The notes below the pieces were generated by a model, which saw nothing but the letters and a program-made list of their open reading frames with translations, was not told the DNA's origin and searched no databases. Below, one piece after another: positions 1 through 64,000 of a stretch of 64,000 nucleotides of DNA. The DNA is taken from assembly GCA_963736005.1 (NCBI GenBank), contig CAVTNB010000001.1, forward strand, positions 1,856,001 through 1,920,000, in the 5' to 3' direction. The position numbers and the translations under genes were made by a program. This stretch comes from an uncultured Pseudomonadota bacterium (GTDB lineage Bacteria > Vulcanimicrobiota > Vulcanimicrobiia > Eremiobacterales > Eremiobacteraceae). Positions within the stretch are counted from its first letter, which is position 1. Every line of letters begins with the position of its first letter.

Positions 1-58
1 CGCGGAGACGAAAGCGGCGCTCGACGCGGCGATCGTCGAGTTCAAGAAGCGATTCTAA
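1..58 (+). CDS. atpA: ATP synthase F1 alpha subunit, C-terminal fragment
   Basis: Frame 2 reads AETKAALDAAIVEFKKRF-stop, directly abutting atpG; AtpA-like C-terminus and expected operon order. Confidence 0.8.
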   Translation, partial: AETKAALDAAIVEFKKRF

Positions 59-931
59 ATGGCCACGCTCCGCCAGCTTCGCGACCGCGTCAAGTCGCTG
101 CGCAACACCCAGCAGATCACGCGTGCGATGAAAATGGTGGCTGGCGCGCGCATTCGCCGAGCCGAGCTCGCGATGCGCGCAGCGCGTCCGTACGCGGCGG
201 CGATCACAGAGATGCTGCGAGCGCTCGTGGCAACTGGTGGCGCACAGCATCCGCTGCTCGAGAAGCGCGAGATTCACAACAGCGGAATTGTGCTCATGAC
301 CGCGGACAAGGGGCTCGCCGGCGCTTTCAATTCGAACCTTGCCCGTGCAGGTGCGCTCCTGGCGCGGGAATCAACCAATCCTCGATTCTACCTGGTTGGA
401 ATGAAGGGCCGGGTGCAGATCCGCACGATGCATTTTGCAATCGAGGCCGACTGGCCGCTGCAAAGCAAACCATTTGTCGATCTTGCACGCAATATTGCTA
501 CCCGCGTTTCGGATGATTTTCTCAGCGGCAAAGTTGATGCGGTCACGCTCGTCGCCAGCAGATTTGTTTCGACCATCGTGCAGCGGCCGGTCAGGGCTGG
601 GCTGCTGCCGATTGCGCCAGAGGTCAGCTCCTCAGAGCCTGCGCAGAAGACGCCTGCCTCAGGGTTGCGCAACTCGTTCGAATTTGAACCCGACCCAAAA
701 GCCGTGTTGGCCGCGCTGTTGCCGAAGTATCTCGAGTTCACAATTTTTCAAGCGCTGCTGGAAACCCAAGCCTCGGAATTTGCGGCACGCTTGATCGCTA
801 TGACCAATGCAACCGACAACGCCGGTAAACTGATTGACGAGCTCACCCTGGTGATGAACAAAACGCGCCAAGCGACGATCACGAGAGAGATCTTGGAGAT
901 TGTTGGCGGCGCCGAAGCTTTACGATCATAA
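59..931 (+). CDS. atpG: ATP synthase F1 gamma subunit
   Basis: QITRAMKMVA, DKGLAGAFN, ARLIAMTNATDNA and RQATITREILEIVGGA motifs. Confidence 0.98.
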   Translation: MATLRQLRDRVKSLRNTQQITRAMKMVAGARIRRAELAMRAARPYAAAITEMLRALVATGGAQHPLLEKREIHNSGIVLMTADKGLAGAFNSNLARAGALLARESTNPRFYLVGMKGRVQIRTMHFAIEADWPLQSKPFVDLARNIATRVSDDFLSGKVDAVTLVASRFVSTIVQRPVRAGLLPIAPEVSSSEPAQKTPASGLRNSFEFEPDPKAVLAALLPKYLEFTIFQALLETQASEFAARLIAMTNATDNAGKLIDELTLVMNKTRQATITREILEIVGGAEALRS

Positions 932-932
932 T

Positions 933-957
933 GTAGCAGCGGACCTTTAGGTCCGCT
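933..957 (+). repeat. REP-like hairpin, family A (GTAG-C-AGCGGACCT...GGTCCGCT)
   Basis: GTAG followed by a palindrome; near-identical copy at 23157-23182, variants at 14468 and 21075. Confidence 0.75.
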
Positions 958-961
958 ATAA

Positions 962-2392
<1,431 letters not shown>

Positions 2393-2397
2393 GACGA

Positions 2398-2826
2398 ATG
2401 CCAGCGCCATTTCGGCTATCGATCATCAATCCAAGCGCCATCCGGTTTGACGGCGACGTCGACATCGTCGTCGCACCAGGTGCGGCTGGCGACCTTGGCG
2501 TGTACGTGAATCACGCGCCGATGCTCACGACCTTGCGACCCGGCGTAGTGAGCGCAAACGCGGTCGCGGGCGCCGACGCAAAAGCCGAACCCGGCCGCGT
2601 GCGGTTCGCGGTCGACAGCGGTTTCATGCAGATACTTGCCGATAAGGTTATCATTCTCACCGATGCCGCTCTGCGGCCTGAGGATGTGAACGTCGAAGAG
2701 GCCAGAGCCGATCTTCGGCGGGCCGAAGAGGCGCTCGCGCAGAAGCGTGGTGCGGACGATCGCGCTGAACGCCATGCCCTGGCTTGGGCACAAGCGCGCT
2801 TGGACGTCACGCAGCGGCCTGTCTAA
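2398..2826 (+). CDS. atpC: ATP synthase F1 epsilon subunit
   Basis: GDLGVYVNHAPMLTTLRPG, GFMQI, C-terminal helical hairpin; follows atpD. Confidence 0.95.
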   Translation: MPAPFRLSIINPSAIRFDGDVDIVVAPGAAGDLGVYVNHAPMLTTLRPGVVSANAVAGADAKAEPGRVRFAVDSGFMQILADKVIILTDAALRPEDVNVEEARADLRRAEEALAQKRGADDRAERHALAWAQARLDVTQRPV

Positions 2827-2857
2827 GAGTGGGCTCAAGGGTTCGTCGCGGTACGGA

Positions 2858-2882
2858 CGCGCGAATAAATTCGCGCGACTAC
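2858..2882 (-). repeat. REP-like hairpin, family B (GTAGTCGCGCGAATTTATTCGCGCG)
   Basis: 25-nt exact match to 51779-51803; variants at 63643 and 63680. Confidence 0.8.
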
Positions 2883-2893
2883 ACAAAAAATAT

Positions 2894-4255
2894 ATGGATT
2901 CACTTGAGGGTCTTCGGACCAGACTGATCGTCGAGGGCGGGCGCCGCCTCGAAGGCAGCATTGCACCGCCGGGTGCGAAGAATGCCGCGCTGCCGATCAT
3001 GGCGGCGGCGATCTTGTGCGAGGGCGAGATCGTTCTGCATCGTGTGCCGCGCATCACCGACGTCGACGTCATGGTCGCGATACTCGAATCTCTTGGTGCG
3101 CGCGTGCGAGAGCAGCCGGGCGCAACGCTCGTGATCGATGCATCGTCGATTAATTCGCACACGGCGCCGTATGCGCTCGTGAGCCGACTCAACGCGTCCT
3201 TTGACGTTACAGGTGCGCTCTTGGGACGATTCGGCCAAGCCGAGGTCCCGAGGCCAGGTGGGTGCGTCTTAGGCCCGCGTGCTGTTGACATGCACCTGGC
3301 TGGCTTCGAGCAGCTCGGCGCCAAAGTCGATCTCGAACATGGGTCGGTCGTCGTGACGGCACCACGGCTGCACGGCACAACTATAGCGCTGGCCAAGCCA
3401 AGCGTGGGTGCCACCAAGAACATCATCCTCGCTGCGGTTCGCGCGCACGGAACAACGACCATCGAAAATGCAGCGCGCGAGCCCGAGGTCGTCGACGTTG
3501 CGGATTTTCTGGTCTCCATGGGGGCAAAGGTTTCCGGTCAGGGAACGCCCACGATCGTCGTCGAGGGCGTCAGCAAACTGCACGGCTGCGAATACACGAT
3601 CATCCCAGACCGCCTCGTCGCGGGGACGTACCTGCTCGGCGCGGCCATCACGGCGGGAGACGTGACGGTGACAGGTTTGGACCCAGTGATGCTTGCCAGC
3701 CTGTGCGACGCGCTTACCGCAACGGGCGCACACGCGCAGGCCGCAGGCGTCAACTTGCGCGTTCGCAACAAGCGGCCATGGAAGGCGCTCGACATCACGA
3801 CCGCTCCGTACCCAGGCTTTCCCACCGACCTGCAACCGCTCTTGGTTGCCTATCTTTCCTTGGCACAAGGAACCTCGACCGTCGAAGAAACAATCTTCGA
3901 CGCTCGCTTCGTCTACGTGAGCGAACTGGCGCGCATGGGAGCGGACATTACCGTCTCAGGTCGAATCGCTACGGTGCGCGGAGTTCCCAAGCTCAAGGAT
4001 GCCGTGGTTGAGGCACCAGATATCCGGGCCGGCGGTGCGCTCGTCCTTGCGGCGCTGGCTGCGGACGGCACGACGGAGATTGGCGGCCTCGAGTACATCG
4101 ATCGAGGCTTTGAGTTTTTCGAAGAACGTCTCGCGTCACTTGGAGCATCGGTCGTCCGCGCCAGTGGCGTCGCGCCCGTAACGCCAAAGCCGGACTTCGT
4201 TGACACGATGAAACTGCCAAAGATCGTCACGCCGTTTCGTATTCAATCGACATAG
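2894..4255 (+). CDS. murA: UDP-N-acetylglucosamine 1-carboxyvinyltransferase
   Basis: GAKNAALP, PGGCVLGPR (active-site Cys retained), AAREPEV, PYPGFPTDLQ, DIRAGG; start placed at ATG 2894 after the repeat. Confidence 0.97.
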   Translation: MDSLEGLRTRLIVEGGRRLEGSIAPPGAKNAALPIMAAAILCEGEIVLHRVPRITDVDVMVAILESLGARVREQPGATLVIDASSINSHTAPYALVSRLNASFDVTGALLGRFGQAEVPRPGGCVLGPRAVDMHLAGFEQLGAKVDLEHGSVVVTAPRLHGTTIALAKPSVGATKNIILAAVRAHGTTTIENAAREPEVVDVADFLVSMGAKVSGQGTPTIVVEGVSKLHGCEYTIIPDRLVAGTYLLGAAITAGDVTVTGLDPVMLASLCDALTATGAHAQAAGVNLRVRNKRPWKALDITTAPYPGFPTDLQPLLVAYLSLAQGTSTVEETIFDARFVYVSELARMGADITVSGRIATVRGVPKLKDAVVEAPDIRAGGALVLAALAADGTTEIGGLEYIDRGFEFFEERLASLGASVVRASGVAPVTPKPDFVDTMKLPKIVTPFRIQST

Positions 4256-5242
<987 letters not shown>

Positions 5243-5245
5243 CCC

Positions 5246-7486
5246 TTGCCAGCTTTCGCGTACCGATATCCGGTTGACAAGCTCCTCACGGGAGCGTCGT
5301 TCGGCAACCTCGAGACATTTCTCAAGCTCACGCCGCATAGCGAAGTCGCCGGCTTGTGGAGCGCGCGCGACAATCAGTACTACTGCGGACGTTGGATCAC
5401 TCATATGTTCGTGAACGGCGAGCGCGCAGTCCCCATCGATACGACCCACGCACAGGCATATCAGGCAACGTCGTACACCTGCGGCGGACTCCGGATTTCG
5501 AAACAGACGTTCTTACCGATGTGCGAACCGCTCTCGGTGCTGCGCACGCTCGTCACGCTAGAGAACCCAACAGCGCAGGCAGTAGAAGCCGCGGTCATAT
5601 GCGACGTTCACTATCCGGCATTCGTGTGGCCCGGTACCTACAAAGTGCCAGACCATGCCCAGCGCAACAAACGCGTCCGCAATCGCGAGGAAGATGGACT
5701 GATCATCACAGCGACACTCGACCGACCGAGCGAGGTGCGCGTTTTTGGCAGTGATGCCGAAGTTGTCTCGACGTATGTTTCCGACCGCGGATTCTCGCGC
5801 ACCTATTCCGTTTGTGTGCCGGCTCAAGATACCGCAACAATTTCCTTCGCGCTGGCGATCAGCGATCAGGGAGAAGCAGCTGCGCTGCGCACCTATCGGG
5901 AAGCTCCCGACGCGCGCGTTGCGCTGAGCGAGACAGATGATTTTTACGAGCGCTTGCTGCGCACTGGGTATCTGCGCACTCCCGATCCGCTCCTCAACCG
6001 AGCCATTGACTGGGCCAAGGTCAGCACCGTGCGAGTGCAGCACCGCTTTCCGGCCGGTCACGGCTTCACCAACGACCCTTCGCAAGACATTGTCGTGATC
6101 CGCGATGCCGCATGGTATGCGTTGGGGTCCGATTATGTCACGCCTGAGTTTTCAAGGCGATTGTTCGAGCTGATTGCCCGGCACGGTATTGAGCACGGAG
6201 GCATGGTCACCGAGTACATCATGGCCTGCACCGACCCTCCCTTCAAGAGCGACTACGATCTCAACATCAACGACGATACGCCGCTCATTGTGTGTGCTGC
6301 CTATCATTACTACTCGGTCACCCACGACCGCGCAGCGCTTGACTACCTCTGGCCGATGGTACGGGGCGCCTGCGACTGGATCATCTCACAGACGCGCAAC
6401 GGACTGATCATCGCGCATTCGCAGGAAGCGAACGTGTGGGGAATCTCGGGGTGGCGCAACATCATTCCGCAGAGCCAAATCTCAGGAGCGGTAACAGAAA
6501 TCAACGCGGAGTGTGCGCACGCGCTGCGACTGGCTTCATCGTTGGCTCGCATTATGGGCGACACGGAGACAGCCGACCGATACCGCGCGGCGGGCGACAC
6601 CTTGAAAGAAACCATCAACCGCCAGTTGGTCAGCGACAAGACTGGTCTCTACCTGCTCAACATCGACCCCGAAGGCGAACCCCACCACGACATCACAGGG
6701 GATCAGATTTTTCCCGTGCTCTTTGCCATCGCCGATGAAGATCGGAAGCGCCGGATTTTGGAACTCTTGTATGCGTCCGAATTCTGGACTCCATTTGGGA
6801 TACGCACGGTGGGGCGCAAGCAGCAAGAGTACGATCCGGATCATGGAGTGCAGCTGCTGGGGGGCATCTGGCCCAATCTCACCGCATGGGTCGCTTACTG
6901 CAGCAAATCGTATTCACCGCGCCGCATGGTGTCCGCGATGCGCAATATTTGGAAAATTAGCGAAGTCGAGAATCCAAAGGCGTATCACAACGTCATGCCG
7001 GGCCTCTTCCCCGAACGCCTTTCAGGCGAGACGTTCAAGAGTCGTGGGATGGCGATGAGCCCATGGGTGCCACCCACCTACTTGTGGCTCGCCTACGAAG
7101 GTCCGTTGGGGTTCGAACCCTCGCCCGATGGGCTGCGCGTGAATCCACATTTACCCGCCGATTGGAAGTGGATTGGGGTGCGTGACATTCCTATCATGGG
7201 AACGACCATGTCGTGCTTTTATTATCGTCGCACGCTCTACTCGTCCATCCCCTGTGCCTCACGGGGTCACTGCGTCGTGCTCAAGGAGGACGTTAGCCGC
7301 CATATCGAGTGCGATGCCCCATTTGCGGTAGCGTTGGCCAACGATCGCGAGACGCTGGTGTTTGTCGGTACGGATCGTGATGGCCAATTTTCGCTTCGAT
7401 TGCTTCCCCCGATTGTGAGCGAAGCATCGACCCAGACGCTCACCCTTGGCGCAGGGGATGCCCGCCTCTTCAAGATCCGGAAATAA
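5246..7486 (+). CDS. Six-hairpin glycosidase (amylo-alpha-1,6-glucosidase / glycogen debranching C-terminal-like)
   Basis: 746 aa; RDAAW, DDTPL, VTEINAE, TPFGIRT and GGIWP motifs typical of (alpha/alpha)6 glycosidases. Confidence 0.65.
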   Translation: MPAFAYRYPVDKLLTGASFGNLETFLKLTPHSEVAGLWSARDNQYYCGRWITHMFVNGERAVPIDTTHAQAYQATSYTCGGLRISKQTFLPMCEPLSVLRTLVTLENPTAQAVEAAVICDVHYPAFVWPGTYKVPDHAQRNKRVRNREEDGLIITATLDRPSEVRVFGSDAEVVSTYVSDRGFSRTYSVCVPAQDTATISFALAISDQGEAAALRTYREAPDARVALSETDDFYERLLRTGYLRTPDPLLNRAIDWAKVSTVRVQHRFPAGHGFTNDPSQDIVVIRDAAWYALGSDYVTPEFSRRLFELIARHGIEHGGMVTEYIMACTDPPFKSDYDLNINDDTPLIVCAAYHYYSVTHDRAALDYLWPMVRGACDWIISQTRNGLIIAHSQEANVWGISGWRNIIPQSQISGAVTEINAECAHALRLASSLARIMGDTETADRYRAAGDTLKETINRQLVSDKTGLYLLNIDPEGEPHHDITGDQIFPVLFAIADEDRKRRILELLYASEFWTPFGIRTVGRKQQEYDPDHGVQLLGGIWPNLTAWVAYCSKSYSPRRMVSAMRNIWKISEVENPKAYHNVMPGLFPERLSGETFKSRGMAMSPWVPPTYLWLAYEGPLGFEPSPDGLRVNPHLPADWKWIGVRDIPIMGTTMSCFYYRRTLYSSIPCASRGHCVVLKEDVSRHIECDAPFAVALANDRETLVFVGTDRDGQFSLRLLPPIVSEASTQTLTLGAGDARLFKIRK

Positions 7487-7488
7487 TT

Positions 7489-7537
7489 GTAGGGGCGATT
7501 GGAAAATCGCCCCTCGTCGCGAAGAATTTATTCGCGA
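7489..7537 (+). repeat. Composite REP-like element (family C hairpin plus family B hairpin)
   Basis: GTAGGGGCGATTGGAAAATCGCCCCT followed by TCGCGAAGAATTTATTCGCGA, 2 nt after the upstream stop codon. Confidence 0.8.
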
Positions 7538-7561
7538 GAATTCAAGTTTCTAACGAGGCGG

Positions 7562-7792
7562 CTAGACTCTGGAGAGCAGCGACAACGCGGGCTGCGTGCG
7601 GCGCTTCACGAACGCGCGCATGTGAGCCATGCGGCGGCGAGTGCGGCGGACAATGCGTCGGCGCTGCGCATTCGCGCGAAGACGGAGCCCTTGACCTAGA
7701 GCAATAGGTGCCATGGCAGAGGAAAATGCGGTAAAGGCCACCATGAGACCGACGAGAAATACTTGCTGTCGTATGCGTGACACTGTATACAC
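7562..7792 (-). CDS. Possible small membrane-anchored Arg-rich protein
   Basis: Fills the intergenic gap; hydrophobic segment followed by a very basic tail; no family recognised. Confidence 0.35.
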   Translation of the reverse strand: MYTVSRIRQQVFLVGLMVAFTAFSSAMAPIALGQGLRLRANAQRRRIVRRTRRRMAHMRAFVKRRTQPALSLLSRV

Positions 7793-7836
7793 GCTTTCCG
7801 AGATGGTCTAGGCGGTCCTTCAGGTACAGGCCCAAA

Positions 7837-8472
7837 TTGCGCATTCTTCGTTCAACGCAGCGGTCCACCGACCAGATTGTGGCGGAAGTCGCAGGTTGCG
7901 TGCAATCAGGCGGTACGATCATCTTTCCAACGGAGACGGTTTACGGGATAGGGTGCGATCCAGAAAACAGCGTTGCGATCGATGCAATCTTTGCGGCAAA
8001 AGCTCGTCCGAATGAGAAACCACTGGCGTTGCACGTGACCAGTCTCGCACAAGCGCAACCGTTCGTGCGTGAGTGGAGCGATCTCGCGTTGTGCGCCATC
8101 GAACGATTTTGGCCGGGGCCAGTCGCGATCGTCGTGGCGCGTAAGCAGGATCGAGGCATGCGGGCCGCGCGCGGTTTGCCAACGATTTCGCTACGCTGTC
8201 CGAGTCACGATCTTTGTCTGGCAATCCTAACAAGAACCGGTCCCTTAGCGGCGACCTCCGCGAACCACTCCGGCGAGCAGGCATTTGTGGGTTTGGATGG
8301 GACCGAGGCACTCATACCGGATGCCAGTCTCGCGGTCCTCGCGGGTCCCACACTGCTGCAAGCTGAGAGCACAATCATCGATTGCACGGGCGATTCTGTG
8401 GTCGTGCTTCGGGAGGGTGCCGTGCCCGCTCGCACGATCAGCGCGGGCTTAGGAACTTTGCGGCCGGTTTGA
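7837..8472 (+). CDS. tsaC: L-threonylcarbamoyladenylate synthase (YrdC/Sua5 domain)
   Basis: FPTETVYGIG, AKARPNEKPL, FWPGP, TSANHSG, STIID; start uncertain (TTG 7837; ORF open from 7777). Confidence 0.93.
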   Translation: MRILRSTQRSTDQIVAEVAGCVQSGGTIIFPTETVYGIGCDPENSVAIDAIFAAKARPNEKPLALHVTSLAQAQPFVREWSDLALCAIERFWPGPVAIVVARKQDRGMRAARGLPTISLRCPSHDLCLAILTRTGPLAATSANHSGEQAFVGLDGTEALIPDASLAVLAGPTLLQAESTIIDCTGDSVVVLREGAVPARTISAGLGTLRPV

Positions 8473-8486
8473 TAAGTTCCCAAGGC

Positions 8487-9560
8487 ATGACGCAAAGACG
8501 AACTGCCGCACGCCAAATCGCAGCGCTGGGCGCATGTCTTGTCGTAGCTGCCTCACACGATCTCGCGCTGGCGGACGCAAAGATCGGAAAATTCACCGTG
8601 ACCTTCGCCGAGGGCGTCTTCCACCGGAATGGCGATTTTATCATTCCGGGAGCGGTGAACGGCGTCTCACCCGACGGCGATTTCAAGGCCGACCGCGCCT
8701 TTGGCAACTACCAACGTCAGGACGTCACCCTCGTCGGCCATGTCGTCATGCATCAGCGCGCGATCCAAAGCCATGGACCGCCCCAGCCACCCATGACCTT
8801 GACGAGCAATCAGCTCCGCGTTGAAGGCAAGACCGACATCTATACGGCAACGGGCTCGGTCGTGGTGGTTCAAGGCAATCGCCAATTGCACAGCGACTAT
8901 TTGCGGCTCGACAACTCGACGCACGAGGGTCTTTTGCGTGGTGGTGTCGTGGCGCAGGAAAACGACCGCGTCGTGAACACGAATGAGGTTCACTACAATA
9001 CGTTGAGCGGCTCGCTTTTGGTGCCAAGCGCGCTGACCGGTTTTTCTTCTGATACAGATTTTCGGGCGGATCGGGCCGTGGGCAACAACAAGGCCGGCTC
9101 GTTCACCATGATCGGCAACGTCGTCGTTCACCGCTTCAACTATGGCAAGGCAAACAATTCAAGCGAGCCCTTGACGCTTTGGTGTGACAAGCTCGATATC
9201 ACCAATCGACCGCAGGCAACCTACACGGCCACCGGTCACGTGAAAGTTGCTCAAGGCGATCGAACGCTGGTTGCGCCCATGTTGCGGCTCAACGATACGA
9301 CCCACATTGCCGACATGACCGGTGGGGTGCATGGCGAAGAGAAACCGGATCGCACGTTTGATGCCGCAGAACTCCTGTACAATACTCAGACGGAGGACTT
9401 CAAGGCACTTGGTGGCGTTAAGGCGACGTTTCCCTTCCGCAGAGCAGCGTTCGCTCCGACTGCGACGCCGTCGCCTGGCCCAAGTGCTTTGCCGAAGGCG
9501 TCACCAACCGCGCAGGCTAGCCCGCTTCCCAGCGTCACTCCACACGCTGTCCCAACCTAA
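8487..9560 (+). CDS. Secreted LptA/OstA-like beta-jellyroll protein with an internal tandem duplication
   Basis: Signal peptide; duplicated DF(K/R)ADRA.GN...YTATG.V.V.QG.R.L...GGV...YNT units; Pro/Ala/Ser/Thr-rich tail. Confidence 0.75.
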   Translation: MTQRRTAARQIAALGACLVVAASHDLALADAKIGKFTVTFAEGVFHRNGDFIIPGAVNGVSPDGDFKADRAFGNYQRQDVTLVGHVVMHQRAIQSHGPPQPPMTLTSNQLRVEGKTDIYTATGSVVVVQGNRQLHSDYLRLDNSTHEGLLRGGVVAQENDRVVNTNEVHYNTLSGSLLVPSALTGFSSDTDFRADRAVGNNKAGSFTMIGNVVVHRFNYGKANNSSEPLTLWCDKLDITNRPQATYTATGHVKVAQGDRTLVAPMLRLNDTTHIADMTGGVHGEEKPDRTFDAAELLYNTQTEDFKALGGVKATFPFRRAAFAPTATPSPGPSALPKASPTAQASPLPSVTPHAVPT

Positions 9561-9720
9561 CGCGCTTCCCAACGAGCGCGACCTGTTCTTTTCTGCGCGT
9601 GTGACGCTGGTCACGCGCATTCTCATTCAAATGAATGTCTCATATGTGCACACCGATGACTGATTAAGGTGTCGCATGTGCGCCAGTTGAGCTGGCGCTG
9701 CTTCCAAGGGGACCATTCGC

Positions 9721-11406
9721 TTGCTCGACTTTATCGATCGAAAATTTACCGACGTTCTCATTGAAAAGGGTAGCCTCACCCAGGAGCACCTTGATAAGGC
9801 TCTCCAAACCGCCGAGGCGAAGGGCGAACCGCTCGAAAAAGTTCTGGTCGATATGCGTTTGGCGCCCAAAGACGAAATCATGTGGGCGCGCGCGGAAGAG
9901 TTGGGCAAGATTTACGTCGATCTGTCCAACCGCAAAATCGACGCCGACACCGCGACGATCATTCCGGAGCCTGCAGCCCGCCGGCACCATCTCCTGTGCA
10001 TTGGCAGGGTGGAAAACAAGATCACCCTGGCGATGGCCGATCCAACGGACATTCTCGCGCTCGATGACGTTCGCATCCGAACCGGCCTTGTGCCAGAACC
10101 CGTGCTATCGTTTTACGATGACATCGAACGGGCCATCGATGCGGCGTACAACAGCGGCGACAATAAGTGGCAAGAGATCGTCAGCGAAACGGGCGAGGGG
10201 CTCGACCTCGTCAAAGAGCAGGAGATGCCCGACGAGGTTCTCGTCGACGCACCCATCGTCCGTCTTGCGGACCTCATTGTCACGCAAGCGATCGCGCAAA
10301 AAGCCTCCGATATTCACATCGAACCATTTGAGCGACAGCTCGTCGTGCGCTACCGAGTCGATGGTTTGCTGCGCGAGGTGATGAGTCCACCCAAAACGTT
10401 GCAGCAGGCGCTGATTTCCCGGTTCAAGATCATGGCGAATCTGAACATTGCCGAAAAGCGCGTGCCGCAAGACGGCCGCATCCAGGTCAATATCAAGCGC
10501 GATCGATATGACCTGCGCGTGGCCTGCTTGCCGTGCCTCTGGGGTGAATCGGTCGTTATGCGAATCCTCGACCGCAAGAATGTCATGGTCGAACTGGATC
10601 AGCTGGGATTCCACGTCGACATCCTAGAGCGCTGGAAGAAACTGATCACGATGCCCAACGGAGTTATTCTCGTCACGGGCCCCACGGGTTCTGGTAAATC
10701 AACGACGCTCTACGCGACGCTCAATGCCATCAACGATCCCAACACCAAGATCGTCACGATCGAAGACCCGGTCGAGTACAACATCCAGGGCATCAATCAA
10801 GTCCAAGTGCATCCGAAGGTGGGGCTCACTTTTGCCGCCGGCTTACGCGCCTTCTTGCGACAGGACCCGGATGTCATGATGGTCGGTGAAATCCGAGACC
10901 ACGAAACCGCACTCATCGCGGTCCAATCAGCTTTGACGGGGCATCTCGTGCTTTCGACGCTGCACACGAATGACTCGGTATCGGCGATGACGCGCCTGAT
11001 CGACATGGGCGTTGAACCATTCTTGCTCGCATCGTCCGTGCAAGGCATCATGGCTCAGCGGCTGGTGCGCACGGTGTGCCGGGCATGCAAGCGAAGCATC
11101 AAAGTGGTCAAAGCAATGCATGCAAAGTTTGAAGAGTACCATATTCCGATCGCGTCGCTCCAGCTCACTCGCGGCGAAGGCTGCGACGAGTGTGCGGGGT
11201 CCGGGTATAAGGGCCGAGCCGGCATTCACGAGCTGGTCGTCATGACCGATGAAATTCGCCGAATGATTTTGGATCGAACCTCGACCGCGGACCTCAAGGC
11301 GTTGGCCCTCAGCCAAGGTTTGCGCACGCTCTATCACGATGGGTTGATGAAGGTGGCCCAAGGCGTCACGACGCTCGAAGAAGTTCTGCGCGTCGCCTCC
11401 GACTAA
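9721..11406 (+). CDS. pilB: Type IV pilus / T2SS assembly ATPase (PilB/GspE family)
   Basis: ASDIHIEP, PQDGR, GPTGSGKST, TIEDPVE, LRQDPD, STLHTND, CxxC...CxxC zinc site. Confidence 0.93.
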   Translation: MLDFIDRKFTDVLIEKGSLTQEHLDKALQTAEAKGEPLEKVLVDMRLAPKDEIMWARAEELGKIYVDLSNRKIDADTATIIPEPAARRHHLLCIGRVENKITLAMADPTDILALDDVRIRTGLVPEPVLSFYDDIERAIDAAYNSGDNKWQEIVSETGEGLDLVKEQEMPDEVLVDAPIVRLADLIVTQAIAQKASDIHIEPFERQLVVRYRVDGLLREVMSPPKTLQQALISRFKIMANLNIAEKRVPQDGRIQVNIKRDRYDLRVACLPCLWGESVVMRILDRKNVMVELDQLGFHVDILERWKKLITMPNGVILVTGPTGSGKSTTLYATLNAINDPNTKIVTIEDPVEYNIQGINQVQVHPKVGLTFAAGLRAFLRQDPDVMMVGEIRDHETALIAVQSALTGHLVLSTLHTNDSVSAMTRLIDMGVEPFLLASSVQGIMAQRLVRTVCRACKRSIKVVKAMHAKFEEYHIPIASLQLTRGEGCDECAGSGYKGRAGIHELVVMTDEIRRMILDRTSTADLKALALSQGLRTLYHDGLMKVAQGVTTLEEVLRVASD

Positions 11407-11470
11407 CCCCTACCGATGGGCGACTTGATAGTCGCCCGCTACCATAGGCGCCTTGACAGTCGCCCCCTAC
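11407..11470 (-). repeat. Tandem family C REP-like hairpins between convergent pilB and rarA
   Basis: GGGCGACT-TGAT-AGTCGCCC-GCTAC and a degenerate second copy ending CCCCCTAC. Confidence 0.7.
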
Positions 11471-11489
11471 ACACCCGCTACCATCGGTT

Positions 11490-12806
11490 TTATTGGCTTT
11501 TCTTTTCCCAGCCGGACGTGCCGGGGGTGTAGAAGGTACTTCCTTCCAGCTCATCTGGCAAATGTCGCTGCTGCACGTGCGCATCCGGAAAATCGTGCGC
11601 GTACTGATAGCCCTCGCCGTATCCAAGCCGGCGCATGAGGTCCGTCGCAGCGTTGCGCAAGTGCAGCGGCACCGGCAGCGCACCTCGCTCGTCCACCGCC
11701 GTCTTCGCTGCAGCGTAGGCTCGCAAACCAGAGTTGCTCTTTAGCGCGAGCGCGAGGTAAATCGTCGCTTCGGTCAGCGGGTAGAGTGCCTCTGGCATGC
11801 CGATCGTGTGCGCGGCGGTGTGCGCGGCAACCGCGAGGGGCAGCGCATGGGGATCGGCAAGTCCGACATCTTCGGATGCCAAGATCACAAGACGTCGGGC
11901 CACGAACATCGGGTCCTCGCCGGCCTCGAGCATGCGCGCCAACCAGTAGACGGCCGCATCGGGATCGCTGTCGCGAACGGATTTGATAAAAGCGGAGATG
12001 ACATCGTAGTGCTCGTCGCCTGCCCGATCGTAGCGAAGAGCGCGGCGCTGCATGGCCTCTTCCACATCGTGAGCTTCGATCAGCGTGGATCCGTTGCGCG
12101 CTGCTGCAATCTCCACCGCAAGCTCGAGCGCGTTGAGCGCGCTTCGCGCATCGCCGCCCGCCAGCGCAATGAGCTTCTCTCTCGCACCCTCACTGAAGGC
12201 GACGCGCCCTCCGAGACCAACCGCCGCGTCGGTGCGTGCACGCTCGATAATAGAGGCGAGGGCTTCGTCGGTCAACTGGTTGAGCACAAAAACGCGCGAA
12301 CGGGAAAGGAGCGCCTTGTTCACTTCAAACGATGGATTCTCAGTCGTGGCGCCGATGAGCGTGATATCACCACGCTCGACGTTGGGCAGCACAGCATCTT
12401 GCTGCGCGCGATTGAAGCGGTGAATCTCATCAATGAAAAGAATCGTGCGTTTGCCGCTCGATGCCGCGCGCTTCGCTTCAGCGATCGCGCGGCGCAGATC
12501 GGCGACACCAGCCGCAACCGCGGAGAGCGCAACGATGCGCGACGAGGTCGCCGCTGCGATCAATCGCGCAAGCGTCGTCTTGCCGCTCCCAGGTGGGCCC
12601 CACAAGATCATGGATGGAAGGGCGTGTCGCTCGATCGCGGCGCGAAGAGCTGAACCTTTGCCGACGAGATGCTCTTGACCGACAAACTCGTCGAGGGAGC
12701 GCGGTCGCATGCGCGCCGCAAGCGGCGCACCGGCAGGAAGAATATCCGCCGCCAACTCACCGTCCGTGCCTTGCGACTCTGCAAAGAGTGATGGGTCCTG
12801 AGTCAT
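11490..12806 (-). CDS. rarA: Replication-associated recombination protein A (RarA/MgsA)
   Basis: PLAARMRP, GPPGSGKTT, FIDEIHRF, GATTENPSF, SAFIKSVRDSD, PVPLHLRNA. Confidence 0.97.
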   Translation of the reverse strand: MTQDPSLFAESQGTDGELAADILPAGAPLAARMRPRSLDEFVGQEHLVGKGSALRAAIERHALPSMILWGPPGSGKTTLARLIAAATSSRIVALSAVAAGVADLRRAIAEAKRAASSGKRTILFIDEIHRFNRAQQDAVLPNVERGDITLIGATTENPSFEVNKALLSRSRVFVLNQLTDEALASIIERARTDAAVGLGGRVAFSEGAREKLIALAGGDARSALNALELAVEIAAARNGSTLIEAHDVEEAMQRRALRYDRAGDEHYDVISAFIKSVRDSDPDAAVYWLARMLEAGEDPMFVARRLVILASEDVGLADPHALPLAVAAHTAAHTIGMPEALYPLTEATIYLALALKSNSGLRAYAAAKTAVDERGALPVPLHLRNAATDLMRRLGYGEGYQYAHDFPDAHVQQRHLPDELEGSTFYTPGTSGWEKKSQ

Positions 12807-12860
12807 AACGTGAGACTTCTGCGGGCAGGCACGGACGACCCCGCGCAGAAGCGAGCCACG

Positions 12861-14066
12861 ATGGAGCGCCTCTACCTAGACAATGCTGCTACGACCGCGA
12901 TGCGGCCGGAAGCGCTCGACGCGATGCTTCCCTTCTTCTCAGGTGACTTCGCTAACCCGTCGAGCTTGCACCAAAGCGGCCAGCGGGTCAATCGCGCCCT
13001 CACCGCTGCGCGTCGGCGAGTCGCTGAGAGCTTGCACGCGCGGCCCGATGAAATTATCTTTACGTCGGGAGGCTCCGAGGCGGACAACCTTGCGATCTTC
13101 GGCATGATGAGCGGACGCTACGCGCAGGCGCACTTCGTTACGAGCGGCATCGAACATCACGCGATCCTGCACGCAGGGGACGCGCTGCGAGCGCGCGGGC
13201 ATAAAGTGACGGTGCTGCCAGTCGACCGCGCCGGTGTCGTTTCTGTTCGTTCATTAGAGGCTGCGCTCGATGGAGCGCCGGCCGTGGTCAGCATCATGCA
13301 CGGCAACAACGAAATTGGAACTCTGCAAGATATTGCGGCCCTGGCCGCCGTGGCCCACGAACGCGGCGCACTCTTTCACACCGATGCCGTGCAGAGCGTG
13401 GGGCATGTTCCCGTCGACGTTGCCGCGCTCGGCGTCGATGCGCTCTCACTCTCTGGTCACAAAATTGAAGGCCCGAAAGGAGTTGGCGCGCTTTTTGCCC
13501 GCAAGAGTCTCCCGCTCGCTCCGCTCATCTATGGAGGGGGTCAAGAGGGTGGCCGCCGCTCGGGCACCGAGAACGTGCCGGGCGTGATTGGTCTTTCGAT
13601 CGCCCTCGAACTCGCCGTCAAGGAAATGGATGTTGTGCGGCCGCGCATTGCGGCATTGCGAGATGCGCTGATCGATGGCATTCTCGCGCGCATCGACGGT
13701 GCAGTGTGTAACGGCTCACGTACTGCGCGCCTGCCGAACAACGTTAACGTGCGTTTCGATCGCATCGAAGCCGACACGGTTGTCGTCGGCCTCGATCTTG
13801 CAGGTATCGAAATCTCGACCGGCAGCGCCTGTAGCTCCGGTTCGCTCGAACCCTCGCATGTGCTGACCGCACTTGGGCTTTCGGGGGCCAGCGCTCGAGG
13901 CAGCATTCGCATATCGTTGGGCCGGACGACGACGGCGGACGACGTCAACCGCGTGCTCCAGGTCCTCCCGTCGCTCGTGGCGCGCCTGCGCAATCTGTCG
14001 GGTGCTCTCACGGTCGAGGGGGAGGCCCAAACCGTCACTTCCAAGAAGCCTGGCGTCCACCCATGA
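12861..14066 (+). CDS. iscS: Cysteine desulfurase (IscS/NifS family)
   Basis: YLDNAATT, FTSGGSEADN, HTDAVQ, SGHK (PLP Lys), RSGTENV, GSACSS. Confidence 0.95.
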   Translation: MERLYLDNAATTAMRPEALDAMLPFFSGDFANPSSLHQSGQRVNRALTAARRRVAESLHARPDEIIFTSGGSEADNLAIFGMMSGRYAQAHFVTSGIEHHAILHAGDALRARGHKVTVLPVDRAGVVSVRSLEAALDGAPAVVSIMHGNNEIGTLQDIAALAAVAHERGALFHTDAVQSVGHVPVDVAALGVDALSLSGHKIEGPKGVGALFARKSLPLAPLIYGGGQEGGRRSGTENVPGVIGLSIALELAVKEMDVVRPRIAALRDALIDGILARIDGAVCNGSRTARLPNNVNVRFDRIEADTVVVGLDLAGIEISTGSACSSGSLEPSHVLTALGLSGASARGSIRISLGRTTTADDVNRVLQVLPSLVARLRNLSGALTVEGEAQTVTSKKPGVHP

Positions 14067-14461
14067 GCAGCCAAGACATCATGTGGCTCGCCTTCGGTGC
14101 GGCCGCACTCATCGTCGCCATCAGCCTCGCATTCGTTTTTGCGCGCCTCGCCCGCGTGCTTGGTCGCACAGACGAAACGATGGGCAAGGTCGAACAACTG
14201 CTCGACTCCATGCAAGTTCCGGCAACGCGAACGCTCGACCACGTCAGCGGGGTGGCGGGCAACATCGACGCGATGGTTGGCCGAATCGACAAGCTGACGC
14301 AGACCCTGGAGCAAGCCGCAGCGGGCGTGGCCAAAGCCGCAGATGCTGCTCAAACTGCTGTATCGCCCACCGTGGCGAATGTGGTGGGAGTTGTCGCCGG
14401 CATCTCAAAAGGCGCACAAACATTTTTCCGGTCGCGTCAAAACGGGGCATCGCGGGAATAA
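14063..14461 (+). CDS. DUF948 / YtxG-like membrane-anchored helical protein
   Basis: N-terminal TM helix followed by amphipathic helices; ATGA overlap with iscS; precedes a YtxH-like gene. Confidence 0.7.
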   Translation: MSSQDIMWLAFGAAALIVAISLAFVFARLARVLGRTDETMGKVEQLLDSMQVPATRTLDHVSGVAGNIDAMVGRIDKLTQTLEQAAAGVAKAADAAQTAVSPTVANVVGVVAGISKGAQTFFRSRQNGASRE

Positions 14462-14467
14462 GTCTAG

Positions 14468-14486
14468 GCGGACCTTGAAGGTCCGC
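14468..14486. repeat. Family A hairpin variant
   Basis: GCGGACCTT-G-AAGGTCCGC just after the stop codon. Confidence 0.55.
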
Positions 14487-14547
14487 TCGAGTCGCAAAGT
14501 TTTTCACCGCTCGAACGATCGAGCGCACTCACCACAGGAGCATCGTC

Positions 14548-14896
14548 ATGGAACAAGATAACCGCAACGGTTCAGGGTTGGGATTCGCATCGGGGCTCAT
14601 CATCGGAGGCCTCATCGGCGCAGTCGTCGCTATCGTCCTTGCGCCGCAGAGCGGCGAAGAGACGCGCGAACTCATTCGCGGCAAGGCGCACGAGTTCAGA
14701 GGCAAAGCCATGGATTTGGCCTCGGATCTGCGCGACCGCGCGACAGATCTGGCGGACGACCTCCGCTCGCAAGCCGAAGACCTCAGCAAACGTGGCCGCG
14801 GATACGCTTCGACAACGTGCGCACACAATTCAACGACGCCGTCGAGAGCGGGAAAAAAGCCGCTCGTGCCAAGCTCAAGAACTAGAGACAGACTAG
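14548..14896 (+). CDS. YtxH-domain protein (3' end frameshifted, probable sequence error)
   Basis: GLIIGGLIGAVVAIVLAPQSGEETR motif; CAGGAG RBS; helical tail continues in other frames to about 14896. Confidence 0.8.
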
Positions 14897-14915
14897 GAGT
14901 GCGATCGTAACCAGG

Positions 14916-15264
14916 ATGGATATCAAAGTCAACGTTCGAGAGCACGACGGCAAGCGGCCATGCAGCGTCGTAGACCTCAACGGCGAGATCGACGTCTACA
15001 CGTCTCCGAAGGTGAAAGAGACGATCAGCGATCTCATCGACGAAGGCCACTACGCGCTGGTCATCAACCTGGAAAACGTACGCTACATCGATTCGACCGG
15101 ACTGGGCGTGCTCATCGGCGGGCTCAAACGCGTGCGCGAGCACAGCGGTGCGGTCAATTTCGTCTGCACGAATCCGCAGATCAAGAAGATCTTCGACATC
15201 ACCGGCCTGGTGAAGATCTTCGGCATCTACGACTCCGAAGCGAGGGCATGCGAGAGCCTTATGA
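14916..15264 (+). CDS. rsbV: Anti-sigma factor antagonist (STAS domain, RsbV-like)
   Basis: GEIDVYTSP, YIDSTGLGVL, IFDITGL; true stop probably TGA 15262-15264, displaced by an indel. Confidence 0.85.
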
Positions 15265-15700
15265 GCTCTGCGACCGCACGAGCCGGAGCCGGACGGTACG
15301 GTCGAACTCGGCATTCCAAGCCGAGCCGAGTGGGTCGGCGTGGCGCGGCTCGCCGTCGCCGGCATCGCCAGCCGGCTGCAATTCTCGATCGAAGACATCG
15401 AAGACCTCAAGCTCGCCGTCGCCGAGGCGTGCACAAACTGCATCCAGCACGCCGACGATCAGACGGCGATGCGCATCTCATGCTCCATCAAGCGCGACAA
15501 GCTCGATCGTCACCGTTGCCGATCCAGGCAAGAGCGTTTCATAGGAACCAGCGGTGCGCAGCCGAAGCCGGCTCGGCGAGCCGCAAGGTCGGCGGCTTGG
15601 GCGTGTTCCTCATCAGGACGCTGATGGACGACGTGACGTACGAGGTCGAATCCAGGACGCGGCACGCGGCTCGACGATGACCAAGCAACTCGTCTCGTAA
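15261..15700 (+). CDS. rsbW: Anti-sigma factor Ser kinase RsbW-like (multiple frameshifts)
   Basis: ARLAVAGIASRLQFSIEDIEDLKLAVAEACTN, TVADPGK and GGLGVFLIRTLMDDV spread across frames. Confidence 0.8.
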
Positions 15701-15701
15701 C

Positions 15702-16513
15702 GTGCCGATGGCCGGCTCGAAGCCTGAGCTCGCCGGACGACTGCAGAGGAGCGTTTTGACCGGGAGCGACGCGCGAACTCTTTCGCGCGTTCGCGAAGAC
15801 GTCGGGAATCGCAGTTGCGCGACGAGCTGGTCGTCGCGCACCTCAACCTCGTGCGCTATCTGGCCATCGCGCTTCGCCAACCGCGGCGAGCCGCTCGACG
15901 ACCTCATCCAGGTCGGCACGCTCGGGCTGATCAAAGCGATCGACCGCTTCGACGTCGAGCGCGGCTTGGAGTTCACGACCTACGCGACGCCGACGGTGAT
16001 CGGCGAGATCAAACGGTACTTCCGCGACAAGGGCTGGGCGATTCGCGTGCCGCGCCGGCTGCAAGAGCTCAATCTCGCCGTGAATCGCGCGCATCGAGAA
16101 CGATGTCGGTCGAGCTCGGCCGCTCGCCGCGACGGTGGCCGAACTCGCCGGAGCGGTCGGCGCGCAAGCGAAGAAGAGATCATCGAAGCGCAAGAGCTCG
16201 GGCAGGCGTACAATCTGCTCTCGCTCGACGCCGAGCTGGCCGGCCGAAGGCGAGGCAAAGGCCGCGACGCTGCGGGACTATCTCGGCGGCGTACGGACTC
16301 CGCGCTGCGATCTGCTCGAGGACAAGGCGAATCTTGCGCGGGCGTTCAGCGTGCTCGACCGCCGCGAGCGCATCATCGCTCTACCTGCGCTACTACGAAA
16401 GCGTCCTCGCAAGCCGGAGATCGCAAAGCGCCTGCAGCGTGTCGCAGATGCACGTCTCGCGCCTGCAGCAGCGCGCACTCGCCAAGATCAAGGGCGTAGC
16501 TCAAGGAAGAGTA
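15702..16513 (+). CDS. sigB: SigB/SigF/SigG-family RNA polymerase sigma factor (multiple frameshifts)
   Basis: RDELVVAHLNLV, DDLIQVGTLGLIKAIDRFD, TYATPTVIGEIKRYFRDKGW and SQMHVSRLQQRAL across frames; ends approximate. Confidence 0.85.
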
Positions 16514-16543
16514 GGGCCGCGAGCAGCAACTAGTCCGCTCGGA

Positions 16544-19176
16544 ATGAAATCCCAAGCAATCCGTCAATCGTTTGTCGACTTTTTCGTCGCCGTGGCCATC
16601 GTCATACTGCCGGGCGCGAGCCTCGTGCCCGACGCGCTGTCGACCACGCTGTTCACCATCGCCGGCATGGAGCCGTTCGTGCCCGTGTTCTTCGGCGAAG
16701 CCCGCGCCGGCGCCTCGCGTCGTCACCGTGCAGCGCTGCCTGCGCGTGGCCGGCGGCAAGAACGACATCGAGAACGTCGGCCGCAGCGGCCGGCACGGCA
16801 CGTTCCTGGAGATGCTCGGCAACTTCTCGTTCGGCGACTATTACAAGCGCGAAGCGATCGCGTGGGCGTGGGAATATCTGACGATGACGTTGGCCTTGCC
16901 CGCCGAGCGCCTCCACGCGACCGTCTACGTCGATGACGACGAAGCCGCAGGAGATCTGGCGCCACGACATCGGCTGCCGGCCGAGCGCGATCACCCGCAT
17001 GCGCGAAGACAACTTCTGGGATATGGGTCCGACCGGGTCCATGCGGGCCGTGCTCCGAGATCTTCTACGACCTCGGCCCCGAGGCCGGATGCGGCAAGCG
17101 GACTGCGGCGTCGGCTGCCCGCACTGCGATCGCTACATCGAGTTCTGGAATCTCGTGTTCCAGCAATACGATCGCGACGCGGACGGCGCGTTGCATCCGC
17201 TGCCGCAAGCAAATGCATCGACACCGGCATGGGATTCGAACGTCTGTGCATGATCCTCGCCGGCAAGACGTCGATCTTCGACACCGATCTGTATCACGAC
17301 TGATGGCGGCGCTGCCGCCGGACGGGAAATCGCGTTCGAGCGAGGCGATCGCGGGGTGCAGCAGCGCATCATCGCCGACCATGCGCGCGCTGCGTCTTCT
17401 TGGTCGCCGACGGCGTCATGCCGAGCAACACCGATCGCGGTTACGTGTTGCGTTTCCTCATGCGCCGCGCGATCCGCAGCGGCAGGCTGCTCGGGTTGCC
17501 CGACGGCTTCTTCCGCGAGCTGACCCCTGTCGTATCGCACCATGGTCGGCGGCTATCCCGAGCTGCGGGCGCAGGACGAGCGCGATCGGCGTGCTCGAGA
17601 CTGAAGAGAGCAATTCGGCACACGCTTGCGCGCGGCTCGGCGCGGCTCGCGGTGCTGATCGACGGGCTCGCGCACGAGGAGCAAGCGATTGTCCGGCGCG
17701 GACGTCTTCGAGCTCCACGACACCTATGGATTTCCAGCCGAACTGACGCGCGAGATCGCCCGCGAATCCGGCGTCGACGTCGACATGGCGGGATATCGCG
17801 CGGCGATGCGCGAGCAGCGCGAGCGCGCGCGAGCCGACGCGCGGGCAAACGCGCGGAGTGCGCGTCGATACGAGCGCCGCCGGGACGGATGCGAGCGCCA
17901 CCGATTTCGTCGGCTACGACAGCCTTGAGCGCGCGCCACGCATCGTCGCGCTGACGGACGCCGCCGGCCGCTCCGTGCAACGGTTCGAAGGCGGCCACGA
18001 AGGCGGGATCGTGCTCGACCAGACGCCGTTCTACGCGGAGCGCGGCGGCCAAGCCGGCGATCGCGGAGTGATCGCGGCCGGATCCGATGCTTTCTTCGGT
18101 GGCGAATTCGCAGTCTACAAGACAAAGGCCACCGGCGGATCTTGCACATCGGGGTCGTGCGCGCCGGCGGATTCGGCCTGGGCGATGCGGTCGAGGCGAT
18201 GGTCGATCCGTGGTGGCGGCGCGAGATCCGGCGCCACACACGGTCACCCATCTGCTGCAGCGCGCGCTCAAGGACGGCCCGGTGAAAGCGTCGCGCAGCG
18301 CGGCAGCGCGGTGTTCGCCGACCGCACGCGCTTCGATTTCGATTCGCCGGTCGGCGCGCTGACGCGCGAGCAGCGCGCCAGGTCACCGCGCGCGTCAACG
18401 AACTGATCCGCGCCGATTACCACGTCGGCATCGAAGAGATGCCGTTCGCCGCAGGCGATCGCGCGCGGTGTGATCTACATGAAAGGCGAGCAGTACGGCG
18501 ACGTCGTCCGCGTCGTGTCGTTCGGGCCGAGCGTCGAGCTGTGCGGAGGCACGCACGTCGAAAGTCGACAGGCGAGATCGGCCATTTCGTGCTCATGCCC
18601 GAATCCGCGATCGGGGCGGGCATCCGGCGCGTTGAAGGTGTCGTATCCGAGTCGGCGGATGCATGGGTGGCGCGGCTCCGCGACGCAGCCGAGCAGGCGG
18701 GAGCGACGCTCACCGTGCCGCTCGAAAAGGTGGGCGAATCAGTAACCAAGCTGGCCCAGGAACGTCATGATTTGGAGAAACAGATTGAGGGGCTGCAGGC
18801 GGAGCTTGCGGCCGCGAATGCCGCGCAGTACCTTGCGGCGATCAAGGATGCGGCGGGCATTTCCTATCTCGCCGTTCGCGCGCAAAGCGCGAATGGGGTG
18901 CGCGCGCTCTCCGATGCGATCCGCTCGCGCTTTCGCAGCGGCGTGCTGGCGGTTGCCGGCGTGGATGACGCCAAGGTTTCTGTGCTCGTCACTGTGAGCG
19001 AGGACCTCGAGGCCAAAATTCCAGCGCGGCAAATCTTGAACGCGATGATGCCGTTTGTCGGGGGGAAGGGTGGCGGTTCTGCCTCTATCGCACAAGGTGG
19101 CGGCAAGAACGTAGCCGGCATCGATGCGGCCCTGAGCGCAGTGCCTGATGCGATTCGAGCGGCGTTGCATGCGTAG
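16544..19176 (+). CDS. alaS: Alanine--tRNA ligase (5' two-thirds broken by many indels, probable assembly error)
   Basis: [85 protein letters not shown]...AQGG. Confidence 0.93.
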
Positions 19177-19882
19177 ACCCCTCACCGTGCTCGCGGCTGC
19201 TGTGGTGCTTGTCTTGCTGGCCGCAACACCCAAGTCGATCCTGGATTCCTATCGATTGGCCATTGCTTCGCGAAAGATCCCAGCGAACATGGAGTTTGAC
19301 TATACCGTCACCAAAAGCGGGCCCGCTCGTATCGTCACGGAGCAACACCGCGTCTATTGGACGAGCAGCGGCGAGGAGCGAAACGACACTATCTCGGTGA
19401 ACGGAACCCCTGTGATCCCCGCGCGATCGCAAATGCTGCACCGAACGGTTTGGCCGTATGACGCCGGCCAGTTCGCGGTGACCGCCGAGGACTACGATGC
19501 AACGCCAGCCGGCATGGCGATCATCGCCAGTCGCAGGACCTACGCCTTCGCGTTAGCGCGCAACACTCCAGCCGACTTCATGTTGAAGTCACTCTATGTC
19601 GACGCGAAGACAAAGTTGCCGATACGAGAGACGTTTGCGGTCGCAGGTCAGGATTGCGAAGGCAGCGGGTCAATCGACTTTACGGCATTTGGAGCTTACT
19701 GGCTGCCCAGCTTCGTTTCTGTCGCCTGCACCCAAACTGGCTCGGGCGCATCGCCGCCACCCGTGTTCAAAGAATCGATCCGTTTCAGCGGCTTCCAATT
19801 CCCAAGCGCCATCCCATCGGACGTTTTTTCTGCCGGTGCTTCGACCACTAGCTCAGGCGATTCCGTCACGGGCGGACCATGA
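19169..19882 (+). CDS. Secreted/periplasmic hypothetical protein, possibly LolA-like fold
   Basis: Signal peptide; beta-rich; LYVDAKTKLPIR resembles LolA-like strands; overlaps the alaS stop. Confidence 0.6.
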   Translation: MRRPLTVLAAAVVLVLLAATPKSILDSYRLAIASRKIPANMEFDYTVTKSGPARIVTEQHRVYWTSSGEERNDTISVNGTPVIPARSQMLHRTVWPYDAGQFAVTAEDYDATPAGMAIIASRRTYAFALARNTPADFMLKSLYVDAKTKLPIRETFAVAGQDCEGSGSIDFTAFGAYWLPSFVSVACTQTGSGASPPPVFKESIRFSGFQFPSAIPSDVFSAGASTTSSGDSVTGGP

Positions 19883-21060
19883 GCGAAGCGCCCGAAGTCC
19901 CGCAACGTCCGCTTCGCACGTTCTACGTTTTCGCCTTCGCTCTCATTGTCTATCTTGTGTCCACCGGATTCAAGAACACGGTGTACAACAATCACGTGCT
20001 GCTCGCCGACGCGTTTCTCCATGGGCGAGTGTGGATCGACAGCCAACCGGCCGGAATCGATGCGATCTTCTACAATCAGCACTGGTACATCATCGAAGGA
20101 CCGTTGCCCGCCATCCTCTTGCTGCCGTTGGTCGCCATCTTCGGTTTGCAGACCAACCAGGTCGTGGTGGCGGCCATCTGCGCCGCGATTGCCGTTGCAA
20201 CCGCGGACGTGTTGTTCGGCCGGATGGATATTCGCGATCCGCTGCGCACGTGGCTCACCGCCTTTTGCGGATTCGGCACGGTGCTCTGGTGGTCAACGGC
20301 GTTCGCGGCGGTGTGGATGTTTGCGCACGTGGTCGCCGTGATGTTTGCGCTGCTCGCAATCGCTGAGTGTTACGGTCGGGGACGGCCGGCGCTGGTTGGC
20401 TTGCTGATCGCGTGCGCGGCGCTGACCCGCTTCCCGATGATCCTGTCGGCGATTCCCATCAGCTATTGGTTGTTTGCAAAGCACGACTACGACGTCAGGG
20501 TGATTCGCACGTTTTTACTCGGCTTGCTGCCGCTCTTCGTCCTCTACGTGGGGTACAATTATCTCCGTTGGGGGACGCCCGGAGACATCGGGTATACGAT
20601 CTGGTATCACCAAGACCAGGTGGGAGAGCCAACCGGACCACCCTTCAAACTTGAGTACCTGCCGTTTAATCTCTACAGCTTTTTCCTCATGCCGTTTCAG
20701 TTCGAAACCGGCTTTCCGTGGCTCAAACCAACCTCGATGGGCGTTGCGCTCACCTTCACGAGCCCAGCGCTCGCGCTGGCTTTTCTCGCAAACGCGAAGA
20801 CAAGAGAATCCATCGTGTGGTGGGTGGCAACCATCCTGACCGCACTTCCATCATTGCTCTACTATGTCAATGGCTTCGAGCAGTTTGGCATGCGGCACAG
20901 TCTGGATTTCATGCCCTTTGCGCTGCCGCTGGTGGCTCGAGGATTGCAGCGCTATCCAACGACGTTCTCGTTCGCTCTCATTGCGATTTCCATCGCAGTC
21001 AACGCATATGGCGTATGGTACTCGTGGGCGCTCCACGGCTTTACCGTTGTGCCTCGTTAG
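19879..21060 (+). CDS. Polytopic membrane protein, possible GT-C-fold glycosyltransferase
   Basis: About 9-10 TM segments, GPLPAILLLP, YNYLRWG, QFGMRHSLDF; ATGA overlap with the upstream gene. Confidence 0.6.
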   Translation: MSEAPEVPQRPLRTFYVFAFALIVYLVSTGFKNTVYNNHVLLADAFLHGRVWIDSQPAGIDAIFYNQHWYIIEGPLPAILLLPLVAIFGLQTNQVVVAAICAAIAVATADVLFGRMDIRDPLRTWLTAFCGFGTVLWWSTAFAAVWMFAHVVAVMFALLAIAECYGRGRPALVGLLIACAALTRFPMILSAIPISYWLFAKHDYDVRVIRTFLLGLLPLFVLYVGYNYLRWGTPGDIGYTIWYHQDQVGEPTGPPFKLEYLPFNLYSFFLMPFQFETGFPWLKPTSMGVALTFTSPALALAFLANAKTRESIVWWVATILTALPSLLYYVNGFEQFGMRHSLDFMPFALPLVARGLQRYPTTFSFALIAISIAVNAYGVWYSWALHGFTVVPR

Positions 21061-21074
21061 TGTGATGGAAGTGC

Positions 21075-21102
21075 GGAGCGGACTCGGGAGGTCCGCTGCT
21101 CC
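21075..21102 (-). repeat. Family A hairpin variant
   Basis: Reverse complement GGAGCAGCGGACCTCCCGAGTCCGCTCC resembles GTAGCAGCGGACCT... Confidence 0.5.
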
Positions 21103-21176
21103 AATCACGTTAAGACTGCTTAATGTAAGGAGCGTCGGAAAGGTGTGAGAGCAGCGCCCCGAAGAACGCGCGAAGC

Positions 21177-21884
21177 ATGACCGAACTGCGGCCCGCTCGG
21201 CTGCCGAAGATTCTGGTTGTCGACGATGAGGCCACGATTCTGCAAACCTTACGCTTCAATTTGGAGCGCAACGGCTACGCCGTGTGCACGGCGGGTGACG
21301 GCCGTCAAGCGCTCAGCGTTGTCGAAACCGAAAAGCCCGATCTCGTCCTGCTCGATATCATGTTGCCCGTGCTTGATGGGATAGAGGTCTGCCGCGAGAT
21401 CCGCCGCCGCTCGAGCGTGCCCGTGCTCATGCTGACGGCAAAAGATCAAGAGATCGACAAGGTGCTCGGATTGGAAATTGGAGCGGACGATTACATCACC
21501 AAACCGTTTTCCATTTACGAGCTGCTGGCGCGAGTCAAAGCGCACTTACGGCGTCTCGCGCAGCCGAACACGCAGGCCCCCAGTGCCGTGCTGCGCGGCG
21601 GCCCGCTCGAGCTTGAATTCGATCGCCAGCGCGTGACCAAAGCCGGCAAGACCATCGATCTCGCCCCAAAAGAATTTGGTTTGTTGCACGTCTTGCTGCA
21701 AAATAAAGGACGAGTGGTCACTCGACAGGTGCTGCTAGATCGCGTCTGGGGCTTTGACTTTTACGGCGATCAGCAAACCGTCAACGTTCATATCCGCTGG
21801 CTGCGCGAAAAAATCGAAGATGATCCAAACGACCCCAAGCACATCATCACCGTGCGCAGCCGGGGCTATCTGTTTCGCGACTAG
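21177..21884 (+). CDS. phoB: OmpR-family response regulator, PhoB/PhoP type
   Basis: LVVDDE, LLDIMLP, GADDYITKPFS, TVNVHIRWLREKIE; upstream of phoR-phoU-pst. Confidence 0.9.
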   Translation: MTELRPARLPKILVVDDEATILQTLRFNLERNGYAVCTAGDGRQALSVVETEKPDLVLLDIMLPVLDGIEVCREIRRRSSVPVLMLTAKDQEIDKVLGLEIGADDYITKPFSIYELLARVKAHLRRLAQPNTQAPSAVLRGGPLELEFDRQRVTKAGKTIDLAPKEFGLLHVLLQNKGRVVTRQVLLDRVWGFDFYGDQQTVNVHIRWLREKIEDDPNDPKHIITVRSRGYLFRD

Positions 21885-21898
21885 GCCACGAGCGGTTT

Positions 21899-23128
21899 TT
21901 GGCGGTACGAATCTTTCTGGGCGCAGCCCTCATCACCATCATCGTCGCGGTCTTTTTGACTGCCTCGCAAGGCCCCGCGCTCCGCGATACGGTCCTCGTT
22001 GTCGCCGTTGTGATCGCGCTTGTGCTGGCAGTCTTCTTAGCTCCGGTCTTGCAGCGGCCGCTTGCAGACCGTCCATCGGAGGCAATGGCGGCGCCGCCGA
22101 CCGGACCCAGCCTCGATCACATTCTCGACGCCCTTCCGGCAGGCGTTATTACCATCGCAGCGGATGGAAGAATCGTCGTCTTCAACGCAGCGGCGGGAGA
22201 GATGTTCGGTGTGGTTGCGGATCGCGCCAGCGGACGCACTTTGATCGAAATCGTGCGCAATTCGGAACTCGATCGGCGCGTCAGCGCGACATTGCGAGAC
22301 GGAACGACTGAGACGATCGAGCTGACGCACGTCGGCGCTGTGGAGCGCCGGCTGCAAGTCATGACGCGTCCCCTCAATGGCGACCTCAAGCCAGGTGTTT
22401 TGGTCATCGTGACGGACCAAACGCGGATGCGCGAGTTAGAGGCCCTGCGCCGCGAATTTGTCTCCAACGTTTCGCACGAACTGCGTACGCCTCTTACCTC
22501 GGTCAAACTCATGGTCGAAACGCTGCAAAGCGGAGTCGATCTTCTGGCGCAAGAGCAATTTCTAGCAAACATTGGCGCTGAGACCGATCGTATGATTGTC
22601 CTCGTGGAGGACTTGTTGGATCTCGCGCGCCTGGAAAGCCGAAAGCTCGAGCTGCGGCTGAGCACGGTTGACGTGAGCGAGCTCGGCCGGCAAGCGGTTG
22701 CGGCGCAACGTCCGCGGGCGACGGCAGCGCAGATCAATTTGGTCTTTTCGGCTCCGCAAACCTCGCTCCCGATCCTAGCGGATCGAGACAAGCTCTACCA
22801 AGTGCTCACCAATCTGCTCGACAATGCGTTGCGCCACACTCCGGCGCAGGGCAACGTCACCTTAACGGTGGCTGCCCACGATGGAGAGATCACAATCGAG
22901 GTCGCTGATACCGGTTCGGGCATCGCATCGAGCGCACTGCCGCATATCTTCGAACGGTTTTATGTCGTGGACCCGGCTCGGGCCCGCGGTCATTCGGGAA
23001 CGGGTTTGGGTCTTGCGATCGTGAAACACATCATAGAGGCCCACGGTGGCACCATCGCAGCGGAAAGCGAACTGGGTGCGGGCTCAATCTTTCGCTGTAC
23101 GCTGCCCGTGGGTTTACAAACAAGCTAA
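21899..23128 (+). CDS. phoR: Phosphate sensor histidine kinase (2 TM, PAS, HisKA, HATPase)
   Basis: EFVSNVSHELRTPLT, NLLDNA, DTGSGI, IFERFY, GTGLGLAI; TTG start. Confidence 0.9.
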   Translation: MAVRIFLGAALITIIVAVFLTASQGPALRDTVLVVAVVIALVLAVFLAPVLQRPLADRPSEAMAAPPTGPSLDHILDALPAGVITIAADGRIVVFNAAAGEMFGVVADRASGRTLIEIVRNSELDRRVSATLRDGTTETIELTHVGAVERRLQVMTRPLNGDLKPGVLVIVTDQTRMRELEALRREFVSNVSHELRTPLTSVKLMVETLQSGVDLLAQEQFLANIGAETDRMIVLVEDLLDLARLESRKLELRLSTVDVSELGRQAVAAQRPRATAAQINLVFSAPQTSLPILADRDKLYQVLTNLLDNALRHTPAQGNVTLTVAAHDGEITIEVADTGSGIASSALPHIFERFYVVDPARARGHSGTGLGLAIVKHIIEAHGGTIAAESELGAGSIFRCTLPVGLQTS

Positions 23129-23141
23129 GCGGTCCTATAAT
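23113..23141 (+). promoter_or_regulatory. Sigma70-type promoter for phoU
   Basis: TTTACA (23113-18), 17-bp spacer, TATAAT (23136-41). Confidence 0.75.
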
Positions 23142-23156
23142 GCAATGGAATACTGT

Positions 23157-23182
23157 GTAGCAGCGGACCTTTAGGGTCCGCT
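23157..23182 (+). repeat. REP-like hairpin, family A
   Basis: GTAGCAGCGGACCTTTAGGGTCCGCT; one base longer than 933-957. Confidence 0.75.
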
Positions 23183-23200
23183 CACGAGGTACCGCCAACT

Positions 23201-23944
23201 TTGGGTCGTGAGAACTTTCATCGGATCCTGGACGAAACGCAGCAAAACGTTCTGCGCATGGGCAGTTTGGTTGAAGAAGCGATCACCAAAGCGGTGGACG
23301 CATTGTCGCGCAGCGACGTCAAGCTTGCCGATGAGATCTTACGGGCCGACGATTACATTGACGACCTCAATGTTCTGATCGAGACGAACTGCCTGAATCT
23401 GCTGGCTTTGCAGCAGCCCATGGCGAGCGACTTGCGCACCATCGCGGCCATGCTCGACATCATCATCGACCTCGAGCGGATCGGCGACCACGCCTGCGAC
23501 ATTGCCCAGATCACCAAGAACCTTGCCAACGAACCGCAGCTCAAACCGCCCATCGACATTCCCCTGATGGCGGCAAAGGCCCGCGAAATGCTGCGGGAAT
23601 CCCTCGACGCGTTTTCCCATCACGACGCCGAGATGGCCCATGCCGTGCCGCAAAAGGACGACGAGGTCGACCGCCTCTATCGCAAAGTGTTCGCCGAGCT
23701 CATCCAGTTCATGACGAAGGACGCCAAGGCGATTGGCCGCGCCAGCAATCTGCTTTTAGTGGCATTGTATCTCGAGCGCATTGCCGACCACGCAACAAAC
23801 ATCTGCGAGCGCGTCGTTTACATGGTGGAGGGAGTGCCAAGAAAGCTCAAGCGGTCGGTTGTGGAGTTTGACCAGGTGCTCGCCCACAGCGATGAAATCA
23901 TGCAGTCGAGTCCAGGTTCAGTGGACCAACCAGCGGGAGGTTAG
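23201..23944 (+). CDS. phoU: Phosphate signalling protein PhoU
   Basis: QQPMASDLR, DLERIGDHA, DDEVD, LERIADHATNI. Confidence 0.96.
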   Translation: MGRENFHRILDETQQNVLRMGSLVEEAITKAVDALSRSDVKLADEILRADDYIDDLNVLIETNCLNLLALQQPMASDLRTIAAMLDIIIDLERIGDHACDIAQITKNLANEPQLKPPIDIPLMAAKAREMLRESLDAFSHHDAEMAHAVPQKDDEVDRLYRKVFAELIQFMTKDAKAIGRASNLLLVALYLERIADHATNICERVVYMVEGVPRKLKRSVVEFDQVLAHSDEIMQSSPGSVDQPAGG

Positions 23945-23951
23945 GTGAGGT

Positions 23952-24005
23952 CTTAACCTTGCTTAACATGCCCTTAACCTACGCTTGACATCCCTCCGTT
24001 ATCGT
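23952..24005 (+). promoter_or_regulatory. Pho box array plus -10 element for pstS
   Basis: TTAAC at 23953, 23963, 23974 and TTGAC at 23985; TATCGT at 24000. Confidence 0.8.
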
Positions 24006-24080
24006 CGTATTGAGCGTCGTAGAGCATGGCTCCCCTCGGGCCGCCTCTAGTCGGCGTTGCCTCACCGACAGGAGCAAACA

Positions 24081-25115
24081 GTGAATCGTCAACGTTTCTT
24101 ATCGTGGTTCTCAATCTTCGGCCTGCTTATGTTCGCAGCGGTCGGCATTGCCTCGGCCGATCAGCAAATCACGGGCGCAGGTTCGTCGTTTGACAACCCG
24201 TTCTTCCAGCGAGCGTTTTACGAGTACAGCAAAAACAACAGCGGCGTGCAGGTCAACTATCAAAGTATTGGGTCCGGCGGCGGCATCCAACAGTTTACCG
24301 CCAAGACGGTTGACTTTGGCGCTTCGGACGTGCCGCTCCAACCAGCGGAGATGAAAGCGGCTCAAGCATCCAATGGTGACGTCGTCCAGGTTCCCGTCAC
24401 CTTGGGCGGCGTGGTGGTCGCGTACAACGTGCCAAACGTTAACAATCTGAAACTAACCCCCGACGTGCTCGCCGACATCATGCTCGGCAACATCACGAAT
24501 TGGAACGACCCGCGCATCGGCCGCTTGAACCCTGGCGTCACATTTCCGAACCTTCCGATCCTCGTCGTCCATCGCGCGGATGGCAGCGGCACGACGTATA
24601 TTTTCACCGACTATCTGAGCAAGGTAAGCGCCGACTGGAAAAACAAGGTCGGCAACGCAAAGGTGGTCAGCTGGCCAGCGGCGTCGTCGGTTGGAGTCAA
24701 AGGCAACGAGGGAGTCGCTGGGCAAATTAGCAACACTCCCGGCGCGATTGGGTACGTCGAGCTCGCGTATGCGCTTGATAGCAAAATCTCATACGCGGCG
24801 ATCCGCAACAGCGCAGGCCAGTTTGTCGTTCCGACCGTCGATACCGTCCGAAACGCGGCTGCGCACAAACCGAGCGTGAGCCCGCAAGACTTCTCGATCG
24901 TCAACATGCCAGGGGCGGACAGCTATCCGATCTGCGGCTATTCCTGGGTGATGTTGTGGAAGAACCAGTCCGACGCGGCCAAGGGACAAACGCTCGTCAG
25001 TCTCTTCCGATGGCTGGTGACAGATGGACAGGCATTGGCAGTCCGGGTTCGCTACGTCAGTCTGCCGGCGAACGTGCAGGCGGAGGCAACGAAGGCGCTG
25101 GCCAGCATCCACTAG
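24081..25115 (+). CDS. pstS: Phosphate ABC transporter substrate-binding protein
   Basis: TGAGSSF, YQSIGSGGG, DFGASD, HRADGSGTT, GYVE; GTG start after CAGGAG. Confidence 0.97.
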   Translation: MNRQRFLSWFSIFGLLMFAAVGIASADQQITGAGSSFDNPFFQRAFYEYSKNNSGVQVNYQSIGSGGGIQQFTAKTVDFGASDVPLQPAEMKAAQASNGDVVQVPVTLGGVVVAYNVPNVNNLKLTPDVLADIMLGNITNWNDPRIGRLNPGVTFPNLPILVVHRADGSGTTYIFTDYLSKVSADWKNKVGNAKVVSWPAASSVGVKGNEGVAGQISNTPGAIGYVELAYALDSKISYAAIRNSAGQFVVPTVDTVRNAAAHKPSVSPQDFSIVNMPGADSYPICGYSWVMLWKNQSDAAKGQTLVSLFRWLVTDGQALAVRVRYVSLPANVQAEATKALASIH

Positions 25116-25145
25116 TACATCCACCGGTTCCAAGACCTAAGTTCG

Positions 25146-25193
25146 GGAAGGCGGTGCGGCCCTGGCTAACAAACCAGCGCATCGCCTTCCTTT
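25146..25193 (+). terminator. Stem-loop between pstS and pstC (partial terminator or mRNA stabiliser)
   Basis: GGAAGGCGGTGCG pairs with CGCATCGCCTTCC, followed by TTT. Confidence 0.65.
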
Positions 25194-25223
25194 GATACAA
25201 GAGATGACGGACGGTCAAGATCG

Positions 25224-26210
25224 ATGACCCAGAATGGCGCCGACGTTGTGCGTGTACCAGCGGTTACGACGCCGGCGCGTTTGCGTTCGTCCTCAAACCC
25301 CATCGGCGATCGTATCGTGATTGGCGCCTTCTCGGTAAGCGCATGGCTCGTGCTGCTCATGGTCGTCTGGTTATTTGTCACGCTGCTGATTGCAGCGTGG
25401 CCTGGCATCAAGACGGTGGGCATCCACGCGTTTCAAAGCGCTACCTGGGATCCGACGGGCCGTCGATACGGGCTCCTCTCCTTCATTTACGGCACTGCGG
25501 TCACGTCTGCAATCGCGCTCGTGTTGGCTGGGCCAGTCGGCATCGGCGCAGCCCTCCTTTTGGCGGAGATCGCGCCGCGCAGGTTGGCGACACCGGTTGC
25601 CATGCTCATCGAGCTGCTAGCGGCGGTTCCGAGCGTGGTCTTCGGCATTTGGGGTCTCTTTGTGCTCGCACCCGTGATGCGGACCGTGGTCGAACCGGCC
25701 CTCGCGCGCACGCTTGGCTTTCTTCCCCTATTCCAAGGCTACTTTTACGGCGTGGGCATGCTGACCGCAGGCATTTTGCTCGCCATCATGGTGCTCCCAA
25801 CCGTGTCGGCCATCTCTCGCGATATCTTCGAGGCCGTGCCGCGCGACCAACGCGAAGCCATGTACGCGCTGGGAGCCACCAAATGGGAAGTACTAACCCG
25901 CGCGGTCATCCCCTATGCGCGCCCGGGTATTATTGGAGCCCTCGTTCTCGCTCTCGGCCGCGCGATGGGCGAGGCGATGGCCGTGGTGATGGTCATTGGC
26001 AACAAGCCGGCAATTTCGATGTCGCTTTTTTCTCCCGCGTACACGCTGGCCTCCGTTCTGGCCAATGAATTCAGCGAGGCGACGGGGCAAGAATACGTTT
26101 CCGTGCTCGTCGGCATCGGGTCGATGCTCTTCATCGTTAGTATGATCGTCAACGTGTTCGCGCGACTGTTGGTGCGCGGCGTGCGCGGGCCAAAGGGTAC
26201 GCGGGCCTGA
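25224..26210 (+). CDS. pstC: Phosphate ABC transporter permease PstC
   Basis: ELLAAVPSVVFGIWG, REAMYALGAT, GRAMGEAMAV. Confidence 0.97.
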   Translation: MTQNGADVVRVPAVTTPARLRSSSNPIGDRIVIGAFSVSAWLVLLMVVWLFVTLLIAAWPGIKTVGIHAFQSATWDPTGRRYGLLSFIYGTAVTSAIALVLAGPVGIGAALLLAEIAPRRLATPVAMLIELLAAVPSVVFGIWGLFVLAPVMRTVVEPALARTLGFLPLFQGYFYGVGMLTAGILLAIMVLPTVSAISRDIFEAVPRDQREAMYALGATKWEVLTRAVIPYARPGIIGALVLALGRAMGEAMAVVMVIGNKPAISMSLFSPAYTLASVLANEFSEATGQEYVSVLVGIGSMLFIVSMIVNVFARLLVRGVRGPKGTRA

Positions 26211-27046
26211 TGTCGCTCTTCGTCCGGCAAGCTTGGAACGCAATCATGCTTGTCGTGGCATGGTTATGCGCTGGAGTAGCCGCCGCGTTGCTCGCGCTGA
26301 TCGTGATCTATGTTATTCAACGCGGTGGACCGGCGCTCAACGTACAGTTCTTCACGCATCTTCCGACCCCGGTTGGGATCCCAGGCGGCGGCGTCGCCAA
26401 TGCTGCTGTCGGGTCGCTCATGATCATCGCGATGTCTTCGGCGATCGCGATCCCGATTGGAGTCCTGGCCGGGATTTATCTGGCGCTGCTCGGGCGCGGC
26501 TGGTTGGCGCAAGCCGTGCGATTCCTCAGCGACGTCTTGACTGGCGTGCCCTCGATTGCCATCGGGTTGTTTGCCTATACCATCATCGTTGTACCCCAGC
26601 GCCATTTCTCCGCGATCTCTGCCGCGGTCGCGCTCGCCGTCATCATGTTGCCCATTGTCGTGCGCACCACGGAGGAGGCCGTCCGACTTGTGAACCCGGC
26701 AATTCGAGAGGGCGCCCTTGCCCTCGGGATGGAGGCGTGGAAGGCGATCGTGCTGGTCACCGTACCCTGTGCGCGCGCCGGCATCGTGACGGGTTCACTT
26801 CTCGGGATCGCACGCGTTGCCGGTGAGTCGGCACCGCTGCTGTTTACCGCTTTTGGCAGTCAGTTCTGGAGTTTGAATCCCAACGGACCAACGGCTGCGC
26901 TGCCGCTACTCGTCTTTCAATATGCCATCGCGCCGTACAAAGATTGGCAGCTCGCGGCCTGGGGTGGCGCGTTGACGCTGATTCTCCTTGTTTTTGTGCT
27001 CAACATTACCGCCCGGATTATTTTCCCGGCACGGCTGCCACGATGA
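26210..27046 (+). CDS. pstA: Phosphate ABC transporter permease PstA
   Basis: [37 protein letters not shown]. Confidence 0.97.
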
Positions 27047-27840
27047 GCAACGCAACCGAAGCGGCAGAGAAATCTCTCTATACCAAAAATCTCAGCGCCT
27101 GGTATGGCACGCACCTTGCCGTCCGGGGCGTCTCAATGGATTTTCGGCCTGGTCAGATCACGGCGCTCATCGGCCCATCCGGATGCGGCAAGTCGACACT
27201 GCTCCGCTGTCTCAATCGCATGCACGAGATCATTCCTGGAACGCGGGTCGAGGGCGAAGTTTGCCTGGATGGTCAAAACCTTTACGAGCCGGGGGTCAAT
27301 CCGACCGCCATGCGGCAGCGCATCGGCATGGTCTTTCAACGGCCCAACCCATTTCCAACGATGTCGATCCTCGAGAACGTGCTCGCGGGCGTGCGCTTGA
27401 CGAATATGACGAGAAACCGTGGCGTCCTCGCCGAGCTTGCCGAACACAGCCTTCGGAAGGCCGCGCTTTGGAACGAAGTCAAGGATAAGCTGCATGACTC
27501 CGGCGCGTCACTCTCCGGCGGTCAGCAGCAGCGGCTGTGCATCGCGCGCGCGCTCGCCGTCGAACCGGAGGTGCTGCTGATGGACGAGCCGGCATCTGCG
27601 CTCGATCCCATTTCAACGACCAAGATCGAAGACTTAATGCGTGAGCTCAAAGGCGCGTACACGTTCATCATCGTCACGCACAACATGCAGCAAGCGGCGC
27701 GTGTGTCGGACTTCACCGGATTTTTGCTCGCAGGCGAAAATGAACCCGGTCAGCTTATCGAGTTTGACGTGTCCTCAAAGATCTTCACGACCCCAAAAGA
27801 TAAGCGGACCGAAGACTACATCACTGGCCGTTTCGGCTAG
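27043..27840 (+). CDS. pstB: Phosphate ABC transporter ATPase PstB (canonical)
   Basis: [44 protein letters not shown]. Confidence 0.98.
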
Positions 27841-27872
27841 ATAACGTGACCTTAACGTCGCCTCTGTAGAAT
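27841..27872 (+). promoter_or_regulatory. Putative Pho-dependent promoter downstream of pstB
   Basis: ATAAC 27841, TTAAC 27852, TAGAAT 27867 (same 15-nt offset as the other three promoters). Confidence 0.55.
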
Positions 27873-27878
27873 AGATGC

Positions 27879-27972
27879 CGGGCGGAATCGCTTCCGTCTT
27901 AGAACGCTCAATCGGACTCCTAGCGCAACTCCCGATAGAGGCCGCACCGACACGCCGGTGCGGCCTCTTCTC
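27879..27972 (+). ncRNA. Candidate small RNA, about 90 nt
   Basis: Own promoter, 5' hairpin 27880-27899, C-rich middle with CTCCT, 13-bp 3' hairpin; no family recognised. Confidence 0.4.
27937..27972 (+). terminator. 13-bp GC-rich hairpin, likely terminator
   Basis: AGAGGCCGCACCG-ACACGC-CGGTGCGGCCTCT followed by TCTC (weak U tract). Confidence 0.65.
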
Positions 27973-27981
27973 ATGCAAAAC

Positions 27982-28036
27982 ATTAAGCCATTCTTAACTC
28001 ATACATTATGCATCGTTAATCCAACGACGGTAATCT
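27982..28036 (+). promoter_or_regulatory. Pho box array plus -10 element for the TonB-dependent receptor
   Basis: TTAAG 27983, TTAAC 27994, degenerate unit near 28005, TTAAT 28016; TAATCT at 28031. Confidence 0.7.
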
Positions 28037-28096
28037 AAAACGGCAGACTTTATAAGACCCTGTTGGGCTCGTTGTCGCGTTGGGAGTGAAAAAAAC

Positions 28097-30796
28097 ATGC
28101 GTTTGGATAGATGTGCTGCTCTTTTCGCCGCCCTTGCCATGCTGTTGGGGCTGTCGCCATTGACCGCGGTGGCCGATACGGCCTCGGGCACGAGCGTTGT
28201 GGGCTCGATCGTCGACACGGACGGCGGGCTAGCCATTCCAGGTGCGGGTATCGATTTGTACTGCCAAGGCGCGCATGTACAGCACACAACCACCGCGCGG
28301 GACGGATCGTTTTTCTTCAACGACGTGACCCCGGGGGTGTGCACGCTCTTGGTCACGGCATCGGGCTACCAATTGGCTCGGTCGGCAAACATTCCGGTGG
28401 CTGCCGGAGCGCGGGTCGAGTTCCGCGTCGCCTTGACGAGGATATCATCCGCGGCTGCAGCACGCACGATTGGCCGGGTTATCGTCGCAGCTTCGAACAC
28501 GCTGCAAACCAGCTCGACCATCAACACGCACATCGATCCCAGCATCCTGCAGACGCAGAATTACATGCGGGCGGGCGATGCGCTCATCTCCGTCCCGGGT
28601 GTCAACATAGCAACGAGTTCCTCGCTTGGCGACGACCAGTCCGTCAGCATTCGTGGATTCGAAGCGACTGAAACTGCGACGCTGCTCGACGGCCATCCCA
28701 TTGGGCCGATTGGTGCCTTGGGCAACGGTTTTGATTATCAGGACTCGCCTTTTTTCGGGATCCGCGATATTGAAACGGTCTTCGGCTCGGGGGCAACCGG
28801 AGTCTATGGCGCATCAACGATTGCCGGTGCGGTCAACTTTCTGACCATCAACCCGACCCCGCAGATCCACGCGCTCTTCGAGCAAGGCGCGGGCTCCTAC
28901 GGGAAAGCTCTTACCGGCATACAGACGACCGGGACAGAAAACAAACTCGGATTTGCCTTCTCCCACGGCGTCGAGGGAACGTACGGTCTTTTTCCGCCAT
29001 CCGATCAGGTTGAATCCGGACTCAACGGATCGGACATCCGTGCCGCGACGTTCGCAACGAACACCTATGTCGTGAGCAGTGATTACGTCCTTCGAAACGA
29101 TGTCGGCAAGCTGACGTACGCATTTTCACCGAAGACCAATTTTTTGCTCAGCGCGTACTCCGCGACCACCTGGGATGACAAGAGTGGCAATGGTGATAAT
29201 GACTTTCTCACCTATCAGCAGAACCTCTACAATACGTTCAAGGGGCTCAATGGTAATGGTGGCAAATCCAGCGTTTGCCTCAGCAGCTGCGGAACGCCCC
29301 AAGAAGTCGACGGCAATTGTTCCAATTTCACCCAAGCAGCCCTGAGCGATGCCCCAGCCGGCTTCTCGTGCCTGAACCCGTACAAGTTTTCTCAGGAGAC
29401 TTCGGGGCCCTCAGGCGGCGGCGGCGGCCCTTGGCAGGCGATTCGCAACCAAGACTATCACGCGCGGCTCACGCAAGGGTTGGGGCAGGGCCAAATCAAC
29501 GTCGACACTTACATCGACAAATACGGATTAGACTACAACCGTGCCGCAGCAAACCAGTCGTTCCATAGCGACTTCTATCGAACGACGGGTTTGCTCATCG
29601 ACGATGAGTTTGCGAGCACGCTGCATAACATCGCATTCGGCTACAACTATCAGCACCAGCAGCACACCGGCGACACGTTCCCGTTCTTTGATCAGAACGG
29701 CAATCAGTTTAACATTTTGGCCGCGAACCAAGAGTTTGACCTCAACCAAAATAATTTCTTCGCGCGCGACGAATACACGCCGAATTCGAAACTCTCGATC
29801 TTTGCAAATCTCTGGCTTAATCACTCGGCCAATACGGGTAAGAACTCGTTCGACCCGCGCCTGACATTCCAATTTCGCCCAACCGGCGTGGATATCGTTC
29901 GACTGACGGCGGGGCATTCCAACAGCGAGCCGGATCCATCGCTCCTCTATGCGATGCCGTCGTACAACACGACCCCCAACAACATCAATCCACTGTGCGG
30001 CGCACAACTCAACGGGATAGGGAGCGTCAGCAATCCGACGCTCTCACCGGAGACGGCTACCGACGCAGAGGTCTCCTACGGGCGGCGAATCGGATTGCTC
30101 GATACCCTCGAAGTGGACGTGTATAATACGACAGAGTTCAACGCTCTGTTCAGCGGCAATCTGCCGCTGTCAGCACTGGGGAGCACGCAGGTGCCGCCAA
30201 GTCTCATCGCCGCCTATCTCAGACGCATCCAGAATTTTTGCCATAACAACCCCACGGTTGCCGACCTCGCGGTGAGCACGACGTACAACGCGGCGTCAGC
30301 GCGCTATCGTGGTATTCAGCTTTCGGGCAATTTCGGGCTTCTGCCTCATTTTACGGCGAACGCAGATTATGACGTCCAATCGTCAACCTATCTTGGCGTT
30401 CCCGACGCGATCCTTGCCTCCAATGTGACCATCATTAACGGCTCGCAGATCTACGGGATTCCGCTCCACAAAGCCAACTTGGGCTTCGACTACAACACCC
30501 CAAGCGGTCTCGACGTCGAAATCGACGGGCACTATATTGGAGATGGCAACAGTTACAACCGTCCGCATTTCATCTTCACCAATGCAAGCATTTCCCAGCA
30601 GGCCAACCGCATCACGACAACGCTGGGCATCAACAACATCTTCAACACCGCTGCGCAGCGCTACGGCTATTTCGGACTTGGTGTGTTTCAACCCGAGAAC
30701 AAATTCGGCGCAGACCAAAATGCCTTCGATCAGAGCAGCGAAGAATTTGGTATCCCGCCGCTTCAGTACTTCTTCACGATGACGTACAAGGTCTAG
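28097..30796 (+). CDS. TonB-dependent receptor with N-terminal carboxypeptidase-regulatory-like domain
   Basis: Signal peptide, plug motifs (VPGV, SIRG, LLDGHP, AGAVNFLT), LSPETA, GINNIFN, terminal amphipathic beta strand. Confidence 0.9.
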   Translation: MRLDRCAALFAALAMLLGLSPLTAVADTASGTSVVGSIVDTDGGLAIPGAGIDLYCQGAHVQHTTTARDGSFFFNDVTPGVCTLLVTASGYQLARSANIPVAAGARVEFRVALTRISSAAAARTIGRVIVAASNTLQTSSTINTHIDPSILQTQNYMRAGDALISVPGVNIATSSSLGDDQSVSIRGFEATETATLLDGHPIGPIGALGNGFDYQDSPFFGIRDIETVFGSGATGVYGASTIAGAVNFLTINPTPQIHALFEQGAGSYGKALTGIQTTGTENKLGFAFSHGVEGTYGLFPPSDQVESGLNGSDIRAATFATNTYVVSSDYVLRNDVGKLTYAFSPKTNFLLSAYSATTWDDKSGNGDNDFLTYQQNLYNTFKGLNGNGGKSSVCLSSCGTPQEVDGNCSNFTQAALSDAPAGFSCLNPYKFSQETSGPSGGGGGPWQAIRNQDYHARLTQGLGQGQINVDTYIDKYGLDYNRAAANQSFHSDFYRTTGLLIDDEFASTLHNIAFGYNYQHQQHTGDTFPFFDQNGNQFNILAANQEFDLNQNNFFARDEYTPNSKLSIFANLWLNHSANTGKNSFDPRLTFQFRPTGVDIVRLTAGHSNSEPDPSLLYAMPSYNTTPNNINPLCGAQLNGIGSVSNPTLSPETATDAEVSYGRRIGLLDTLEVDVYNTTEFNALFSGNLPLSALGSTQVPPSLIAAYLRRIQNFCHNNPTVADLAVSTTYNAASARYRGIQLSGNFGLLPHFTANADYDVQSSTYLGVPDAILASNVTIINGSQIYGIPLHKANLGFDYNTPSGLDVEIDGHYIGDGNSYNRPHFIFTNASISQQANRITTTLGINNIFNTAAQRYGYFGLGVFQPENKFGADQNAFDQSSEEFGIPPLQYFFTMTYKV

Positions 30797-30799
30797 GTG

Positions 30800-30853
30800 A
30801 TTAAGCCGCCTTAACCCGCAGTTGATAGTTCCTTAATGTTCGGCCCGTAGACT
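30800..30853 (+). promoter_or_regulatory. Pho box array plus -10 element for the SLH porin
   Basis: TTAAG 30801, TTAAC 30811, TTGAT 30822, TTAAT 30833 (10-11-11 spacing as at pstS); TAGACT at 30848. Confidence 0.75.
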
Positions 30854-30930
30854 ACAAGCACGCAGTGCCTTAGCGACGGGCCTACTTCTTGTTCGCCTCA
30901 CCATTGAGTCTTTAGAAAAGGATACGTTCA

Positions 30931-32664
30931 ATGCGAAAACACCGGCTGCTTCTTGCGTCGGCGGTTGTCTGCGCTGTGTTCGCCCTCGCGATTCCGGCGC
31001 TCGCCGACGATTCTAACCCAGTGCCGGCTCCGGCCGCTTCCGCAACGTCCGCGGCGCCCGACGCAGGGGCGGTCGCGACCGCCAGTCCTGGAAGCGGTGC
31101 GAGCAGTGCAGACGGAATTGGCGTTTCCATCGCCACCGGGGACAACAACCCGTTTGCCGACGTTCCCACGGACTCGTTTGCCTACAAGGCCATCGTGCAG
31201 CTACACGATTTGGGTTATCTCAAAGGGTATCCGGACGGGTTGTTTCATGGCAAACGTAACCTCACACGCTACGAAATGGCGGTCATGGTCGACCGCGTTG
31301 TGAACGAGCTCGAGTACCAGCTCCACGATCCCAACGGAGCGGTCCGAGTGAATGCTGCGGCCATCGCCGATGCCCGCATGCTGCTCGATCAGTATGGGTC
31401 GCAGATCAAGGACCTGCAAACCAAAGAAGCCGCGCTAGATACCCGCCTGACCACCGCGGAGACCACGCTCAACCGCATGCAAATCCATGCGTACGCATAC
31501 GTTCGCGCTCCCGGCACCTATACCGAAACCGTGAGCGCATTCCAGCCAAATGGCACACCGTTGAAGCCTGGGACGATTGTCAAAGATGATGCGCAAAGCT
31601 ACGTGGTCGGCACCAACTCGCGTGGAACGGGCTACTCGGTCTTTCGTCTCATCATTCAAGGCGACCTCGACAAGCAAGCCAGCTATGCCGTGCGTTTGGA
31701 AAACAAGAACTTCTTTGGTCAAGCCAACGTCAACGGCCTCGACAACGTGAATCCAGCCGGGCCAACCACGAGCACGTATAACACAGGTGGGCTCTTACGC
31801 TTGAACTACGCGTATCTGAAGTATCAATTCACGAACTCGCCTGTCTATCTCGAGGCTGGCAAGTACACGCTGCGCAGCGACCCGCTCGGACTCGCGTATG
31901 ACAATGACTACTACAATGGCGGACTCTTTGGTTTCAAGAATTCGAAGGTGTATGGCTGGCTGGGCTTCGGCCAGACCGGAGGCCCGGATCTTGGCAGCAC
32001 TTCTCCGTTTGCCTACGTGCCCGGTCCAGCTTCGAGTGGAGCTGTGCCGAACACCCAATTCATCGTCCTCGCGCATGTCGGCGTGACTCCAACAAGCCGC
32101 GCACTCATAACGGGAAGCTGGGTTGAACTCCAAGGTTATAAGAACAACTTCTGGTGGACCTTGAAGCAGACGTACCAGCCGCTCCAGGCAAATTTGTCAG
32201 TCGGCGCCATAGGCGCCAGCTACCAGTTCGGTCCCTCGCTCAATCTCGCGGTGCAAGGCTTGACTCGATTCGGCAACGACCCGACAACGTTGAAAGGATG
32301 GACCGACAACAAGGCATTCTGGGGCGTTGTCAATGTGGGTCACACGGCTCAAAAAATCAACAACAACTTCATGGAGCTAGGGTGGATCGGTACTGGCGCG
32401 CACTCCGTGCTCAACCCGGAGACGTGGGTCAACGGCACGCCCTTCTACACTTTTTACTATACCGGTCAGGCCAACGACCGTAAGATGGCCTACATCGGGG
32501 TGCACCACTGGGTGAGCAATTACATGCGCGTTGGCCTTAACTACCAATATTGGGGGATCAACACGCCACTTCCGTTGTTCTCAGGCACGGGCGTTCCAGC
32601 TGGTTCGTACATCATGAACAACGACAACCGCGCGCTCTTTCTGAACACGCTCATGCAATTCTAA
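30931..32664 (+). CDS. SLH-domain outer-membrane beta-barrel protein (OmpM/SomA-like porin)
   Basis: Signal peptide, SLH motif FADVPTDSFAY...GYPDG...TRYEMA, coiled-coil stalk, beta-rich region, C-terminal Phe. Confidence 0.88.
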   Translation: MRKHRLLLASAVVCAVFALAIPALADDSNPVPAPAASATSAAPDAGAVATASPGSGASSADGIGVSIATGDNNPFADVPTDSFAYKAIVQLHDLGYLKGYPDGLFHGKRNLTRYEMAVMVDRVVNELEYQLHDPNGAVRVNAAAIADARMLLDQYGSQIKDLQTKEAALDTRLTTAETTLNRMQIHAYAYVRAPGTYTETVSAFQPNGTPLKPGTIVKDDAQSYVVGTNSRGTGYSVFRLIIQGDLDKQASYAVRLENKNFFGQANVNGLDNVNPAGPTTSTYNTGGLLRLNYAYLKYQFTNSPVYLEAGKYTLRSDPLGLAYDNDYYNGGLFGFKNSKVYGWLGFGQTGGPDLGSTSPFAYVPGPASSGAVPNTQFIVLAHVGVTPTSRALITGSWVELQGYKNNFWWTLKQTYQPLQANLSVGAIGASYQFGPSLNLAVQGLTRFGNDPTTLKGWTDNKAFWGVVNVGHTAQKINNNFMELGWIGTGAHSVLNPETWVNGTPFYTFYYTGQANDRKMAYIGVHHWVSNYMRVGLNYQYWGINTPLPLFSGTGVPAGSYIMNNDNRALFLNTLMQF

Positions 32665-32670
32665 AGGCGT

Positions 32671-32696
32671 GGGGCGATTTTCCAATCGCCCCCTAC
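32671..32696 (-). repeat. REP-like hairpin, family C
   Basis: Reverse complement GTAGGGGGCGATTGGAAAATCGCCCC. Confidence 0.8.
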
Positions 32697-32731
32697 AGGT
32701 CTGCTGCTACGAGCAGCAAGAACACGCTCCC

Positions 32732-33541
32732 ATGGCAAGGCCTTGGGAGCGGCTTTTTGTTGGGGCGGCTGGGCTTTTTGCTTGGTGCGTGATCCTCACG
32801 CCATTTTCAATCGTGACGGTTCTCATGGTTGCCGCGCTCGCGGGTCAGCAGCGGCCCGATCCGTTGTTCTTTCTGGGGAATCTCGTCGTTGAGCTTTTTG
32901 CCACGCTGCTCGTCGGGGTTGTGGGAGCGGTTATCGGCGCCAGCATCGGCATTGGCACGGCCCTGCTCACCCAGGAGCTCGTGACAGGAAGGCTGAGCCA
33001 AGCCATCGGCGCTGCCACTTCGGGTCTCTCAGTGTTTCCAGCCGTCGTGCTGGGCTGGTTCGGCGCGACCCTGATTCTGCCGGCTCTTTCCGGCCACACT
33101 CCGGGCGCCGTTTTTGCTGCCGCCTGCGTGGTGGTGTCCATCGCTGTCATTTCGCGATCGAACGTGCTCGCGGTCCGCTTGCTCGGCGCGCTCGCACCTT
33201 CGGTCCGCGAAGCCGCCGCAGCTGCGGGTGCCGGTGCGAGCCGAGTGACGGCACACGTGACGATCCCGGCGTGCAAGCGGCAATTGCTCGGTATCTATGC
33301 AGATGCGCTGTCCAGAGCAGTTGGTGAAGCAGCGGGCGTTTCCGTTGTGTTCCTGGCCGCTGCGCGGGCCGGATATCCCGTGTCTCTCTTTACGATACCG
33401 AGCTCGATCATGGCGCATGCGCACACGATGCAATTGATCGATGCGGGCATCGCGCAATCAGCGCTTGTGGTTTTGGCCTTTGCCGCGACGAGCAAGATCA
33501 TCGCAGCACGCCGAATTGGGAGCCTCCAGTGGGTCTCGTGA
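32732..33541 (+). CDS. Divergent PstC-like permease
   Basis: VFPAVVLGWFG, REAAAAAGA (EAA loop) and SRAVGEA align to PstC; start placed at ATG 32732. Confidence 0.8.
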   Translation: MARPWERLFVGAAGLFAWCVILTPFSIVTVLMVAALAGQQRPDPLFFLGNLVVELFATLLVGVVGAVIGASIGIGTALLTQELVTGRLSQAIGAATSGLSVFPAVVLGWFGATLILPALSGHTPGAVFAAACVVVSIAVISRSNVLAVRLLGALAPSVREAAAAAGAGASRVTAHVTIPACKRQLLGIYADALSRAVGEAAGVSVVFLAAARAGYPVSLFTIPSSIMAHAHTMQLIDAGIAQSALVVLAFAATSKIIAARRIGSLQWVS

Positions 33542-34350
33542 CCGTCGGCACGCCGAAACCGGACACGTTTCGGTCGCGCGACGTGCTTGTCACGGCGCTC
33601 TCGTACATTGCCGGAACGGCCGGCGCGATGGCGTTCGTGGCCGTGCTGGTCGCGCTCGTTGCTCTTGGTTGGCAAGATTTCGCACGAGTGCTTGCGGTGC
33701 CGCAGGGGGCAGGGAGCGCGCTCGCCATTTCGGCACTCGTTCTTGCGATCGCCTTGCCAGTGACGTTTGCGATCGGCCTGTGCGCCGCGGTGTGCGCAAC
33801 GGATCCTAGCATCGGTGGCGTCGCGACTCGCGCGGTGCGTGAGTCCCTGGAGTGGTCGGTAGGCATACCGCCCGTTGTTATCGGCGTGGCCGTTTTTTTT
33901 ACGGTCGTGGCCTTCGTGCACTCATCGGTTGTCGGCGCGGCCGCTCTCGCCCTCATCGTCTTGAATCTACCCAACGCCACTGCCCGTTTGGCACAAGCAT
34001 TCTCGGGCGTTCCCGAAGTGGCGCGCGAAGCTGCAGCGGCCCTTGGAGCCTCGTCTGCGTCAGCGTTTTTTGGGTTGACGCTCCCGCAATCGGCATGGGC
34101 GGTCGCCGCAGTACTCTGTGCTCTCGCTGGGCAGATGGTCGGTGAGACCTCCGCGGTTGTGCTGGCAGTGAGCGCAAGCGGCGGAGCGCAACCACTCTCT
34201 GCCGCGATTTGGCACTTTGCTTCGAATGTGAGCCTAGCTGCGACCGAGGCCGCATCGTGTCTTGTTCTCGTGCTCGTCGTGGCGGCTTGCACGGCGCTGT
34301 CGAAAGATTTTTCCCGCAGACAGCTCGAAACATCGGCGACCAAAACGTGA
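33529..34350 (+). CDS. Divergent PstA-like permease (conserved transport Arg replaced by Gln)
   Basis: GIPPVVIG, REAAAALGA, AGQMVGETSA versus canonical [10 protein letters not shown]. Confidence 0.8.
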   Translation: MGLVTVGTPKPDTFRSRDVLVTALSYIAGTAGAMAFVAVLVALVALGWQDFARVLAVPQGAGSALAISALVLAIALPVTFAIGLCAAVCATDPSIGGVATRAVRESLEWSVGIPPVVIGVAVFFTVVAFVHSSVVGAAALALIVLNLPNATARLAQAFSGVPEVAREAAAALGASSASAFFGLTLPQSAWAVAAVLCALAGQMVGETSAVVLAVSASGGAQPLSAAIWHFASNVSLAATEAASCLVLVLVVAACTALSKDFSRRQLETSATKT

Positions 34351-35126
34351 GCACGCAAGGCGGACCAACGGTCGAGACGAAGCTGGAAGCATCGCAGTTG
34401 CACGTTTGGTTCGGCGATAAGCACGCACTGCGCGGCGTGAATATCTCAGTCGTTGCGGGCAGAACGGTCGCTTTCATAGGGGCATCCAAAAGTGGCAAGA
34501 CGACGCTGCTTCGATCGTTCAATCGGTTGCACGATCTCAATCCGCGAGCGCGGCTGCATGGCAGCGTCAAAATCGACGGAGCTGAGATTTTAGGACCAGG
34601 CGTCGACGTTGCCGCGCTGCGACGCCGTGTCGGAATGACCTTTTCCACACCCACCGTCCTCCCGACATCGATCTTCGACAACGTCGCGTTTGGGTTGCGC
34701 GCAAAAGGGCTGCGCGATCGCATCCTGATCGAAGAGAAAGTAGAGCGTTCGCTGCGTCGGGTGCTTCTTTGGGATGCGGTCAGCCCGCTGCTCGATCGTG
34801 CGCCCTCGGATCTCACCATCGAACAGCTCCAACGGCTCTGTCTCGCTCGCGCGATGGCGCTCGACCCAGAAGTGCTGCTTTTTGACGACCCAACCGCAAC
34901 ACTCGATCCCGTGGCCGGACTCGCCTTCGAAGAAGTCTTCATACCACTGCGCCGCGACCATACCGTGCTCATCGCCACAAATAATTTGGAACAGGCGGCC
35001 CGACTGTCGGACACGACGTGCTATCTCGCCAGCGGTGAAGTCATCGAGAGCGGCGAAACCCCGCTTGTTTTCAGCCGGCCGACGGATACGCGAACCGAAG
35101 ACTTCTTGGCCGGCAGATCGCCCTAA
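34347..35126 (+). CDS. PstB-like ATP-binding protein with degenerate catalytic motifs
   Basis: Clear PstB paralog (GKTTLLRSFNRLHD, QAARLSD, RTEDFLAGR) with LTIEQ, LLFDD, ATNN and TFS; GTGA overlap with the pstA-like gene. Confidence 0.88.
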   Translation: MSTQGGPTVETKLEASQLHVWFGDKHALRGVNISVVAGRTVAFIGASKSGKTTLLRSFNRLHDLNPRARLHGSVKIDGAEILGPGVDVAALRRRVGMTFSTPTVLPTSIFDNVAFGLRAKGLRDRILIEEKVERSLRRVLLWDAVSPLLDRAPSDLTIEQLQRLCLARAMALDPEVLLFDDPTATLDPVAGLAFEEVFIPLRRDHTVLIATNNLEQAARLSDTTCYLASGEVIESGETPLVFSRPTDTRTEDFLAGRSP

Positions 35127-35145
35127 AGCCCTCGAGGAGGCCGTC

Positions 35146-36546
35146 ATGAAGCTGGACGTGACGACGCCAGCGCTCGGACCGTTGCGTGCGGATGGCATGC
35201 ACTACTACAACAACGCTCTTGAGACGATTGGCCATACGCCGCTCGTCAAGCTCAACCGCGTCATGGACAGTGCGTCTTGTCTCGTGCTAGCGAAGGTCGA
35301 GTACTTCAACCCCGGCGGATCGGTCAAAGATCGACCTGTGCTTGCGATGATTCGCGATGCCGAAGAGCGAGGATTGCTCCGGCCTTCGGGGACGATCGTC
35401 GAGGCGACATCGGGCAACACTGGGACGGGACTCGCGATGGTTGCGGCCATCAAGGGCTATCGGTGCATTCTGGTCATGCCGGACAAGGTGAGCGACGAAA
35501 AAGTGCGCTTGTTGCGGGCCTATGGCGCGGAAGTCGTGATCACGCCAACAAAAGCGCCCGCCAGCAGTCCCGAGTCTTATTACGGAGTGGCGGCACGCCT
35601 GGCGAGCGAGATTCCTGGCGCGTTTCAGCCCAACCAATTTGCCAATCTGCTCAATCCGCGAGCGCACGAAGAAACAACCGGTCCGGAAATTTGGCAGCAG
35701 ACCACGGGCAAGATCACCCACTTCGTCAGCGGGATCGGAACCGGCGGCACCATTTCAGGCGTTGCCCACTATCTCAAAGCGCAAAACGCCTCGATCACCG
35801 TGATCGGTGCGGATCCGGAAGGTTCCATTTATTCGGGAGATACGGCGAAATCGTACAAGGTCGAAGGCATCGGAGAAGATTTCTTACCCGCAACCGTTGA
35901 CTTGCGAGCGATTGACCGAATCGAGCGAGTTTCAGATAAGGAATCCTTTCTCATGACGCGCCGAGCATGCCGCGAAGAAGGGCTGCTGGTCGGTGGCTCA
36001 TCAGGCACGGCGCTCGTGGCGGCGCATCGGGTCGTCCGCGAGTTGGCGCCCGAGGCGATCGTCGTTGTCCTTTTGCCTGACAACGGCCGCGGCTACCTCT
36101 CGAAGATCTTCAACGATGAGTGGATGCGAACGAACGGATTTCTGGGTGAAGCGGGCCTCGCCGCAACTGTTGGCGAGGTGTTGCGTGCCAAGGGAGCACT
36201 CCCCAAGTTGATTACGGTCTCTCCCTCCGATACCGTCCGTCACGGCATTGAGCTGATGCGCGAGTTTCAGATTTCACAGATTCCCGTTGTGGAGAACGGG
36301 GATATGGTCGGCAGCATCAATGAGGTGGCCGTGATGCAGCTCATCTTCGATCACTCGGACATTGTGCATGCCGAAGTGAAGGACGTCATGGGGCGGCCCT
36401 TCCCGTTGCTCGATGAGAAAGAAGAGGTCAGCCGCGCCTATCGAGAGCTTTCTCTTGGCCACGCGGCCGTCGTGGTGAGTCACGAAGCAAAGGCGATCGG
36501 GGTGCTCACCAAGATGGACATCATCAACTATCTATCGGTGACCTAA
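35146..36546 (+). CDS. cbs: Cystathionine beta-synthase with C-terminal CBS domains
   Basis: NPGGSVKDR, EATSGNTG, GIGTGGT, EGIGEDF, YLSKIFNDEW, CBS pair; GAGGAGG RBS. Confidence 0.93.
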   Translation: MKLDVTTPALGPLRADGMHYYNNALETIGHTPLVKLNRVMDSASCLVLAKVEYFNPGGSVKDRPVLAMIRDAEERGLLRPSGTIVEATSGNTGTGLAMVAAIKGYRCILVMPDKVSDEKVRLLRAYGAEVVITPTKAPASSPESYYGVAARLASEIPGAFQPNQFANLLNPRAHEETTGPEIWQQTTGKITHFVSGIGTGGTISGVAHYLKAQNASITVIGADPEGSIYSGDTAKSYKVEGIGEDFLPATVDLRAIDRIERVSDKESFLMTRRACREEGLLVGGSSGTALVAAHRVVRELAPEAIVVVLLPDNGRGYLSKIFNDEWMRTNGFLGEAGLAATVGEVLRAKGALPKLITVSPSDTVRHGIELMREFQISQIPVVENGDMVGSINEVAVMQLIFDHSDIVHAEVKDVMGRPFPLLDEKEEVSRAYRELSLGHAAVVVSHEAKAIGVLTKMDIINYLSVT

Positions 36547-36554
36547 GAGCGCAT

Positions 36555-37694
36555 ATGGATTTTGCAACCAAAGCCATCCACGTAGGCCAAGACGCGGATC
36601 CCACAACTGGCGCGACGATCGTGCCCATTTATCAGACCTCGACCTACACGCAGCGCGCGCCGGCCGAGCATCTCGGTTTCGACTACTCGCGCAGCGCAAA
36701 CCCTACGCGCCTCGCGCTCGAACGCTGTCTCGCGTCGCTAGAAAATGCCAAGCATGGCCTGTGTTTTGCAAGCGGTATGGCCGCGACGTCGGCCACGCTC
36801 AATCTCCTCTCGGCCGGCGATCACGTCGTCGTCACCGACGACCTGTATGGCGGCACGTTCCGGCTCTTCGATAAGGTGCTCAGGCGCTACGGTCTCACCT
36901 TCACCTATGTGGATGCGAGCGACCCTTCCGCGATAGCCGCCGCCCTGGGTGGATCCACGCGCATGGTCTGGCTTGAATCACCATCCAACCCGCTCATGAA
37001 GCTGGTCGACCTGAGTGCAACGGCGGCTCTTTGTAAACCGCGCGGCGTCCTCGTTGTGGTCGACAACACGTTTGCGACGCCGTTTTTGCAAAATCCACTC
37101 GACTTGGGGGCGGACGTCGTCGTGCATTCGACCACGAAGTACATCGGTGGGCACTCCGATGCGATCGGTGGTTTTGCAGCAACCAACCGTGACGATCTCC
37201 ATGAGGTGCTAAAGTTTCATCAAAACGCCGTTGGCGCCGTGCCCGGGCCGTTTGATTGTTTTCTGACGCTGCGCGGCGTCAAGACGCTAGCACTGCGCAT
37301 GCGCGAGCACGATCGCAACGCTGGAGCGATCGCCGCCTTTCTCGCCGAGCGGCCAGATGTCGAGAAAGTGTATTATCCGGGACTGGTGTCGCATCCACAC
37401 CATGACTTGGCAAAACGTCAAATGCGTGGTTTTGGCGGGATGATTTCATTCGTTCCCAGTGGTGGTGCCAAGCGAGCGCGAGCAATCGCGATGGGGACGA
37501 AGCTTTTTTCGCTGGCGGAGAGCCTTGGCGGCGTCGAATCGCTCATCAGCCATCCCGCATCAATGACCCACGGCGCTATTCCCAAGGAAGATCGGGAAGC
37601 GCGAGGCGTTTTAGATTCGCTGTTACGCTTGTCGGTGGGGATCGAGTCGTCGGCAGACCTCATCGCCGACCTTGCCCACGCTCTTAGCGTGTAG
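36555..37694 (+). CDS. Cystathionine gamma-lyase / gamma-synthase family PLP enzyme
   Basis: PIYQTSTY, YSRSANPTR, FASGMAA, DNTFATP, HSTTKYIGGHSD, LAESLGGVESL. Confidence 0.93.
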   Translation: MDFATKAIHVGQDADPTTGATIVPIYQTSTYTQRAPAEHLGFDYSRSANPTRLALERCLASLENAKHGLCFASGMAATSATLNLLSAGDHVVVTDDLYGGTFRLFDKVLRRYGLTFTYVDASDPSAIAAALGGSTRMVWLESPSNPLMKLVDLSATAALCKPRGVLVVVDNTFATPFLQNPLDLGADVVVHSTTKYIGGHSDAIGGFAATNRDDLHEVLKFHQNAVGAVPGPFDCFLTLRGVKTLALRMREHDRNAGAIAAFLAERPDVEKVYYPGLVSHPHHDLAKRQMRGFGGMISFVPSGGAKRARAIAMGTKLFSLAESLGGVESLISHPASMTHGAIPKEDREARGVLDSLLRLSVGIESSADLIADLAHALSV

Positions 37695-37714
37695 GGGGCG
37701 ATTGGAAAATCGCC
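37691..37714 (+). repeat. REP-like hairpin, family C, overlapping the stop codon
   Basis: GTAGGGGGCGATTGGAAAATCGCC; the TAG of GTAG is the gene's stop codon. Confidence 0.8.
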
Positions 37715-37720
37715 ACGTTC

Positions 37721-38542
37721 TCAAATTCCCGTGAGCCGCCGGCTGATCTCGGCCGCTTCGCGAGCCACGGCTGACGCGATAAAATCTAAACGTTCCGAAT
37801 CGATGTGCCGCGAAAAGCCTGCAACCCAGAGAATCGCCACGAGTTTGTGTCCGGGGCCCATCACTGGGGCAGCGGCGGCGCGCACGCCGTCCACATACTC
37901 GTCCACGTCGATTGCCGCACCACGGGAAATTGCCTCGTCAATCGAGCGTTCGTACGTGTCCGGGTTGACGATGCTGGCCGCCGTAAACGCCGGCAGCGCG
38001 GATTTGGAAAGAAAGTCTCGACGCTTTTGCCCCTCCCAGGAGGCGAGGACCACCTTGCCCACGGCGCCTGCAAGCAGGGGTATCGAAGACCCAACTGGCG
38101 CGGAAATGGCCAAAGTCGGTCTGCCATGCACGATGTCTAAAATAGTGACGTGATCGTCGGCGGGAACCCCGAGGAAGCTCGTCTGCTCGGTTGCCTCCGC
38201 GAGCCGCTCGAGCGCGTCGCGCGCGCTCTGGCGCAAGTCTGGCTGAATCGCACTTCTCGACGAGAGCGCGGATAGCCGAGGTCCGAGATTGTACTTGCGC
38301 GAGCCGTTGACTGCTTCGAGGACGCCAAGCGATTCGAGAGTGGTGACGAGGCCGTGAACGGTGCTCTTCCCCAACTCTAGCCTGCGGGCGAGTTCGGAAA
38401 CACCAAGCGGCTTGTCAGATCGGCTGATGATGTCAAGAAGTTTGAAAGCTTTGAGAACCGCAGGAACTCTCGCGCTTGTGAGACCATTGGATGAGTTGCT
38501 CTCGGGCGAGGCAGTCCGCTGTCCGTTCGATGACGGGAACAT
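37721..38542 (-). CDS. IclR-family transcriptional regulator
   Basis: HTH LGVSELARRLELGKSTVHGLVTTL, GAVGKVVLA, DEYVDGVRAAAAPV; start uncertain. Confidence 0.92.
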   Translation of the reverse strand: MFPSSNGQRTASPESNSSNGLTSARVPAVLKAFKLLDIISRSDKPLGVSELARRLELGKSTVHGLVTTLESLGVLEAVNGSRKYNLGPRLSALSSRSAIQPDLRQSARDALERLAEATEQTSFLGVPADDHVTILDIVHGRPTLAISAPVGSSIPLLAGAVGKVVLASWEGQKRRDFLSKSALPAFTAASIVNPDTYERSIDEAISRGAAIDVDEYVDGVRAAAAPVMGPGHKLVAILWVAGFSRHIDSERLDFIASAVAREAAEISRRLTGI

Positions 38543-38652
38543 CCGAGCGGATTTGCGCTTGCCTGCTCCCGAGCCTCTTTCGGCAAGGGCGCACTCTGGG
38601 ACACGCATAACTAGGGCATTTGGGGCCGTTTTGACCCCACGGAGGTTTCCAC

Positions 38653-40104
38653 TTGCAGTTCGAGTCCGAAGCGCAACGGGTCTTGGACACCGCTGCCAAA
38701 CTCGGTGCGGAATACGCCGATGTTCGATTCGGCGAAACTCGCGACGAACACATCGAAGTGCGCAACGGCGTCGTCAGTAGTCTTTCGGACGGTGAGAGTG
38801 CGGGATTCTCAGTTCGCGCTCTCGTCAACGGTGCTTGGGGATTTGCATCGAGCGCCGACATGAGTGACGCGGAGCTCGATCGGGTCGGAGCTCTCGCGGT
38901 GAGCATCGCCAAAGCGAGCGCGAAAGTGAAGGGTCACGGCATATCGCTTGTCCCAAGCAAGGCGTACGTCGATTCGTACAAGACCCCGTTTGAGATCGAT
39001 CCTGCCACGGTCACGCTTGGCGAACGCATCGGGTATCTACTCGCCGCCGAAAAGGAAGTGCGGGCGGCCAAGGGCGTCACCGTCGCGCGGGCGTGGATGG
39101 ACATCTGGCGGACCAACAAATATTTTGCCAACAGCGAGGGAAGCAAAATCGACCAAAGCCTGCTCCAATGCGGCAGCGCAGTCCACGCGCTAGCGGTTGG
39201 CGAAAACGACGTGCAAGACCGTTGCTTCCCCGGCACGGGCGGACTCTACCAAACCGGGGGCTACGAGATCATTCGCAAGGCAAACCTCCTTGACAACGGT
39301 TTGCGAATCGGAGAGGAGGCGGTTGCTCTGCTGAGCGCTGACCAGTGCCCCTCCGGCACGATGGACGTCATTCTTTCAGGCGACCAAGTCTCGCTGCAGA
39401 TTCACGAATCGATCGGCCACCCACTCGAGCTGGACAGGGTCTTGGGATGGGAGGCAAATTTTTCCGGCACGTCGTTTGCGACGCTCGACAAGCTCGGCAC
39501 GTTCCGCTACGGAAGCGAGCAAGTCAATGTGGTCATCGATATGACGTGTCCTCTGGCTCTGGCGACGCACGGGTACGATGATGAGGGCGTGAAGGCGACC
39601 CCAACCTACCTGATCCGCGACGGAATTCTCGTTGGGTACATGGCGGGGCGCGATACCGCGGGCACCGCAAACGTTGGGCTCTCCGGTTGCGTGCGAGCAG
39701 AGTACTGGGGCCGCTTGCCGATGATCCGCATCGGCAATGTGAATCTGGAAGCGGGGAGCGTGCCGGCAGAGCGGCTCTTCGATGACGTCAAGCAAGGCGT
39801 GTACATGGAGAGCAATCGCTCGTGGTCCATCGACGACAAACGCCTCAACTTCCAGTTCGGCTGCCAGCTGGGCTACGAGATCAAGGACGGCAAGAAAGGC
39901 AAAATGCTCAAGAATCCCACCTATGCCGGTATGACGCCGGCGTTTTGGCGTTCGTGCGATGCCATCGGCAACGCGCAATCGTGGGTTGCTTGGGGCACCC
40001 CCAACTGCGGCAAAGGGGAGCCTTTGCAAACAGCGCGGTCGTGCCAAGGGGCCGCGCCGACCCGCTTCCGCAATGTCACGGTGGGGGTCGCATATGGCGG
40101 CTGA
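38653..40104 (+). CDS. tldD: TldD metalloprotease, catalytic subunit
   Basis: YADVR, GAWGFAS, HESIGHPLE zinc motif, GYDDEG, NCGKG. Confidence 0.93.
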   Translation: MQFESEAQRVLDTAAKLGAEYADVRFGETRDEHIEVRNGVVSSLSDGESAGFSVRALVNGAWGFASSADMSDAELDRVGALAVSIAKASAKVKGHGISLVPSKAYVDSYKTPFEIDPATVTLGERIGYLLAAEKEVRAAKGVTVARAWMDIWRTNKYFANSEGSKIDQSLLQCGSAVHALAVGENDVQDRCFPGTGGLYQTGGYEIIRKANLLDNGLRIGEEAVALLSADQCPSGTMDVILSGDQVSLQIHESIGHPLELDRVLGWEANFSGTSFATLDKLGTFRYGSEQVNVVIDMTCPLALATHGYDDEGVKATPTYLIRDGILVGYMAGRDTAGTANVGLSGCVRAEYWGRLPMIRIGNVNLEAGSVPAERLFDDVKQGVYMESNRSWSIDDKRLNFQFGCQLGYEIKDGKKGKMLKNPTYAGMTPAFWRSCDAIGNAQSWVAWGTPNCGKGEPLQTARSCQGAAPTRFRNVTVGVAYGG

Positions 40105-41434
40105 GTTTGGCAATCGCGACGCGCTCGAGGCAATCCTTGCGCGCGCGCTTTCCGTCTCCAAGGCGGACCAAACCGAAGCATTGATCGCGGCGAGCGACAA
40201 CTCGCTGACCCGCTTCACCCACAATTTCGCACACGAAAGCGTCTCCGAGCGTAACTGCCAAATGTCGGTGCGAGCGGTGGTTGGCAATCGCACGGGCGTC
40301 GCGGCAAGCAACAAGCTTGATGATGCTGGCATCATCGAGCTTGTCAACCGGGCGTGCGCCATTGCCAAGCTCTCAACGGAGGATGCCAATTTTCCCGGGT
40401 TACCGGGACCCGAAGATGGAGTTGTCGATCTCCCAGGGGCTTTTGATCCGGCAACCGCGCAGGCAACGGCGGATCTGCGCGCTTCGGCTGTGGCCGACGT
40501 GTCTAAGATCATGCGCGTGTACGACCTCTACGCGGCCGGCTACGTGTCGACGCAAACAGATGCGTTCGCCATTGCAAACTCCAAAGGAGTGAAGCGCTTC
40601 TACCGGGGCACAGATAGTGCGATCAACATCAAGGCAATCGGCTCAGATTCGAGCGGCTACGCAGAAGGCTTTTCCCGGCGCTTCGACGATCTGAATCCAA
40701 CGGCGCTCGCCGAGCGGGCCGCAAAGAAAGCGGTTGCGGGAAAGAACCCGCGCGCGCTCGAGCCGGGCAAGTACACCGTCATCATGGAAGCGCCAGGCTT
40801 CCGCGAATTCTTGGGTTATCTTTCCTGGATCGGATTTGGGGCGCAATCCTTCGAGGAAGGATCTTCGTTCATGAGTGGGCACATTGGCGAGAAAATTGTC
40901 GGAGAGAACGTCACCGTGCGCGATGATTTTTCCCATCCGCTTGGGAGTGGCATCCCGTTTGATTTCGAAGGCGTTCCGCGCCAGCAAGTCGCGCTCGTCG
41001 AACGCGGCATTGCCAAGAGTGTGGTGTACGATTCGTATTATGCCGCCAAACTAAAACACCGCAACACAGGCCACGCGCTGCCAGCGCCCAATTCGGATGG
41101 GCCCATGCCGTTGAACATCGTTGTGGATCCTGGCAGCACGCCGCTGGAAGACATGATCAAAGAAGTGCAGCATGGGGTGCTTGTGACGCGCACGTGGTAC
41201 ATACGGCTGGTCGATCAAAAGCAGACGATCATCACGGGTATGACGCGCGACGGGCTCTTTCTTATCGAACGAGGCCGCGTGACCAAAGGTCTCAAGAACA
41301 TGCGCTTCAACGAATCGATCATCGGTGCGTTGGGGCGATGCGACCTCGCGTCAGCGCTCGTGCGATCTGAGAGTCATGTGCTGCCCGCCGTGCGCATCGA
41401 GGGATTCAATTTCTCAAGCGGTACCGAATTTTAG
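40094..41434 (+). CDS. pmbA: PmbA/TldE-family partner subunit
   Basis: LTRF, LEPGKYTVI, PFDFEG, TGMTRDG, MRFNES; no HExxxH; overlaps tldD. Confidence 0.88.
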   Translation: MAAEFGNRDALEAILARALSVSKADQTEALIAASDNSLTRFTHNFAHESVSERNCQMSVRAVVGNRTGVAASNKLDDAGIIELVNRACAIAKLSTEDANFPGLPGPEDGVVDLPGAFDPATAQATADLRASAVADVSKIMRVYDLYAAGYVSTQTDAFAIANSKGVKRFYRGTDSAINIKAIGSDSSGYAEGFSRRFDDLNPTALAERAAKKAVAGKNPRALEPGKYTVIMEAPGFREFLGYLSWIGFGAQSFEEGSSFMSGHIGEKIVGENVTVRDDFSHPLGSGIPFDFEGVPRQQVALVERGIAKSVVYDSYYAAKLKHRNTGHALPAPNSDGPMPLNIVVDPGSTPLEDMIKEVQHGVLVTRTWYIRLVDQKQTIITGMTRDGLFLIERGRVTKGLKNMRFNESIIGALGRCDLASALVRSESHVLPAVRIEGFNFSSGTEF

Positions 41435-41453
41435 TGTGGCAGCGATTCACACT

Positions 41454-41957
41454 CTAACTCGGGGTCGGCAGCGGTCGATGCTGTTCGCCCGGCAACAGAG
41501 GACGCATGACTCCTCTCGTCCCATTGAGGTGCAGCTGGGCTGCGACGGCTGAGACATCGTCGACCAGCGCGCTACCCCGCGCACTCAAAAGACAGCTCAG
41601 GTCAGGCGAACGAGCGTGATTCCAATAGACAAAGAGCGAGGTGCCGAAGGAAGCGCTCTTCATGCACGCCTGGCTTCGGATTTGGTCGAGCGGCGAAGCC
41701 GCAGCCAGATCGGCGAACAGTTTTGTGGCAAGCCGCGTCGCTATCGTACCAGTCGCACGACCTGAGGCTGCAATAAACTCAGCGGTGCCTGCGTGCGTCA
41801 CGACGATGCGATAGCCTGTCGTGTTGGTAGAACCAGTCTGCATGATGACCGCTGCATCTTTGGGAACGGGCAAATACGGCGGAATTCTCGGGAAGGGCGT
41901 CAAGGTTACCGCGCCGAGCTGGATGGCCGCTGCAGCAGCTGCGATTGAAACTTTCAT
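41454..41957 (-). CDS. Secreted hypothetical protein
   Basis: Signal-like N-terminus, GSTNTTGY, CMKSASFGT...SPDLSC (two Cys); ORF open from 41993. Confidence 0.65.
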   Translation of the reverse strand: MKVSIAAAAAAIQLGAVTLTPFPRIPPYLPVPKDAAVIMQTGSTNTTGYRIVVTHAGTAEFIAASGRATGTIATRLATKLFADLAAASPLDQIRSQACMKSASFGTSLFVYWNHARSPDLSCLLSARGSALVDDVSAVAAQLHLNGTRGVMRPLLPGEQHRPLPTPS

Positions 41958-42008
41958 GCCTGAGAAACGCAGGCGCGCGCCGAGACGTTCCATAAAACCT
42001 TTCCACCA

Positions 42009-43055
42009 GTGTTCGAAAGCTTGATGCCGCCCTCGCTGAGCCGTGTCGCGTCCGCTGCCGTGGCGTTGCTTGTGCTGTCAGCTGCGGCAGTTCCGAACAA
42101 CAATCCGCAGAGCCTGCGCGCGGGTTTGCAAAATGCGCGAACGCTTGCGGTCAGCCACTTCTCGCGCATTGCTTCCAATACCGGTTCCGCCGATCAAATC
42201 GTGGCGCGCTTGGATTCCGACCTGACGGCTGTCGCGTTGGTCGATCCAAAAGACACTGTCGCGTTCGATCAATTGAGTTTCCGCGTAGCGCTCGACGAAA
42301 GCCTTGTGAATCAACTGGTCGACGACTCGGCTGCGCCCGTTTCACAAACCCCAGGGACGTCCGCACTTCGTCTGGCCCGCTCGAGCGTGGACGGCACATT
42401 GCAGCCACTTGCGGTCTACTTGCCGGCTAGCTACGATGCCGAGAAATCGGCACCCCTCATCCTCATGCTTCATGGCCAGGGTCAAACGGAAACCGAACTC
42501 TTATCGGAACCCTCGCTTCGCAAATTGGCCGATGACAGCGGCGCAATCCTCGCCGTACCCTGGATGCGCGGCGATCGCACCTTCGACGCCCTGACCGGCA
42601 AGGATGCGTACGATGCATTGGCGCTTTTGGAATCAAACTACAAGGTTGATTTGCGGCGAACGTATCTCGCCGGCATATCGCTTGGAGCTTTCGATGTCTT
42701 CATGCTCGCGCCGCTCCATCCGGATCGCTGGACCGCGGTCTTGAGCATTGGCGGCACGCTCACCAATGATGACAAAGATAGCTTCGTCAAAGCCATGCGA
42801 GGCAAACCAGCGTTCCTCGTCATTGGGAGCGATGATCCCCTCGTCAAAGTCGAATACGTGCGAGGCGCCGCTGCGTATCTCACGGCCAATGGCGTCGACT
42901 GCCACTATTACGAGCAGCGCGGCGGCGTGCATTCGCTTGAAAGCTTGCAAGTTTCGCTGCAGCGCGCGTGGACTGACATGCTTGCGGGCGTGCGGTTTAG
43001 CTCACCGGAAGTCGATGTTCCATCACCCGTGCCGACAGGGTCGCAGCGCTATTAG
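42009..43055 (+). CDS. Secreted alpha/beta-hydrolase-fold esterase or peptidase
   Basis: Signal peptide, VYLPASYD, MLHGQG, GISLG nucleophile elbow, GSDDP, GVH. Confidence 0.8.
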   Translation: MFESLMPPSLSRVASAAVALLVLSAAAVPNNNPQSLRAGLQNARTLAVSHFSRIASNTGSADQIVARLDSDLTAVALVDPKDTVAFDQLSFRVALDESLVNQLVDDSAAPVSQTPGTSALRLARSSVDGTLQPLAVYLPASYDAEKSAPLILMLHGQGQTETELLSEPSLRKLADDSGAILAVPWMRGDRTFDALTGKDAYDALALLESNYKVDLRRTYLAGISLGAFDVFMLAPLHPDRWTAVLSIGGTLTNDDKDSFVKAMRGKPAFLVIGSDDPLVKVEYVRGAAAYLTANGVDCHYYEQRGGVHSLESLQVSLQRAWTDMLAGVRFSSPEVDVPSPVPTGSQRY

Positions 43056-43099
43056 CATGACGGCGCGCCCCACCTGAAGAAAGCATCGGACCGCACCAC

Positions 43100-43183
43100 G
43101 CCCTGGTGGCGGAATTGGTAGACGCGCTGGTTTCAGGTACCAGTGGCTGCAAGGCCTTAGGGGTTCGAGTCCCTTCCAGGGCA
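43100..43183 (+). tRNA. tRNA-Leu(CAG)
   Basis: GCCCTGG/CCAGGGC acceptor stem, GGAATTGGTAGAC D arm, CTGGT-TTCAGGT-ACCAG anticodon arm, long variable arm, GTTCGAGTC T loop; CCA not encoded. Confidence 0.96.
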
Positions 43184-43269
43184 ACGGATGCGACATTAGT
43201 CCTTGAGGATTCACGAGCTTTTGGTCGAAGCGCGCGACCTCGCTGTTTTTGCCCACTTCTGGAGGTTCC

Positions 43270-44543
43270 ATGTCTTCGACGCTCGATCGTTCAGCTGTTC
43301 AAGCATCGCTCAACGTCTGGCAAATGGCGCAACGCCAGCTGGATAACATCGCGGAGATCATCGGGTTGGATTCTTCCATCCACGGTTACTTGCGCGAGCC
43401 AAAACGCATCTTGCAAGTGTCGGTGCCGGTCCGGATGGACTCGGGGACGCATCGCGTGTTCGCAGGCTATCGCGTGCAGCACAACATGGCGCGCGGGCCA
43501 GGCAAGGGTGGCATTCGCTACCATCCCGACGTGACGCTCGACGAAGTCAAGGCGCTCGCCATGTGGATGTCGTGGAAGTGCGCGCTCGTCAACATTCCGT
43601 TCGGCGGTGCCAAGGGCGGCGTGATCTGCGATCCTAAGAACATGTCGATGCAGGAACTTGAGAATCTCACCCGGCGCTTCACGAGCGAAATCTCGATCAT
43701 CATCGGCCCTGAAATAGACATTCCCGCTCCCGACGTCTACACGACGCCGCAAATCATGGCGTGGATCATGGACACATACTCCATGCAAAACGGCTATTCG
43801 ATTCCCGGGGTTGTGACCGGCAAGCCGATTTCCATCGGCGGGTCGCTCGGGCGCGACAAAGCGACCGCTCGCGGCTGCCTCTACGTCGTCGACGAGGCGA
43901 TGAAGGAACTGAAGCTGCCCGCAGGCGCGCGCGTAGCAATTCAAGGCTTCGGGAACGCCGGATTGCACGCCGCCGAGCTCATGGGCGCCGCGGGTATCGC
44001 ATCGTTGCTGTCTCTGACAGCCGAGGCGGCGTCGCCAGCAGTGCAGGGCTCGATGTGGCCAAGCTCATCGCGTACAAGGCTGAGACCGGCTCCGTTGTCG
44101 GGTTCTCAGGCGGCGAAAGAATCACGAACAAAGAAGTGCTCGAATACGATTGCGACGTGCTGGTTCCGGCCGCGCTCGAAAAGGTCATCACACAAGAGAA
44201 CGCGCCACGCATCAAGGCGAAAATCATCGCCGAAGCGGCCAACGGCCCAACGATGCCGGACGCAGACGACATCCTCTTCGATCGCGGCATCATGGTGCTG
44301 CCCGACATCTTGGCCAACGCCGGCGGCGTGACCGTATCGTACTTCGAGTGGGTGCAAGACCTGCAAGAGACTTTCTGGGAAGAGCAGACGATCAACGATC
44401 GCCTGCGCCGCATCATGGTGCGCGCGTTCCGAGACACGCTCGAGCAGGCCCGACGGTTGAAGGTGAGCATGCGGCGCGGTGCGTACGCGGTTGCGGTTGG
44501 TCGCGTGGCCGAAGCAACCAGTTTGCGCGGAGTGTATCCCTAG
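43270..44543 (+). CDS. gdhA: Glu/Leu/Phe/Val-family (glutamate) dehydrogenase, one frameshift near 43990
   Basis: GPGKGGIRYHP, GGAKGG, DIPAPD, QGFGNAG in one frame; EAANGP and NAGGVTVSYFEW in another. Confidence 0.9.
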
Positions 44544-44549
44544 ACAATT

Positions 44550-44595
44550 GTAGGGGGCGATCGGAAAATCGCCCCTAGTCTCGAATTTATTCCCG
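44550..44595 (+). repeat. Composite REP-like element (family C plus degenerate family B)
   Basis: GTAGGGGGCGATCGGAAAATCGCCCCT-AGTCTCGAATTTATTCCCG. Confidence 0.75.
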
Positions 44596-45127
44596 CACCG
44601 CCATCGTAACCAATTCCGATTCATACACTGCCAGGTCGGTTGCGGAAAAGAGCACAAAGGTGACGAGTTTGATGCTCGTGCCGGAGCGCAAGTAGCGCGC
44701 TGACTGTTGACAACGCAATCGCAGCAGACTCTCGCAGCGGGTAGGCGTACGCGCCTGTGCCAAGCGACGGAAACGCGATCGATCGAGCTTGGGCCTCATC
44801 AGCAAGTTTGAGGCTGCTCAAGTAAGCGCTCGAGAGCAAATCGGGATCGTGAGGGTGTCCTCGCCAGCGTGGAGCTACCGCGTGAATCACGAAGTGTGCC
44901 GCTAGGTTGCCGGCGCAGGTCATGACGGCACTTCCGGTGGGGCATTGTCCGATCGACCTGCACTCCGCCAGTATCTGCGGCCCGCCCGCGCGGTGAATCG
45001 CGCCGTCGACGCCCCCACCACCGGCGAGTGAAGCGTTTGCCGCGTTGACGATCACATCGGCATGCACCGTCGTGATGTCGCCTTGCAACAACGTGATCGT
45101 GGAGTTGCCGAACAAAGCTTGTCTCAA
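44587..45127 (-). CDS. Macro-domain protein (O-acetyl-ADP-ribose deacetylase, YmdB-like), frameshift near 44700
   Basis: QGDIT, IVNAAN, GGGGVDGAIH, SIAFPSLGTGAYAYP; expected C-terminus IKLVTFVLFS...VYE lies in a second frame. Confidence 0.88.
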
Positions 45128-45138
45128 TTTGTTTCGCG

Positions 45139-45165
45139 AGGGGCGACTTTCCAGTCGCCCCCTAC
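45139..45165 (-). repeat. REP-like hairpin, family C, overlapping the pqqE stop
   Basis: Reverse complement GTAGGGGGCGACTGGAAAGTCGCCCCT, with a compensatory change relative to the GATT/AATC copies. Confidence 0.8.
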
Positions 45166-46227
45166 AGACGACGCGGGATCAGCGCAGCCTCGGGTTCACT
45201 GGTCAACTGTTCTACCAAATGATGCTTGGGTGACTTCGAGCAGGCGGGGTCGGTGAGGCCGGCGTCGCCCGCCAGCAAGAACGCCTGGCAGCGACAACCG
45301 CCGAAATCGATCTCACGCCGTTCGCACGAGCGGCATGGCTCTGGCATCCATTCGATACCGCGGTAAGCGCGAAAAGCCTCGGACTCGTTCCAAATTTTGG
45401 AAAGCGGGTGATCGCGTACGTTTTCAAAGTGCAGTGTCGTTATCGATGCGGCAGCTGGACAGGGCAACACGCGACCATCGGGGACGATCGTCAAGAACTG
45501 TCTTCCCCAGCCATTCATACACGGTTTCGGGAATTCTTCGTAGTAATCCGCAAGGACATACGTGATCTCCATGCGGCCGCGCAAGCGCTCGCGCGCTGCC
45601 CGTACGATCGCACCGGCGCGCTCGACTTGGGCACGCGTCGGGATGAGCGCGCGACGGTTGCGAAAGCCCCAGCCGTAAAATTGTGTGTTGGCGAGCTCGA
45701 GCCGCTTGACGCCGATTTCTTCCGCGAGGGAGATGACGTCATCAATCTCATCGATATTGCGCGAATGCAGCACGCAGTTGATCGTTACCGCAACGTTGCG
45801 CGCAAGCGCCCGCTTCAGCGCTTCGAGCTTGCGCTCGTGCACCTGCGTGCCGGCGATGGAATCAGCCAATTCGGCGTGCGCCGCTTGCAGGCTGATCTGC
45901 ACGTGATCGAGGCCGGCGGCGAGCATGCGGTCGAGCAGGTTTTCGCTGAGGAACGTTCCTTGCGTGATCAGGTTGGAATACACGCTCCGTTCTCGCGCAC
46001 GCCGCAGAATCGCGCAGCAGTCGTCTGGACGCAAGAGTGGGTTCACCGCCCGAAAGATGAAGCTGCACGACGCCGAGCGCTGCGGCCTCGTCAATCACGC
46101 GGCACCACACGTCAGCATCGAGCTCTTCGCGGTACGCAGCAAGATCGAGCGGATTGTAACAGTACGGACACTGCAGGTTGCAACGGTACGTCAGCTCCGC
46201 GAGCAGCGACAATGGACGATACGGCAT
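45162..46227 (-). CDS. pqqE: PqqA peptide cyclase, radical SAM/SPASM enzyme (one extra base near 46040)
   Basis: [51 protein letters not shown]; removing one C from GAACCCACTC restores GGEPLLRPD. Confidence 0.93.
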
Positions 46228-46502
46228 TAGTGCGTTTGGGCCGCGGGAAGGACGAGCCAAGTTTTTGATGCCAACCGCTGGAGCAAGTCTTCGATGTCGC
46301 TTGCGATAGCTGCGACATCCATGCTATACCGAGTGGCGAGGAGCGCAGCGATCTCCATCGTGGTACGTTGGCCGTCAACGAGCTCGATGATTGCGGCGGC
46401 CGAGTCGTTGAGATTCACGACGCCTTCGGGAATGAGGAGTAAGCCTTGCCCGTCGGCTGACCGGCGGAACCGTACCCCCTGGGCAAGCGCCGGCGCGTTC
46501 AC
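46227..46502 (-). CDS. pqqD: PqqA-binding chaperone (RRE domain)
   Basis: [28 protein letters not shown] overlap with pqqC and TAATG overlap with pqqE. Confidence 0.92.
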
Positions 46503-47230
46503 GCCCGCGGCTCCGCTCGCCCAGCGCCATAGGCTAAGATGGTGGCGTCGAGAATCGCCCAAAGCACGTCGCATTTGAACTCGAGGGCGCGTACGCACGC
46601 GTCTTGCAAGTCTTCGGTGGTTGCGCCTTCAACGACCCAATCCAAAGCGTCGCGTGCGTCGCGCGGCGCGAGCGTCATCCGGTTGCGAAAATACGCAAGA
46701 CCCCGCTCGTCGATCCACGGATACTTTTCGCTGAGCACCACGATGCGCCGGGCCATCAGGTCTGGCGCGAAGAGCTCGGTGAGCGAAGACGCAACCGCCA
46801 TGAGCCATGGCTGCGTGCGAGCAAACGTCACGTACGCATCGACGGCAAATCGAGTCCCAGGCTGCACGTGCCGCTCGTCTGTTACTTCGTCGTCGCGAAA
46901 GCCGACGCCGCGAGCAAGAGCCAGCCACGAGTCGATGCCGCCGCCCCCGCGTTCGAGCGTCCCGTCATGGTCGGTAATGCGTGAAATCCATATCCGGCGT
47001 TTGTCGCGATCGGGAAGATTGGAGAGAATTGCGGCGTCTTTTACCGGGATGCTCTTTTGATAGTAGTAACGATTGGCCACCCAGCCGCGAATCTGATCGG
47101 GCGTCAGGATGCCCTCGTGCAGCGCGAGATGAAAAGGGTGCTTATCGTGATAGCGTGCGGTTCCGACGGCCCGCAAACGCTCAACGAACTTCGTCTGCGC
47201 GTGAGTATACGTCGGTTGCGTGGTCGCCAT
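46499..47230 (-). CDS. pqqC: Pyrroloquinoline-quinone synthase
   Basis: YHDKHPFH, WVANRYYYQKSIPVKDA, RITDHDG, RFAVDAY, SSLTELFAP, FKCDVLW. Confidence 0.96.
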   Translation of the reverse strand: MATTQPTYTHAQTKFVERLRAVGTARYHDKHPFHLALHEGILTPDQIRGWVANRYYYQKSIPVKDAAILSNLPDRDKRRIWISRITDHDGTLERGGGGIDSWLALARGVGFRDDEVTDERHVQPGTRFAVDAYVTFARTQPWLMAVASSLTELFAPDLMARRIVVLSEKYPWIDERGLAYFRNRMTLAPRDARDALDWVVEGATTEDLQDACVRALEFKCDVLWAILDATILAYGAGRAEPRA

Positions 47231-48119
47231 CCAGCACGATCTCCAAGCCGTCATCAGGGACGGCGAATCCGGCCGCTGCAAGCTCGCTTGCCTGCGCCGA
47301 TGCCGGATCGAGAATCGGATTGGAATTGTTGACATGGGTGTAATACCGATACCGTGCACGAATTCGACGCATGTCGTCAAGCGAGCCACCAGGCCCAATC
47401 ATCGGCGCGTGGCCCATATCGCGAGCGGTGCGAGTGCCCAATCCGCATTGGATCATTTCGTCGTCCGTCCAGCAGGTTCCGTCCAAGAACACCGCGTCCG
47501 CACTCGCTGCCTCGCGCTTGAGCTTGTCGTCGACGGCCAGGAAGATCGGCGCGTATACAGCGCTTGCTCCCATGTGCTCGAATCGGTAAGCAACGGTAGC
47601 GGATGCGTGCTGCGCGTCACCCGCATAGGAAGGCAAACGACCGGGCACGGGGATGGCGGAAATTGTCAGACCGTCAATCTCCGGGAGGTCGCAACGCGCT
47701 GCCTCGGGCTTTGCATCGAAAGTGCGCCACGAATGCGGCGAATTCGCGAATCGGGCAAACATCGGCGCGGCGGTCAAGGTGTCTTTGACAAGTGTGGTCG
47801 ACCAGATTGAAAATGCTGGAGCTTGGCGAAATTCGAGCAATCCTGCGGTGTGATCGATATTCGCATCGGTGAGCAACAGCGCCGCAATCGGGCTGCTTCG
47901 TTTCCGAGTGGGCCATAACGATGGTGTCGCGGCCAGTTGAGCCGAGATGTCGCAACCGGCATTCACGAGAATCCAGCGCTGGCCGTCACCGGTCACCGCA
48001 AGCGAGGCGACTCGCCTGCTCGGCAGCCTCCCAGAGCGCACAGCCGTGCAGTTAGGGCAGTCGCAGTTCCACTGAGGGATCCCACCGCCGGCCGCAGTTC
48101 CTAAGACCTTAATTCGCAC
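47181..48119 (-). CDS. pqqB: PQQ biosynthesis protein B (metallo-beta-lactamase fold)
   Basis: VLGTAAGGGIPQWNCDCPNC, DANIDHTAGL, DGTCWTDDEM, MGH, HVNNSNP; GTG start. Confidence 0.95.
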   Translation of the reverse strand: MRIKVLGTAAGGGIPQWNCDCPNCTAVRSGRLPSRRVASLAVTGDGQRWILVNAGCDISAQLAATPSLWPTRKRSSPIAALLLTDANIDHTAGLLEFRQAPAFSIWSTTLVKDTLTAAPMFARFANSPHSWRTFDAKPEAARCDLPEIDGLTISAIPVPGRLPSYAGDAQHASATVAYRFEHMGASAVYAPIFLAVDDKLKREAASADAVFLDGTCWTDDEMIQCGLGTRTARDMGHAPMIGPGGSLDDMRRIRARYRYYTHVNNSNPILDPASAQASELAAAGFAVPDDGLEIVLDGDHATDVYSRADEVR

Positions 48120-48136
48120 GTCGCGCCCCACCAAAT

Positions 48137-48167
48137 GCATGAGCCACAGCGTTGCTGTGGCTCATGC
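48137..48167 (-). terminator. Perfect 14-bp hairpin between pqqA and pqqB
   Basis: GCATGAGCCACAGC-GTT-GCTGTGGCTCATGC. Confidence 0.7.
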
Positions 48168-48188
48168 GCTTTTGACCGACGCGCCCGT

Positions 48189-48284
48189 TTAAACGGGGGT
48201 CGGGTCAGTGTCGCTTCCGAGGTACGCCGTTACCTCGGCGCCTAAGGAGATCACGGTAAAATTTGGCTTCTCCCACGTCGTCAT
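48189..48284 (-). CDS. pqqA: PQQ precursor peptide (31 aa, absent from the ORF track)
   Basis: MTTWEKPNFTVISLGAEVTAYLGSDTDPTPV; W-x-K-P leader and E-x-x-x-Y core; GAGGAG RBS; directly upstream of pqqB. Confidence 0.95.
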   Translation of the reverse strand: MTTWEKPNFTVISLGAEVTAYLGSDTDPTPV

Positions 48285-48315
48285 CGCTGTCACTCCTCAA
48301 GCGGATCTAGCATCA

Positions 48316-48343
48316 ATCCTACAGCCCGCTTTCTTTGAGGCAA
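48316..48343 (-). promoter_or_regulatory. Possible sigma70 promoter for pqqA
   Basis: TTGCCT-16 bp-TAGGAT on the minus strand. Confidence 0.35.
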
Positions 48344-48473
48344 CCAGTGCCTCCTTCGGAAGGAGAAAGGAATCTAGCTCACTGAAAATCCGCTCCCCCC
48401 ACTGGAGCTCAGCGGCAATTTTCCGACGAGCGAACGTATGCACGCTTTCGTGCACGACTGAGGAGAACCGCAT

Positions 48474-49382
48474 ATGGTAACTTCGGAGAAGATCGGCGTC
48501 GTCGGCGTCGGACGCATGGGCGCGAACATCGCGCGCCGCCTCAAGGATGTCGGGTATGCGGTCACGGCGGTGTACGATGTCCAACCCGAGGCGGCGCAAG
48601 CGCTTGCCAAGGAAATCGGCGCCGAAGCCGCTCCAACCCTGTCACGCGTCAACGAACTGGCAGATGTTGTCATCACCGTTGTCACTGACGACAAAGCGAT
48701 GCACGCAATTTATGGAACCTCAGGTGACAGTTTGCTCGCTGGAAGCAAGGGTCATCTCTTCATTAACTGCGCGACGATTTCACCCAGCGTGCATGTTGAG
48801 GTCGAGAAATTAGCGCAAGAGCGAGGCGCCCGCAGCCTTGAGGGATGCATGGCGAGTTCGATACCGCAAGCCCGTGAGGGGACGCTGTACCTCATGATCG
48901 GCGGGAGCAAGGAAGCCTTCGAGCGGGCCAAACCCATCTTGGAAACAATGAGCTCGTCCCTCAAATACGTCGGCAAGGCGGGTGAAGCCGCCAAGGTCAA
49001 AGCGCTCGTGAACATGGTCATGAACATTAACACTGCTGGCCTGGCCGAAGGACTCGGTCTCGGCGAGGCATTGGGGTTGGATCTGACCTTGTTGCGCGAA
49101 GTCTTTTCGCAAACAGGAGCAGCATCGCGCGTGCTGGTTACCGACGGCGAGGACATGCAAAACCGTGCGCACGATTGTTACTTCTCCGCGGCCCACGCGG
49201 CGAAAGACTCGGGGATCGCCGTCGCGCTTGCGAAGGAAGCAGGCCTGGAACTCCCCCTAGCAGAGGCGACAAAAGCTCAATTCGACAAAATGGTGGCGCA
49301 AGGACTTGGCGAACTGGACAAGTCCGGCGTCGCAGAACTGACCTTCGCATCCAGACATGCTAGGCAGCACGCGCCAGCATAA
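48474..49382 (+). CDS. NAD(P)-dependent oxidoreductase, beta-hydroxyacid dehydrogenase family
   Basis: GVVGVGRMG Rossmann motif, NCATISP, KVKALVN, AAKD; GAGGAG RBS. Confidence 0.88.
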   Translation: MVTSEKIGVVGVGRMGANIARRLKDVGYAVTAVYDVQPEAAQALAKEIGAEAAPTLSRVNELADVVITVVTDDKAMHAIYGTSGDSLLAGSKGHLFINCATISPSVHVEVEKLAQERGARSLEGCMASSIPQAREGTLYLMIGGSKEAFERAKPILETMSSSLKYVGKAGEAAKVKALVNMVMNINTAGLAEGLGLGEALGLDLTLLREVFSQTGAASRVLVTDGEDMQNRAHDCYFSAAHAAKDSGIAVALAKEAGLELPLAEATKAQFDKMVAQGLGELDKSGVAELTFASRHARQHAPA

Positions 49383-49441
49383 GCGACAACTCATCGTTTT
49401 CTCGATCCTTATTGGCCGCTCAACCCTAAAGGAGGAATGAC

Positions 49442-49888
49442 ATGGCGGTAGCGTCTCACACGAAGATCACCCCACTTATCAGCTCGGGCACCGCGGGACC
49501 CCTCGGCGTCGTCCATCTTCCCCGCCTCTGGACGAAACTGACGCTCGCCGCAGCGGGCTTGTTGCCGGAAGGCTACGACGAGTGCGGTCCTGGCTTTGAC
49601 ACGATGACGATCAACAATCTCGGCCTGAACAAGGACGAGGTCATGACGTACGTGCGCACGCGCAAACCGACGTATGTCGAATTTGAAGAGTGGGTGCAAA
49701 CCAAGGGCAAGACCGACCCTGAGACAGTCAAGAAGCACAATGCGGCCGTCTTAGGCTACCATCACGCCGACGACAAGGCCGGACACATGCGAAAAGATAT
49801 GGGCGTGCCACACCATCACATCAAGGATGCCGTGACGCTCAACATGCTCGAGGATCTCCACGAGCTGCACCAAGCGATGACAAAATAG
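49442..49888 (+). CDS. Conserved protein resembling DUF5069
   Basis: PLISSGTAGPLGVVHLPRLW.K, PTYVEFEEWV, LNMLED; AAGGAGG RBS; family assigned from recall. Confidence 0.7.
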   Translation: MAVASHTKITPLISSGTAGPLGVVHLPRLWTKLTLAAAGLLPEGYDECGPGFDTMTINNLGLNKDEVMTYVRTRKPTYVEFEEWVQTKGKTDPETVKKHNAAVLGYHHADDKAGHMRKDMGVPHHHIKDAVTLNMLEDLHELHQAMTK

Positions 49889-49940
49889 CGGGGCCTGTCA
49901 TCGAAACGGACCTCTCTAAAGTCCACTTGGGATCCATTTG

Positions 49941-49966
49941 GGGGTGACTTTCGCAGTTGCCCCTAC
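49941..49966 (-). repeat. Degenerate family C REP-like hairpin overlapping the hydrolase stop
   Basis: Reverse complement GTAGGGGCAACTGCGAAAGTCACCCC. Confidence 0.6.
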
Positions 49967-50760
49967 GTGTTTTCTCGATTGAGAAAATCTTTCGTAGCAG
50001 CGATGTACCGACCGAAAGCCGTGCGGTGCAGGTTATGACCTTCGCCCTCAAAGATTTGCAGCTCGACGCGCGGGCCGCCCTGCGAGCGGACAAAACCTAG
50101 ATCTTCTTGTGACATGACCGATTCGTTCGGCCCCGCAGCCAAGATCAGAAGCGGTTTGGGGTAAGCGGCGACCTCGCCGCGCAAATCCCAGCCACCCTCG
50201 TCCACGCGGTTCTCACTTCCCAGATGCTCGACCGCGTCTGCCCGCATGTTCTGTACCGCGTGCAGCTTCCCGAGTAGATCGCTCTCGTCCCACGAGGCGA
50301 GGCGCCGGCGCAGCTCGGCTGCAAGTGCGGAGGGCGCCATCGCGAGGTCGAGTTCTGCGTCGTCGAGATATTCTTTGCGCCACGTGCCGGGCAGCACTCG
50401 AACCATCGGATCGATTGCAACAACTTTGGTTGCAAAGGGTTGTCGTCCACCGAGCAGCGCGACGGCTCCGCCCCACGAGTGCCCGATGATCGCCGCCCGC
50501 TCGCCAATTGCAAGTGCGATTGATCGTAAGTCGGCGAGGCTTCGCTCGAGCGTCATCGGACCACGAACAAAGGCAGAGTCGCCGTGGCCGCGTTGATCGT
50601 ATGCGAAGACTCGATGCGAATCGCAAAGAGCCGTTGCCGTTCGCTCCCAGGACTTGCGCGAGCTCGTGATGCCGTGAATGCAGAGAATGACCGGACCCGT
50701 TTCGCCCCAGGATTCAAGCGTCGTGCTCGTTCCGTCATCGAGCGAAATCTCTCGTTCCAC
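49963..50760 (-). CDS. Alpha/beta hydrolase
   Basis: CIHGITSS, DQRGHGDS, GHSWGG, GEGHN. Confidence 0.9.
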   Translation of the reverse strand: MEREISLDDGTSTTLESWGETGPVILCIHGITSSRKSWERTATALCDSHRVFAYDQRGHGDSAFVRGPMTLERSLADLRSIALAIGERAAIIGHSWGGAVALLGGRQPFATKVVAIDPMVRVLPGTWRKEYLDDAELDLAMAPSALAAELRRRLASWDESDLLGKLHAVQNMRADAVEHLGSENRVDEGGWDLRGEVAAYPKPLLILAAGPNESVMSQEDLGFVRSQGGPRVELQIFEGEGHNLHRTAFGRYIAATKDFLNRENT

Positions 50761-50832
50761 GTCTCACCCCACTCGTCTTTAGCGTCCCGCTTCGAGAGAG
50801 CGATAACCCGTGCCCTGTGCGAATCAGCGGCG

Positions 50833-51789
50833 ATGCCATTTGGCGACGACGTCCTTGCGGGGCTCACTGCGCGCCCAAAGACCCTGAGCCCGAAGTATTT
50901 CTACGACGAACTCGGATCCAGGCTGTTCGAAGCGATTTCCGCGCTTCCCGAGTACTATCTGACCCGAGCGGAACTAGAAATCTTTTCGTCGCGAGCGGAT
51001 GAGATCGTTGAGCGAGCGGCAGCGCGCAGGCTCGTCGAGCTTGGCAGCGGGAGCGCGGTGAAAACCCGGTATCTCATTGAGGCCGCGCTGCGCCGAACCG
51101 AGACGCTTGCATACAGTGCCATTGATATCTCGGCTGCGGCGCTCGAATCGTCGTCGAAGGCGCTCCAATCGGAATATCCCACGTTGCGCATTCGCAGCTA
51201 TCAGGGTGATTACTTCGACGGATTGCGTCGTTTGGCACGAGCGGAGAGCGCGGCAAACGGGCGAACGCTCGCGCTCTTTTTGGGCTCCAACATCGGGAAC
51301 TTCGATCCGCCCGAAGCCGAAAGATTCTTGCGAGCAATTCGAGCCCTCCTCGCACCGGGCGACGCGCTGCTGTTAGGCACGGATCTTAAGAAAGACCCGC
51401 TGCTTCTCCAGGCCGCCTACGACGACGAGCTGGGCGTTACCGCGTCGTTTAACCTCAACATCCTGGCGCGCATTAATCGAGAACTGGGTGGACACTTCAC
51501 CCTAAGGCAGTTCCGCCATCGCGCATTTTACAATGACCAGGCCAGCAGAGTGGAGATGCATCTAGAAAGTCTTGTCGACCAAATGGTCAAGATCGATTCG
51601 CTCGACGTCAATATCGCTTTTCGCGCGGGGGAGACGATACACACGGAGTCGTCCTATAAGTTCTCGATGAACGACGTCGAGCGGCTCGCCCGCGCAGCCG
51701 GCTTTGACCTCGAGCGTTCGTGGTCTGACTCTGAGAATAGGTTTGCCTGTCATTTGTTGCGTTGCCCAGGATCGGGGGCGCGCGAATAA
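50833..51789 (+). CDS. egtD: L-histidine N-alpha-methyltransferase (ergothioneine pathway)
   Basis: PKYFYDELGS, LPEYYLTRAE, ELGSGS, LGSNIGN, AYDD, VTASFNLN, VEMHL, IHTESSYKF; start uncertain. Confidence 0.92.
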   Translation: MPFGDDVLAGLTARPKTLSPKYFYDELGSRLFEAISALPEYYLTRAELEIFSSRADEIVERAAARRLVELGSGSAVKTRYLIEAALRRTETLAYSAIDISAAALESSSKALQSEYPTLRIRSYQGDYFDGLRRLARAESAANGRTLALFLGSNIGNFDPPEAERFLRAIRALLAPGDALLLGTDLKKDPLLLQAAYDDELGVTASFNLNILARINRELGGHFTLRQFRHRAFYNDQASRVEMHLESLVDQMVKIDSLDVNIAFRAGETIHTESSYKFSMNDVERLARAAGFDLERSWSDSENRFACHLLRCPGSGARE

Positions 51790-51866
51790 ATTCGCGCGAC
51801 TACATGGAACATACAGCTCGGGCGCACGAATAAATTCGTGAGGGGCGATTTTCCAATCGCCCCTAC
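51779..51866 (-). repeat. REP-like cluster (family B, then fused C plus B) between convergent genes
   Basis: CGCGCGAATAAATTCGCGCGACTAC (51779-51803) and CGCACGAATAAATTCGTG-AGGGGCGATTTTCCAATCGCCCCTAC (51823-51866). Confidence 0.85.
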
Positions 51867-51869
51867 ACG

Positions 51870-52475
51870 CTACAAGCGCCGCTCGAGGTGGCGCAGCACG
51901 TAATCCGCCGCAAACGCGAGGACAACCGCTGCAAGCGCGCCCGCCACCGCTTTGGCAGCGTAATCGTGTTCGATGCCGTCAAGCACGAGCACGCCAAGAC
52001 CACCGGCATTGATCCAAGCCGCGATCGTGGCAATGCCAATGAGCGACACGGTGGCGACCCGAACGCCGGCAATGAAGACTGGCATCGCAAGTGGGCGCTG
52101 CACCTGCCATAGGACTTGCGCGTCGCTCATCCCCATTCCACGCGCCGCTTCAACAACTGCCGGATCCACGCCCACAAGCGCGGCGGAGGTGTTGCGAACC
52201 AAGATCATTTGAGCGTAGGCTGCCAATCCAGTCACCGCCGTCCAAAAGCCGAGACCGAGCAGCGGAATGAGCAGCGCAAAAAGCGCCAAGCTCGGTATGG
52301 TGTAGATGATGCTCAACAGCGCGAGCAGCGGCCCCGCCGCGCGGCGTTGGCGTGCCGCGAAGATGCCGATCGGGATTGCAAAAACGAGCGCGATGAAGAG
52401 CGACGTTCCAACGATTTCAAGATGCTGGAGTGTCAAGTGGGCCACGAGCAGCGGATGGCGGATAAGGTACGACAC
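51870..52475 (-). CDS. Opu/Osm-family ABC transporter permease
   Basis: YTIPSLALF, EAARGMGMS, IAAWINAGGLG. Confidence 0.92.
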   Translation of the reverse strand: MSYLIRHPLLVAHLTLQHLEIVGTSLFIALVFAIPIGIFAARQRRAAGPLLALLSIIYTIPSLALFALLIPLLGLGFWTAVTGLAAYAQMILVRNTSAALVGVDPAVVEAARGMGMSDAQVLWQVQRPLAMPVFIAGVRVATVSLIGIATIAAWINAGGLGVLVLDGIEHDYAAKAVAGALAAVVLAFAADYVLRHLERRL

Positions 52476-52480
52476 GTGCG

Positions 52481-53458
52481 TTATCCGGCTGCGGCGCGAG
52501 CCGCCGCAAGCATGTGATCGAGGCTTAAGGTTCCGACGAACTGCCCGGTTTCGTCAAGCACCCGCAACCGAAGATTCCCAGTGGCGAGCATCGCCGAGAG
52601 CGCCGAACGCAAGTCGTCATCGATGCGCACCGTTGCCTGGTTTGGTCCCTGCGTATCAGCCTGCGACGCTTCGTCCAACATCGCGTCGCGCACTCTCATC
52701 ACGCTGAAGCGGCGCACGAGATCGCCTGCGTTAACGAGTTCGGCGACGAAGTCGTCTCTAGGCCGCGCGAGTATCGCAACCGGGCGATCGCTTTGCACGA
52801 TTCGGCCGTTGCGCATGATCACAATGAAGTCCCCGAGCCGTAGGGCTTCATCGACATCGTGCGTCACGAACAAAACGGTCTTGTGCAGGCGTTGTTGCAG
52901 CCCGCACAGCTCGCTCTGCAAGCGAGCCCGCTCGATTGCATCCAACGCGCCAAACGGTTCGTCCATCAGCAAAATAGCCGGATCCGCTGCGAGCGCGCGC
53001 GCCAGACCAACTCGCTGCTGCTGTCCCCCAGAGAGCTGTGCCGGAGCGCGGTGACCGAATTGGTCCGCAGGCAAGCGAACGAGCTCTAACATCTCGCGAA
53101 CTCGCGCTTTGATTTTTTCGCGCGGCCACCTGAGCAACGAGGGCACGACCCCGGCGTTCTCTTCGACCGTCATGTGGGGAAACAATCCGATCTGCTGGAT
53201 CACATAGCCGATGTTGCGCCGCAGCGCCGTCGGCTCGAGTGACGCGACGTTGATCCCATTGACTGCAACGCTGCCAGAAGTGGGCTCGACGAGGCGGTTG
53301 ACGGTCTTCAGCAGCGTCGTCTTGCCGCAACCTGATGGTCCCAGCACGACCACGAACGTGCCAGGCTGCACGTCAAGCGTCACCTCATCAACGACCCGTT
53401 TGCCGTCTTGGTATGCTTTGGTGACCCGATCGAATCGAACGCTTGGGGTGGCGCTCAC
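52481..53458 (-). CDS. Opu/Osm-family ABC transporter ATPase with CBS-like tail
   Basis: [41 protein letters not shown]. Confidence 0.93.
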   Translation of the reverse strand: MSATPSVRFDRVTKAYQDGKRVVDEVTLDVQPGTFVVVLGPSGCGKTTLLKTVNRLVEPTSGSVAVNGINVASLEPTALRRNIGYVIQQIGLFPHMTVEENAGVVPSLLRWPREKIKARVREMLELVRLPADQFGHRAPAQLSGGQQQRVGLARALAADPAILLMDEPFGALDAIERARLQSELCGLQQRLHKTVLFVTHDVDEALRLGDFIVIMRNGRIVQSDRPVAILARPRDDFVAELVNAGDLVRRFSVMRVRDAMLDEASQADTQGPNQATVRIDDDLRSALSAMLATGNLRLRVLDETGQFVGTLSLDHMLAAARAAAG

Positions 53459-54363
53459 GATGCGCTGGGAACCAAACCAATGCGGGCGAGGAAATCCGCG
53501 GCGACGTCAGCCGGCTCTTCATGCTGGCCGTCGACGCGCCAATTGAGGCGACGCATGACGTCGTCGGTCAGATGCGGTGCCAGCGGGTTGAGCGCGGCTG
53601 GAATGCCCGGATAACGCGCCAGCGCGTCGCGCCGCACGACCGGTGCGACTTGATAGGGTGGGAAGAAATGTTTGTCGTCTGTCAGCACAACGAGGTGGTC
53701 AGCATCAATCTGACCGTCGGTTCCAAAGGCAACGACGACGTCGACTTTTCCATCGAGCAGCGCAGTATACTTAAGTCCGATATCGATAAGGGTGATGGTT
53801 GCAAAACGAAAACCGCCATAAGCTGCTTGCAAGCCAGGCAAGCCGTCTGGGCGATCGGTGAATTCAGGCACGGCACCGAGACGCAGCTGCGGTGCTAGGC
53901 GCGCGCAGTCCGAGAGCGTATGCAACCCGAAGCGCTGCGCCGTTTGGGCCGTTGTCGCGAGCGCTTGCGTGTCGTTCATCGGAGCCGGTTGCAGCCACAT
54001 CAGGCCATACCGCGATTCGTAGTGCGCTTGCACGGTGCGAAAGACGGCGGCGCGGTCGTGCATCGGAGCGAGTTTCAATTGGGTCAACAAAGCGGTGCCG
54101 GTGTACTCGGGGTACAGGTCAATTTCGCCGCGCAAGATCGATGCCATCGCGATGTTCGTGCCACCCAGGTTGAGTTTGCGCTCGACCGAATAGCCCGCGT
54201 GCTCCAAAAGACGCGCGTACATTTCGCCCAGCAAGAGTTCTTCGGAAAAGTTCTTTGAGCCAATCCCAATTCCCGACGTCGTATGGCGCGCGCAAGAACT
54301 CAAACCGGCAACGCCGGCGAGCAATGCGAGCGCGCGCGCGCGGGTGAGTCTAGCGTGTGGCAT
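53455..54363 (-). CDS. Opu/OsmF-family substrate-binding lipoprotein
   Basis: Lipobox-like LSSC, GSKNFSE, YPEYTGT, EFTDRPDG, TDG, FFPPY. Confidence 0.92.
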   Translation of the reverse strand: MPHARLTRARALALLAGVAGLSSCARHTTSGIGIGSKNFSEELLLGEMYARLLEHAGYSVERKLNLGGTNIAMASILRGEIDLYPEYTGTALLTQLKLAPMHDRAAVFRTVQAHYESRYGLMWLQPAPMNDTQALATTAQTAQRFGLHTLSDCARLAPQLRLGAVPEFTDRPDGLPGLQAAYGGFRFATITLIDIGLKYTALLDGKVDVVVAFGTDGQIDADHLVVLTDDKHFFPPYQVAPVVRRDALARYPGIPAALNPLAPHLTDDVMRRLNWRVDGQHEEPADVAADFLARIGLVPSAS

Positions 54364-55006
54364 GCGCCGCCGACCCAAGACGTCGAGAACTCAAGAGCAA
54401 CATCGCGCTGAGCAGACCTTCAGCCGCCAGCGCAAGCAACGCAACGCTTGACCCTCCGAGTAGCAATTGGCGCATATCGTTATTGGCAAGGCCGTCAAGA
54501 ATAAAGTTGCCGAGCCCGCCGGCTCCGATGAACGCGGCGAGCGTCGCGGAAGCGATCACCTCGATGGTGCTCGTGCGCAACCCGGCGATCATCACCGGCG
54601 TCGCCAGCGGATATTCGATTCGGCGGAACATCTGCGCTGGTCGCATACCCATGCCCAACGCGGCCTCGCGAATCGACGGAGAGATGCCGCGAAAGGCAAC
54701 GTCGGTATTGATCAGGATGGGGGGAAACGCAAGCAAGGCCAGGGCGGCGAGTGCTGGAGCAAAACCTATGCCTAAAAGAGGCAGCATGAACGCGAGCAGT
54801 GCCAAACTCGGGATCACCCGCAGTGCAGTCACGAGGCTCACCACAGATTGACCACTGGGCGAGCGTGAAGTCCAAATGCCAAGTGGAACGCCCACAATGA
54901 CGGCGATGAGCAGCGCTGCAACGCTCAAAGCAACGTGCTCGCGCAACGCCAGCAAGACATCTTGGCGATGAGCCAGTGCATACGTGAACGTTTGTGCGAG
55001 CAGCAT
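54350..55006 (-). CDS. Opu/Osm-family ABC transporter permease
   Basis: VIPSLALL, PPILINT, EAALGMGM, LAAFIGAGGLG. Confidence 0.92.
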   Translation of the reverse strand: MLLAQTFTYALAHRQDVLLALREHVALSVAALLIAVIVGVPLGIWTSRSPSGQSVVSLVTALRVIPSLALLAFMLPLLGIGFAPALAALALLAFPPILINTDVAFRGISPSIREAALGMGMRPAQMFRRIEYPLATPVMIAGLRTSTIEVIASATLAAFIGAGGLGNFILDGLANNDMRQLLLGGSSVALLALAAEGLLSAMLLLSSRRLGSAAHATR

Positions 55007-55107
55007 GAGCGGCGTTCCGGATTCTGCGCGATTCCCTCCGACACCCGCACCGCAAGACCCCAAACTCTTAGAAGGCCTCGCGACTCGCTGCGCCAACTGC
55101 CTCGGAC

Positions 55108-55608
55108 ATGGAAGTGTATCTCTTACGGCATGGCGTCGCGCAAGAACGCGACCCAAAGAAGTACTCCGACGATCGTTTGCGACCGCTGACCATTGAAGGA
55201 CTCGAGCGCATGCGCGAGATCGTTCGCGGCTTATTGAAAATTGGAGTCGAGTTCGATGCTATCTTCGATAGCGGTTTTACCCGAGCGCGCCAAACCGCCG
55301 AAGTGATCACCGATGCATATCGAATCGACAGCCGCGACATCCAAACGACCCCGGCGCTCGAACCCGATCACGATCCTGCAGAAGTCATTGCCCTGCTCGA
55401 AGCAAACCGCACAAGCAAACGAATCTTGCTTGTTGGCCACGAGCCACACCTCTCAAGAACCGTTGCCTATCTCGTCGGCTTGCGTAGCGGCGCTGCGGTG
55501 GATTTCAAGAAAGGCGCCCTGTGCCGCATCGACTTCGATGCGCCGAAGAAGAGCGGCGGCACGATCGTGTGGCTCTTGCCGCCGAAGGTTTTGCGGAAGA
55601 TCCGCTGA
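55108..55608 (+). CDS. sixA: Phosphohistidine phosphatase SixA
   Basis: YLLRHG, RPLT, RARQTA, LVGHEP, FKKGA. Confidence 0.9.
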   Translation: MEVYLLRHGVAQERDPKKYSDDRLRPLTIEGLERMREIVRGLLKIGVEFDAIFDSGFTRARQTAEVITDAYRIDSRDIQTTPALEPDHDPAEVIALLEANRTSKRILLVGHEPHLSRTVAYLVGLRSGAAVDFKKGALCRIDFDAPKKSGGTIVWLLPPKVLRKIR

Positions 55609-55610
55609 CG

Positions 55611-56303
55611 TTACGATGAACGGGCGCGGGCGCGCGCGAGTTCCTCGCGTACGCGCGCATCCGATACTTCTGCGAACATGAAATAAAAGCGGCCCACGGC
55701 GAACGGCAGGTCGCGCGAGGCGACCAGCACGATCAGCTCGTCGCAATGCGGTCGGAGGAGCTCCGCGCAATCTGCAGGCGCAACCGGCACCGCGGCGGCG
55801 ATGAAGCCGGCATTTCGTTTGCGGGCGGCCTCAATCGCACACAGCATCGTGGCCGACGTTGCGATCCCATCATCCACGATGATGACGGGTCGATCATCCA
55901 GCGGAAGCGGTTGAGCATCACCACGGAGCCGCTGATCGAGCGACAACGCTTGCTCCCGCGCCTTAGCAAACAGCGACTTGGCAACTGCAGCCGGAAATGC
56001 GGCCGAGTGCTCCGTGACCACAGCGTCGCCGTATGCAGACACCGCGCCGATGGCAAGCTCGGGCTGCATGGGGTGGCCAACCTTGCGCACGACGATCACA
56101 TCGAGTGGCGCATGCAGCGCCTCGGCAACCGCGCCAGCAACAATGACGCCGCCTCTGGCAATGCCAAGAACGACGCAGTTATCCCGGGGATTGAGAACTC
56201 GTGCGAGCGCGAGACCCGCAGCGCGCCTATCGAGAAATGGCAGAGCGGGCTCTTCGCTTGTGCCTTCCACGGTGTGGTCTTCAACTGCGGTGCAGCTGCG
56301 CAC
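55611..56303 (-). CDS. Phosphoribosyltransferase-family protein
   Basis: DRRAAG, GIARGG, VRKVGHP.QPELAIGA, IVDDGIATSAT; start uncertain. Confidence 0.88.
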   Translation of the reverse strand: MRSCTAVEDHTVEGTSEEPALPFLDRRAAGLALARVLNPRDNCVVLGIARGGVIVAGAVAEALHAPLDVIVVRKVGHPMQPELAIGAVSAYGDAVVTEHSAAFPAAVAKSLFAKAREQALSLDQRLRGDAQPLPLDDRPVIIVDDGIATSATMLCAIEAARKRNAGFIAAAVPVAPADCAELLRPHCDELIVLVASRDLPFAVGRFYFMFAEVSDARVREELARARARSS

Positions 56304-56311
56304 CGCCCCTG

Positions 56312-56734
56312 CTAAGGTTGTTCTCGCTCGAGGCTCGCTTGAAACGACCGTACGCCAAATTGTCGTCCGAATTTTTGCTCGACGACGAAATCGGAAATCT
56401 CATTGGCCTCGCGATCCGCTAAGCCAACGAAGCGTAAGCCATAGCGGGTTTGATAGCCGGAACTACTTGGGTTCGCGTACACCACGCGCCCCCGGGCATC
56501 AACGCGCCTCCCAACGCCCAGGCTAAGGAGCAAGGCGACTGTATCTCCCGGCTTCATACGAACGTGGGTACGAACGCAGGCGCCCCCGACGGAAATGTCT
56601 TCGAGCATGCCTTGCTGCTCGTGCGACCAGGGCGTGTTCAATCGCACCGGCTCGCTGATCATCACCCTGGGGTGTACGCGCGGTTGTCGCGTCACACGGC
56701 TCATCGCGTTGCGGAGCGATCGGAACAGTGGCAC
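56312..56734 (-). CDS. PilZ-domain protein
   Basis: TRQPRV, DISVGG (DxSxxG), GRVVY, YGLRF. Confidence 0.85.
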   Translation of the reverse strand: MPLFRSLRNAMSRVTRQPRVHPRVMISEPVRLNTPWSHEQQGMLEDISVGGACVRTHVRMKPGDTVALLLSLGVGRRVDARGRVVYANPSSSGYQTRYGLRFVGLADREANEISDFVVEQKFGRQFGVRSFQASLEREQP

Positions 56735-56809
56735 TATTTGGCTCCAGTATGGACCAACCCGTTGGTTTTACGCTTAGCTTACTGCAAAACCCAAGCGGTC
56801 CCTCTCTCC

Positions 56810-56838
56810 ATAATAAGCAAGCAGGCGAACTGACGCAA
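56810..56838 (-). promoter_or_regulatory. Sigma70-type promoter for the PilZ gene
   Basis: TTGCGT-17 bp-TATTAT on the minus strand. Confidence 0.55.
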
Positions 56839-56888
56839 GGGAACCTTGTTGGATAAGGGCTTTAAGCCTAGCTTTTCGGGGCGGTGAG

Positions 56889-58820
56889 CTAGCCGATCCG
56901 CCGGGGAATCAGCTCGCCTGGCTTTATCAAGTTGCCGTCGAGGATAAAGGAGCTGCTGCGCAGCGTCCGTGCCGCTCGCTTGTGACGGGAGACGTTGGAT
57001 GCGACTGCCGCATACGAGGGGAGTGGTGTCCGCGAGCTGCGCAGGCCAACGACGGTTAAGGTCACTTCCGCGTCTGGCCGTCCCGAGCCGCCCGAATCAA
57101 GCAAAGGCAATTCCCGGCTCACGTGCAGCGCCGCTACTTTGCGCTCGAACTCGCTGATGATGGTGGTTGCGATCGGTTCGATTTTTCCCTCGGAGGAGAG
57201 GACGACGAAGTTGACGCCTCCCAAGTGACCGACAAGAGTCCCGGACGCATCGAACGCTTTCGCCGTGGTCGTGAGCGTCTCGGCGAGGACATTGATGACT
57301 TCATCGCCGCGCCCGAACCCGTAGCGTTCGTTATAGTGTCGTAGGTGATTGATGTCCACGTGCAACAGAGCGAATGAAGCCGTGCCCGCGGCTCGTCGTT
57401 CGATTTCTTGTTGAATGAGCATCCGGCTCGGTAGACCGGTAAGTGGATTTGAGTAGCGCGAAACCGAGGCCTGGAACTCCGTCATGGTGTGCAGCAGATC
57501 GCGGACTGACACAACCCCCGAATACGCACCATTCTCCAAGACGACGATCTCATCGTACATCTCCGAACGCCGGCGATGGACGACCTTGCGCGCAACATCG
57601 TCAATCGAGTCATTCACGTCGACGGCGAGATACGAGTCATCCATCACAAGCCGCACCGGACGCTTTGCGTAGATGGAATAGCCGAACTGGTGCGAAAGCC
57701 GTTCATACAGCTTCGTTCGGCTAACCAAACCCACGGGCGCTCCGGAATCGGTCAAGACCACGCTGTCGAGATCCGGGTTGCGATCGAAAATCTCCATGAC
57801 TTCCATTGTATACGCGGTCGGTGACAGCGCGGGTGACCGCCGCGTCACCGCGCTGACGGTCATTCGTTTTGGCGTAGGCGCCGTACGGCTGGCCGATGCG
57901 CGCTCTCGAATGAAGGCGGCGATTTCAGGTTTAGGTTCCGCGAAGACCGACGACGGTCGCGCTAACAGAAATCCCTGGCCATATTCGACGCCGATCTCGA
58001 TCAGCGTGGCCAGCTCTTCGACCGTTTCGATGCCTTCGGCGAGCACCTTCGCGTCGATGCGCCGTGCGAAGATGATGATGGCGGAGACAAGAGCATTCTT
58101 GGCACGATCGCGGTCGATATCGCGTACCAGCGCAATATCAAGTTTGATATAATGTGGGCGGAACTCCATCACCGCTCGAAGACTATTGTGCCCCGCTCCT
58201 GCATCATCGATGGCCACTTTAAAACCCTGGCGGTGGTAATGTTGCAAGGTTCGTTTGAAGAGATCGAAGTCGTCAATCGCCTGCTTCTCCGTAATTTCGA
58301 GCACAATGCGCTCCTGCGCCAATCGATTTTGATCGACGACATCACGAGAGAGGGCTTCGTTGCGTTCTTCGAAGACGCGCGGGCTGATGTTCAAAAAGAG
58401 ATAGCACCCGGGCGGAATGCCGGACGCATTGGCGATGGCGCGAAAGCGGCAAAGGCGTTCGAGCTGCGCGGCGACGCCTCGTTCGGCCGCTGTTGAAAAA
58501 AGCGCGTCGGCGCTCTCTAACCTCGTGCCGATTGGCCCGCGCGAAAGCGCTTCGTAACCAAGGACGCTGGCGTCTGAGAGCGAGACGATCGGTTGGAAGA
58601 GAGTTCGGATGCGCCCCTCTTTGAGAAGCCGATCGAAGTCATCCCCTGCGGCCTCGTTTGAGGCCAGCTGAGGTTCGTCGATGACGGGCGCGAGGGCGGT
58701 GGCGGACTCGGGTACGGTCGAAGTGACGTCAAGTTCGGAGCCTTGAGGCAACGGAGCACTATCGCCCGTAACGAATCCGAGCAAACGGCGAAAGCGATTG
58801 TTGATCTTAGAAGAGCTCAT
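56889..58820 (-). CDS. EAL-CBS-GGDEF(degenerate) c-di-GMP phosphodiesterase
   Basis: FQPIV, YEALSR, LEITE, IDDAGAG, IKLD, AEGIE, QGF; CBS-like pair; GGVNF in place of GGDEF. Confidence 0.9.
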   Translation of the reverse strand: MSSSKINNRFRRLLGFVTGDSAPLPQGSELDVTSTVPESATALAPVIDEPQLASNEAAGDDFDRLLKEGRIRTLFQPIVSLSDASVLGYEALSRGPIGTRLESADALFSTAAERGVAAQLERLCRFRAIANASGIPPGCYLFLNISPRVFEERNEALSRDVVDQNRLAQERIVLEITEKQAIDDFDLFKRTLQHYHRQGFKVAIDDAGAGHNSLRAVMEFRPHYIKLDIALVRDIDRDRAKNALVSAIIIFARRIDAKVLAEGIETVEELATLIEIGVEYGQGFLLARPSSVFAEPKPEIAAFIRERASASRTAPTPKRMTVSAVTRRSPALSPTAYTMEVMEIFDRNPDLDSVVLTDSGAPVGLVSRTKLYERLSHQFGYSIYAKRPVRLVMDDSYLAVDVNDSIDDVARKVVHRRRSEMYDEIVVLENGAYSGVVSVRDLLHTMTEFQASVSRYSNPLTGLPSRMLIQQEIERRAAGTASFALLHVDINHLRHYNERYGFGRGDEVINVLAETLTTTAKAFDASGTLVGHLGGVNFVVLSSEGKIEPIATTIISEFERKVAALHVSRELPLLDSGGSGRPDAEVTLTVVGLRSSRTPLPSYAAVASNVSRHKRAARTLRSSSFILDGNLIKPGELIPRRIG

Positions 58821-58922
58821 CTAAAGAAGGATGCCCTATCCGTGTCATCGGCGCAACCCAGGCTCATATGTAGGCGGGCGCCATATGAAGGTCGGTTTTG
58901 AGCAATCCCAAAAATCCCACCT

Positions 58923-60833
58923 ATGAGCAAGCATTTCGCGCGCCTGGAGCAACCCATGGTGCGCGACGGGCAGCGGCTTCGGGCTGCTTCGTGGGACGAA
59001 GCGCTCGATCGAGCTGCCGCTGGGTTTGCTTCCGCGAAGCGGGCGGCCGGTCCGAACGCTTTTGGGTTGTTTAGCTGCTCAAAGACGACCAACGAGCTGA
59101 ATTACCTCTCCCAGAAGTTTGCTCGTGCCGTCATGGGCTGCAACAACGTCGATAGCTGCAACCGGACCTGACACGCTCCAAGCGTCGCCGGTCTGGCGGC
59201 GGTTTTCGGAGCCGGCGGAGGCACGAACTCGTATCGGGAGGTTGAGGAAACCGACCTGATCATTCTTTGGGGGTCGAACGCGCGAGAAACGCATCCGATC
59301 TTCTTCCATCACGTCCTCAAGGGGATTCGCAACGGGGCTCGCTTGATCGTCGTCGATCCACGCCGCACGGGGACTGCGCAGTGGGCAGACACCTGGCTCG
59401 GACTCGATGTTGGAACGGATATCGCCCTTTCGAACGCGATGGCTCACGAAATCTTGCAAGGTGGGCTCGAACATCGCGCGTTCATCGAACATTCGACCAC
59501 TGGATTCGATGCCTACCGCGCGTCGCTTGGGCAGTACTCCCCACAAGCGGCGGAAAAAATGACCGGTGTGCCAGCAGAGGTTATCGCCGAAGTCGCTCGG
59601 GCGTACGCCAAGGCCGATCGAGCGATGATTTGCTGGACGCTTGGCATTACGGAGCACCACAACGCCGTCGACAACGTTTTCGCGCTCATCAACCTGGCGT
59701 TGCTGACAGGTCACGTGGGCCGATATGGTTGCGGGCTCAATCCTTTGCGCGGTCAAAACAACGTGCAGGGAGGCGGCGACATGGGCGCGATCCCGGATCG
59801 ATTGCCCGGTTTCCAAAGCGTGAGCGACCGCGAGTTGCGCGGAAAATTTGAGCGTGCCTGGGGTGTCGAGATTCCAGCACAGCGCGGCTGGCGCTTGAAC
59901 GAGATGTTCGAAGCGATCGAGCGCGGCGAACTTCGATCGCTGTACGTGATTGGTGAGAATCCGCTCGTCTCGGAAGCCGACCGCACTCGCGCCGAACATC
60001 TTTTGAGAAGCGTCGAACATCTCGTCGTCCAAGACATTGTCTTGACGCAGACCGCGGAAATTGCCGAGGTTGTCTTTCCAGCCGCAGCGGGGTGGTGTGA
60101 GTCTGAGGGCACCGTGACAAACAGCGAACGTCGCGTACAGCGCGTGCGCAAGCTCATGGAACCGCCGGGTGTGGCGCGCGACGACATCGACATTCTTTGC
60201 GAGCTGGCGCGTCGCTTGGGGCACGATCTCGGACATCCCACCGCCGAGGAGCTGTGGAACGAACTGCGCAGCTTGAGTCCGATGCATGCGGGCATGTCGT
60301 ACAAGCGCTTGGACGAACTGGGTGGCTTGCAATGGCCGTGCTACGACGGGCAGCATCCCGGGGAATTGTTCTTGCACGCTCGCCTGTGGGAGAACCCAGT
60401 GCGAGGTCCACTAGCCCCCTTCAATGTGGTCGAGCAAGAAGATCCGGTCGATACGTTGACTCCCGACTATCCCATTCGCCTGACCACCGGGCGAAGACTC
60501 GACTCGTTCAACTCAGGCGTGCAAAGCGGCGGGTACACCTCGCCGCTGCGTCGCGGCGAGTCGTTTGATATCTCTCCAGAGGATGCCGATCGCTACCGTG
60601 TAGCCGACGGTGAAGCCGTGCGCGTGACTTCGCGTCGGGGTTCGATAACAGTGCCAGTGCGCATCGATTCAACGCTGCGGCCGGGCTTGGCTTTCATGAC
60701 CTTTCATTTCGACGTGCCTACGAACGTGCTCACGATTGAAGCGAATGACCCGAAGTCGGGTACGGCCGAATTCAAGGCCTCGGCGGTACGTATCGAAAAG
60801 GTCGTCCCCGATACTGCCGGCGTCGGAGAGTAA
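58923..60833 (+). CDS. fdhF: Selenocysteine-containing formate dehydrogenase catalytic (molybdopterin) subunit
   Basis: ORFs 58923-59171 and 59343-60833 are in one frame; NVDSCNRT-TGA-HAPSVAGL matches the FdhF Sec site; PLRGQNNVQG, TNSERRVQ. Confidence 0.93.
59169..59201 (+). promoter_or_regulatory. Sec codon and bacterial SECIS element
   Basis: TGA 59169-71, 11-nt spacer, stem CGTCGCCG/TGGCGGCG (59183-59201) with apical GGTCT, as in the E. coli fdhF SECIS. Confidence 0.88.
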
Positions 60834-60835
60834 CG

Positions 60836-62683
60836 TTGGACCTTCATTTCACGCAGGATCAGGCATCGGCGCACGAGCGAGAAGCAGTCGATTCGGTCCT
60901 AGGTTCGCCGAGCTCAGGCTGGCAGGGAGGTCGGCGCTCGGAGCTCGATGGCCACGTTTCGGTCGGCGGCGCTGCGGCGCGTTCGCAGCGGCACAAACTC
61001 CTGCCGGTCCTCCATGCCTTGTCCGACAGGATCGGTTGGATCAGCGCCGGCGCACTCAACTATGCGTGCCTGCGGCTTTCGGTGCCACCCGCAGACGCTT
61101 ATGGCGTCGCCAGCTTTTACGGACTTTTTTCGACGGTGCCGAGGCCACCCGCGATCGTGCACGTCTGCGACGACATCGCTTGCAAGCTTGCCGGCGCAGA
61201 CGAGCTGTGCGCCAAACTCGAGAGCGCTCTAGGTCCGCCGGGAACGCCACTGCGCAGCGGTGCCATGACCTGGTTGCGCAGTCCCTGCCTTGGTCTTTGC
61301 GATCGAGCTCCGGCTGCACTGTCGGTGATTGCGCAACCATCCGGTGAAGCAGCGAACGCGCCGGTTGCTCCCGTCAGTGCGCAAAGCATGCTCGATGGGG
61401 TCGGGGGCGGCGCCTGGACAAAGTCAAAATTCAAGCCCGCCGTCACCCTTGGCCAGCCCGAACGACGGCTTTTGCGTCGTGTTGGTAAGGTGGATCCGGA
61501 GAAGCTCTCTGACTATCGGGCGGCCGGCGGTTTTGCTGCGCTGCAACGTGCAATCGAGATCGGCCCAAGCCAGATCGTGCAAGAAGTGCTTGCATCCAAA
61601 CTCATGGGCCGGGGAGGCGCGGCATTTCCCACGGCGCGTAAGTGGGAAGCGGTCGCGCGCGAACCGGCGCAACCTCATTATCTTATCTGTAACGCCGACG
61701 AGTCGGAACCGGGCACGTTTAAGGATCGCATCCTGATGGAAGAGGATCCGTTTGCCATGGTCGAGGCCATGACGATCGCCGCATTGGCGGGCGGCTGCGA
61801 GCATGGCTACCTCTACGTTCGCGGCGAGTATCCGCTCGCAACGAAGCGCATGCAAAACGCCATCGACGCCGCACGCTCGTGCGGCATGCTGGGTCATGAT
61901 ATCCAAGCATCAGGCTTCCATTTCGACATCGAAGTACAACGCGGAGCCGGAGCATATATTTGCGGCGAGGAGACTGCGCTCTTCAATTCGATCGAAGGAT
62001 ACCGCGGTGAACCGCGCAACAAACCGCCATTTCCCGTACAAAAGGGACTTTTCGGCAAGCCGACGATCGTCAATAACGTCGAGACCCTGGCCAACATCCC
62101 TGAGATCGTCCTTGCGGGAGGCAAAGCATTTGCCGCAATCGGCACGCCAGATTCCACTGGCACGAAGCTTTTTTGCCTCTCCGGACACGTTGCGCAGCCG
62201 GGACTCTACGAGGTTCCTTTTGGCACCAGCCTGAGGCAGCTCCTCGACCTTGCGGGCGGGGTGCGTGATGGCCGCAAGCTCAAGGCTGTGCTTCTTGGCG
62301 GGGCGGCGGGCTCGTTTGTCGCTCCAAGCGAGATCGATGTGCCGTTGTCATTCGAAGGCGTGCGCGCCATCGGCGCCTCGCTCGGGTCGGGCGTGGTGAT
62401 GGTCTTGGACGAAACGGCCGACCTTGCCGGCATTCTGCTTCGCATCGCCGCGTTTTTTCGCGACGAGTCGTGCGGACAGTGCGTTCCCTGCCGCGTTGGT
62501 ACGGTACGCCAAGAAGAGCTGGTGCGGCGCCTCGAGTCTGGCAAGACGCTCGGGCCCAACGCGCAGGAACGCAAGCTTTTGGCCGACATCGGGCAAGTCA
62601 TGCGCGATGCTTCCATTTGCGGACTCGGTCAAACCGCCTCGAGTGCCATCGAATCAGCCCTGTCGAAGTTTGATGTCTTTTAG
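60836..62683 (+). CDS. Fused NuoE/NuoF-like NAD(H)-binding flavoprotein subunit
   Basis: N-terminal 2Fe-2S (VASFY, CDDIAC, CLGLC); GRGGAAFP, NADESEPG, YICGEETAL, ESCGQCVPCRVG, SICGLG. Confidence 0.92.
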   Translation: MDLHFTQDQASAHEREAVDSVLGSPSSGWQGGRRSELDGHVSVGGAAARSQRHKLLPVLHALSDRIGWISAGALNYACLRLSVPPADAYGVASFYGLFSTVPRPPAIVHVCDDIACKLAGADELCAKLESALGPPGTPLRSGAMTWLRSPCLGLCDRAPAALSVIAQPSGEAANAPVAPVSAQSMLDGVGGGAWTKSKFKPAVTLGQPERRLLRRVGKVDPEKLSDYRAAGGFAALQRAIEIGPSQIVQEVLASKLMGRGGAAFPTARKWEAVAREPAQPHYLICNADESEPGTFKDRILMEEDPFAMVEAMTIAALAGGCEHGYLYVRGEYPLATKRMQNAIDAARSCGMLGHDIQASGFHFDIEVQRGAGAYICGEETALFNSIEGYRGEPRNKPPFPVQKGLFGKPTIVNNVETLANIPEIVLAGGKAFAAIGTPDSTGTKLFCLSGHVAQPGLYEVPFGTSLRQLLDLAGGVRDGRKLKAVLLGGAAGSFVAPSEIDVPLSFEGVRAIGASLGSGVVMVLDETADLAGILLRIAAFFRDESCGQCVPCRVGTVRQEELVRRLESGKTLGPNAQERKLLADIGQVMRDASICGLGQTASSAIESALSKFDVF

Positions 62684-62725
62684 ATGTGGCCGCGCGAACC
62701 ACTTCGCGCGTGCGAGAATCCGCAC

Positions 62726-63643
62726 ATGACCGACGCATCGAGCGTTGCGATCGAGATCGACGGCAAGAGCATCGCCGTGCCAGGCGGCGCTACGATTTTG
62801 CAAGCCTGCCGTACGGCCGGCATCGAGACGCCTACGCTCTGCTACCTGGAAAACTTGACCCCGGTCAACGTGTGTCGAGTGTGCGTCGTCGAGCTTGAAG
62901 GCTCGCGAGTACTCGTTCCCGCGTGTTCGCGCAAATGCGAGAACGGAATGAAGGTCAAGACGGACAGCGAGCGGGTGCGAACGAGCCGGCGCATGGTGCT
63001 CGAGTTTTTGGCTTCTACGGTTGACGTGTCGCTCGCAGACGACATGCAGGAACAAATGCGACGCTATGGTGCGAATCCGGAACGTTACGGCCAGCGCGAT
63101 CTGCCTTCGCCAGCCGGCAAGCGCGACGATGCTGTTTCCGGCCATCACCACGAGCCGTCAGGGACCGTTGCACAGACGGTGGCGCAGCCGGTCAAGGTGG
63201 ATAACGACCTCTACGTTCGCGACTACTCCAAGTGCATTCTGTGCTATAAGTGTGTCGAAGCCTGCGGCACGGATGCACAAAACACATTTGCCATCGCCGT
63301 TGCCGGGCGCGGCTTCGACGCACGGATCTCCACCGAGTATGCGGTGCCCTTGCCGGATTCGGCTTGCGTGTATTGCGGCAACTGCATCGGCGTGTGCCCG
63401 ACCGGCGCGCTGATGTTCAAAACAGAATACGATCGGCGAGCGGCCGATACGTGGGATGTTTCGCGTCAGACCGAAGGAGAGACGATCTGCCCGTACTGCG
63501 GCGTGGGGTGCAACCTAACGGTCCGCGTCCAAGAGGGAGAGATCGTTCGTGTGACCTCTCCTTTGGAGAGCAGCGTGACCCACGGTCACCTGTGCATCAA
63601 AGGGCGTTTTGGGTGGGAGTTCACGACGAAGCGCAAGACATAA
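62726..63643 (+). CDS. Iron-sulfur subunit equivalent to the N-terminal part of FdsA/NuoG-type proteins
   Basis: PTLC...CRVC...AC (2Fe-2S), CILCYKC...C and CVYCGNC...CP, TICPYCGVGC...LCIKGRFG. Confidence 0.9.
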   Translation: MTDASSVAIEIDGKSIAVPGGATILQACRTAGIETPTLCYLENLTPVNVCRVCVVELEGSRVLVPACSRKCENGMKVKTDSERVRTSRRMVLEFLASTVDVSLADDMQEQMRRYGANPERYGQRDLPSPAGKRDDAVSGHHHEPSGTVAQTVAQPVKVDNDLYVRDYSKCILCYKCVEACGTDAQNTFAIAVAGRGFDARISTEYAVPLPDSACVYCGNCIGVCPTGALMFKTEYDRRAADTWDVSRQTEGETICPYCGVGCNLTVRVQEGEIVRVTSPLESSVTHGHLCIKGRFGWEFTTKRKT

Positions 63644-63704
63644 TCGCGAATAAATTCGCGATACTACATTAAGAAAGATGTAGTCGCACGAATTTATTCG
63701 TGCG
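63643..63704. repeat. Back-to-back pair of family B REP-like hairpins
   Basis: ATCGCGAATAAATTCGCGAT-ACTAC, 12-nt spacer, GTAGT-CGCACGAATTTATTCGTGCG. Confidence 0.82.
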
Positions 63705-63715
63705 TTCGTCGCGAT

Positions 63716-63958
63716 CTACTTGTTGAAATAGTCCGCGTTAATTTGCGTGTACTCTTTCCACTCTCCCGGCACTTCGGTCTCGTTGTAGATCGCGTTCACC
63801 GGACACGCCGCCACGCAAGCGCCACAATCGATGCAGACGCTGGGATCGATGTAGAGCTGGGGGTCTTCGTCATTGCCTTTGATGCAGTCAACCGGGCACA
63901 CATCGATGCACGATTTATCCTTCACGGTGATGCACGGCTGGCAGATAACGTAGGTCAA
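63716..63958 (-). CDS. Ferredoxin (7Fe FdxA type)
   Basis: YVICQPC...CIDVCPVDCI...CIDCGACVAACPVNAI; TTG start with AGGAGG RBS. Confidence 0.93.
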   Translation of the reverse strand: MTYVICQPCITVKDKSCIDVCPVDCIKGNDEDPQLYIDPSVCIDCGACVAACPVNAIYNETEVPGEWKEYTQINADYFNK

Positions 63959-64000
63959 GAAGAGCCTCCTGGGTTATCGTGGATGCGAAGAGGGGTTCAG

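Follow-up and report, generated by a model that had tools for sequence, protein, structure and literature searches.

We found that a second, divergent set of pst genes, pstC2-pstA2-pstB2, has become fixed in a single Candidatus Eremiobacterota family, the Eremiobacteraceae, where it is not decaying and is held under purifying selection. The encoded PstC2A2B2 complex may be a non-hydrolysing Pst-like sensor or regulator and not a pump, a tentative reading to which we give slightly less than an even chance.

Organization of the second pst locus

The triad was analysed in a 64-kb stretch of DNA (the window) from a Candidatus Eremiobacterota genome (G000). It lies 7.5 kb downstream of the canonical phoBRU-pstSCAB cluster (pstC1 start at 25224), and its ORFs overlap by 13 nt (pstC2/pstA2) and 4 nt (pstA2/pstB2). 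ORF calls together with NCBIfam and PDB matches bore out the first-pass annotation, which had described three uninterrupted, overlapping genes paralogous to the pstC, pstA and pstB found upstream. The features of the region are collected in the table.

Table. Features of the canonical Pho cluster and of the second pst triad (window positions)
Feature	Position	Strand	Description
canonical Pho cluster	21177..27840	+	Pfam and NCBIfam matches
phoB	21177-21884	+	canonical Pho cluster
phoR	21899-23128	+	canonical Pho cluster
phoU	23201-23944	+	canonical Pho cluster; above equivalog cut-off
pstS	24057-25115	+	canonical Pho cluster; above equivalog cut-off
pstC1	25224-26210	+	canonical Pho cluster; above equivalog cut-off
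pstA1	26210-27046	+	canonical Pho cluster; above equivalog cut-off
pstB1	about 27040-27840	+	above equivalog cut-off (366.8 bits); canonical motifs
likely terminator after pstB1	27937..27969	+	13-bp GC-rich hairpin followed by UUCUC; from sequence and fold
Pho-box-like repeats before TonB-receptor-like gene	27983-28025		pattern matches
TonB-dependent-receptor-like outer-membrane gene	28097..30796	+	Pfam CarboxypepD_reg and Plug
Pho-box-like direct repeats before SLH porin gene	30801..30836	+	TTAAGCC.., TTAACCC.., TTGATAG.., TTAATG.. at 10-11 bp spacing
SLH-domain outer-membrane porin gene	30931..32664	+	Pfam SLH, 28.7 bits; weak NCBIfam por_somb match; immediately upstream of pstC2
porin-pstC2 spacer	32666..32726	+	67 nt; two hairpins without U-tract; no Pho-box-like repeat
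pstC2	32732..33541	+	ATG start; 269 aa; uninterrupted ORF; divergent PstC-like permease
pstA2	33529..34350	+	GTG start; 273 aa; uninterrupted ORF; divergent PstA-like permease
pstB2	34347..35126	+	GTG start; 259 aa; uninterrupted ORF; PstB-like nucleotide-binding subunit

The hairpin behind pstB1 likely separates the canonical pst operon from the downstream genes preceded by Pho-box-like repeats. A scan of the 64 kb with a relaxed Pho-box pattern (TTAA-N6/7-TT[AG]A) returned four intergenic sites only, located before phoB, pstS, the TonB-receptor-like gene and the SLH porin gene, and none before pstC2. In related loci, similar repeats were likewise found before porin, TonB-dependent receptor or pstS genes, never before pstC2. 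In view of these repeats, the earlier description of the porin as Pho-box-controlled is plausible. The porin gene is probably the first gene of a transcription unit that reaches pstC2. The RNA of the spacer between them has a predicted fold of -30.6 kcal/mol (z = -2.59), and its hairpins are possibly an attenuator or a processing site. A search of sequencing runs listed no RNA data set containing the locus. On the other side of the triad, cystathionine beta-synthase and gamma-lyase genes begin 19 nt after pstB2; this linkage is tight and conserved, and could point to another role.

G000 contains one PhoU, one PstS and one Pit, the single genome-wide PstS match lying in the canonical operon. 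The first-pass claim that the triad has no pstS of its own therefore holds for G000; it fails for relatives L040, L047 and L048, which carry a second pstS upstream of pstC2. In some genera pstS2 is intact and retains all eight of what we take to be the phosphate-binding positions of PstS. Across relatives, the module is always situated at the end of a Pho cluster, behind porins, a TonB-type receptor, a phosphoesterase or a second intact pstS.

Degenerate motifs in PstB2 and divergence of the permeases

For each protein of the triad the best NCBIfam family was the expected one (PstC, PstA or PstB), with a score under the equivalog cut-off. PstB2 shares 41% identity with the PstB1 encoded upstream. 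It scored 261.2 bits against the PstB equivalog TIGR00972 (cut-off 343.2) and 71.3 bits against the ABC nucleotide-binding domain PF00005 (gathering cut-off 25), which places it in that domain family. Its best solved relative was E. coli PstB (9k3x_C, E 4.8e-62). Assignment to a family other than PstB was rejected, since no other family scored more than 110 bits, compared with 261 as PstB. Public databases annotate proteins of this type as 'phosphate ABC transporter ATP-binding protein' or 'ATP-binding cassette domain-containing protein'.

Among the features of a competent ATPase, PstB2 has the Walker A motif (GASKSGKTT) and lacks four others: Ser occupies the place of the Q-loop Gln, the signature reads LTIEQ and not LSGGQ, Walker B ends in DD and not DE, so that the catalytic Glu is Asp, and the switch His of the H-loop is Asn. 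The A-loop aromatic, the Walker B Asp, the D-loop and the C-terminus typical of PstB (RTEDFLAGR) are retained. Motif alignments thus confirmed that Walker A and the PstB C-terminus are kept, together with the EAA loops of the permeases, while the hydrolytic residues and the PstA Arg are replaced.

The same motif state was found in 28 unique PstB2 orthologs. None had the Q-loop Gln (0/28) or LSGGQ (0/28); the catalytic position was Asp in 26, Asn in 1 and Glu in 1, the H-loop position Asn in 26, His in 1 and Gly in 1, and the Walker A Lys position Lys in 25 and Arg in 3. The picture extended to 94 clusters drawn from a set of 5.8 billion proteins: Q-loop Gln and LSGGQ were again absent (0/94 each), with many signature variants, the catalytic position was Asp in 90 (Glu 2, Asn 1, Pro 1), the H-loop position Asn in 89 (His 1), and the Walker A Lys position Lys in 65 and Arg in 28. 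Still conserved over these clusters were the Walker A glycines (93/94), the A-loop Tyr/Phe (80/94), the Walker B Asp (93/94) and the D-loop Asp (91/94). Beyond them, the next 26 matches carried LSGGQ (24) or LSLGQ (2) and were canonical at the other four positions. Variability of the Q-loop and signature positions among PstB2 orthologs is what is expected of relaxed sites. Phylogenetic analysis placed PstB2 in a distinct PstB-like clade with a long stem, and not in an unrelated, active ABC family, although this is a FastTree tree only and the placement relative to canonical PstB may shift.

The permeases are more divergent. PstC2 scored 42.7 bits against TIGR02138 (cut-off 196.45) and PstA2 52.1 bits against TIGR00974 (cut-off 193.45). 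No Pfam match at E<=0.001 was obtained for PstC2; PstA2 matched BPD_transp_1 with 34.1 bits (cut-off 26.4). The best PDB match of PstC2 was E. coli PstC (9k3s_B, E 3e-4), and PstA2 matched E. coli PstA (9k3s_A, E 8e-4), with one iron ABC permease scoring slightly better. A sulfate/molybdate-type anion ABC family was also considered and rejected: matches to CysT, CysW and ModB permeases were weak, and PstC and PstA scored best. Both proteins have several hydrophobic spans by a crude hydropathy count, and both carry the EAA coupling loop of type I importers (REAAAAAGAG... in PstC2, REAAAALGAS... in PstA2), whose columns are among the best conserved in their orthologs. Over 10 genomes, mean pairwise identity was 0.40 for PstC2 and 0.35 for PstA2, against 0.69 for PstC1 and 0.72 for PstA1, about double the canonical rate of evolution for the second permeases. 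PstB2 is the best conserved member of the triad (0.62, against 0.78 for PstB1).

A cryo-EM study of the E. coli transporter describes PstA Arg220 and PstC Arg237 as coordinating Pi, and reports that mutating them impairs import (PMC12976172). Alignment with the E. coli proteins showed Gln in PstA2 at the Arg220 position, and equivalents of both Arg237 and Glu241 in PstC2. The Arg pair is hence incomplete in the window, the PstA2 side being missing. Among 19 PstA2 orthologs this position was Gln in 14, Glu in 2 and Arg in 3, that is, Arg was lost in 16/19; among 17 PstC2 orthologs, Arg237 was retained in 14 and Glu241 in all 17, so that the Arg/Glu pair is present in 14/17. One genus (L024-L026, L047, L048) has pstS2 immediately upstream of the triad; there, PstA2 Arg220 and PstC2 Arg237/Glu241 are all retained, and the Walker A Lys of PstB2 is replaced by Arg. 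The earlier statement that the PstA transport Arg is replaced consequently applies to PstA2 of the window, but extends neither to PstC2 nor to PstA2 of the pstS2-bearing genus.

Proposed role of PstC2A2B2 and comparison with known systems

The three genes appear to derive from pstCAB and would encode a second Pst-type ABC membrane complex, most likely expressed from the Pho-box promoter of the preceding outer-membrane gene, if co-transcribed with the porin. Retention of the P-loop, the adenine-stacking aromatic, the D-loop and the Asp that binds Mg makes it most likely that PstB2 can still bind nucleotide. Without LSGGQ it would not form a canonical ATP sandwich, and without the Q-loop Gln, with Asp for the catalytic Glu and Asn for the H-loop His, it would not hydrolyse ATP; a PstB2 homodimer with two degenerate sites would thus have lost ATP-driven alternating-access import. 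Transport would be left to the canonical PstSCAB1, and the second complex may serve as a membrane-anchored conformational module that responds to PstS/Pi or to nucleotide and addresses PhoU/PhoR. In one concrete form of this idea, the missing signature motif would keep the nucleotide-binding domains from closing, and the complex would rest in an NBD-open, inward-facing state. E. coli reads such a state as 'phosphate sufficient'; a Pho response, once induced, would thus be damped by the complex. A complex prediction that paired PhoU (alignment of 7 rows) with PstB2 (alignment of 18 rows) scored 0.00 with controls not folded, and counts neither for nor against binding.

Alternatively, PstC2A2 may still move phosphate or a related anion without canonical hydrolysis, as a nucleotide- or PstS-gated facilitator, an efflux valve or by a very slow Asp/Asn ATPase cycle, behind the Pho-induced porin or receptor. 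We consider this fairly unlikely, even though the triad stands directly behind outer-membrane uptake genes and some genera possess an intact pstS2 of their own. In the pstS2-bearing genus, where the three phosphate-handling residues of PstA2 and PstC2 are retained, the set resembles a complete Pi-handling pathway and speaks against the sensor reading, as does the widespread Arg/Glu pair of PstC2. The Asp and Asn at the catalytic and H-loop positions are conserved, not random, and could belong to a slow or altered catalytic cycle, which also counts against a sensor. Moreover, purifying selection is seen on both permeases when the two closest genomes are compared, so that conservation may extend beyond a membrane anchor. 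However, four independent elements of hydrolysis and closure have been lost together, and the Q-loop and signature vary freely among orthologs, which disfavours a new catalytic solution. Arg replaces the Walker A Lys in 28 of the 94 clusters, the permeases evolve fast, Arg220 is gone from most PstA2 orthologs, and the genome already has PstSCAB1 and Pit.

It is also conceivable, but in our judgement quite unlikely, that PstB2, with or without PstC2A2, mixes with the canonical system through PstB1/PstB2 heterodimers, docking on PstC1A1 or titration of PhoU, and so throttles or tunes Pi import once the Pho regulon is on. PhoU binds PstB in E. coli, according to published work (PMC5775613). PstB2 is the best conserved part of the triad, its PstB-specific segments next to the Q-loop and at the C-terminus are retained, and the genome has a single PhoU and a single PstS. 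Against mixing, PstB2 is always accompanied by two permeases of its own, with EAA loops kept and overlapping codons, which points to a complex of its own.

The sensor reading finds its closest parallel in E. coli PstSCAB-PhoU-PhoR, with which the triad shares subunit families, C-A-B gene order, EAA loops, the PstB C-terminus and the setting in a phoBRU-pst cluster. PstA Arg-220 is counted with PstB Q160K and E179Q among the transport-dead signalling mutants of E. coli, and a further precedent is reportedly found in Cox et al. 1988. A study of PstB Q160K and E179Q describes abolished transport with constant and opposite Pho signals (PMC5775613). PstA2 likewise lacks Arg at the position of the Arg-220 transport mutation and PstB2 lacks the catalytic Glu179. 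Unlike the E. coli single mutants, PstB2 changes Q-loop, signature, Glu and His together; and unlike E. coli Pst, the triad is a paralogous set that became fixed in nature while the canonical system next to it stayed intact, with all three proteins under the equivalog cut-offs and, in G000, no pstS or phoU of its own.

Degenerate sites are familiar from other ABC proteins, among them CFTR and SUR NBD1, TAP1, MRP1 NBD1 and bacterial heterodimeric exporters. Such sites are recognized by an Asp where Walker B would have Glu, by a switch residue other than His and by a degenerate signature; they bind ATP stably and serve regulation or gating. These proteins keep one consensus site per dimer, whereas a PstB2 homodimer would have none. 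They also differ in that the PstB2 polypeptide holds all the degenerate elements itself and belongs to an importer-like type I complex with separate permeases.

Two PstB paralogs with non-equivalent roles in one Pho/pst locus are also seen in the tandem pstB1/pstB2 of Firmicutes. As described for Enterococcus faecalis, the two proteins are about 60% identical, both resemble verified PstB ATPases and they share one PstCA pair (PMC12096839). On that account, the PstB2 studied here differs from its enterococcal namesake in lacking the hydrolysis motifs and in having its own permeases. Streptococcus pneumoniae has two Pst-type ABC systems per genome, as does G000; both Pst1 and Pst2 reportedly take up Pi, and a PhoU-family gene closes either operon (PMC4913102). 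Compared with these systems, the triad lacks the catalytic residues and, in G000, its own pstS and phoU.

Other degenerate PstB-like families were detected among public proteins, a Paceibacterota-labelled family (P0209, P0285-P0297) and a large group (P0298-P0329). Both have PstB-like length and C-terminus. The former has lost the Q-loop Gln, the H-loop His (Asn) and LSGGQ, as PstB2 has; the latter has Ala in the Q-loop and Asn in the H-loop, but LSGGQ and DE are intact. At 35-45% identity these families are no closer to PstB2 than canonical PstB is, and their grouping with PstB2 in the FastTree tree may be long-branch attraction. Scans of metagenome contigs with P0209 and P0279 for gene context gave no match. 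The first-pass annotation knew of no described system of this form. Full-text literature searches, with most subscription journals outside their scope, agreed in that neither this module nor a PstB paralog with degenerate motifs was described in what they returned, but the claim needs the qualification that other PstB-like families with degenerate motifs exist.

Persistence of the triad and its meaning

Within the Eremiobacteraceae, PstB2-level profile scores were obtained in 22 of 23 genomes, the one exception being G001 (89% complete). A genome search recovered 20 family loci, with pstA2 and pstB2 in 20/20 and pstC2 in 19/20 (the contig of L017 begins inside pstA2), and a contig scan of public loci (n=25) showed all three genes wherever the contig reaches. 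Synteny of the triad was identical in every related locus examined and the overlapping start/stop codons were conserved. PstB2 identity across genera was 52-95%. Between G000 and G002, dN/dS was 0.076 for pstC2, 0.116 for pstA2 and 0.102 for pstB2, compared with 0.038-0.098 for six canonical neighbour genes. In the sister family, PstB2 was absent from 8/8 inspected loci, where the best profile matches (305-330 bits) were all canonical; roughly 190 further genomes of that family were judged by profile score only. On these data the module is confined to the Eremiobacteraceae.

It is highly improbable that the triad consists of functionless genes, be they duplicates in decay or artefacts of assembly or annotation: although catalytic motifs are lost, the permeases evolve fast, G001 lacks a PstB2-level match and pstC2 is split over two frames at one locus (L012 = L032), the ORFs are intact at every other locus, gene order and overlapping starts are conserved across genera in which PstB2 remains clearly recognizable by identity, dN/dS stays at 0.08-0.12 and 94 database clusters share the motif state. 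In agreement with the first-pass view that the locus is neither decay nor assembly noise, the orthologs carried degenerate motifs in essentially all cases and no scattered stops, and dN/dS of about 0.1 was not near 1. The first-pass interpretation is supported in part: the module is intact, conserved and selected, and the roles proposed for it, as a sensor, a PhoU decoy or a subunit mixing with canonical PstCAB, are candidates.

How Pst, PhoU and PhoR together sense phosphate has yet to be settled; the favoured view, in which the signal is transporter conformation and not flux, was built on engineered mutants that do not transport. In the Eremiobacteraceae, a transport-dead-like Pst variant seems to have evolved and to have been kept for a long time beside a normal transporter, with natural changes at the same kinds of positions as in the laboratory mutants (PstA Arg220, the PstB catalytic Glu and the signature region). 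A bolder form of the sensor reading, which we regard as doubtful when taken as a whole, is that the Eremiobacteraceae have split the jobs of Pst: PstSCAB1 would import, while PstC2A2B2 would be a dedicated non-hydrolysing receptor that reads PstS docking and/or nucleotide state for PhoU/PhoR. It would then be the first natural importer-type ABC complex with both ATP sites degenerate to work as a pure signal transducer, and would belong to a broader class of degenerate PstB paralogs, so far unrecognised, that also includes Paceibacterota-labelled and other metagenomic proteins. If the complex does signal, it would provide a natural system in which sensing is separated from transport, as well as a case of an ABC importer scaffold put to new use as a pseudo-enzyme; should it still transport, it would be an ABC-type complex that works without the canonical catalytic set. 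As things stand, current annotation overstates function for metabolic models of this uncultured soil/peat phylum.

A second, degenerate Pst gene set in the Pho locus

The first-pass annotation had described three uninterrupted, overlapping reading frames that are paralogs of the canonical pstC, pstA and pstB upstream, have no pstS of their own and lie directly behind an SLH porin gene taken to be Pho-box-controlled; they were said to keep the EAA loops, Walker A and the PstB C-terminus, with the hydrolytic residues and the PstA transport Arg replaced. For this genome, our analysis agreed with the sequence part of this description throughout. The frames overlap by 13 and 4 nt, their top NCBIfam families were PstC, PstA and PstB (42.7, 52.1 and 261.2 bits, respectively), and their nearest solved structures were the chains of the E. 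coli PstSCAB cryo-EM model. All three scores fell far under the equivalog cut-offs, which the window's canonical PhoU, PstS, PstC, PstA and PstB exceeded. Because of these scores, and because PstB2 failed four of the five catalytic-motif tests, the second set (pstC2A2B2) was not classed as PstCAB proper; its sequence suggests that it descends from, and works like, PstCAB.

PstB2 is 41% identical to the canonical PstB1. Walker A (GASKSGKTT), the Walker B Asp, the D-loop and the PstB-type C-terminus (RTEDFLAGR) are retained, and Ser replaces the Q-loop Gln, LTIEQ the LSGGQ, Asp the catalytic Glu and Asn the H-loop His. EAA loops are present in both PstC2 and PstA2. In the alignment with E. coli (locus L109), PstA2 carries Gln at the Arg220 position and PstC2 retains Arg237 and Glu241. 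The genome (G000; 2.84 Mb, 6 contigs) encodes a single PstS, one PhoU and one Pit.

TTAA direct repeats at 10-11 bp spacing were found at only four intergenic sites in the 64 kb window. They appear similar to Pho boxes of the kind found in cyanobacteria and Bacillus, and in this phylum they may be the Pho box. Related loci have them upstream of the pstS, receptor and porin genes, and in none of the related loci examined were they found upstream of pstC2. The hairpin behind pstB1 probably terminates the canonical pst operon ahead of the next Pho-box-like site. The 67-nt spacer between the porin gene and pstC2 contains two predicted hairpins. Because these lack a U-tract, and because the repeats (30801-30836) precede the porin gene and not pstC2, we infer that the second set would be co-transcribed with the porin gene, possibly with attenuation. 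Downstream, the gap to the cystathionine beta-synthase gene is 19 nt using the ATG at 35146 or 70 nt using a later ATG, and no terminator-like site was seen between the two genes in the window.

Features of the Pho locus and of the second Pst set, in window positions
Feature	Position	Strand	Remarks
TTAA direct repeats	21110-21123		upstream of phoB
phoB, phoR, phoU, pstS, pstC1, pstA1, pstB1 (canonical Pho cluster)	21177-27840	+	Pfam/NCBIfam
TTAA direct repeats	23953-23988		upstream of pstS
Hairpin 3' of pstB1	27937-27969		13-bp, GC-rich, strong, then UUCUC; sequence and fold
TTAA direct repeats	27983-28025		upstream of TonB-receptor-like gene
TonB-dependent-receptor-like gene	28097-30796
TTAA direct repeats	30801-30836		upstream of SLH porin gene
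SLH-domain porin gene	30931-32664
pstC2	32732-33541	+	start 67 nt behind porin gene
pstA2	33529-34350	+	13-nt overlap with pstC2
pstB2	34347-35126	+	4-nt overlap with pstA2
Cystathionine beta-synthase gene (with CBS domains), then cystathionine gamma-lyase/synthase-type gene	35127-37694

Distribution, gene order and selection

Searching 61 related genomes with PstA2 yielded 20 loci from the family to which the window's genome belongs. All 20 contained pstA2 and pstB2 and 19 contained pstC2, the remaining contig beginning inside pstA2; the overlapping gene starts were identical throughout. These counts include L014 and L020, from genomes flagged as unpublished, whose protein sequences also occur, identical, in public records (L037, L038). 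When species-representative genomes were scanned, 25 loci had PstB2 identities of 52-95%, all of this phylum by title or content and all with a PstA2-type gene flanked by pstC2 and pstB2, and the next matches, at 47% identity or less, were canonical PstB proteins of other phyla. The module is specific to Eremiobacterota, yet some of the public records with it (L029, L036, L042 and L046) bear the title 'uncultured proteobacterium', 'Proteobacteria bacterium', 'Candidatus Binatus sp.' or 'unidentified bacterium', taxon labels that are likely outdated or wrong.

When 301 genomes of the phylum were searched with a profile, PstB2-level scores (344-488 bits) were obtained in 22 of the 23 family genomes; the other (G001, 89% complete) gave only a PstB1-level match. 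Best scores in the large sister family were 305-330 bits. The eight loci inspected there all encode a canonical PstB that has LSGGQ and Asp-Glu, and its other genomes were assessed by score only. At these eight loci (L110-L117; genomes G037, G036, G180, G124, G225, G126, G059 and G040) the canonical pstB adjoins phoB-phoR, either alone, with permeases 33-38% identical to PstC1/PstA1, or as two tandem pstB genes, and PhoU is located elsewhere in the genome.

The order phoBRU-pstSCAB1-(variable insert)-pstC2A2B2-CBS-CGL-iclR-tldD was family-wide. Flanks were constant and the insert between pstB1 and pstC2 varied by genus (L031, L033, L037, L040, L041, L043, L048, L053), always with Pho-type genes: an SLH porin with or without a TonB-type receptor, a CarboxypepD_reg/OprD-like porin, a PF04185 phosphoesterase or a second pstS. 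The CBS/CGL linkage after pstB2 was retained in 25 of 25 related loci extending that far. In one locus (L049, 7215-9980) the second permease pair follows pstB1 directly, without an inserted gene, and a single stop-free frame runs from pstB1 into the permease genes, as would be expected if the original tandem duplication had stayed in place.

Between G000 and a second genome (G002), dN/dS was 0.076 for pstC2, 0.116 for pstA2 and 0.102 for pstB2, and 0.038-0.098 for pstS, pstC1, pstA1, pstB1, the receptor gene, the lyase gene and tldD. Ortholog presence, synteny and these ratios bore out the earlier claim that the set reflects neither decay nor assembly noise. A pstC2 split across two frames occurred in one genome only (L012 = L032; 70% complete, 8 contigs), and could be an assembly frameshift error or a real break.

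Conserved degeneracy of PstB2 and relaxed permeases

The degenerate state proved to be conserved among orthologs: Q-loop Gln and LSGGQ were found in 0/28 unique PstB2 orthologs and in 0/94 clusters (90% identity; matches of at least 53% identity among 5.8 billion proteins), the latter showing dozens of LSGGQ variants. The catalytic position was Asp in 26 orthologs (Asn 1, Glu 1) and 90 clusters (Glu 2), the H-loop Asn in 26 (His 1, Gly 1) and 89 (His 1), and the Walker A residue Lys in 25 (Arg 3) and 65 (Arg 28). Nucleotide-binding scaffold positions were kept in the clusters (Walker A glycines 93/94, A-loop Tyr/Phe 80/94, Walker B Asp 93/94, D-loop Asp 91/94). All of the next 26 matches had Lys, Gln, Asp-Glu and His, with LSGGQ in 24 and LSLGQ in 2. 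PstB1 from the same genomes as the orthologs was canonical in 14/15, the exception (L049) being an ORF-extraction problem. In a 50%-identity library (1.84 billion proteins) the PstB2 family was one representative at 448 bits, followed by a gap to 301 bits. A FastTree of 121 PstB sequences grouped the 28 PstB2 with support 1.0 as a single, long-stemmed clade, with outgroup sampling biased by the way of collection and the branching of PstB2 versus canonical PstB not settled. The degenerate motif state is the conserved state of PstB2.

Among the best 149 non-family representatives matching the PstB2 profile, 42 were non-canonical at a minimum of two among five key positions (Walker A Lys, Q-loop Gln, LSGGQ, Walker B Glu, H-loop His), including 3 truncated sequences. 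Fourteen public protein clusters (P0209 and P0285-P0297, one labelled Candidatus Paceibacterota) all have H-loop Asn and neither Q-loop Gln nor LSGGQ; the next 32 matches (P0298-P0329) all have Ala in the Q-loop and Asn in the H-loop and keep LSGGQ and Asp-Glu. FastTree joined both groups and PstB2 in a clade of 36 (support 0.86), which may be long-branch attraction. Public metagenomic proteins (P0152-P0270 and P0285-P0329) hence include further PstB-like families with degenerate motifs.

Mean pairwise identities in the same 10 genomes (45 pairs) were 0.40 for the second-set PstC against 0.69 for the canonical one, 0.35 against 0.72 for PstA and 0.62 against 0.78 for PstB. Few permease columns were strongly conserved, the EAA loops among them. 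Of 19 PstA2 orthologs, 14 had Gln at the Arg220 position, 2 had Glu and 3 had Arg; PstC2 orthologs had Arg237 in 14/17 and Glu241 in 17/17. The second-set permeases are relaxed yet not free of constraint. A second PstS, present in L040, L047 and L048, retains all eight positions that we take to be the Pi ligands of E. coli PstS. In the genus with pstS2 immediately next to pstC2, PstA2 retains Arg220, yet Arg replaces the PstB2 Walker A Lys. According to PMC12976172, Arg220 and Arg237 of E. coli coordinate Pi, and mutating them reduces Pi binding and import.

Possible functions of the second set

By the established ABC mechanism, loss of LSGGQ prevents normal formation of the ATP sandwich, and hydrolysis should be very slow without Glu, His and Gln. 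CFTR, SUR, TAP, MRP1 and heterodimeric exporters are familiar examples of proteins with a single degenerate ATP site. In contrast, since all defects lie in one polypeptide, neither a PstB2 homodimer nor a PstB1/PstB2 heterodimer would have a consensus site; we found no description of an ABC complex without any. Likewise, no description of degenerate PstB paralogs or of this module was found in the full-text literature searched, which covers few subscription journals. The products of tandem pstB genes in Enterococcus are described in PMC12096839 as ATPases resembling verified PstB proteins. Retention of the P-loop, the A-loop and the Mg-binding Asp suggests continued nucleotide binding by PstB2.

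In E. coli, transport-dead Pst variants continue signalling, with a sign set by the locked conformation (PMC5775613). We tentatively favour pstC2A2B2 as a non-pumping Pst-like module acting on Pho signalling. In its simplest version, the resting, NBD-open complex would be read as 'Pi sufficient' and, once induced, would damp the response; where a genus has pstS2 and keeps both Arg residues, the complex may truly serve as a Pi receptor that depends on PstS. Against a signalling module stand the conserved Asp and Asn at the catalytic and H-loop positions, the retained PstC2 Arg/Glu pair, the membrane side that looks complete in the pstS2-bearing genus, and the tight CBS/CGL linkage, which it does not explain. 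A transporter or channel that works without hydrolysis or very slowly is a somewhat unlikely reading, and a modulator mixing with PstB1, PstC1A1 or PhoU a more doubtful one. That the genes are decaying is highly improbable: family-wide presence, shared overlapping starts and low dN/dS speak against decay or noise as their origin. All in all, pstC2A2B2 is a genuine Pst paralog, conserved across the family, that has lost its ATP-hydrolysis residues, and its possible functions are narrowly constrained.

Follow-up and report, generated by a model that had tools for sequence, protein, structure and literature searches.

The closest described relative of the locus reported here is the phosphate-specific transporter PstSCAB of Escherichia coli (PDB IDs: 9k3s; 9k3x; 9k3y), whose protein families and gene order are the same as those of the cassette considered below. 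PstA Arg220 and PstC Arg237 are phosphate ligands within the membrane, paired with Glu224 and Glu241 respectively, and the periplasmic loops dock PstS, as described in PMC12976172. PMC5775613 reports that replacing PstA Arg220 or PstC Arg237 with glutamine stops transport while signalling persists, and presents a model in which the open, inward-facing transporter favours the phosphatase activity of PhoR via PhoU and the closed transporter the kinase. In the same account, Pho output is low in a PstB mutant with a predicted locked-open state and high in a closed, hydrolysis-dead one, neither of which transports, and a Walker B Glu-to-Asp or Glu-to-Gln change alone traps the closed, kinase-on state. 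PhoU binds both PstB and PhoR, according to PMC4423584 and PMC13577022. Signalling by shape, independent of transport, has been debated since the Arg220 mutant of 1988, and the full Pst signalling complex has resisted isolation.

Several bacteria carry two Pst sets that differ in origin and are unequal in regulatory role: Streptococcus pneumoniae (Pst1/Pst2; PMC4913102), Mycobacterium tuberculosis (PstA1/PstA2; PMC4996455) and Enterococcus faecalis (tandem pstB1/pstB2; PMC12096839). All of these are described as transporters. Both E. faecalis PstB ATPases retain all four of the motifs that matter below, namely the Q-loop Gln, the LSGGQ signature, the catalytic Glu and the H-loop His. Non-hydrolytic sites with Glu-to-Asp changes, loss of the His or an altered signature are known from SUR1, TAP and TM287/288, and SUR1 is a transporter fold serving as a regulator; these proteins are, however, exporter-type and keep one active site. 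E. coli PstB Gly48 and Lys49 mutants reportedly lose repression, which is not counted as evidence here.

We analysed a window of 64,000 nucleotides from an uncultured bacterium of the family Eremiobacteraceae (contig CAVTNB010000001.1 of assembly GCA_963736005.1). It holds a canonical pstSCAB operon and, downstream, a second set of genes, pstC2-pstA2-pstB2 (the cassette). The relevant features are as follows.

21177..23944, + strand: response regulator, PAS histidine kinase and phoU (profile matches and context)
23952..23990, + strand: CTTAA direct repeats 10–11 bases apart, upstream of pstS, a likely PhoB box
24057..27840, + strand: canonical pstS-pstC-pstA-pstB, all transport and ATPase motifs intact
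28097..32664, + strand: TonB-dependent receptor and SLH-domain porin, in a variable slot between pstB and pstC2
32732..33541, + strand: pstC2, divergent PstC-type permease, 269 aa (profile match)
33529..34350, + strand: pstA2, divergent PstA-type permease, 273 aa (25% identity to the neighbouring PstA)
34132..34134, + strand: codon CAG for Gln202 of PstA2, in register with E. coli PstA Arg220
34347..35126, + strand: pstB2, predicted pseudo-ATPase, 259 aa (motif alignment, structure model)
35146..36546, + strand: cystathionine beta-synthase gene (cbs), 19 nt past the pstB2 stop
36555..37694, + strand: cystathionine gamma-lyase/synthase family gene (cgl), next after cbs

The names phoB and phoR are used from context, the scores against the PhoB and PhoR models being below their cut-offs. 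The genome (G000, 84% complete) has a single phoU and one PstS-family match, which lies in the canonical operon; a cognate pstS for pstC2-pstA2-pstB2 was not found in it, whereas in some relatives another pstS occupies the slot directly before pstC2. Across the family this slot spans 0.1–8.6 kb and contains phosphoesterases, porins, receptors or the second pstS. The cassette genes overlap in order and lie downstream of phoB-phoR-phoU-pstSCAB in every family locus whose contig reaches far enough. Compared with the known dual systems, the cassette differs in being predicted dead and in having one PhoU and one PstS in common with a working pump. Pst sets in pairs with unequal roles have thus been described before, but we found no report of either a natural Arg220Gln paralogue or a dead PstCAB in the open-access literature.

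The first-pass annotation of this DNA had drawn attention to a CAG (Gln) codon at 34132–34134 in the paralogue, and the sequence of the window bears this out: the open reading frame at 33529–34350 (+ strand) encodes the 273 residues of PstA2, with LAGQMVGETSA around Gln202. Its equation of this Gln with Arg220 also holds. Arg202 of the canonical PstA (26210–27046; codon 26813–26815) aligns without gaps with Arg220 of E. coli PstA in the cryo-EM structure (9k3s_A). The HMMER alignment of PstA2 with 9k3s_A is weak (E 8e-4) and contains two compensating one-residue gaps near the site, with Gln202 still opposite Arg220; as the EAA-motif Arg and the R/Q site are 36 residues apart in PstA2, canonical PstA and E. 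coli PstA (R184 to R220) alike, the register is ungapped. A sequencing error can be ruled out, since Gln recurs in the closest genome (L011) and in 17 further genomes, encoded by CAG or CAA. PstA2 thus resembles the E. coli Arg220Gln and Arg237Gln mutants in having Gln at the Arg220 position, and the phenotype given for R220Q, loss of phosphate transport with signalling intact, is confirmed at second hand by PMC5775613.

The residue is not random among orthologues. In the 28 family genomes analysed, which are all those with a match apart from the unpublished G008, G011 and G013, the Arg220 equivalent of PstA2 is Gln in 19, Arg in seven, Glu in one and Gly in one, against Arg in 26/26 ordinary PstA proteins; by genus, Gln occurs in six and Arg in two of ten. 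Among 37 PstA2 representatives at 50% identity, the top-scoring single-domain matches of 150 listed, there are 20 Gln, 5 Arg (two of which may be ordinary PstA), 4 Glu and 8 others, and 43 PstA2-related clusters at 90% identity have Gln in 24, Arg in 17, Lys in one and His in one. With weighting by genus, polar residues make up 90% of this column, whereas the rest of its helix is apolar; in conservation the column ranks only 54th of 255. When average PstA2 evolution from Arg was simulated on the PstA2 tree with a generic LG model, about 0.4% of 20,000 sites ended with Gln at 19 or more tips out of 28, which argues that the site is still constrained and that Gln is more frequent than expected by chance. 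In a tree of marker genes from 27 genomes, the genera with Arg group together in a nested clade, so that Gln was either gained twice or gained once and reversed to Arg once; the node that decides between the two has a support of only 80.

The partner site in PstC2 tells a less uniform story than the first-pass annotation supposed. Its R..GE motif is indeed kept in the window (Arg195/Glu199, codons 33314–33328, equivalent to E. coli Arg237/Glu241), but among 27 genomes (one frameshift fragment excluded) 19 have this Arg and eight have Leu or Ala instead, in each case together with Gln in PstA2. The PstA2/PstC2 pairs across genera are R/R, Q/R, Q/L, Q/A, E/R and G/R. Because seven genomes retain both arginines, the phosphate site may still be alive in some of them. 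The equivalent of Ser133 is retained in 2/28 PstA2 proteins and is Pro in that of the window. Among the easily reached replacements of Arg, Gln is the mildest, needing a single transition from CGG or CGA, so the likeness to the laboratory mutant requires no special convergence.

The two permeases are divergent though recognizable. PstA2 reaches 52.1 bits against TIGR00974 (PstA), short of the cut-off of 193.45 and of the 253.6 of canonical PstA, though this remains its best-matching family and its PF00528 match is above cut-off. It retains Glu206 (E. coli Glu224) and the EAA motif (REAAAALG); the Ala and Gly of this motif do not vary among 21 aligned orthologues. PstC2 scores 43 bits against a cut-off of about 195. 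An Atlas search returned generic permease clusters only.

The largest departure from known Pst systems is in PstB2. In the window its Q-loop Gln is replaced by Ser100 (34644), the signature LSGGQ reads LTIEQ (34812), the catalytic Glu is Asp181 (34887) and the H-loop His is Asn212 (34980); the Walker A motif, GASKSGKTT, departs from GxxGxGK, with G-K-T and the Walker B Asp retained. Over the 28 genomes the Q-loop Gln and LSGGQ are kept in none, the H-loop His in one and the catalytic Glu in three, and PstB2 is equally degenerate in genomes with Arg in PstA2. Ordinary PstB proteins of the same class keep all four motifs, with the exception of two frameshifted frames and one fragment. In a wider set of 99 PstB2 clusters all four motifs are gone in 90, while the Walker A Gly and Walker B Asp are present in 99, the Walker A Lys in 71 (Arg in the other 28) and the equivalent of Gln160 in 96. 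PstB2 scores 262 against TIGR00972, below the cut-off of 343.2. The nucleotide-binding-domain fold is nonetheless intact in the predicted structure (pLDDT 92; TM 0.91 to E. coli PstB, 9k3x_C), for which the best matches are E. coli PstB chains. Searches with PstB2 matched family members and 55 loci of other phyla; the PstB proteins of these 55 keep the catalytic Glu and the His and nearly always LSGGQ, so the loci searched in this way gave no further lineage with a dead PstB.

Lacking the signature motif, Q-loop Gln, catalytic Glu and H-loop His, PstB2 is predicted, on the basis of ABC-transporter enzymology, to be unable to hydrolyse ATP or to close its dimer. In contrast to SUR1, TAP and TM287/288, both halves of the lesion are in one importer subunit, so that a PstB2 homodimer would have no active site. 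The E. coli laboratory mutants likewise differ: each is a functional pump, complete with PstS and ATPase activity, that has been altered at a single residue, whereas the cassette is without pstS, has lost four motifs and has a Gln that is common in PstA2 but not required. Gln202 is therefore not the switch; it is one lesion among many in PstC2-PstA2-PstB2 and by itself a minor feature, a detail of a conserved, predicted pseudo-transporter. Of the first-pass proposal that evolution has reproduced the signalling-only mutant, the register, the parallel in E. coli, the non-random occurrence of Gln and the broad notion of a non-transporting complex stand. What does not stand is the role given to the Gln, which is not fixed (Arg in 7/28) and beside whose Arg counterpart the ATPase motifs are lost all the same. 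As PstB2 lacks its catalytic motifs in 28/28 genomes, including those with Arg, a Gln202Arg reversion is predicted from sequence to restore nothing.

Though degenerate in its motifs, the cassette is under purifying selection and is not decaying. The dN/dS values (NG86; some pairs near saturation) are 0.03–0.11 for pstB2 (10 pairs), 0.09–0.24 for pstA2 (10) and 0.08–0.15 for pstC2 (8), with those of the canonical genes slightly lower at 0.03–0.17. A PstB2 orthologue is present in 31/32 Candidatus Eremiobacteraceae genomes and 18/18 good ones (28/29 and 16/16 without G008, G011 and G013). PstA2-profile matches better than 1e-50 are confined to this family among 301 genomes across the phylum, and named records bearing PstB2 are mostly Candidatus Eremiobacteraceae, Eremiobacteraeota or Vulcanimicrobiota. 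Trees of the joined C, A and B proteins place the cassette beside another type of Pst, located after phoBR in the sister family (support of 94 and 96). An AU test (LG+G4, 24 rows, with long branches as a caveat) rejects grouping with the neighbouring pstSCAB type (p = 0.014; 0.0002 for the family's own copies), and the PstB-only tree does not settle the sister group of PstB2. The cassette is likely a remnant of an older system, retained after another took over transport; synteny gives no confirmation of this origin, since none is common to the sister family beyond phoBR.

What, then, might be the function of a pump that is predicted not to pump? The reading we favour, tentatively and at just short of an even chance, is that Gln202 is a tolerated polar change in the abandoned site of a predicted non-transporting complex that likely brakes the Pho regulon or sets its threshold, a signalling role that we infer from genomic context. 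With PstB2 able neither to split ATP nor to form a closed dimer, PstC2A2B2 would rest open and inward-facing, a state that, following the E. coli model, would signal "phosphate replete" via PhoU and favour the phosphatase activity of PhoR. A permanently open copy, read through from PhoB-activated promoters, would provide negative feedback or an induction threshold while canonical PstSCAB would do the pumping. The site probably stays Gln or Arg as the polar partner of Glu224 that holds helix TM5, and the Gln itself would uncouple nothing. The closest functional analogue, predicted to be non-transporting and inward-facing, is E. coli PstB Q160K, which PMC5775613 describes as locked open and "phosphate replete"; PstB2, however, keeps Gln160, has lost LSGG, the Q-loop Gln, the Walker B Glu and the His instead, and has a working pump alongside. 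Since the Walker B change alone gives a closed, kinase-on state, the direction of the signal depends on the supposition that loss of the signature blocks closure. Moreover, PhoU controls the kinase without Pst in M. smegmatis, according to PMC12301784, so that signalling by conformation may not apply to the phylum studied here. With somewhat less confidence, a wider statement seems possible: that Eremiobacteraceae have split the jobs of Pst between a working pump and a dead one kept only as a PhoU/PhoR platform, a natural and family-wide counterpart of the signalling-only laboratory mutants; that the residue changed to Gln, or back to Arg, on more than one occasion; and that this second complex may sense nucleotide status and be co-transcribed with cysteine/H2S genes.

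A natural, stable and selected complex that is unable to cycle would be a clean test of the shape model and a good target for a PhoU-bound structure, as well as an uncommon example of an entire bacterial ABC importer that has become a pseudo-transporter. A practical consequence is that databases label the cassette genes as phosphate transport proteins, so that uptake capacity is double-counted in Eremiobacteraceae.

The foremost alternative, unlikely in our view, is that dead subunits mix into the canonical pump as PstB-PstB2 dimers or hybrid membrane pairs, and so limit phosphate uptake without any direct signal reaching PhoR. PstB2 shares 41% identity with the PstB next to it, and with lesions in both halves of the composite ATP sites it would impair a mixed dimer at both. 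In E. coli, Pst uptake that goes unchecked is toxic (PMC4423584). Genomes of the sister family have both pstB types intact, in some cases as a tandem pair, and three with their only pstB beside phoR have pstCA elsewhere, which makes assembly across types plausible. Against this, one dead subunit would be enough, yet three overlapping genes are retained together under selection, which suggests a complex of their own.

An improbable variant is that PstB2 binds ATP or ADP without splitting it and reports energy or phosphate state to PhoU/PhoR or to another partner, with the membrane subunits as anchor. The retention of the Walker A Gly and Lys/Arg and of the Walker B Asp, with the hydrolytic residues lost, points this way, as do 40 positions at which conservation is higher among PstB2 than among ordinary PstB proteins and which possibly form a new binding surface. 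The rest of the P-loop, however, drifts, the A-loop aromatic is gone in at least two genera, and the Lys-to-Arg change seen in 28 of the 99 clusters would weaken binding.

Quite doubtful is a third possibility, that PstC2-PstA2 carry another solute, perhaps linked to cysteine/H2S, as a facilitator or driven by canonical PstB, with Arg-to-Gln as a change of specificity. Its appeal comes from cbs, directly downstream of pstB2 in 28/28 family loci and mostly by less than 30 nt (25 loci measured), from a site that stays polar among apolar neighbours, and from the second pstS directly upstream in some relatives. The single PstS-family match in the genome, with none cognate, speaks against it; moreover, the residue pairs at the site vary widely between genera, unlike those of a ligand site, and the median PstA2 identity between genera is only 25%.

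The first-pass reading in its strict form, in which the complex cycles and senses outside phosphate via the common PstS, Arg220Gln having removed transport, appears very unlikely despite the exact register, the enrichment of Gln beyond chance and the E. coli precedent. ATPase motifs are gone in 28/28 genomes, including the seven with Arg, and nine of the 28 are without Gln. The first periplasmic loop is shorter in PstC2 and the periplasmic loops are shorter in PstA2 of the window; those that dock PstS in E. coli are 7–10 residues shorter in the clade of the window genome, the second of them being full length in some genera. That the cassette is a functionless, decaying duplicate is scarcely credible: its long branches and lost catalytic residues would fit, but dN/dS is far below 1, the frames are open in all ten genera, where the cassette is retained, and the one frameshift among 27 pstC2 copies lies in a locus with several others.

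The CTTAA repeats upstream of pstS, a likely PhoB box, are the best match in the genome to the matrix derived from them, and repeats with an 11-base spacing precede pstS in 16/19 loci by a strict pattern. TTAA repeats also precede the TonB-dependent receptor and the SLH porin. Neither the repeat pattern nor the matrix finds a PhoB-box-like site directly before pstC2, and a generic promoter and terminator scan there found nothing, so that Pho control of the cassette would rest on read-through. The cassette is likely transcribed in this way from PhoB-activated upstream promoters, over a distance of 0.1–8.6 kb; in three genomes pstC2 starts no more than about 100 bases from pstB. In a soil metatranscriptome, the only run with 5% of the words, one 151-base contig matches pstB2 (34983–35133) without differences, and pstC2 and pstA2 are uncovered; this is too little to count as evidence of expression, and the contig may be DNA rather than RNA.

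A near-consensus sigma-70 promoter (TTTACA-17-TATAAT, 23113–23141) lies before phoU and is conserved in most of the family, so that phoU is likely constitutive, with the repeat boxes lying before pstS. Two more CTTAA repeat sites (G000:C1:873698 and 1078820) may mark other Pho-regulated genes.

The tightest linkage of the cassette is to cbs-cgl and not to phoU. These two genes (35146–37694) are at the end of the Pho locus family-wide and in none of 40 loci of the other families of the class, and a link from phosphate starvation to cysteine/H2S metabolism through them is possible.

In the sister family, eight loci (L031, L033–L035, L039, L041, L043 and L047) have an intact second-type pstB alone just after phoR, without pstSCA. 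That such a solo gene might be purely for signalling was considered and dropped, the pstB beside phoR being the only pstB match in G028, G029 and G040, where pstCA is on another contig.

Upstream of phoB, the segment 19148–21060 encodes a predicted secreted protein of 244 aa and a multi-pass membrane protein of 393 aa, the latter conserved at the same place in the family and both without a Pfam or NCBIfam match. The alanine-tRNA ligase gene (16572–19176) is in several frames and a glutamate dehydrogenase-like gene (43249–44543) in two, which look like assembly indels rather than biology. Finally, the palindromes GGGGCGATT..AATCGCCCC (32672–32693) and CGGACCTTTAGGGTCCG (about 23157–23175) recur between genes, also in close relatives, and are REP-like.

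Follow-up and report, generated by a model that had tools for sequence, protein, structure and literature searches.

Gene organisation of the Pho cluster

The window, that is the whole 64-kb stretch of DNA that was analysed, carries a Pho gene cluster that ends, downstream of phoBR-phoU-pstSCAB, with a second set of Pst-like genes named here pstC2, pstA2 and pstB2. The features of the cluster are the following:

21177..23944, + strand: phoB-like, phoR-like and phoU genes (Pfam)
23953..23988, + strand: Pho-box-like repeats (CTTAAC every ~11 bp) upstream of pstS (repeat search)
24057..27046, + strand: canonical pstS, pstC and pstA (Pfam, NCBIfam)
26944..27840, + strand: canonical pstB, the comparison copy (TIGR00972, 366.8 bits; all motifs canonical)
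27983..27997, + strand: Pho-box-like repeat upstream of the receptor gene (repeat search)
28097..30796, + strand: TonB-dependent-receptor-like gene (CarboxypepD_reg and Plug, Pfam), also upstream of pstC2A2B2 in the related loci L001-L004
30801..30836, + strand: Pho-box-like TTAA repeats of ~11-bp period upstream of the porin gene (repeat search)
30931..32664, + strand: SLH-domain outer-membrane porin-like gene, just upstream of the pstC2 spacer (PF00395 SLH; weak NF033921 match, 33.6 bits)
32665..32731, + strand: porin-pstC2 spacer of 67 bp with two hairpins and no T-run (MFE -30.9 kcal/mol, z -2.45)
32732..33541, + strand: pstC2, diverged PstC-like permease, 269 aa from the ATG of its homologues (TIGR02138, 42.7 bits; AF2; PDB match)
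33529..34350, + strand: pstA2, diverged PstA-like permease (PF00528, 34.1 bits; TIGR00974, 52 bits, below the cut-off of 193)
34347..35126, + strand: pstB2, degenerate PstB-like nucleotide-binding subunit, 259 aa (ORF, profile scores, AF2, PDB match)

The true start of the canonical pstB is probably later than the listed ORF start. The GTG start of pstB2 at 34347 overlaps the TGA stop of the upstream ORF (34348-34350) and is supported by homologues of 259-260 aa, which span 99-100% of PstB2. The start of pstC2 was set by a 100%-identical cluster of 269 aa (P0154). The pstA2 gene overlaps pstC2 by 13 nt and pstB2 by 4 nt.

The pattern TTAA-N6-7-TTAA was matched 5 times in the 64 kb for 0.08 expected, always upstream of phoB, pstS, the receptor gene or the porin gene, and similar repeats follow pstB in L002 and L004. 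A cyanobacterial Pho-box consensus, CTTAACCT, has been described (PMC1906773), which may not be the PhoB site of the phylum of the window. No Pho-box-like repeat was found in the 67-bp spacer before pstC2. Because no such repeat is adjacent and two hairpins intervene, co-transcription of pstC2 with the porin gene is an assumption. The promoter/terminator scan returned 17 terminator-like sites for 15.8 expected.

Five related loci (L001 to L005) were compared with the window. The gene order phoBR-phoU-pstSCAB-...-pstC2A2B2 is kept in each of the 4 loci whose length allows the comparison. In L005, the trio comes after pstSCAB-pstS2 with a gap of 10 bp, pstS2 encoding a PBP_like_2 PstS paralog, and in L002 a phosphoesterase gene is found among the neighbours. 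The window also holds a badly frame-broken alaS.

PstB2 is an ABC nucleotide-binding domain with substituted catalytic motifs

PstB2 scores 71.9 bits against PF00005 (gathering threshold 25 bits) and 262.0 bits against TIGR00972 (curated cut-off 343.2 bits), compared with 120.1 and 366.8 bits for the canonical PstB of the window. The comparison with the Pfam and TIGR models proposed in the first-pass annotation thus places PstB2 below the canonical copy in both cases, and below the PstB cut-off that the canonical copy exceeds. The AF2 model (pLDDT 93.8) has E. coli PstB as its best PDB match (9k3x_C, TM 0.90/0.95, rmsd 1.4 A) and its top matches are all ABC nucleotide-binding domains (NBDs). 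The PF00005 score, which exceeds the gathering threshold, and the fold identify PstB2 as such a domain. Over its full length it shares 41% identity with the PstB of the window (26944-27840) and 40-41%, without gaps, with E. coli PstB (9k3x_C). Compared with the canonical PstB of PstSCAB (E. coli 9k3s, 9k3x and 9k3y; TIGR00972), it thus has the same fold and the PstB-type C-terminus RTEDxxxGR, and its gene likewise follows those of PstC- and PstA-type permeases. It differs by the replacement of the Q-loop Gln, the signature SGG, the catalytic Glu and the H-loop His, and by its strongly diverged partner permeases with trimmed loops. The motif positions are:

34479..34502, + strand: Walker A GASKSGKT, fitting GxxxxGK[ST] (translation, motif check)
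34644..34646, + strand: Q-loop position, Ser (S100) replacing Gln (alignment to the PstB of the window and of E. coli)
34812..34826, + strand: signature position, LTIEQ (L156-Q160) replacing LSGGQ (same alignment)
34875..34889, + strand: Walker B LLFDD, Mg-binding Asp kept and catalytic Glu changed to Asp (D181, 34887) (alignments)
34980..34982, + strand: H-loop position, Asn (N212) replacing His (alignments)

In E. coli numbering, the changes are Q98 to S, S155/G156/G157 to T/I/E, E179 to D and H210 to N, whereas the P-loop, the Walker-B Asp and the A-loop aromatic are retained. The first-pass annotation had reported an intact Walker A and the changes VFQ to TFS (34644), LSGGQ to LTIEQ (34812-34826), MDE to FDD (34887) and VTHN to ATNN (34980); every one of them was recovered at exactly the coordinates given.

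The substitutions are shared by a whole clade

The PstB2 substitutions are common to 94 protein clusters of 53-97% identity, the next sequences being canonical PstB at 45-49%. All NCBI-named clusters (12/12) belong to Eremiobacterota, a soil phylum. The clade forms one 50%-identity cluster, whose representative scores 448 bits for 307 bits at the next match; in Atlas look-ups its own cluster has 78 members with Vulcanimicrobiota as the commonest phylum, and the other matches are generic PstB clusters. It is monophyletic (SH-aLRT 99) and branches outside the clade of canonical Eremiobacterota PstB. The tree also groups it with other degenerate sequences, with weak support and in a manner prone to long-branch attraction. 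Among the top PstB-like representatives of other lineages, 16 of the 146 scorable ones lack at least 3 of the 4 motifs; judged by their sequences, further degenerate PstB-like lineages exist in metagenomes.

Among 113 canonical PstB sequences, Q98, G157, E179 and H210 are 100% conserved and G156 98% (S155 is absent from this table). In the alignment of 89 sequences of the PstB2 clade, the Q-loop Gln is never found (0/89), the catalytic Glu position is occupied by Asp in 86 sequences, Glu in 2 and Asn in 1, and the H-loop position by Asn in 86 and by His, Asp and Thr in 1 each. The first signature Gly persists in 3/89 sequences and the last one in none, its position being acidic in 83/89 (Asp 63, Glu 20); signature position 3 accommodates 16 different residues. 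On the nucleotide-binding side, G45, G50, D180 and D187 are each present in 89/89 sequences, the A-loop aromatic in 77/89, and the Walker-A Lys51 is Lys in 62/89 and Arg in 27/89. Since the two sets differ near-uniformly at positions that are 98-100% conserved in canonical PstB, with the same changes fixed across the clade, read errors, which the first-pass annotation had named as a possible refutation, are excluded for the substitutions.

Several surface positions (E142, D145, R146 and T189 of E. coli PstB) are 93-100% conserved in canonical PstB and variable in the PstB2 clade. If these positions carry the contact with PhoU, this contact would be lost in PstB2. A predicted complex of PhoU with PstB2, run without controls, had a score of 0.00 and a mark of 0.32, values that speak neither for binding nor against it.

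The three genes are under purifying selection: dN/dS was 0.067, 0.165 and 0.182 for pstB2, 0.15-0.35 for pstC2 and 0.21-0.36 for pstA2, for 0.03 in canonical pstB. These values bear on the possibility of a decaying duplicate or of an assembly artefact. The faster evolution of pstC2 and pstA2 than of their canonical counterparts would fit decay, and the frame-broken alaS shows that assembly errors or pseudogenes do occur locally. However, none of the three ORFs is broken in the window or in any of the 5 related loci, dN/dS remains at 0.07-0.36, 33 columns are invariant across the 89 sequences of the clade and the same substitutions recur in the 94 independent clusters. A pseudogene or a sequencing error is refuted by this conservation, and we regard the chance of either as negligible.

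PstB2 is encoded with its own permeases

In the window and the related loci, pstB2 always adjoins or overlaps permease genes of its own; in the window, L002 and L005, translational coupling links it to pstA2. The first-pass annotation had overlooked these genes, with which the isolated, unusual paralog becomes part of a complete vestigial transporter. In NCBIfam and the PDB, the two permeases match PstC and PstA best, far under the cut-offs. PstC2 had no match in a Pfam search; its AF2 model (pLDDT 75) has six long helices and E. coli PstC as best PDB match (TM 0.67). Both permeases retain the EAA coupling loops. Their periplasmic loops are shortened, with about 38 residues deleted in PstC2 and 25 in PstA2; the P1 and P3 periplasmic loops are those on which PstS docks (PMC12976172).

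The phosphate-binding arginines follow a less uniform pattern. Where E. coli PstA has Arg220, PstA2 carries Gln in the window and in 32/32 close family members, and the five related loci have Glu (L001), Gln (L002-L004) or Arg (L005). The equivalents of PstC Arg237 and Glu241 are retained in the PstC2 of the window, and the Arg237 position is Leu in L002-L004. The L005 subclade, which keeps both transmembrane arginines and has the PstS paralog upstream, looks more transporter-like by sequence, yet it has Arg at the Walker-A Lys. Its permeases (271 and 269 aa) are as short as those of the window, so that its PstS2 is weak evidence for transport.

An asymmetric dimer of PstB2 with canonical PstB is very unlikely

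The first-pass annotation had read PstB2 as a pseudo-ATPase that may bind nucleotide without being able to close, or that forms asymmetric heterodimers with PstB. The former part fits the motifs; the latter was judged unlikely. Known degenerate-site heterodimers divide Walker-side and signature defects between two subunits. The NBDs of TM287/288, BmrCD, TAP1/2 and the Rv1273c/72c homologue resemble PstB2 in having the catalytic Glu and the switch His replaced while nucleotide binding is kept. They differ in keeping one consensus site, their defects lying on separate subunits, whereas PstB2 carries both and is the single NBD of its permeases, within the type I importer family.

A dimer of PstB2 with canonical PstB could in principle sit on either permease set. 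The two genes are separated by about 6.5 kb within the same cluster, and tandem pstB-pstB pairs occur in other phyla and, among Eremiobacterota, at one locus (L055), which shows that two-PstB systems are not foreign to the group. In an ABC dimer, however, each ATP site combines the Walker motifs from one chain with the LSGGQ contributed by its partner (PMC12976172). PstB2 being degenerate in the Walker-B/Q/H set and in the signature, neither composite site of such a dimer would be consensus, and it is because both would be defective that we consider the pairing very unlikely. The coupling of pstB2 to its own pstA2 and the presence of only one NBD gene after pstC2-pstA2 in the window and related loci are further facts of the gene arrangement, the former arguing against the pairing. 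Moreover, the tandem pairs found elsewhere are fully canonical, as are 88/88 non-clade PstB ORFs.

Possible transport by an unorthodox mechanism, or a proposed role in signalling

PstC2A2B2 could still work, if slowly or in an unorthodox way, as a transporter or channel that moves phosphate or some other anion, using Asp and Asn in place of Glu and His, or gated by nucleotide binding alone in the manner of CFTR. In its favour are the near-invariance of the two catalytic substitutions (86/89 each), which could mean that some chemistry, residual or altered, persists, the intact P-loop, Walker-B Asp, A-loop and EAA loops, the purifying selection on all three genes, the PBP_like_2 PstS paralog directly upstream and the two arginines kept in L005, and neighbours linked to phosphorus acquisition (the receptor gene, the porin gene and the phosphoesterase gene of L002). 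However, the signature is variable and not merely altered, with 16 residues at position 3; in 83/89 sequences a carboxylate occupies the place at which the gamma-phosphate would normally be met by a Gly backbone; the Q-loop Gln is missing in 89/89 and 27/89 have Arg for the Walker-A Lys; the docking loops are shortened and the phosphate-binding arginines are gone in most lineages. In E. coli, E179Q alone mostly abolishes ATPase activity (PMC12976172). We consider a working transporter or channel unlikely.

PstB2 probably has a job other than pumping. We tentatively favour the reading in which PstC2-PstA2-PstB2 is a Pst-derived complex that is dead for hydrolysis and has been retained for a function other than transport, the likeliest being regulation in phosphate signalling. 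Taken by itself, the signalling role is a possibility that we hold with less assurance. Three steps can be proposed. First, PstB2 would still hold nucleotide through the P-loop, the Walker-B Asp and the A-loop aromatic, and would neither form the ATP-sandwich dimer nor hydrolyse at a useful rate, because LSGGQ, the catalytic Glu, the His and the Q-loop Gln are missing and because an acidic residue lies where the second signature Gly faces the gamma-phosphate. Second, PstB2 would dock on PstC2 and PstA2 through the kept EAA coupling loops, and a PstS-driven import cycle would be impossible because of the trimmed periplasmic loops and of the Gln replacing the phosphate-binding Arg220 in PstA2. 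In the third and least certain step, the complex would be made together with Pho-regulated genes and act as a conformationally locked dummy transporter sending a fixed or nucleotide-dependent signal into PhoU/PhoR, which may for example damp or set the Pho response.

The proposed complex would be a natural counterpart of laboratory mutants of E. coli that signal without transport. Cox 1988 reportedly supports the separability of Pst transport and signalling. According to PMC5775613, the two functions are separable and locked conformations signal: the transport-dead E. coli complexes with PstA R220Q, PstC R237Q/E240Q or PstB Q160K/E179Q still signal to PhoR. The substitution found naturally in PstA2, Gln for Arg, is that of R220Q, at the equivalent position. 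The E. coli mutants, in contrast, each bear one engineered change in a Pst system that has no second copy in the cell, whereas PstC2A2B2 is a whole second complex with many such changes beside an intact Pst, whose signalling we infer. ABC architecture also serves something besides pumping in CFTR, in SUR and in MalK, which sequesters a regulator. These proteins keep at least one competent ATP site, unlike PstB2, and their sequence relationship to it is at the superfamily level only.

How PstSCAB reports phosphate to PhoR is a long-standing open question. In the leading model, as given in PMC5775613, the conformation of the transporter and not the flux is the signal. A naturally transport-dead Pst complex, selected beside a working one, would be a ready tool for testing this model, and would show that a type I ABC importer is able to outlast the loss of every catalytic motif. 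The literature searched contained no description of a type I ABC importer surviving such a loss, and searches on degenerate PstB and on Eremiobacterota phosphate genes yielded no account of a degenerate PstB. The broader view, in which an importer was turned phylum-wide into a signalling-only or non-pumping device and PstB2 belongs to a larger, so far unrecognised group of pseudo-ATPases derived from PstB, is somewhat doubtful. In databases, the proteins of the PstB2 clade are named "phosphate ABC transporter ATP-binding protein", a label by which the phosphate-uptake capacity inferred for Eremiobacterota from annotation would be overstated by one system.

Motif substitutions in PstB2

The pstB2 gene encodes 259 aa from a GTG start codon, which overlaps the TGA stop codon of the upstream ORF by 4 bases. 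Its product is 41% identical to the canonical PstB of the window (26944-27840), and its alignment to E. coli PstB (9k3x/9k3s structures) is gapless. This alignment placed all four catalytic-motif substitutions at exactly the coordinates assigned to them in the first-pass annotation:

34347-35126 (+), pstB2 ORF
34479-34502 (+), Walker A, GASKSGKT
34644 (+), Q-loop Gln replaced by S100
34812-34826 (+), signature LSGGQ replaced by LTIEQ
34887 (+), catalytic Glu replaced by D181
34980 (+), H-loop His replaced by N212

In the profile check suggested at that stage, Pfam ABC_tran (PF00005) still matched PstB2, with 71.9 bits vs 120.1 for the canonical copy, and the score of the PstB equivalog TIGR00972 (262 bits) fell below the cut-off of 343.2, the canonical copy reaching 366.8. 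An AlphaFold2 model calculated with 89 homologues as input was confident (pLDDT 93.8), and its closest PDB structure was E. coli PstB (TM 0.90/0.95, rmsd 1.4 A).

Conservation and selection

Among 5.8 billion clustered proteins, 94 clusters (P0001-P0094) were retrieved at 53-97% identity to PstB2, below which identity fell abruptly to the 45-49% of canonical PstB (P0095-P0120). The 12 of these 94 clusters that carry an NCBI name are all Eremiobacterota. The Q-loop Gln was found in 0/93 clade members covering the Q-loop; in the canonical matches, Q, DE and H were kept in 26/26 and LSGGQ in 24/26. The corresponding E. coli residues Q98, G157, E179 and H210 were 100% conserved across 113 canonical PstB sequences, a set that leaves aside one canonical ORF of locus L005. 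The clade alignment A1 contained 33 invariant columns.

Table. Residues at motif positions in the clade (alignment A1, n=89)
Q-loop: S 29, G 27, T 19, P 5, A 4, N 2, others 3
Catalytic position: D 86, E 2, N 1
H-loop: N 86, H 1, D 1, T 1
Last signature Gly: D 63, E 20, A 3, V 2, I 1
Walker-A Lys: K 62, R 27
G45, G50, D180, D187: 89/89 each

An Arg51/Trp160 pairing, present in 27/27 members of one subclade, is a single phylogenetic event and has no evidential value.

All three genes of the pstC2A2B2 trio are under selection. Nei-Gojobori dN/dS between related loci was 0.067 (L003/L004), 0.165 and 0.182 for pstB2, 0.15-0.35 for pstC2 and 0.21-0.36 for pstA2, compared with 0.03 for canonical pstB and 0.08-0.14 for canonical pstC and pstA, these comparisons having dS of 0.7-1.1 and more distant pairs being near saturation. 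We rejected a sequencing error or a pseudogene, the former already raised in the first-pass annotation, because the substitutions recur across the 94 clusters and dN/dS is low.

Partner permeases

PstB2 belongs to a whole second, vestigial Pst system with its own permeases:

32732 (+), ATG start of pstC2, set by a 100%-identical 269-aa cluster
33529-34350 (+), pstA2; BPD_transp_1 34 bits, top NCBIfam match PstA at 52 bits (cut-off 193)

PstC2 had no Pfam match and its top NCBIfam match was PstC (43 bits). Its model (pLDDT 75) contains six long helices, the top structural match being E. coli PstC (TM 0.67). Both permeases retain the EAA coupling loop. The E. coli phosphate site is described as PstA Arg220 together with PstC Arg237, with a Glu bracing each of them, and PstS docks on the periplasmic P1 and P3 loops (PMC12976172). 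The Arg and Glu of this site were retained in 39/39 PstC2 family members covering it (41 examined, 1 truncated and 1 garbled), and the Arg220 position was Gln in 32/32 of the PstA2 family, in agreement with a phmmer alignment. By locus, the Arg220 position was Glu in L001, Gln in L002-L004 and Arg in L005, and at the Arg237 position L002-L004 have Leu, L005 having Arg. In its membrane part, the L005 type most resembles a transporter. Relative to the canonical permeases of the window, PstC2 is ~38 and PstA2 ~25 residues shorter, all in periplasmic loops.

Genomic context and Pho-box-like repeats

Genes in the window are ordered phoB-like, phoR-like, phoU, pstS, pstC, pstA, pstB, receptor-like gene, SLH porin-like gene, pstC2, pstA2, pstB2, cystathionine beta-synthase (CBS) and gamma-lyase (CGL). 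The genome scan yielded 80 loci, 5 of which (L001-L005) carried the degenerate gene, at 57-71% identity; the remaining 88 PstB-like ORFs were all canonical. In 4/4 loci of sufficient length, canonical pstCAB lies 5' of the trio and the same CBS/CGL genes directly 3'. Canonical genes and trio are separated by the receptor gene alone in L001, by the receptor gene and a PF04185 phosphoesterase in L002, and in L005 by a PstS paralog beginning 10 bp past pstB. In L002 the beta-propeller and PF04185 phosphoesterase gene (5613-8277) is divided between two overlapping ORFs, a split suggestive of a frameshift or an assembly error. L003 (DASRXC010000092.1) is labelled Candidatus Binatus sp. and is probably mis-binned, since both its PstB genes group within Eremiobacterota in the tree; these genes and its gene order match L002 and L004.

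The pattern TTAA-N6-7-TTAA has 5 matches in the 64 kb, all intergenic, preceding phoB, pstS (two), the receptor gene and the porin gene (chance expectation 0.08; at least 5 matches in 0/100 shuffles). They fall within direct repeats with a CTTAAC-like core:

21110-21123, before phoB
23953-23988, before pstS
27983-27997, before the receptor gene
30801-30836, before the porin gene

Their ~11-bp period and core resemble the cyanobacterial Pho box, reported as CTTAACCT (PMC1906773), and they are a candidate PhoB site of Eremiobacterota. Related loci have comparable repeats, downstream of pstB in L002 and L004 and upstream of pstS in L005. The 67-bp spacer 5' of pstC2 contains no such repeat and has two predicted hairpins without a T-run; any Pho control of the trio would therefore act through read-through. 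The TonB-dependent-receptor-like gene (CarboxypepD_reg and Plug, 28097-30796) and the SLH-anchored porin-like gene (30931-32664), both inside the Pho cluster behind such repeats, encode candidate phosphate-starvation outer-membrane proteins.

Mechanism and function

The nucleotide-holding parts of PstB2 are conserved and the parts closing the dimer and splitting ATP are gone, which agrees with the earlier proposal that it may bind nucleotide but cannot close. Moreover, the carboxylate found at the last signature Gly position in 83/89 of the clade would lie opposite the partner subunit's gamma-phosphate site, the composition of which has been described (PMC12976172). With these motifs, ATP-driven closure and hydrolysis of the canonical kind are consequently not expected; in E. 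coli, PstB E179Q alone largely abolishes ATPase activity (PMC12976172). Nor, given the trimmed docking loops and the incomplete phosphate site, would PstS be expected to drive an import cycle. An asymmetric PstB/PstB2 heterodimer, also put forward earlier, was rejected on architecture: PstB2 being defective on both its Walker and signature sides, no consensus ATP site could form with PstB.

Two lines of work on E. coli Pst mutants describe signalling without transport: PstA R220Q and PstC R237Q/E240Q block transport and leave signalling intact, and PstB Q160K (open) gives a sufficiency signal and E179Q (closed) a starvation signal (PMC5775613). Since pumping is not expected, yet the genes are selected and E. 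coli Pst can signal without transport, we propose that PstC2A2B2 may be a locked complex that does not pump and, as the last step of this inference, may help to regulate the Pho system. The conserved carboxylate could repel ATP or mimic an ATP phosphate, and the lock could be either open or closed. Alternatively, the Asp and Asn fixed in PstB2 could support some residual chemistry. The proposal is further weakened by the transporter-like membrane part of the L005 type and by E142, D145, R146 and T189, outside the catalytic motifs, which are strongly conserved in canonical PstB and variable in the clade.

Degenerate PstB beyond the clade

In a wider profile search of 1.84 billion representatives, the clade formed one 50%-identity cluster (448 bits), the next match scoring 307 bits. 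Among the best 149 representatives after it, 146 could be scored for the four motifs: 104 had lost none, 8 one, 18 two, 9 three and 7 all four, fractions that do not measure prevalence because the query profile favours degenerate sequences. As judged from these motifs, the survey shows that putative PstB-derived pseudo-ATPases extend beyond Eremiobacterota. Those lacking three or four motifs (P0249, P0273, P0283, P0288, P0297, P0319, P0342 and nine others) are independent of the Eremiobacterota clade by sequence. Arg replaces the Walker-A Lys in some degenerate representatives (P0270).

Heterodimeric exporters are well known to carry degenerate sites. A literature search at the abstract level found no published description of a PstB, or of a Pst system, in which every catalytic motif is degenerate. 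As degenerate exporter sites and laboratory signalling by transport-dead Pst mutants are already known, the PstB2 system is a variation on known phenomena, not a new category.

Other observations

Among other Eremiobacterota, many (Vulcanimicrobiaceae and relatives) have a single canonical pstB immediately after phoB-phoR, without adjoining pstSCA (loci L016, L017, L020, L021, L024, L026, L028, L032, L044, L077 and L079), and L055 (9132-10750) has a tandem pair of canonical pstB genes. The two PstB types form separate clades.

Two further features of the window were recorded:

16550-19176 (+), alaS
45162-48140 (-), PQQ biosynthesis cluster

The alanyl-tRNA synthetase gene alaS is broken by at least 5 frame changes, its PF01411, tRNA_SAD and DHHA1 pieces lying in successive frames 0, 1, 2, 1, 0, 2, in the most G+C-rich region of the window (66.8%); this reflects either assembly indel errors or an essential gene that has become a pseudogene. 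The PQQ cluster encodes a radical-SAM/SPASM PqqE-like protein, PqqD, a PqqC-like TENA/THI-4 protein and a PqqB-like metallo-beta-lactamase.
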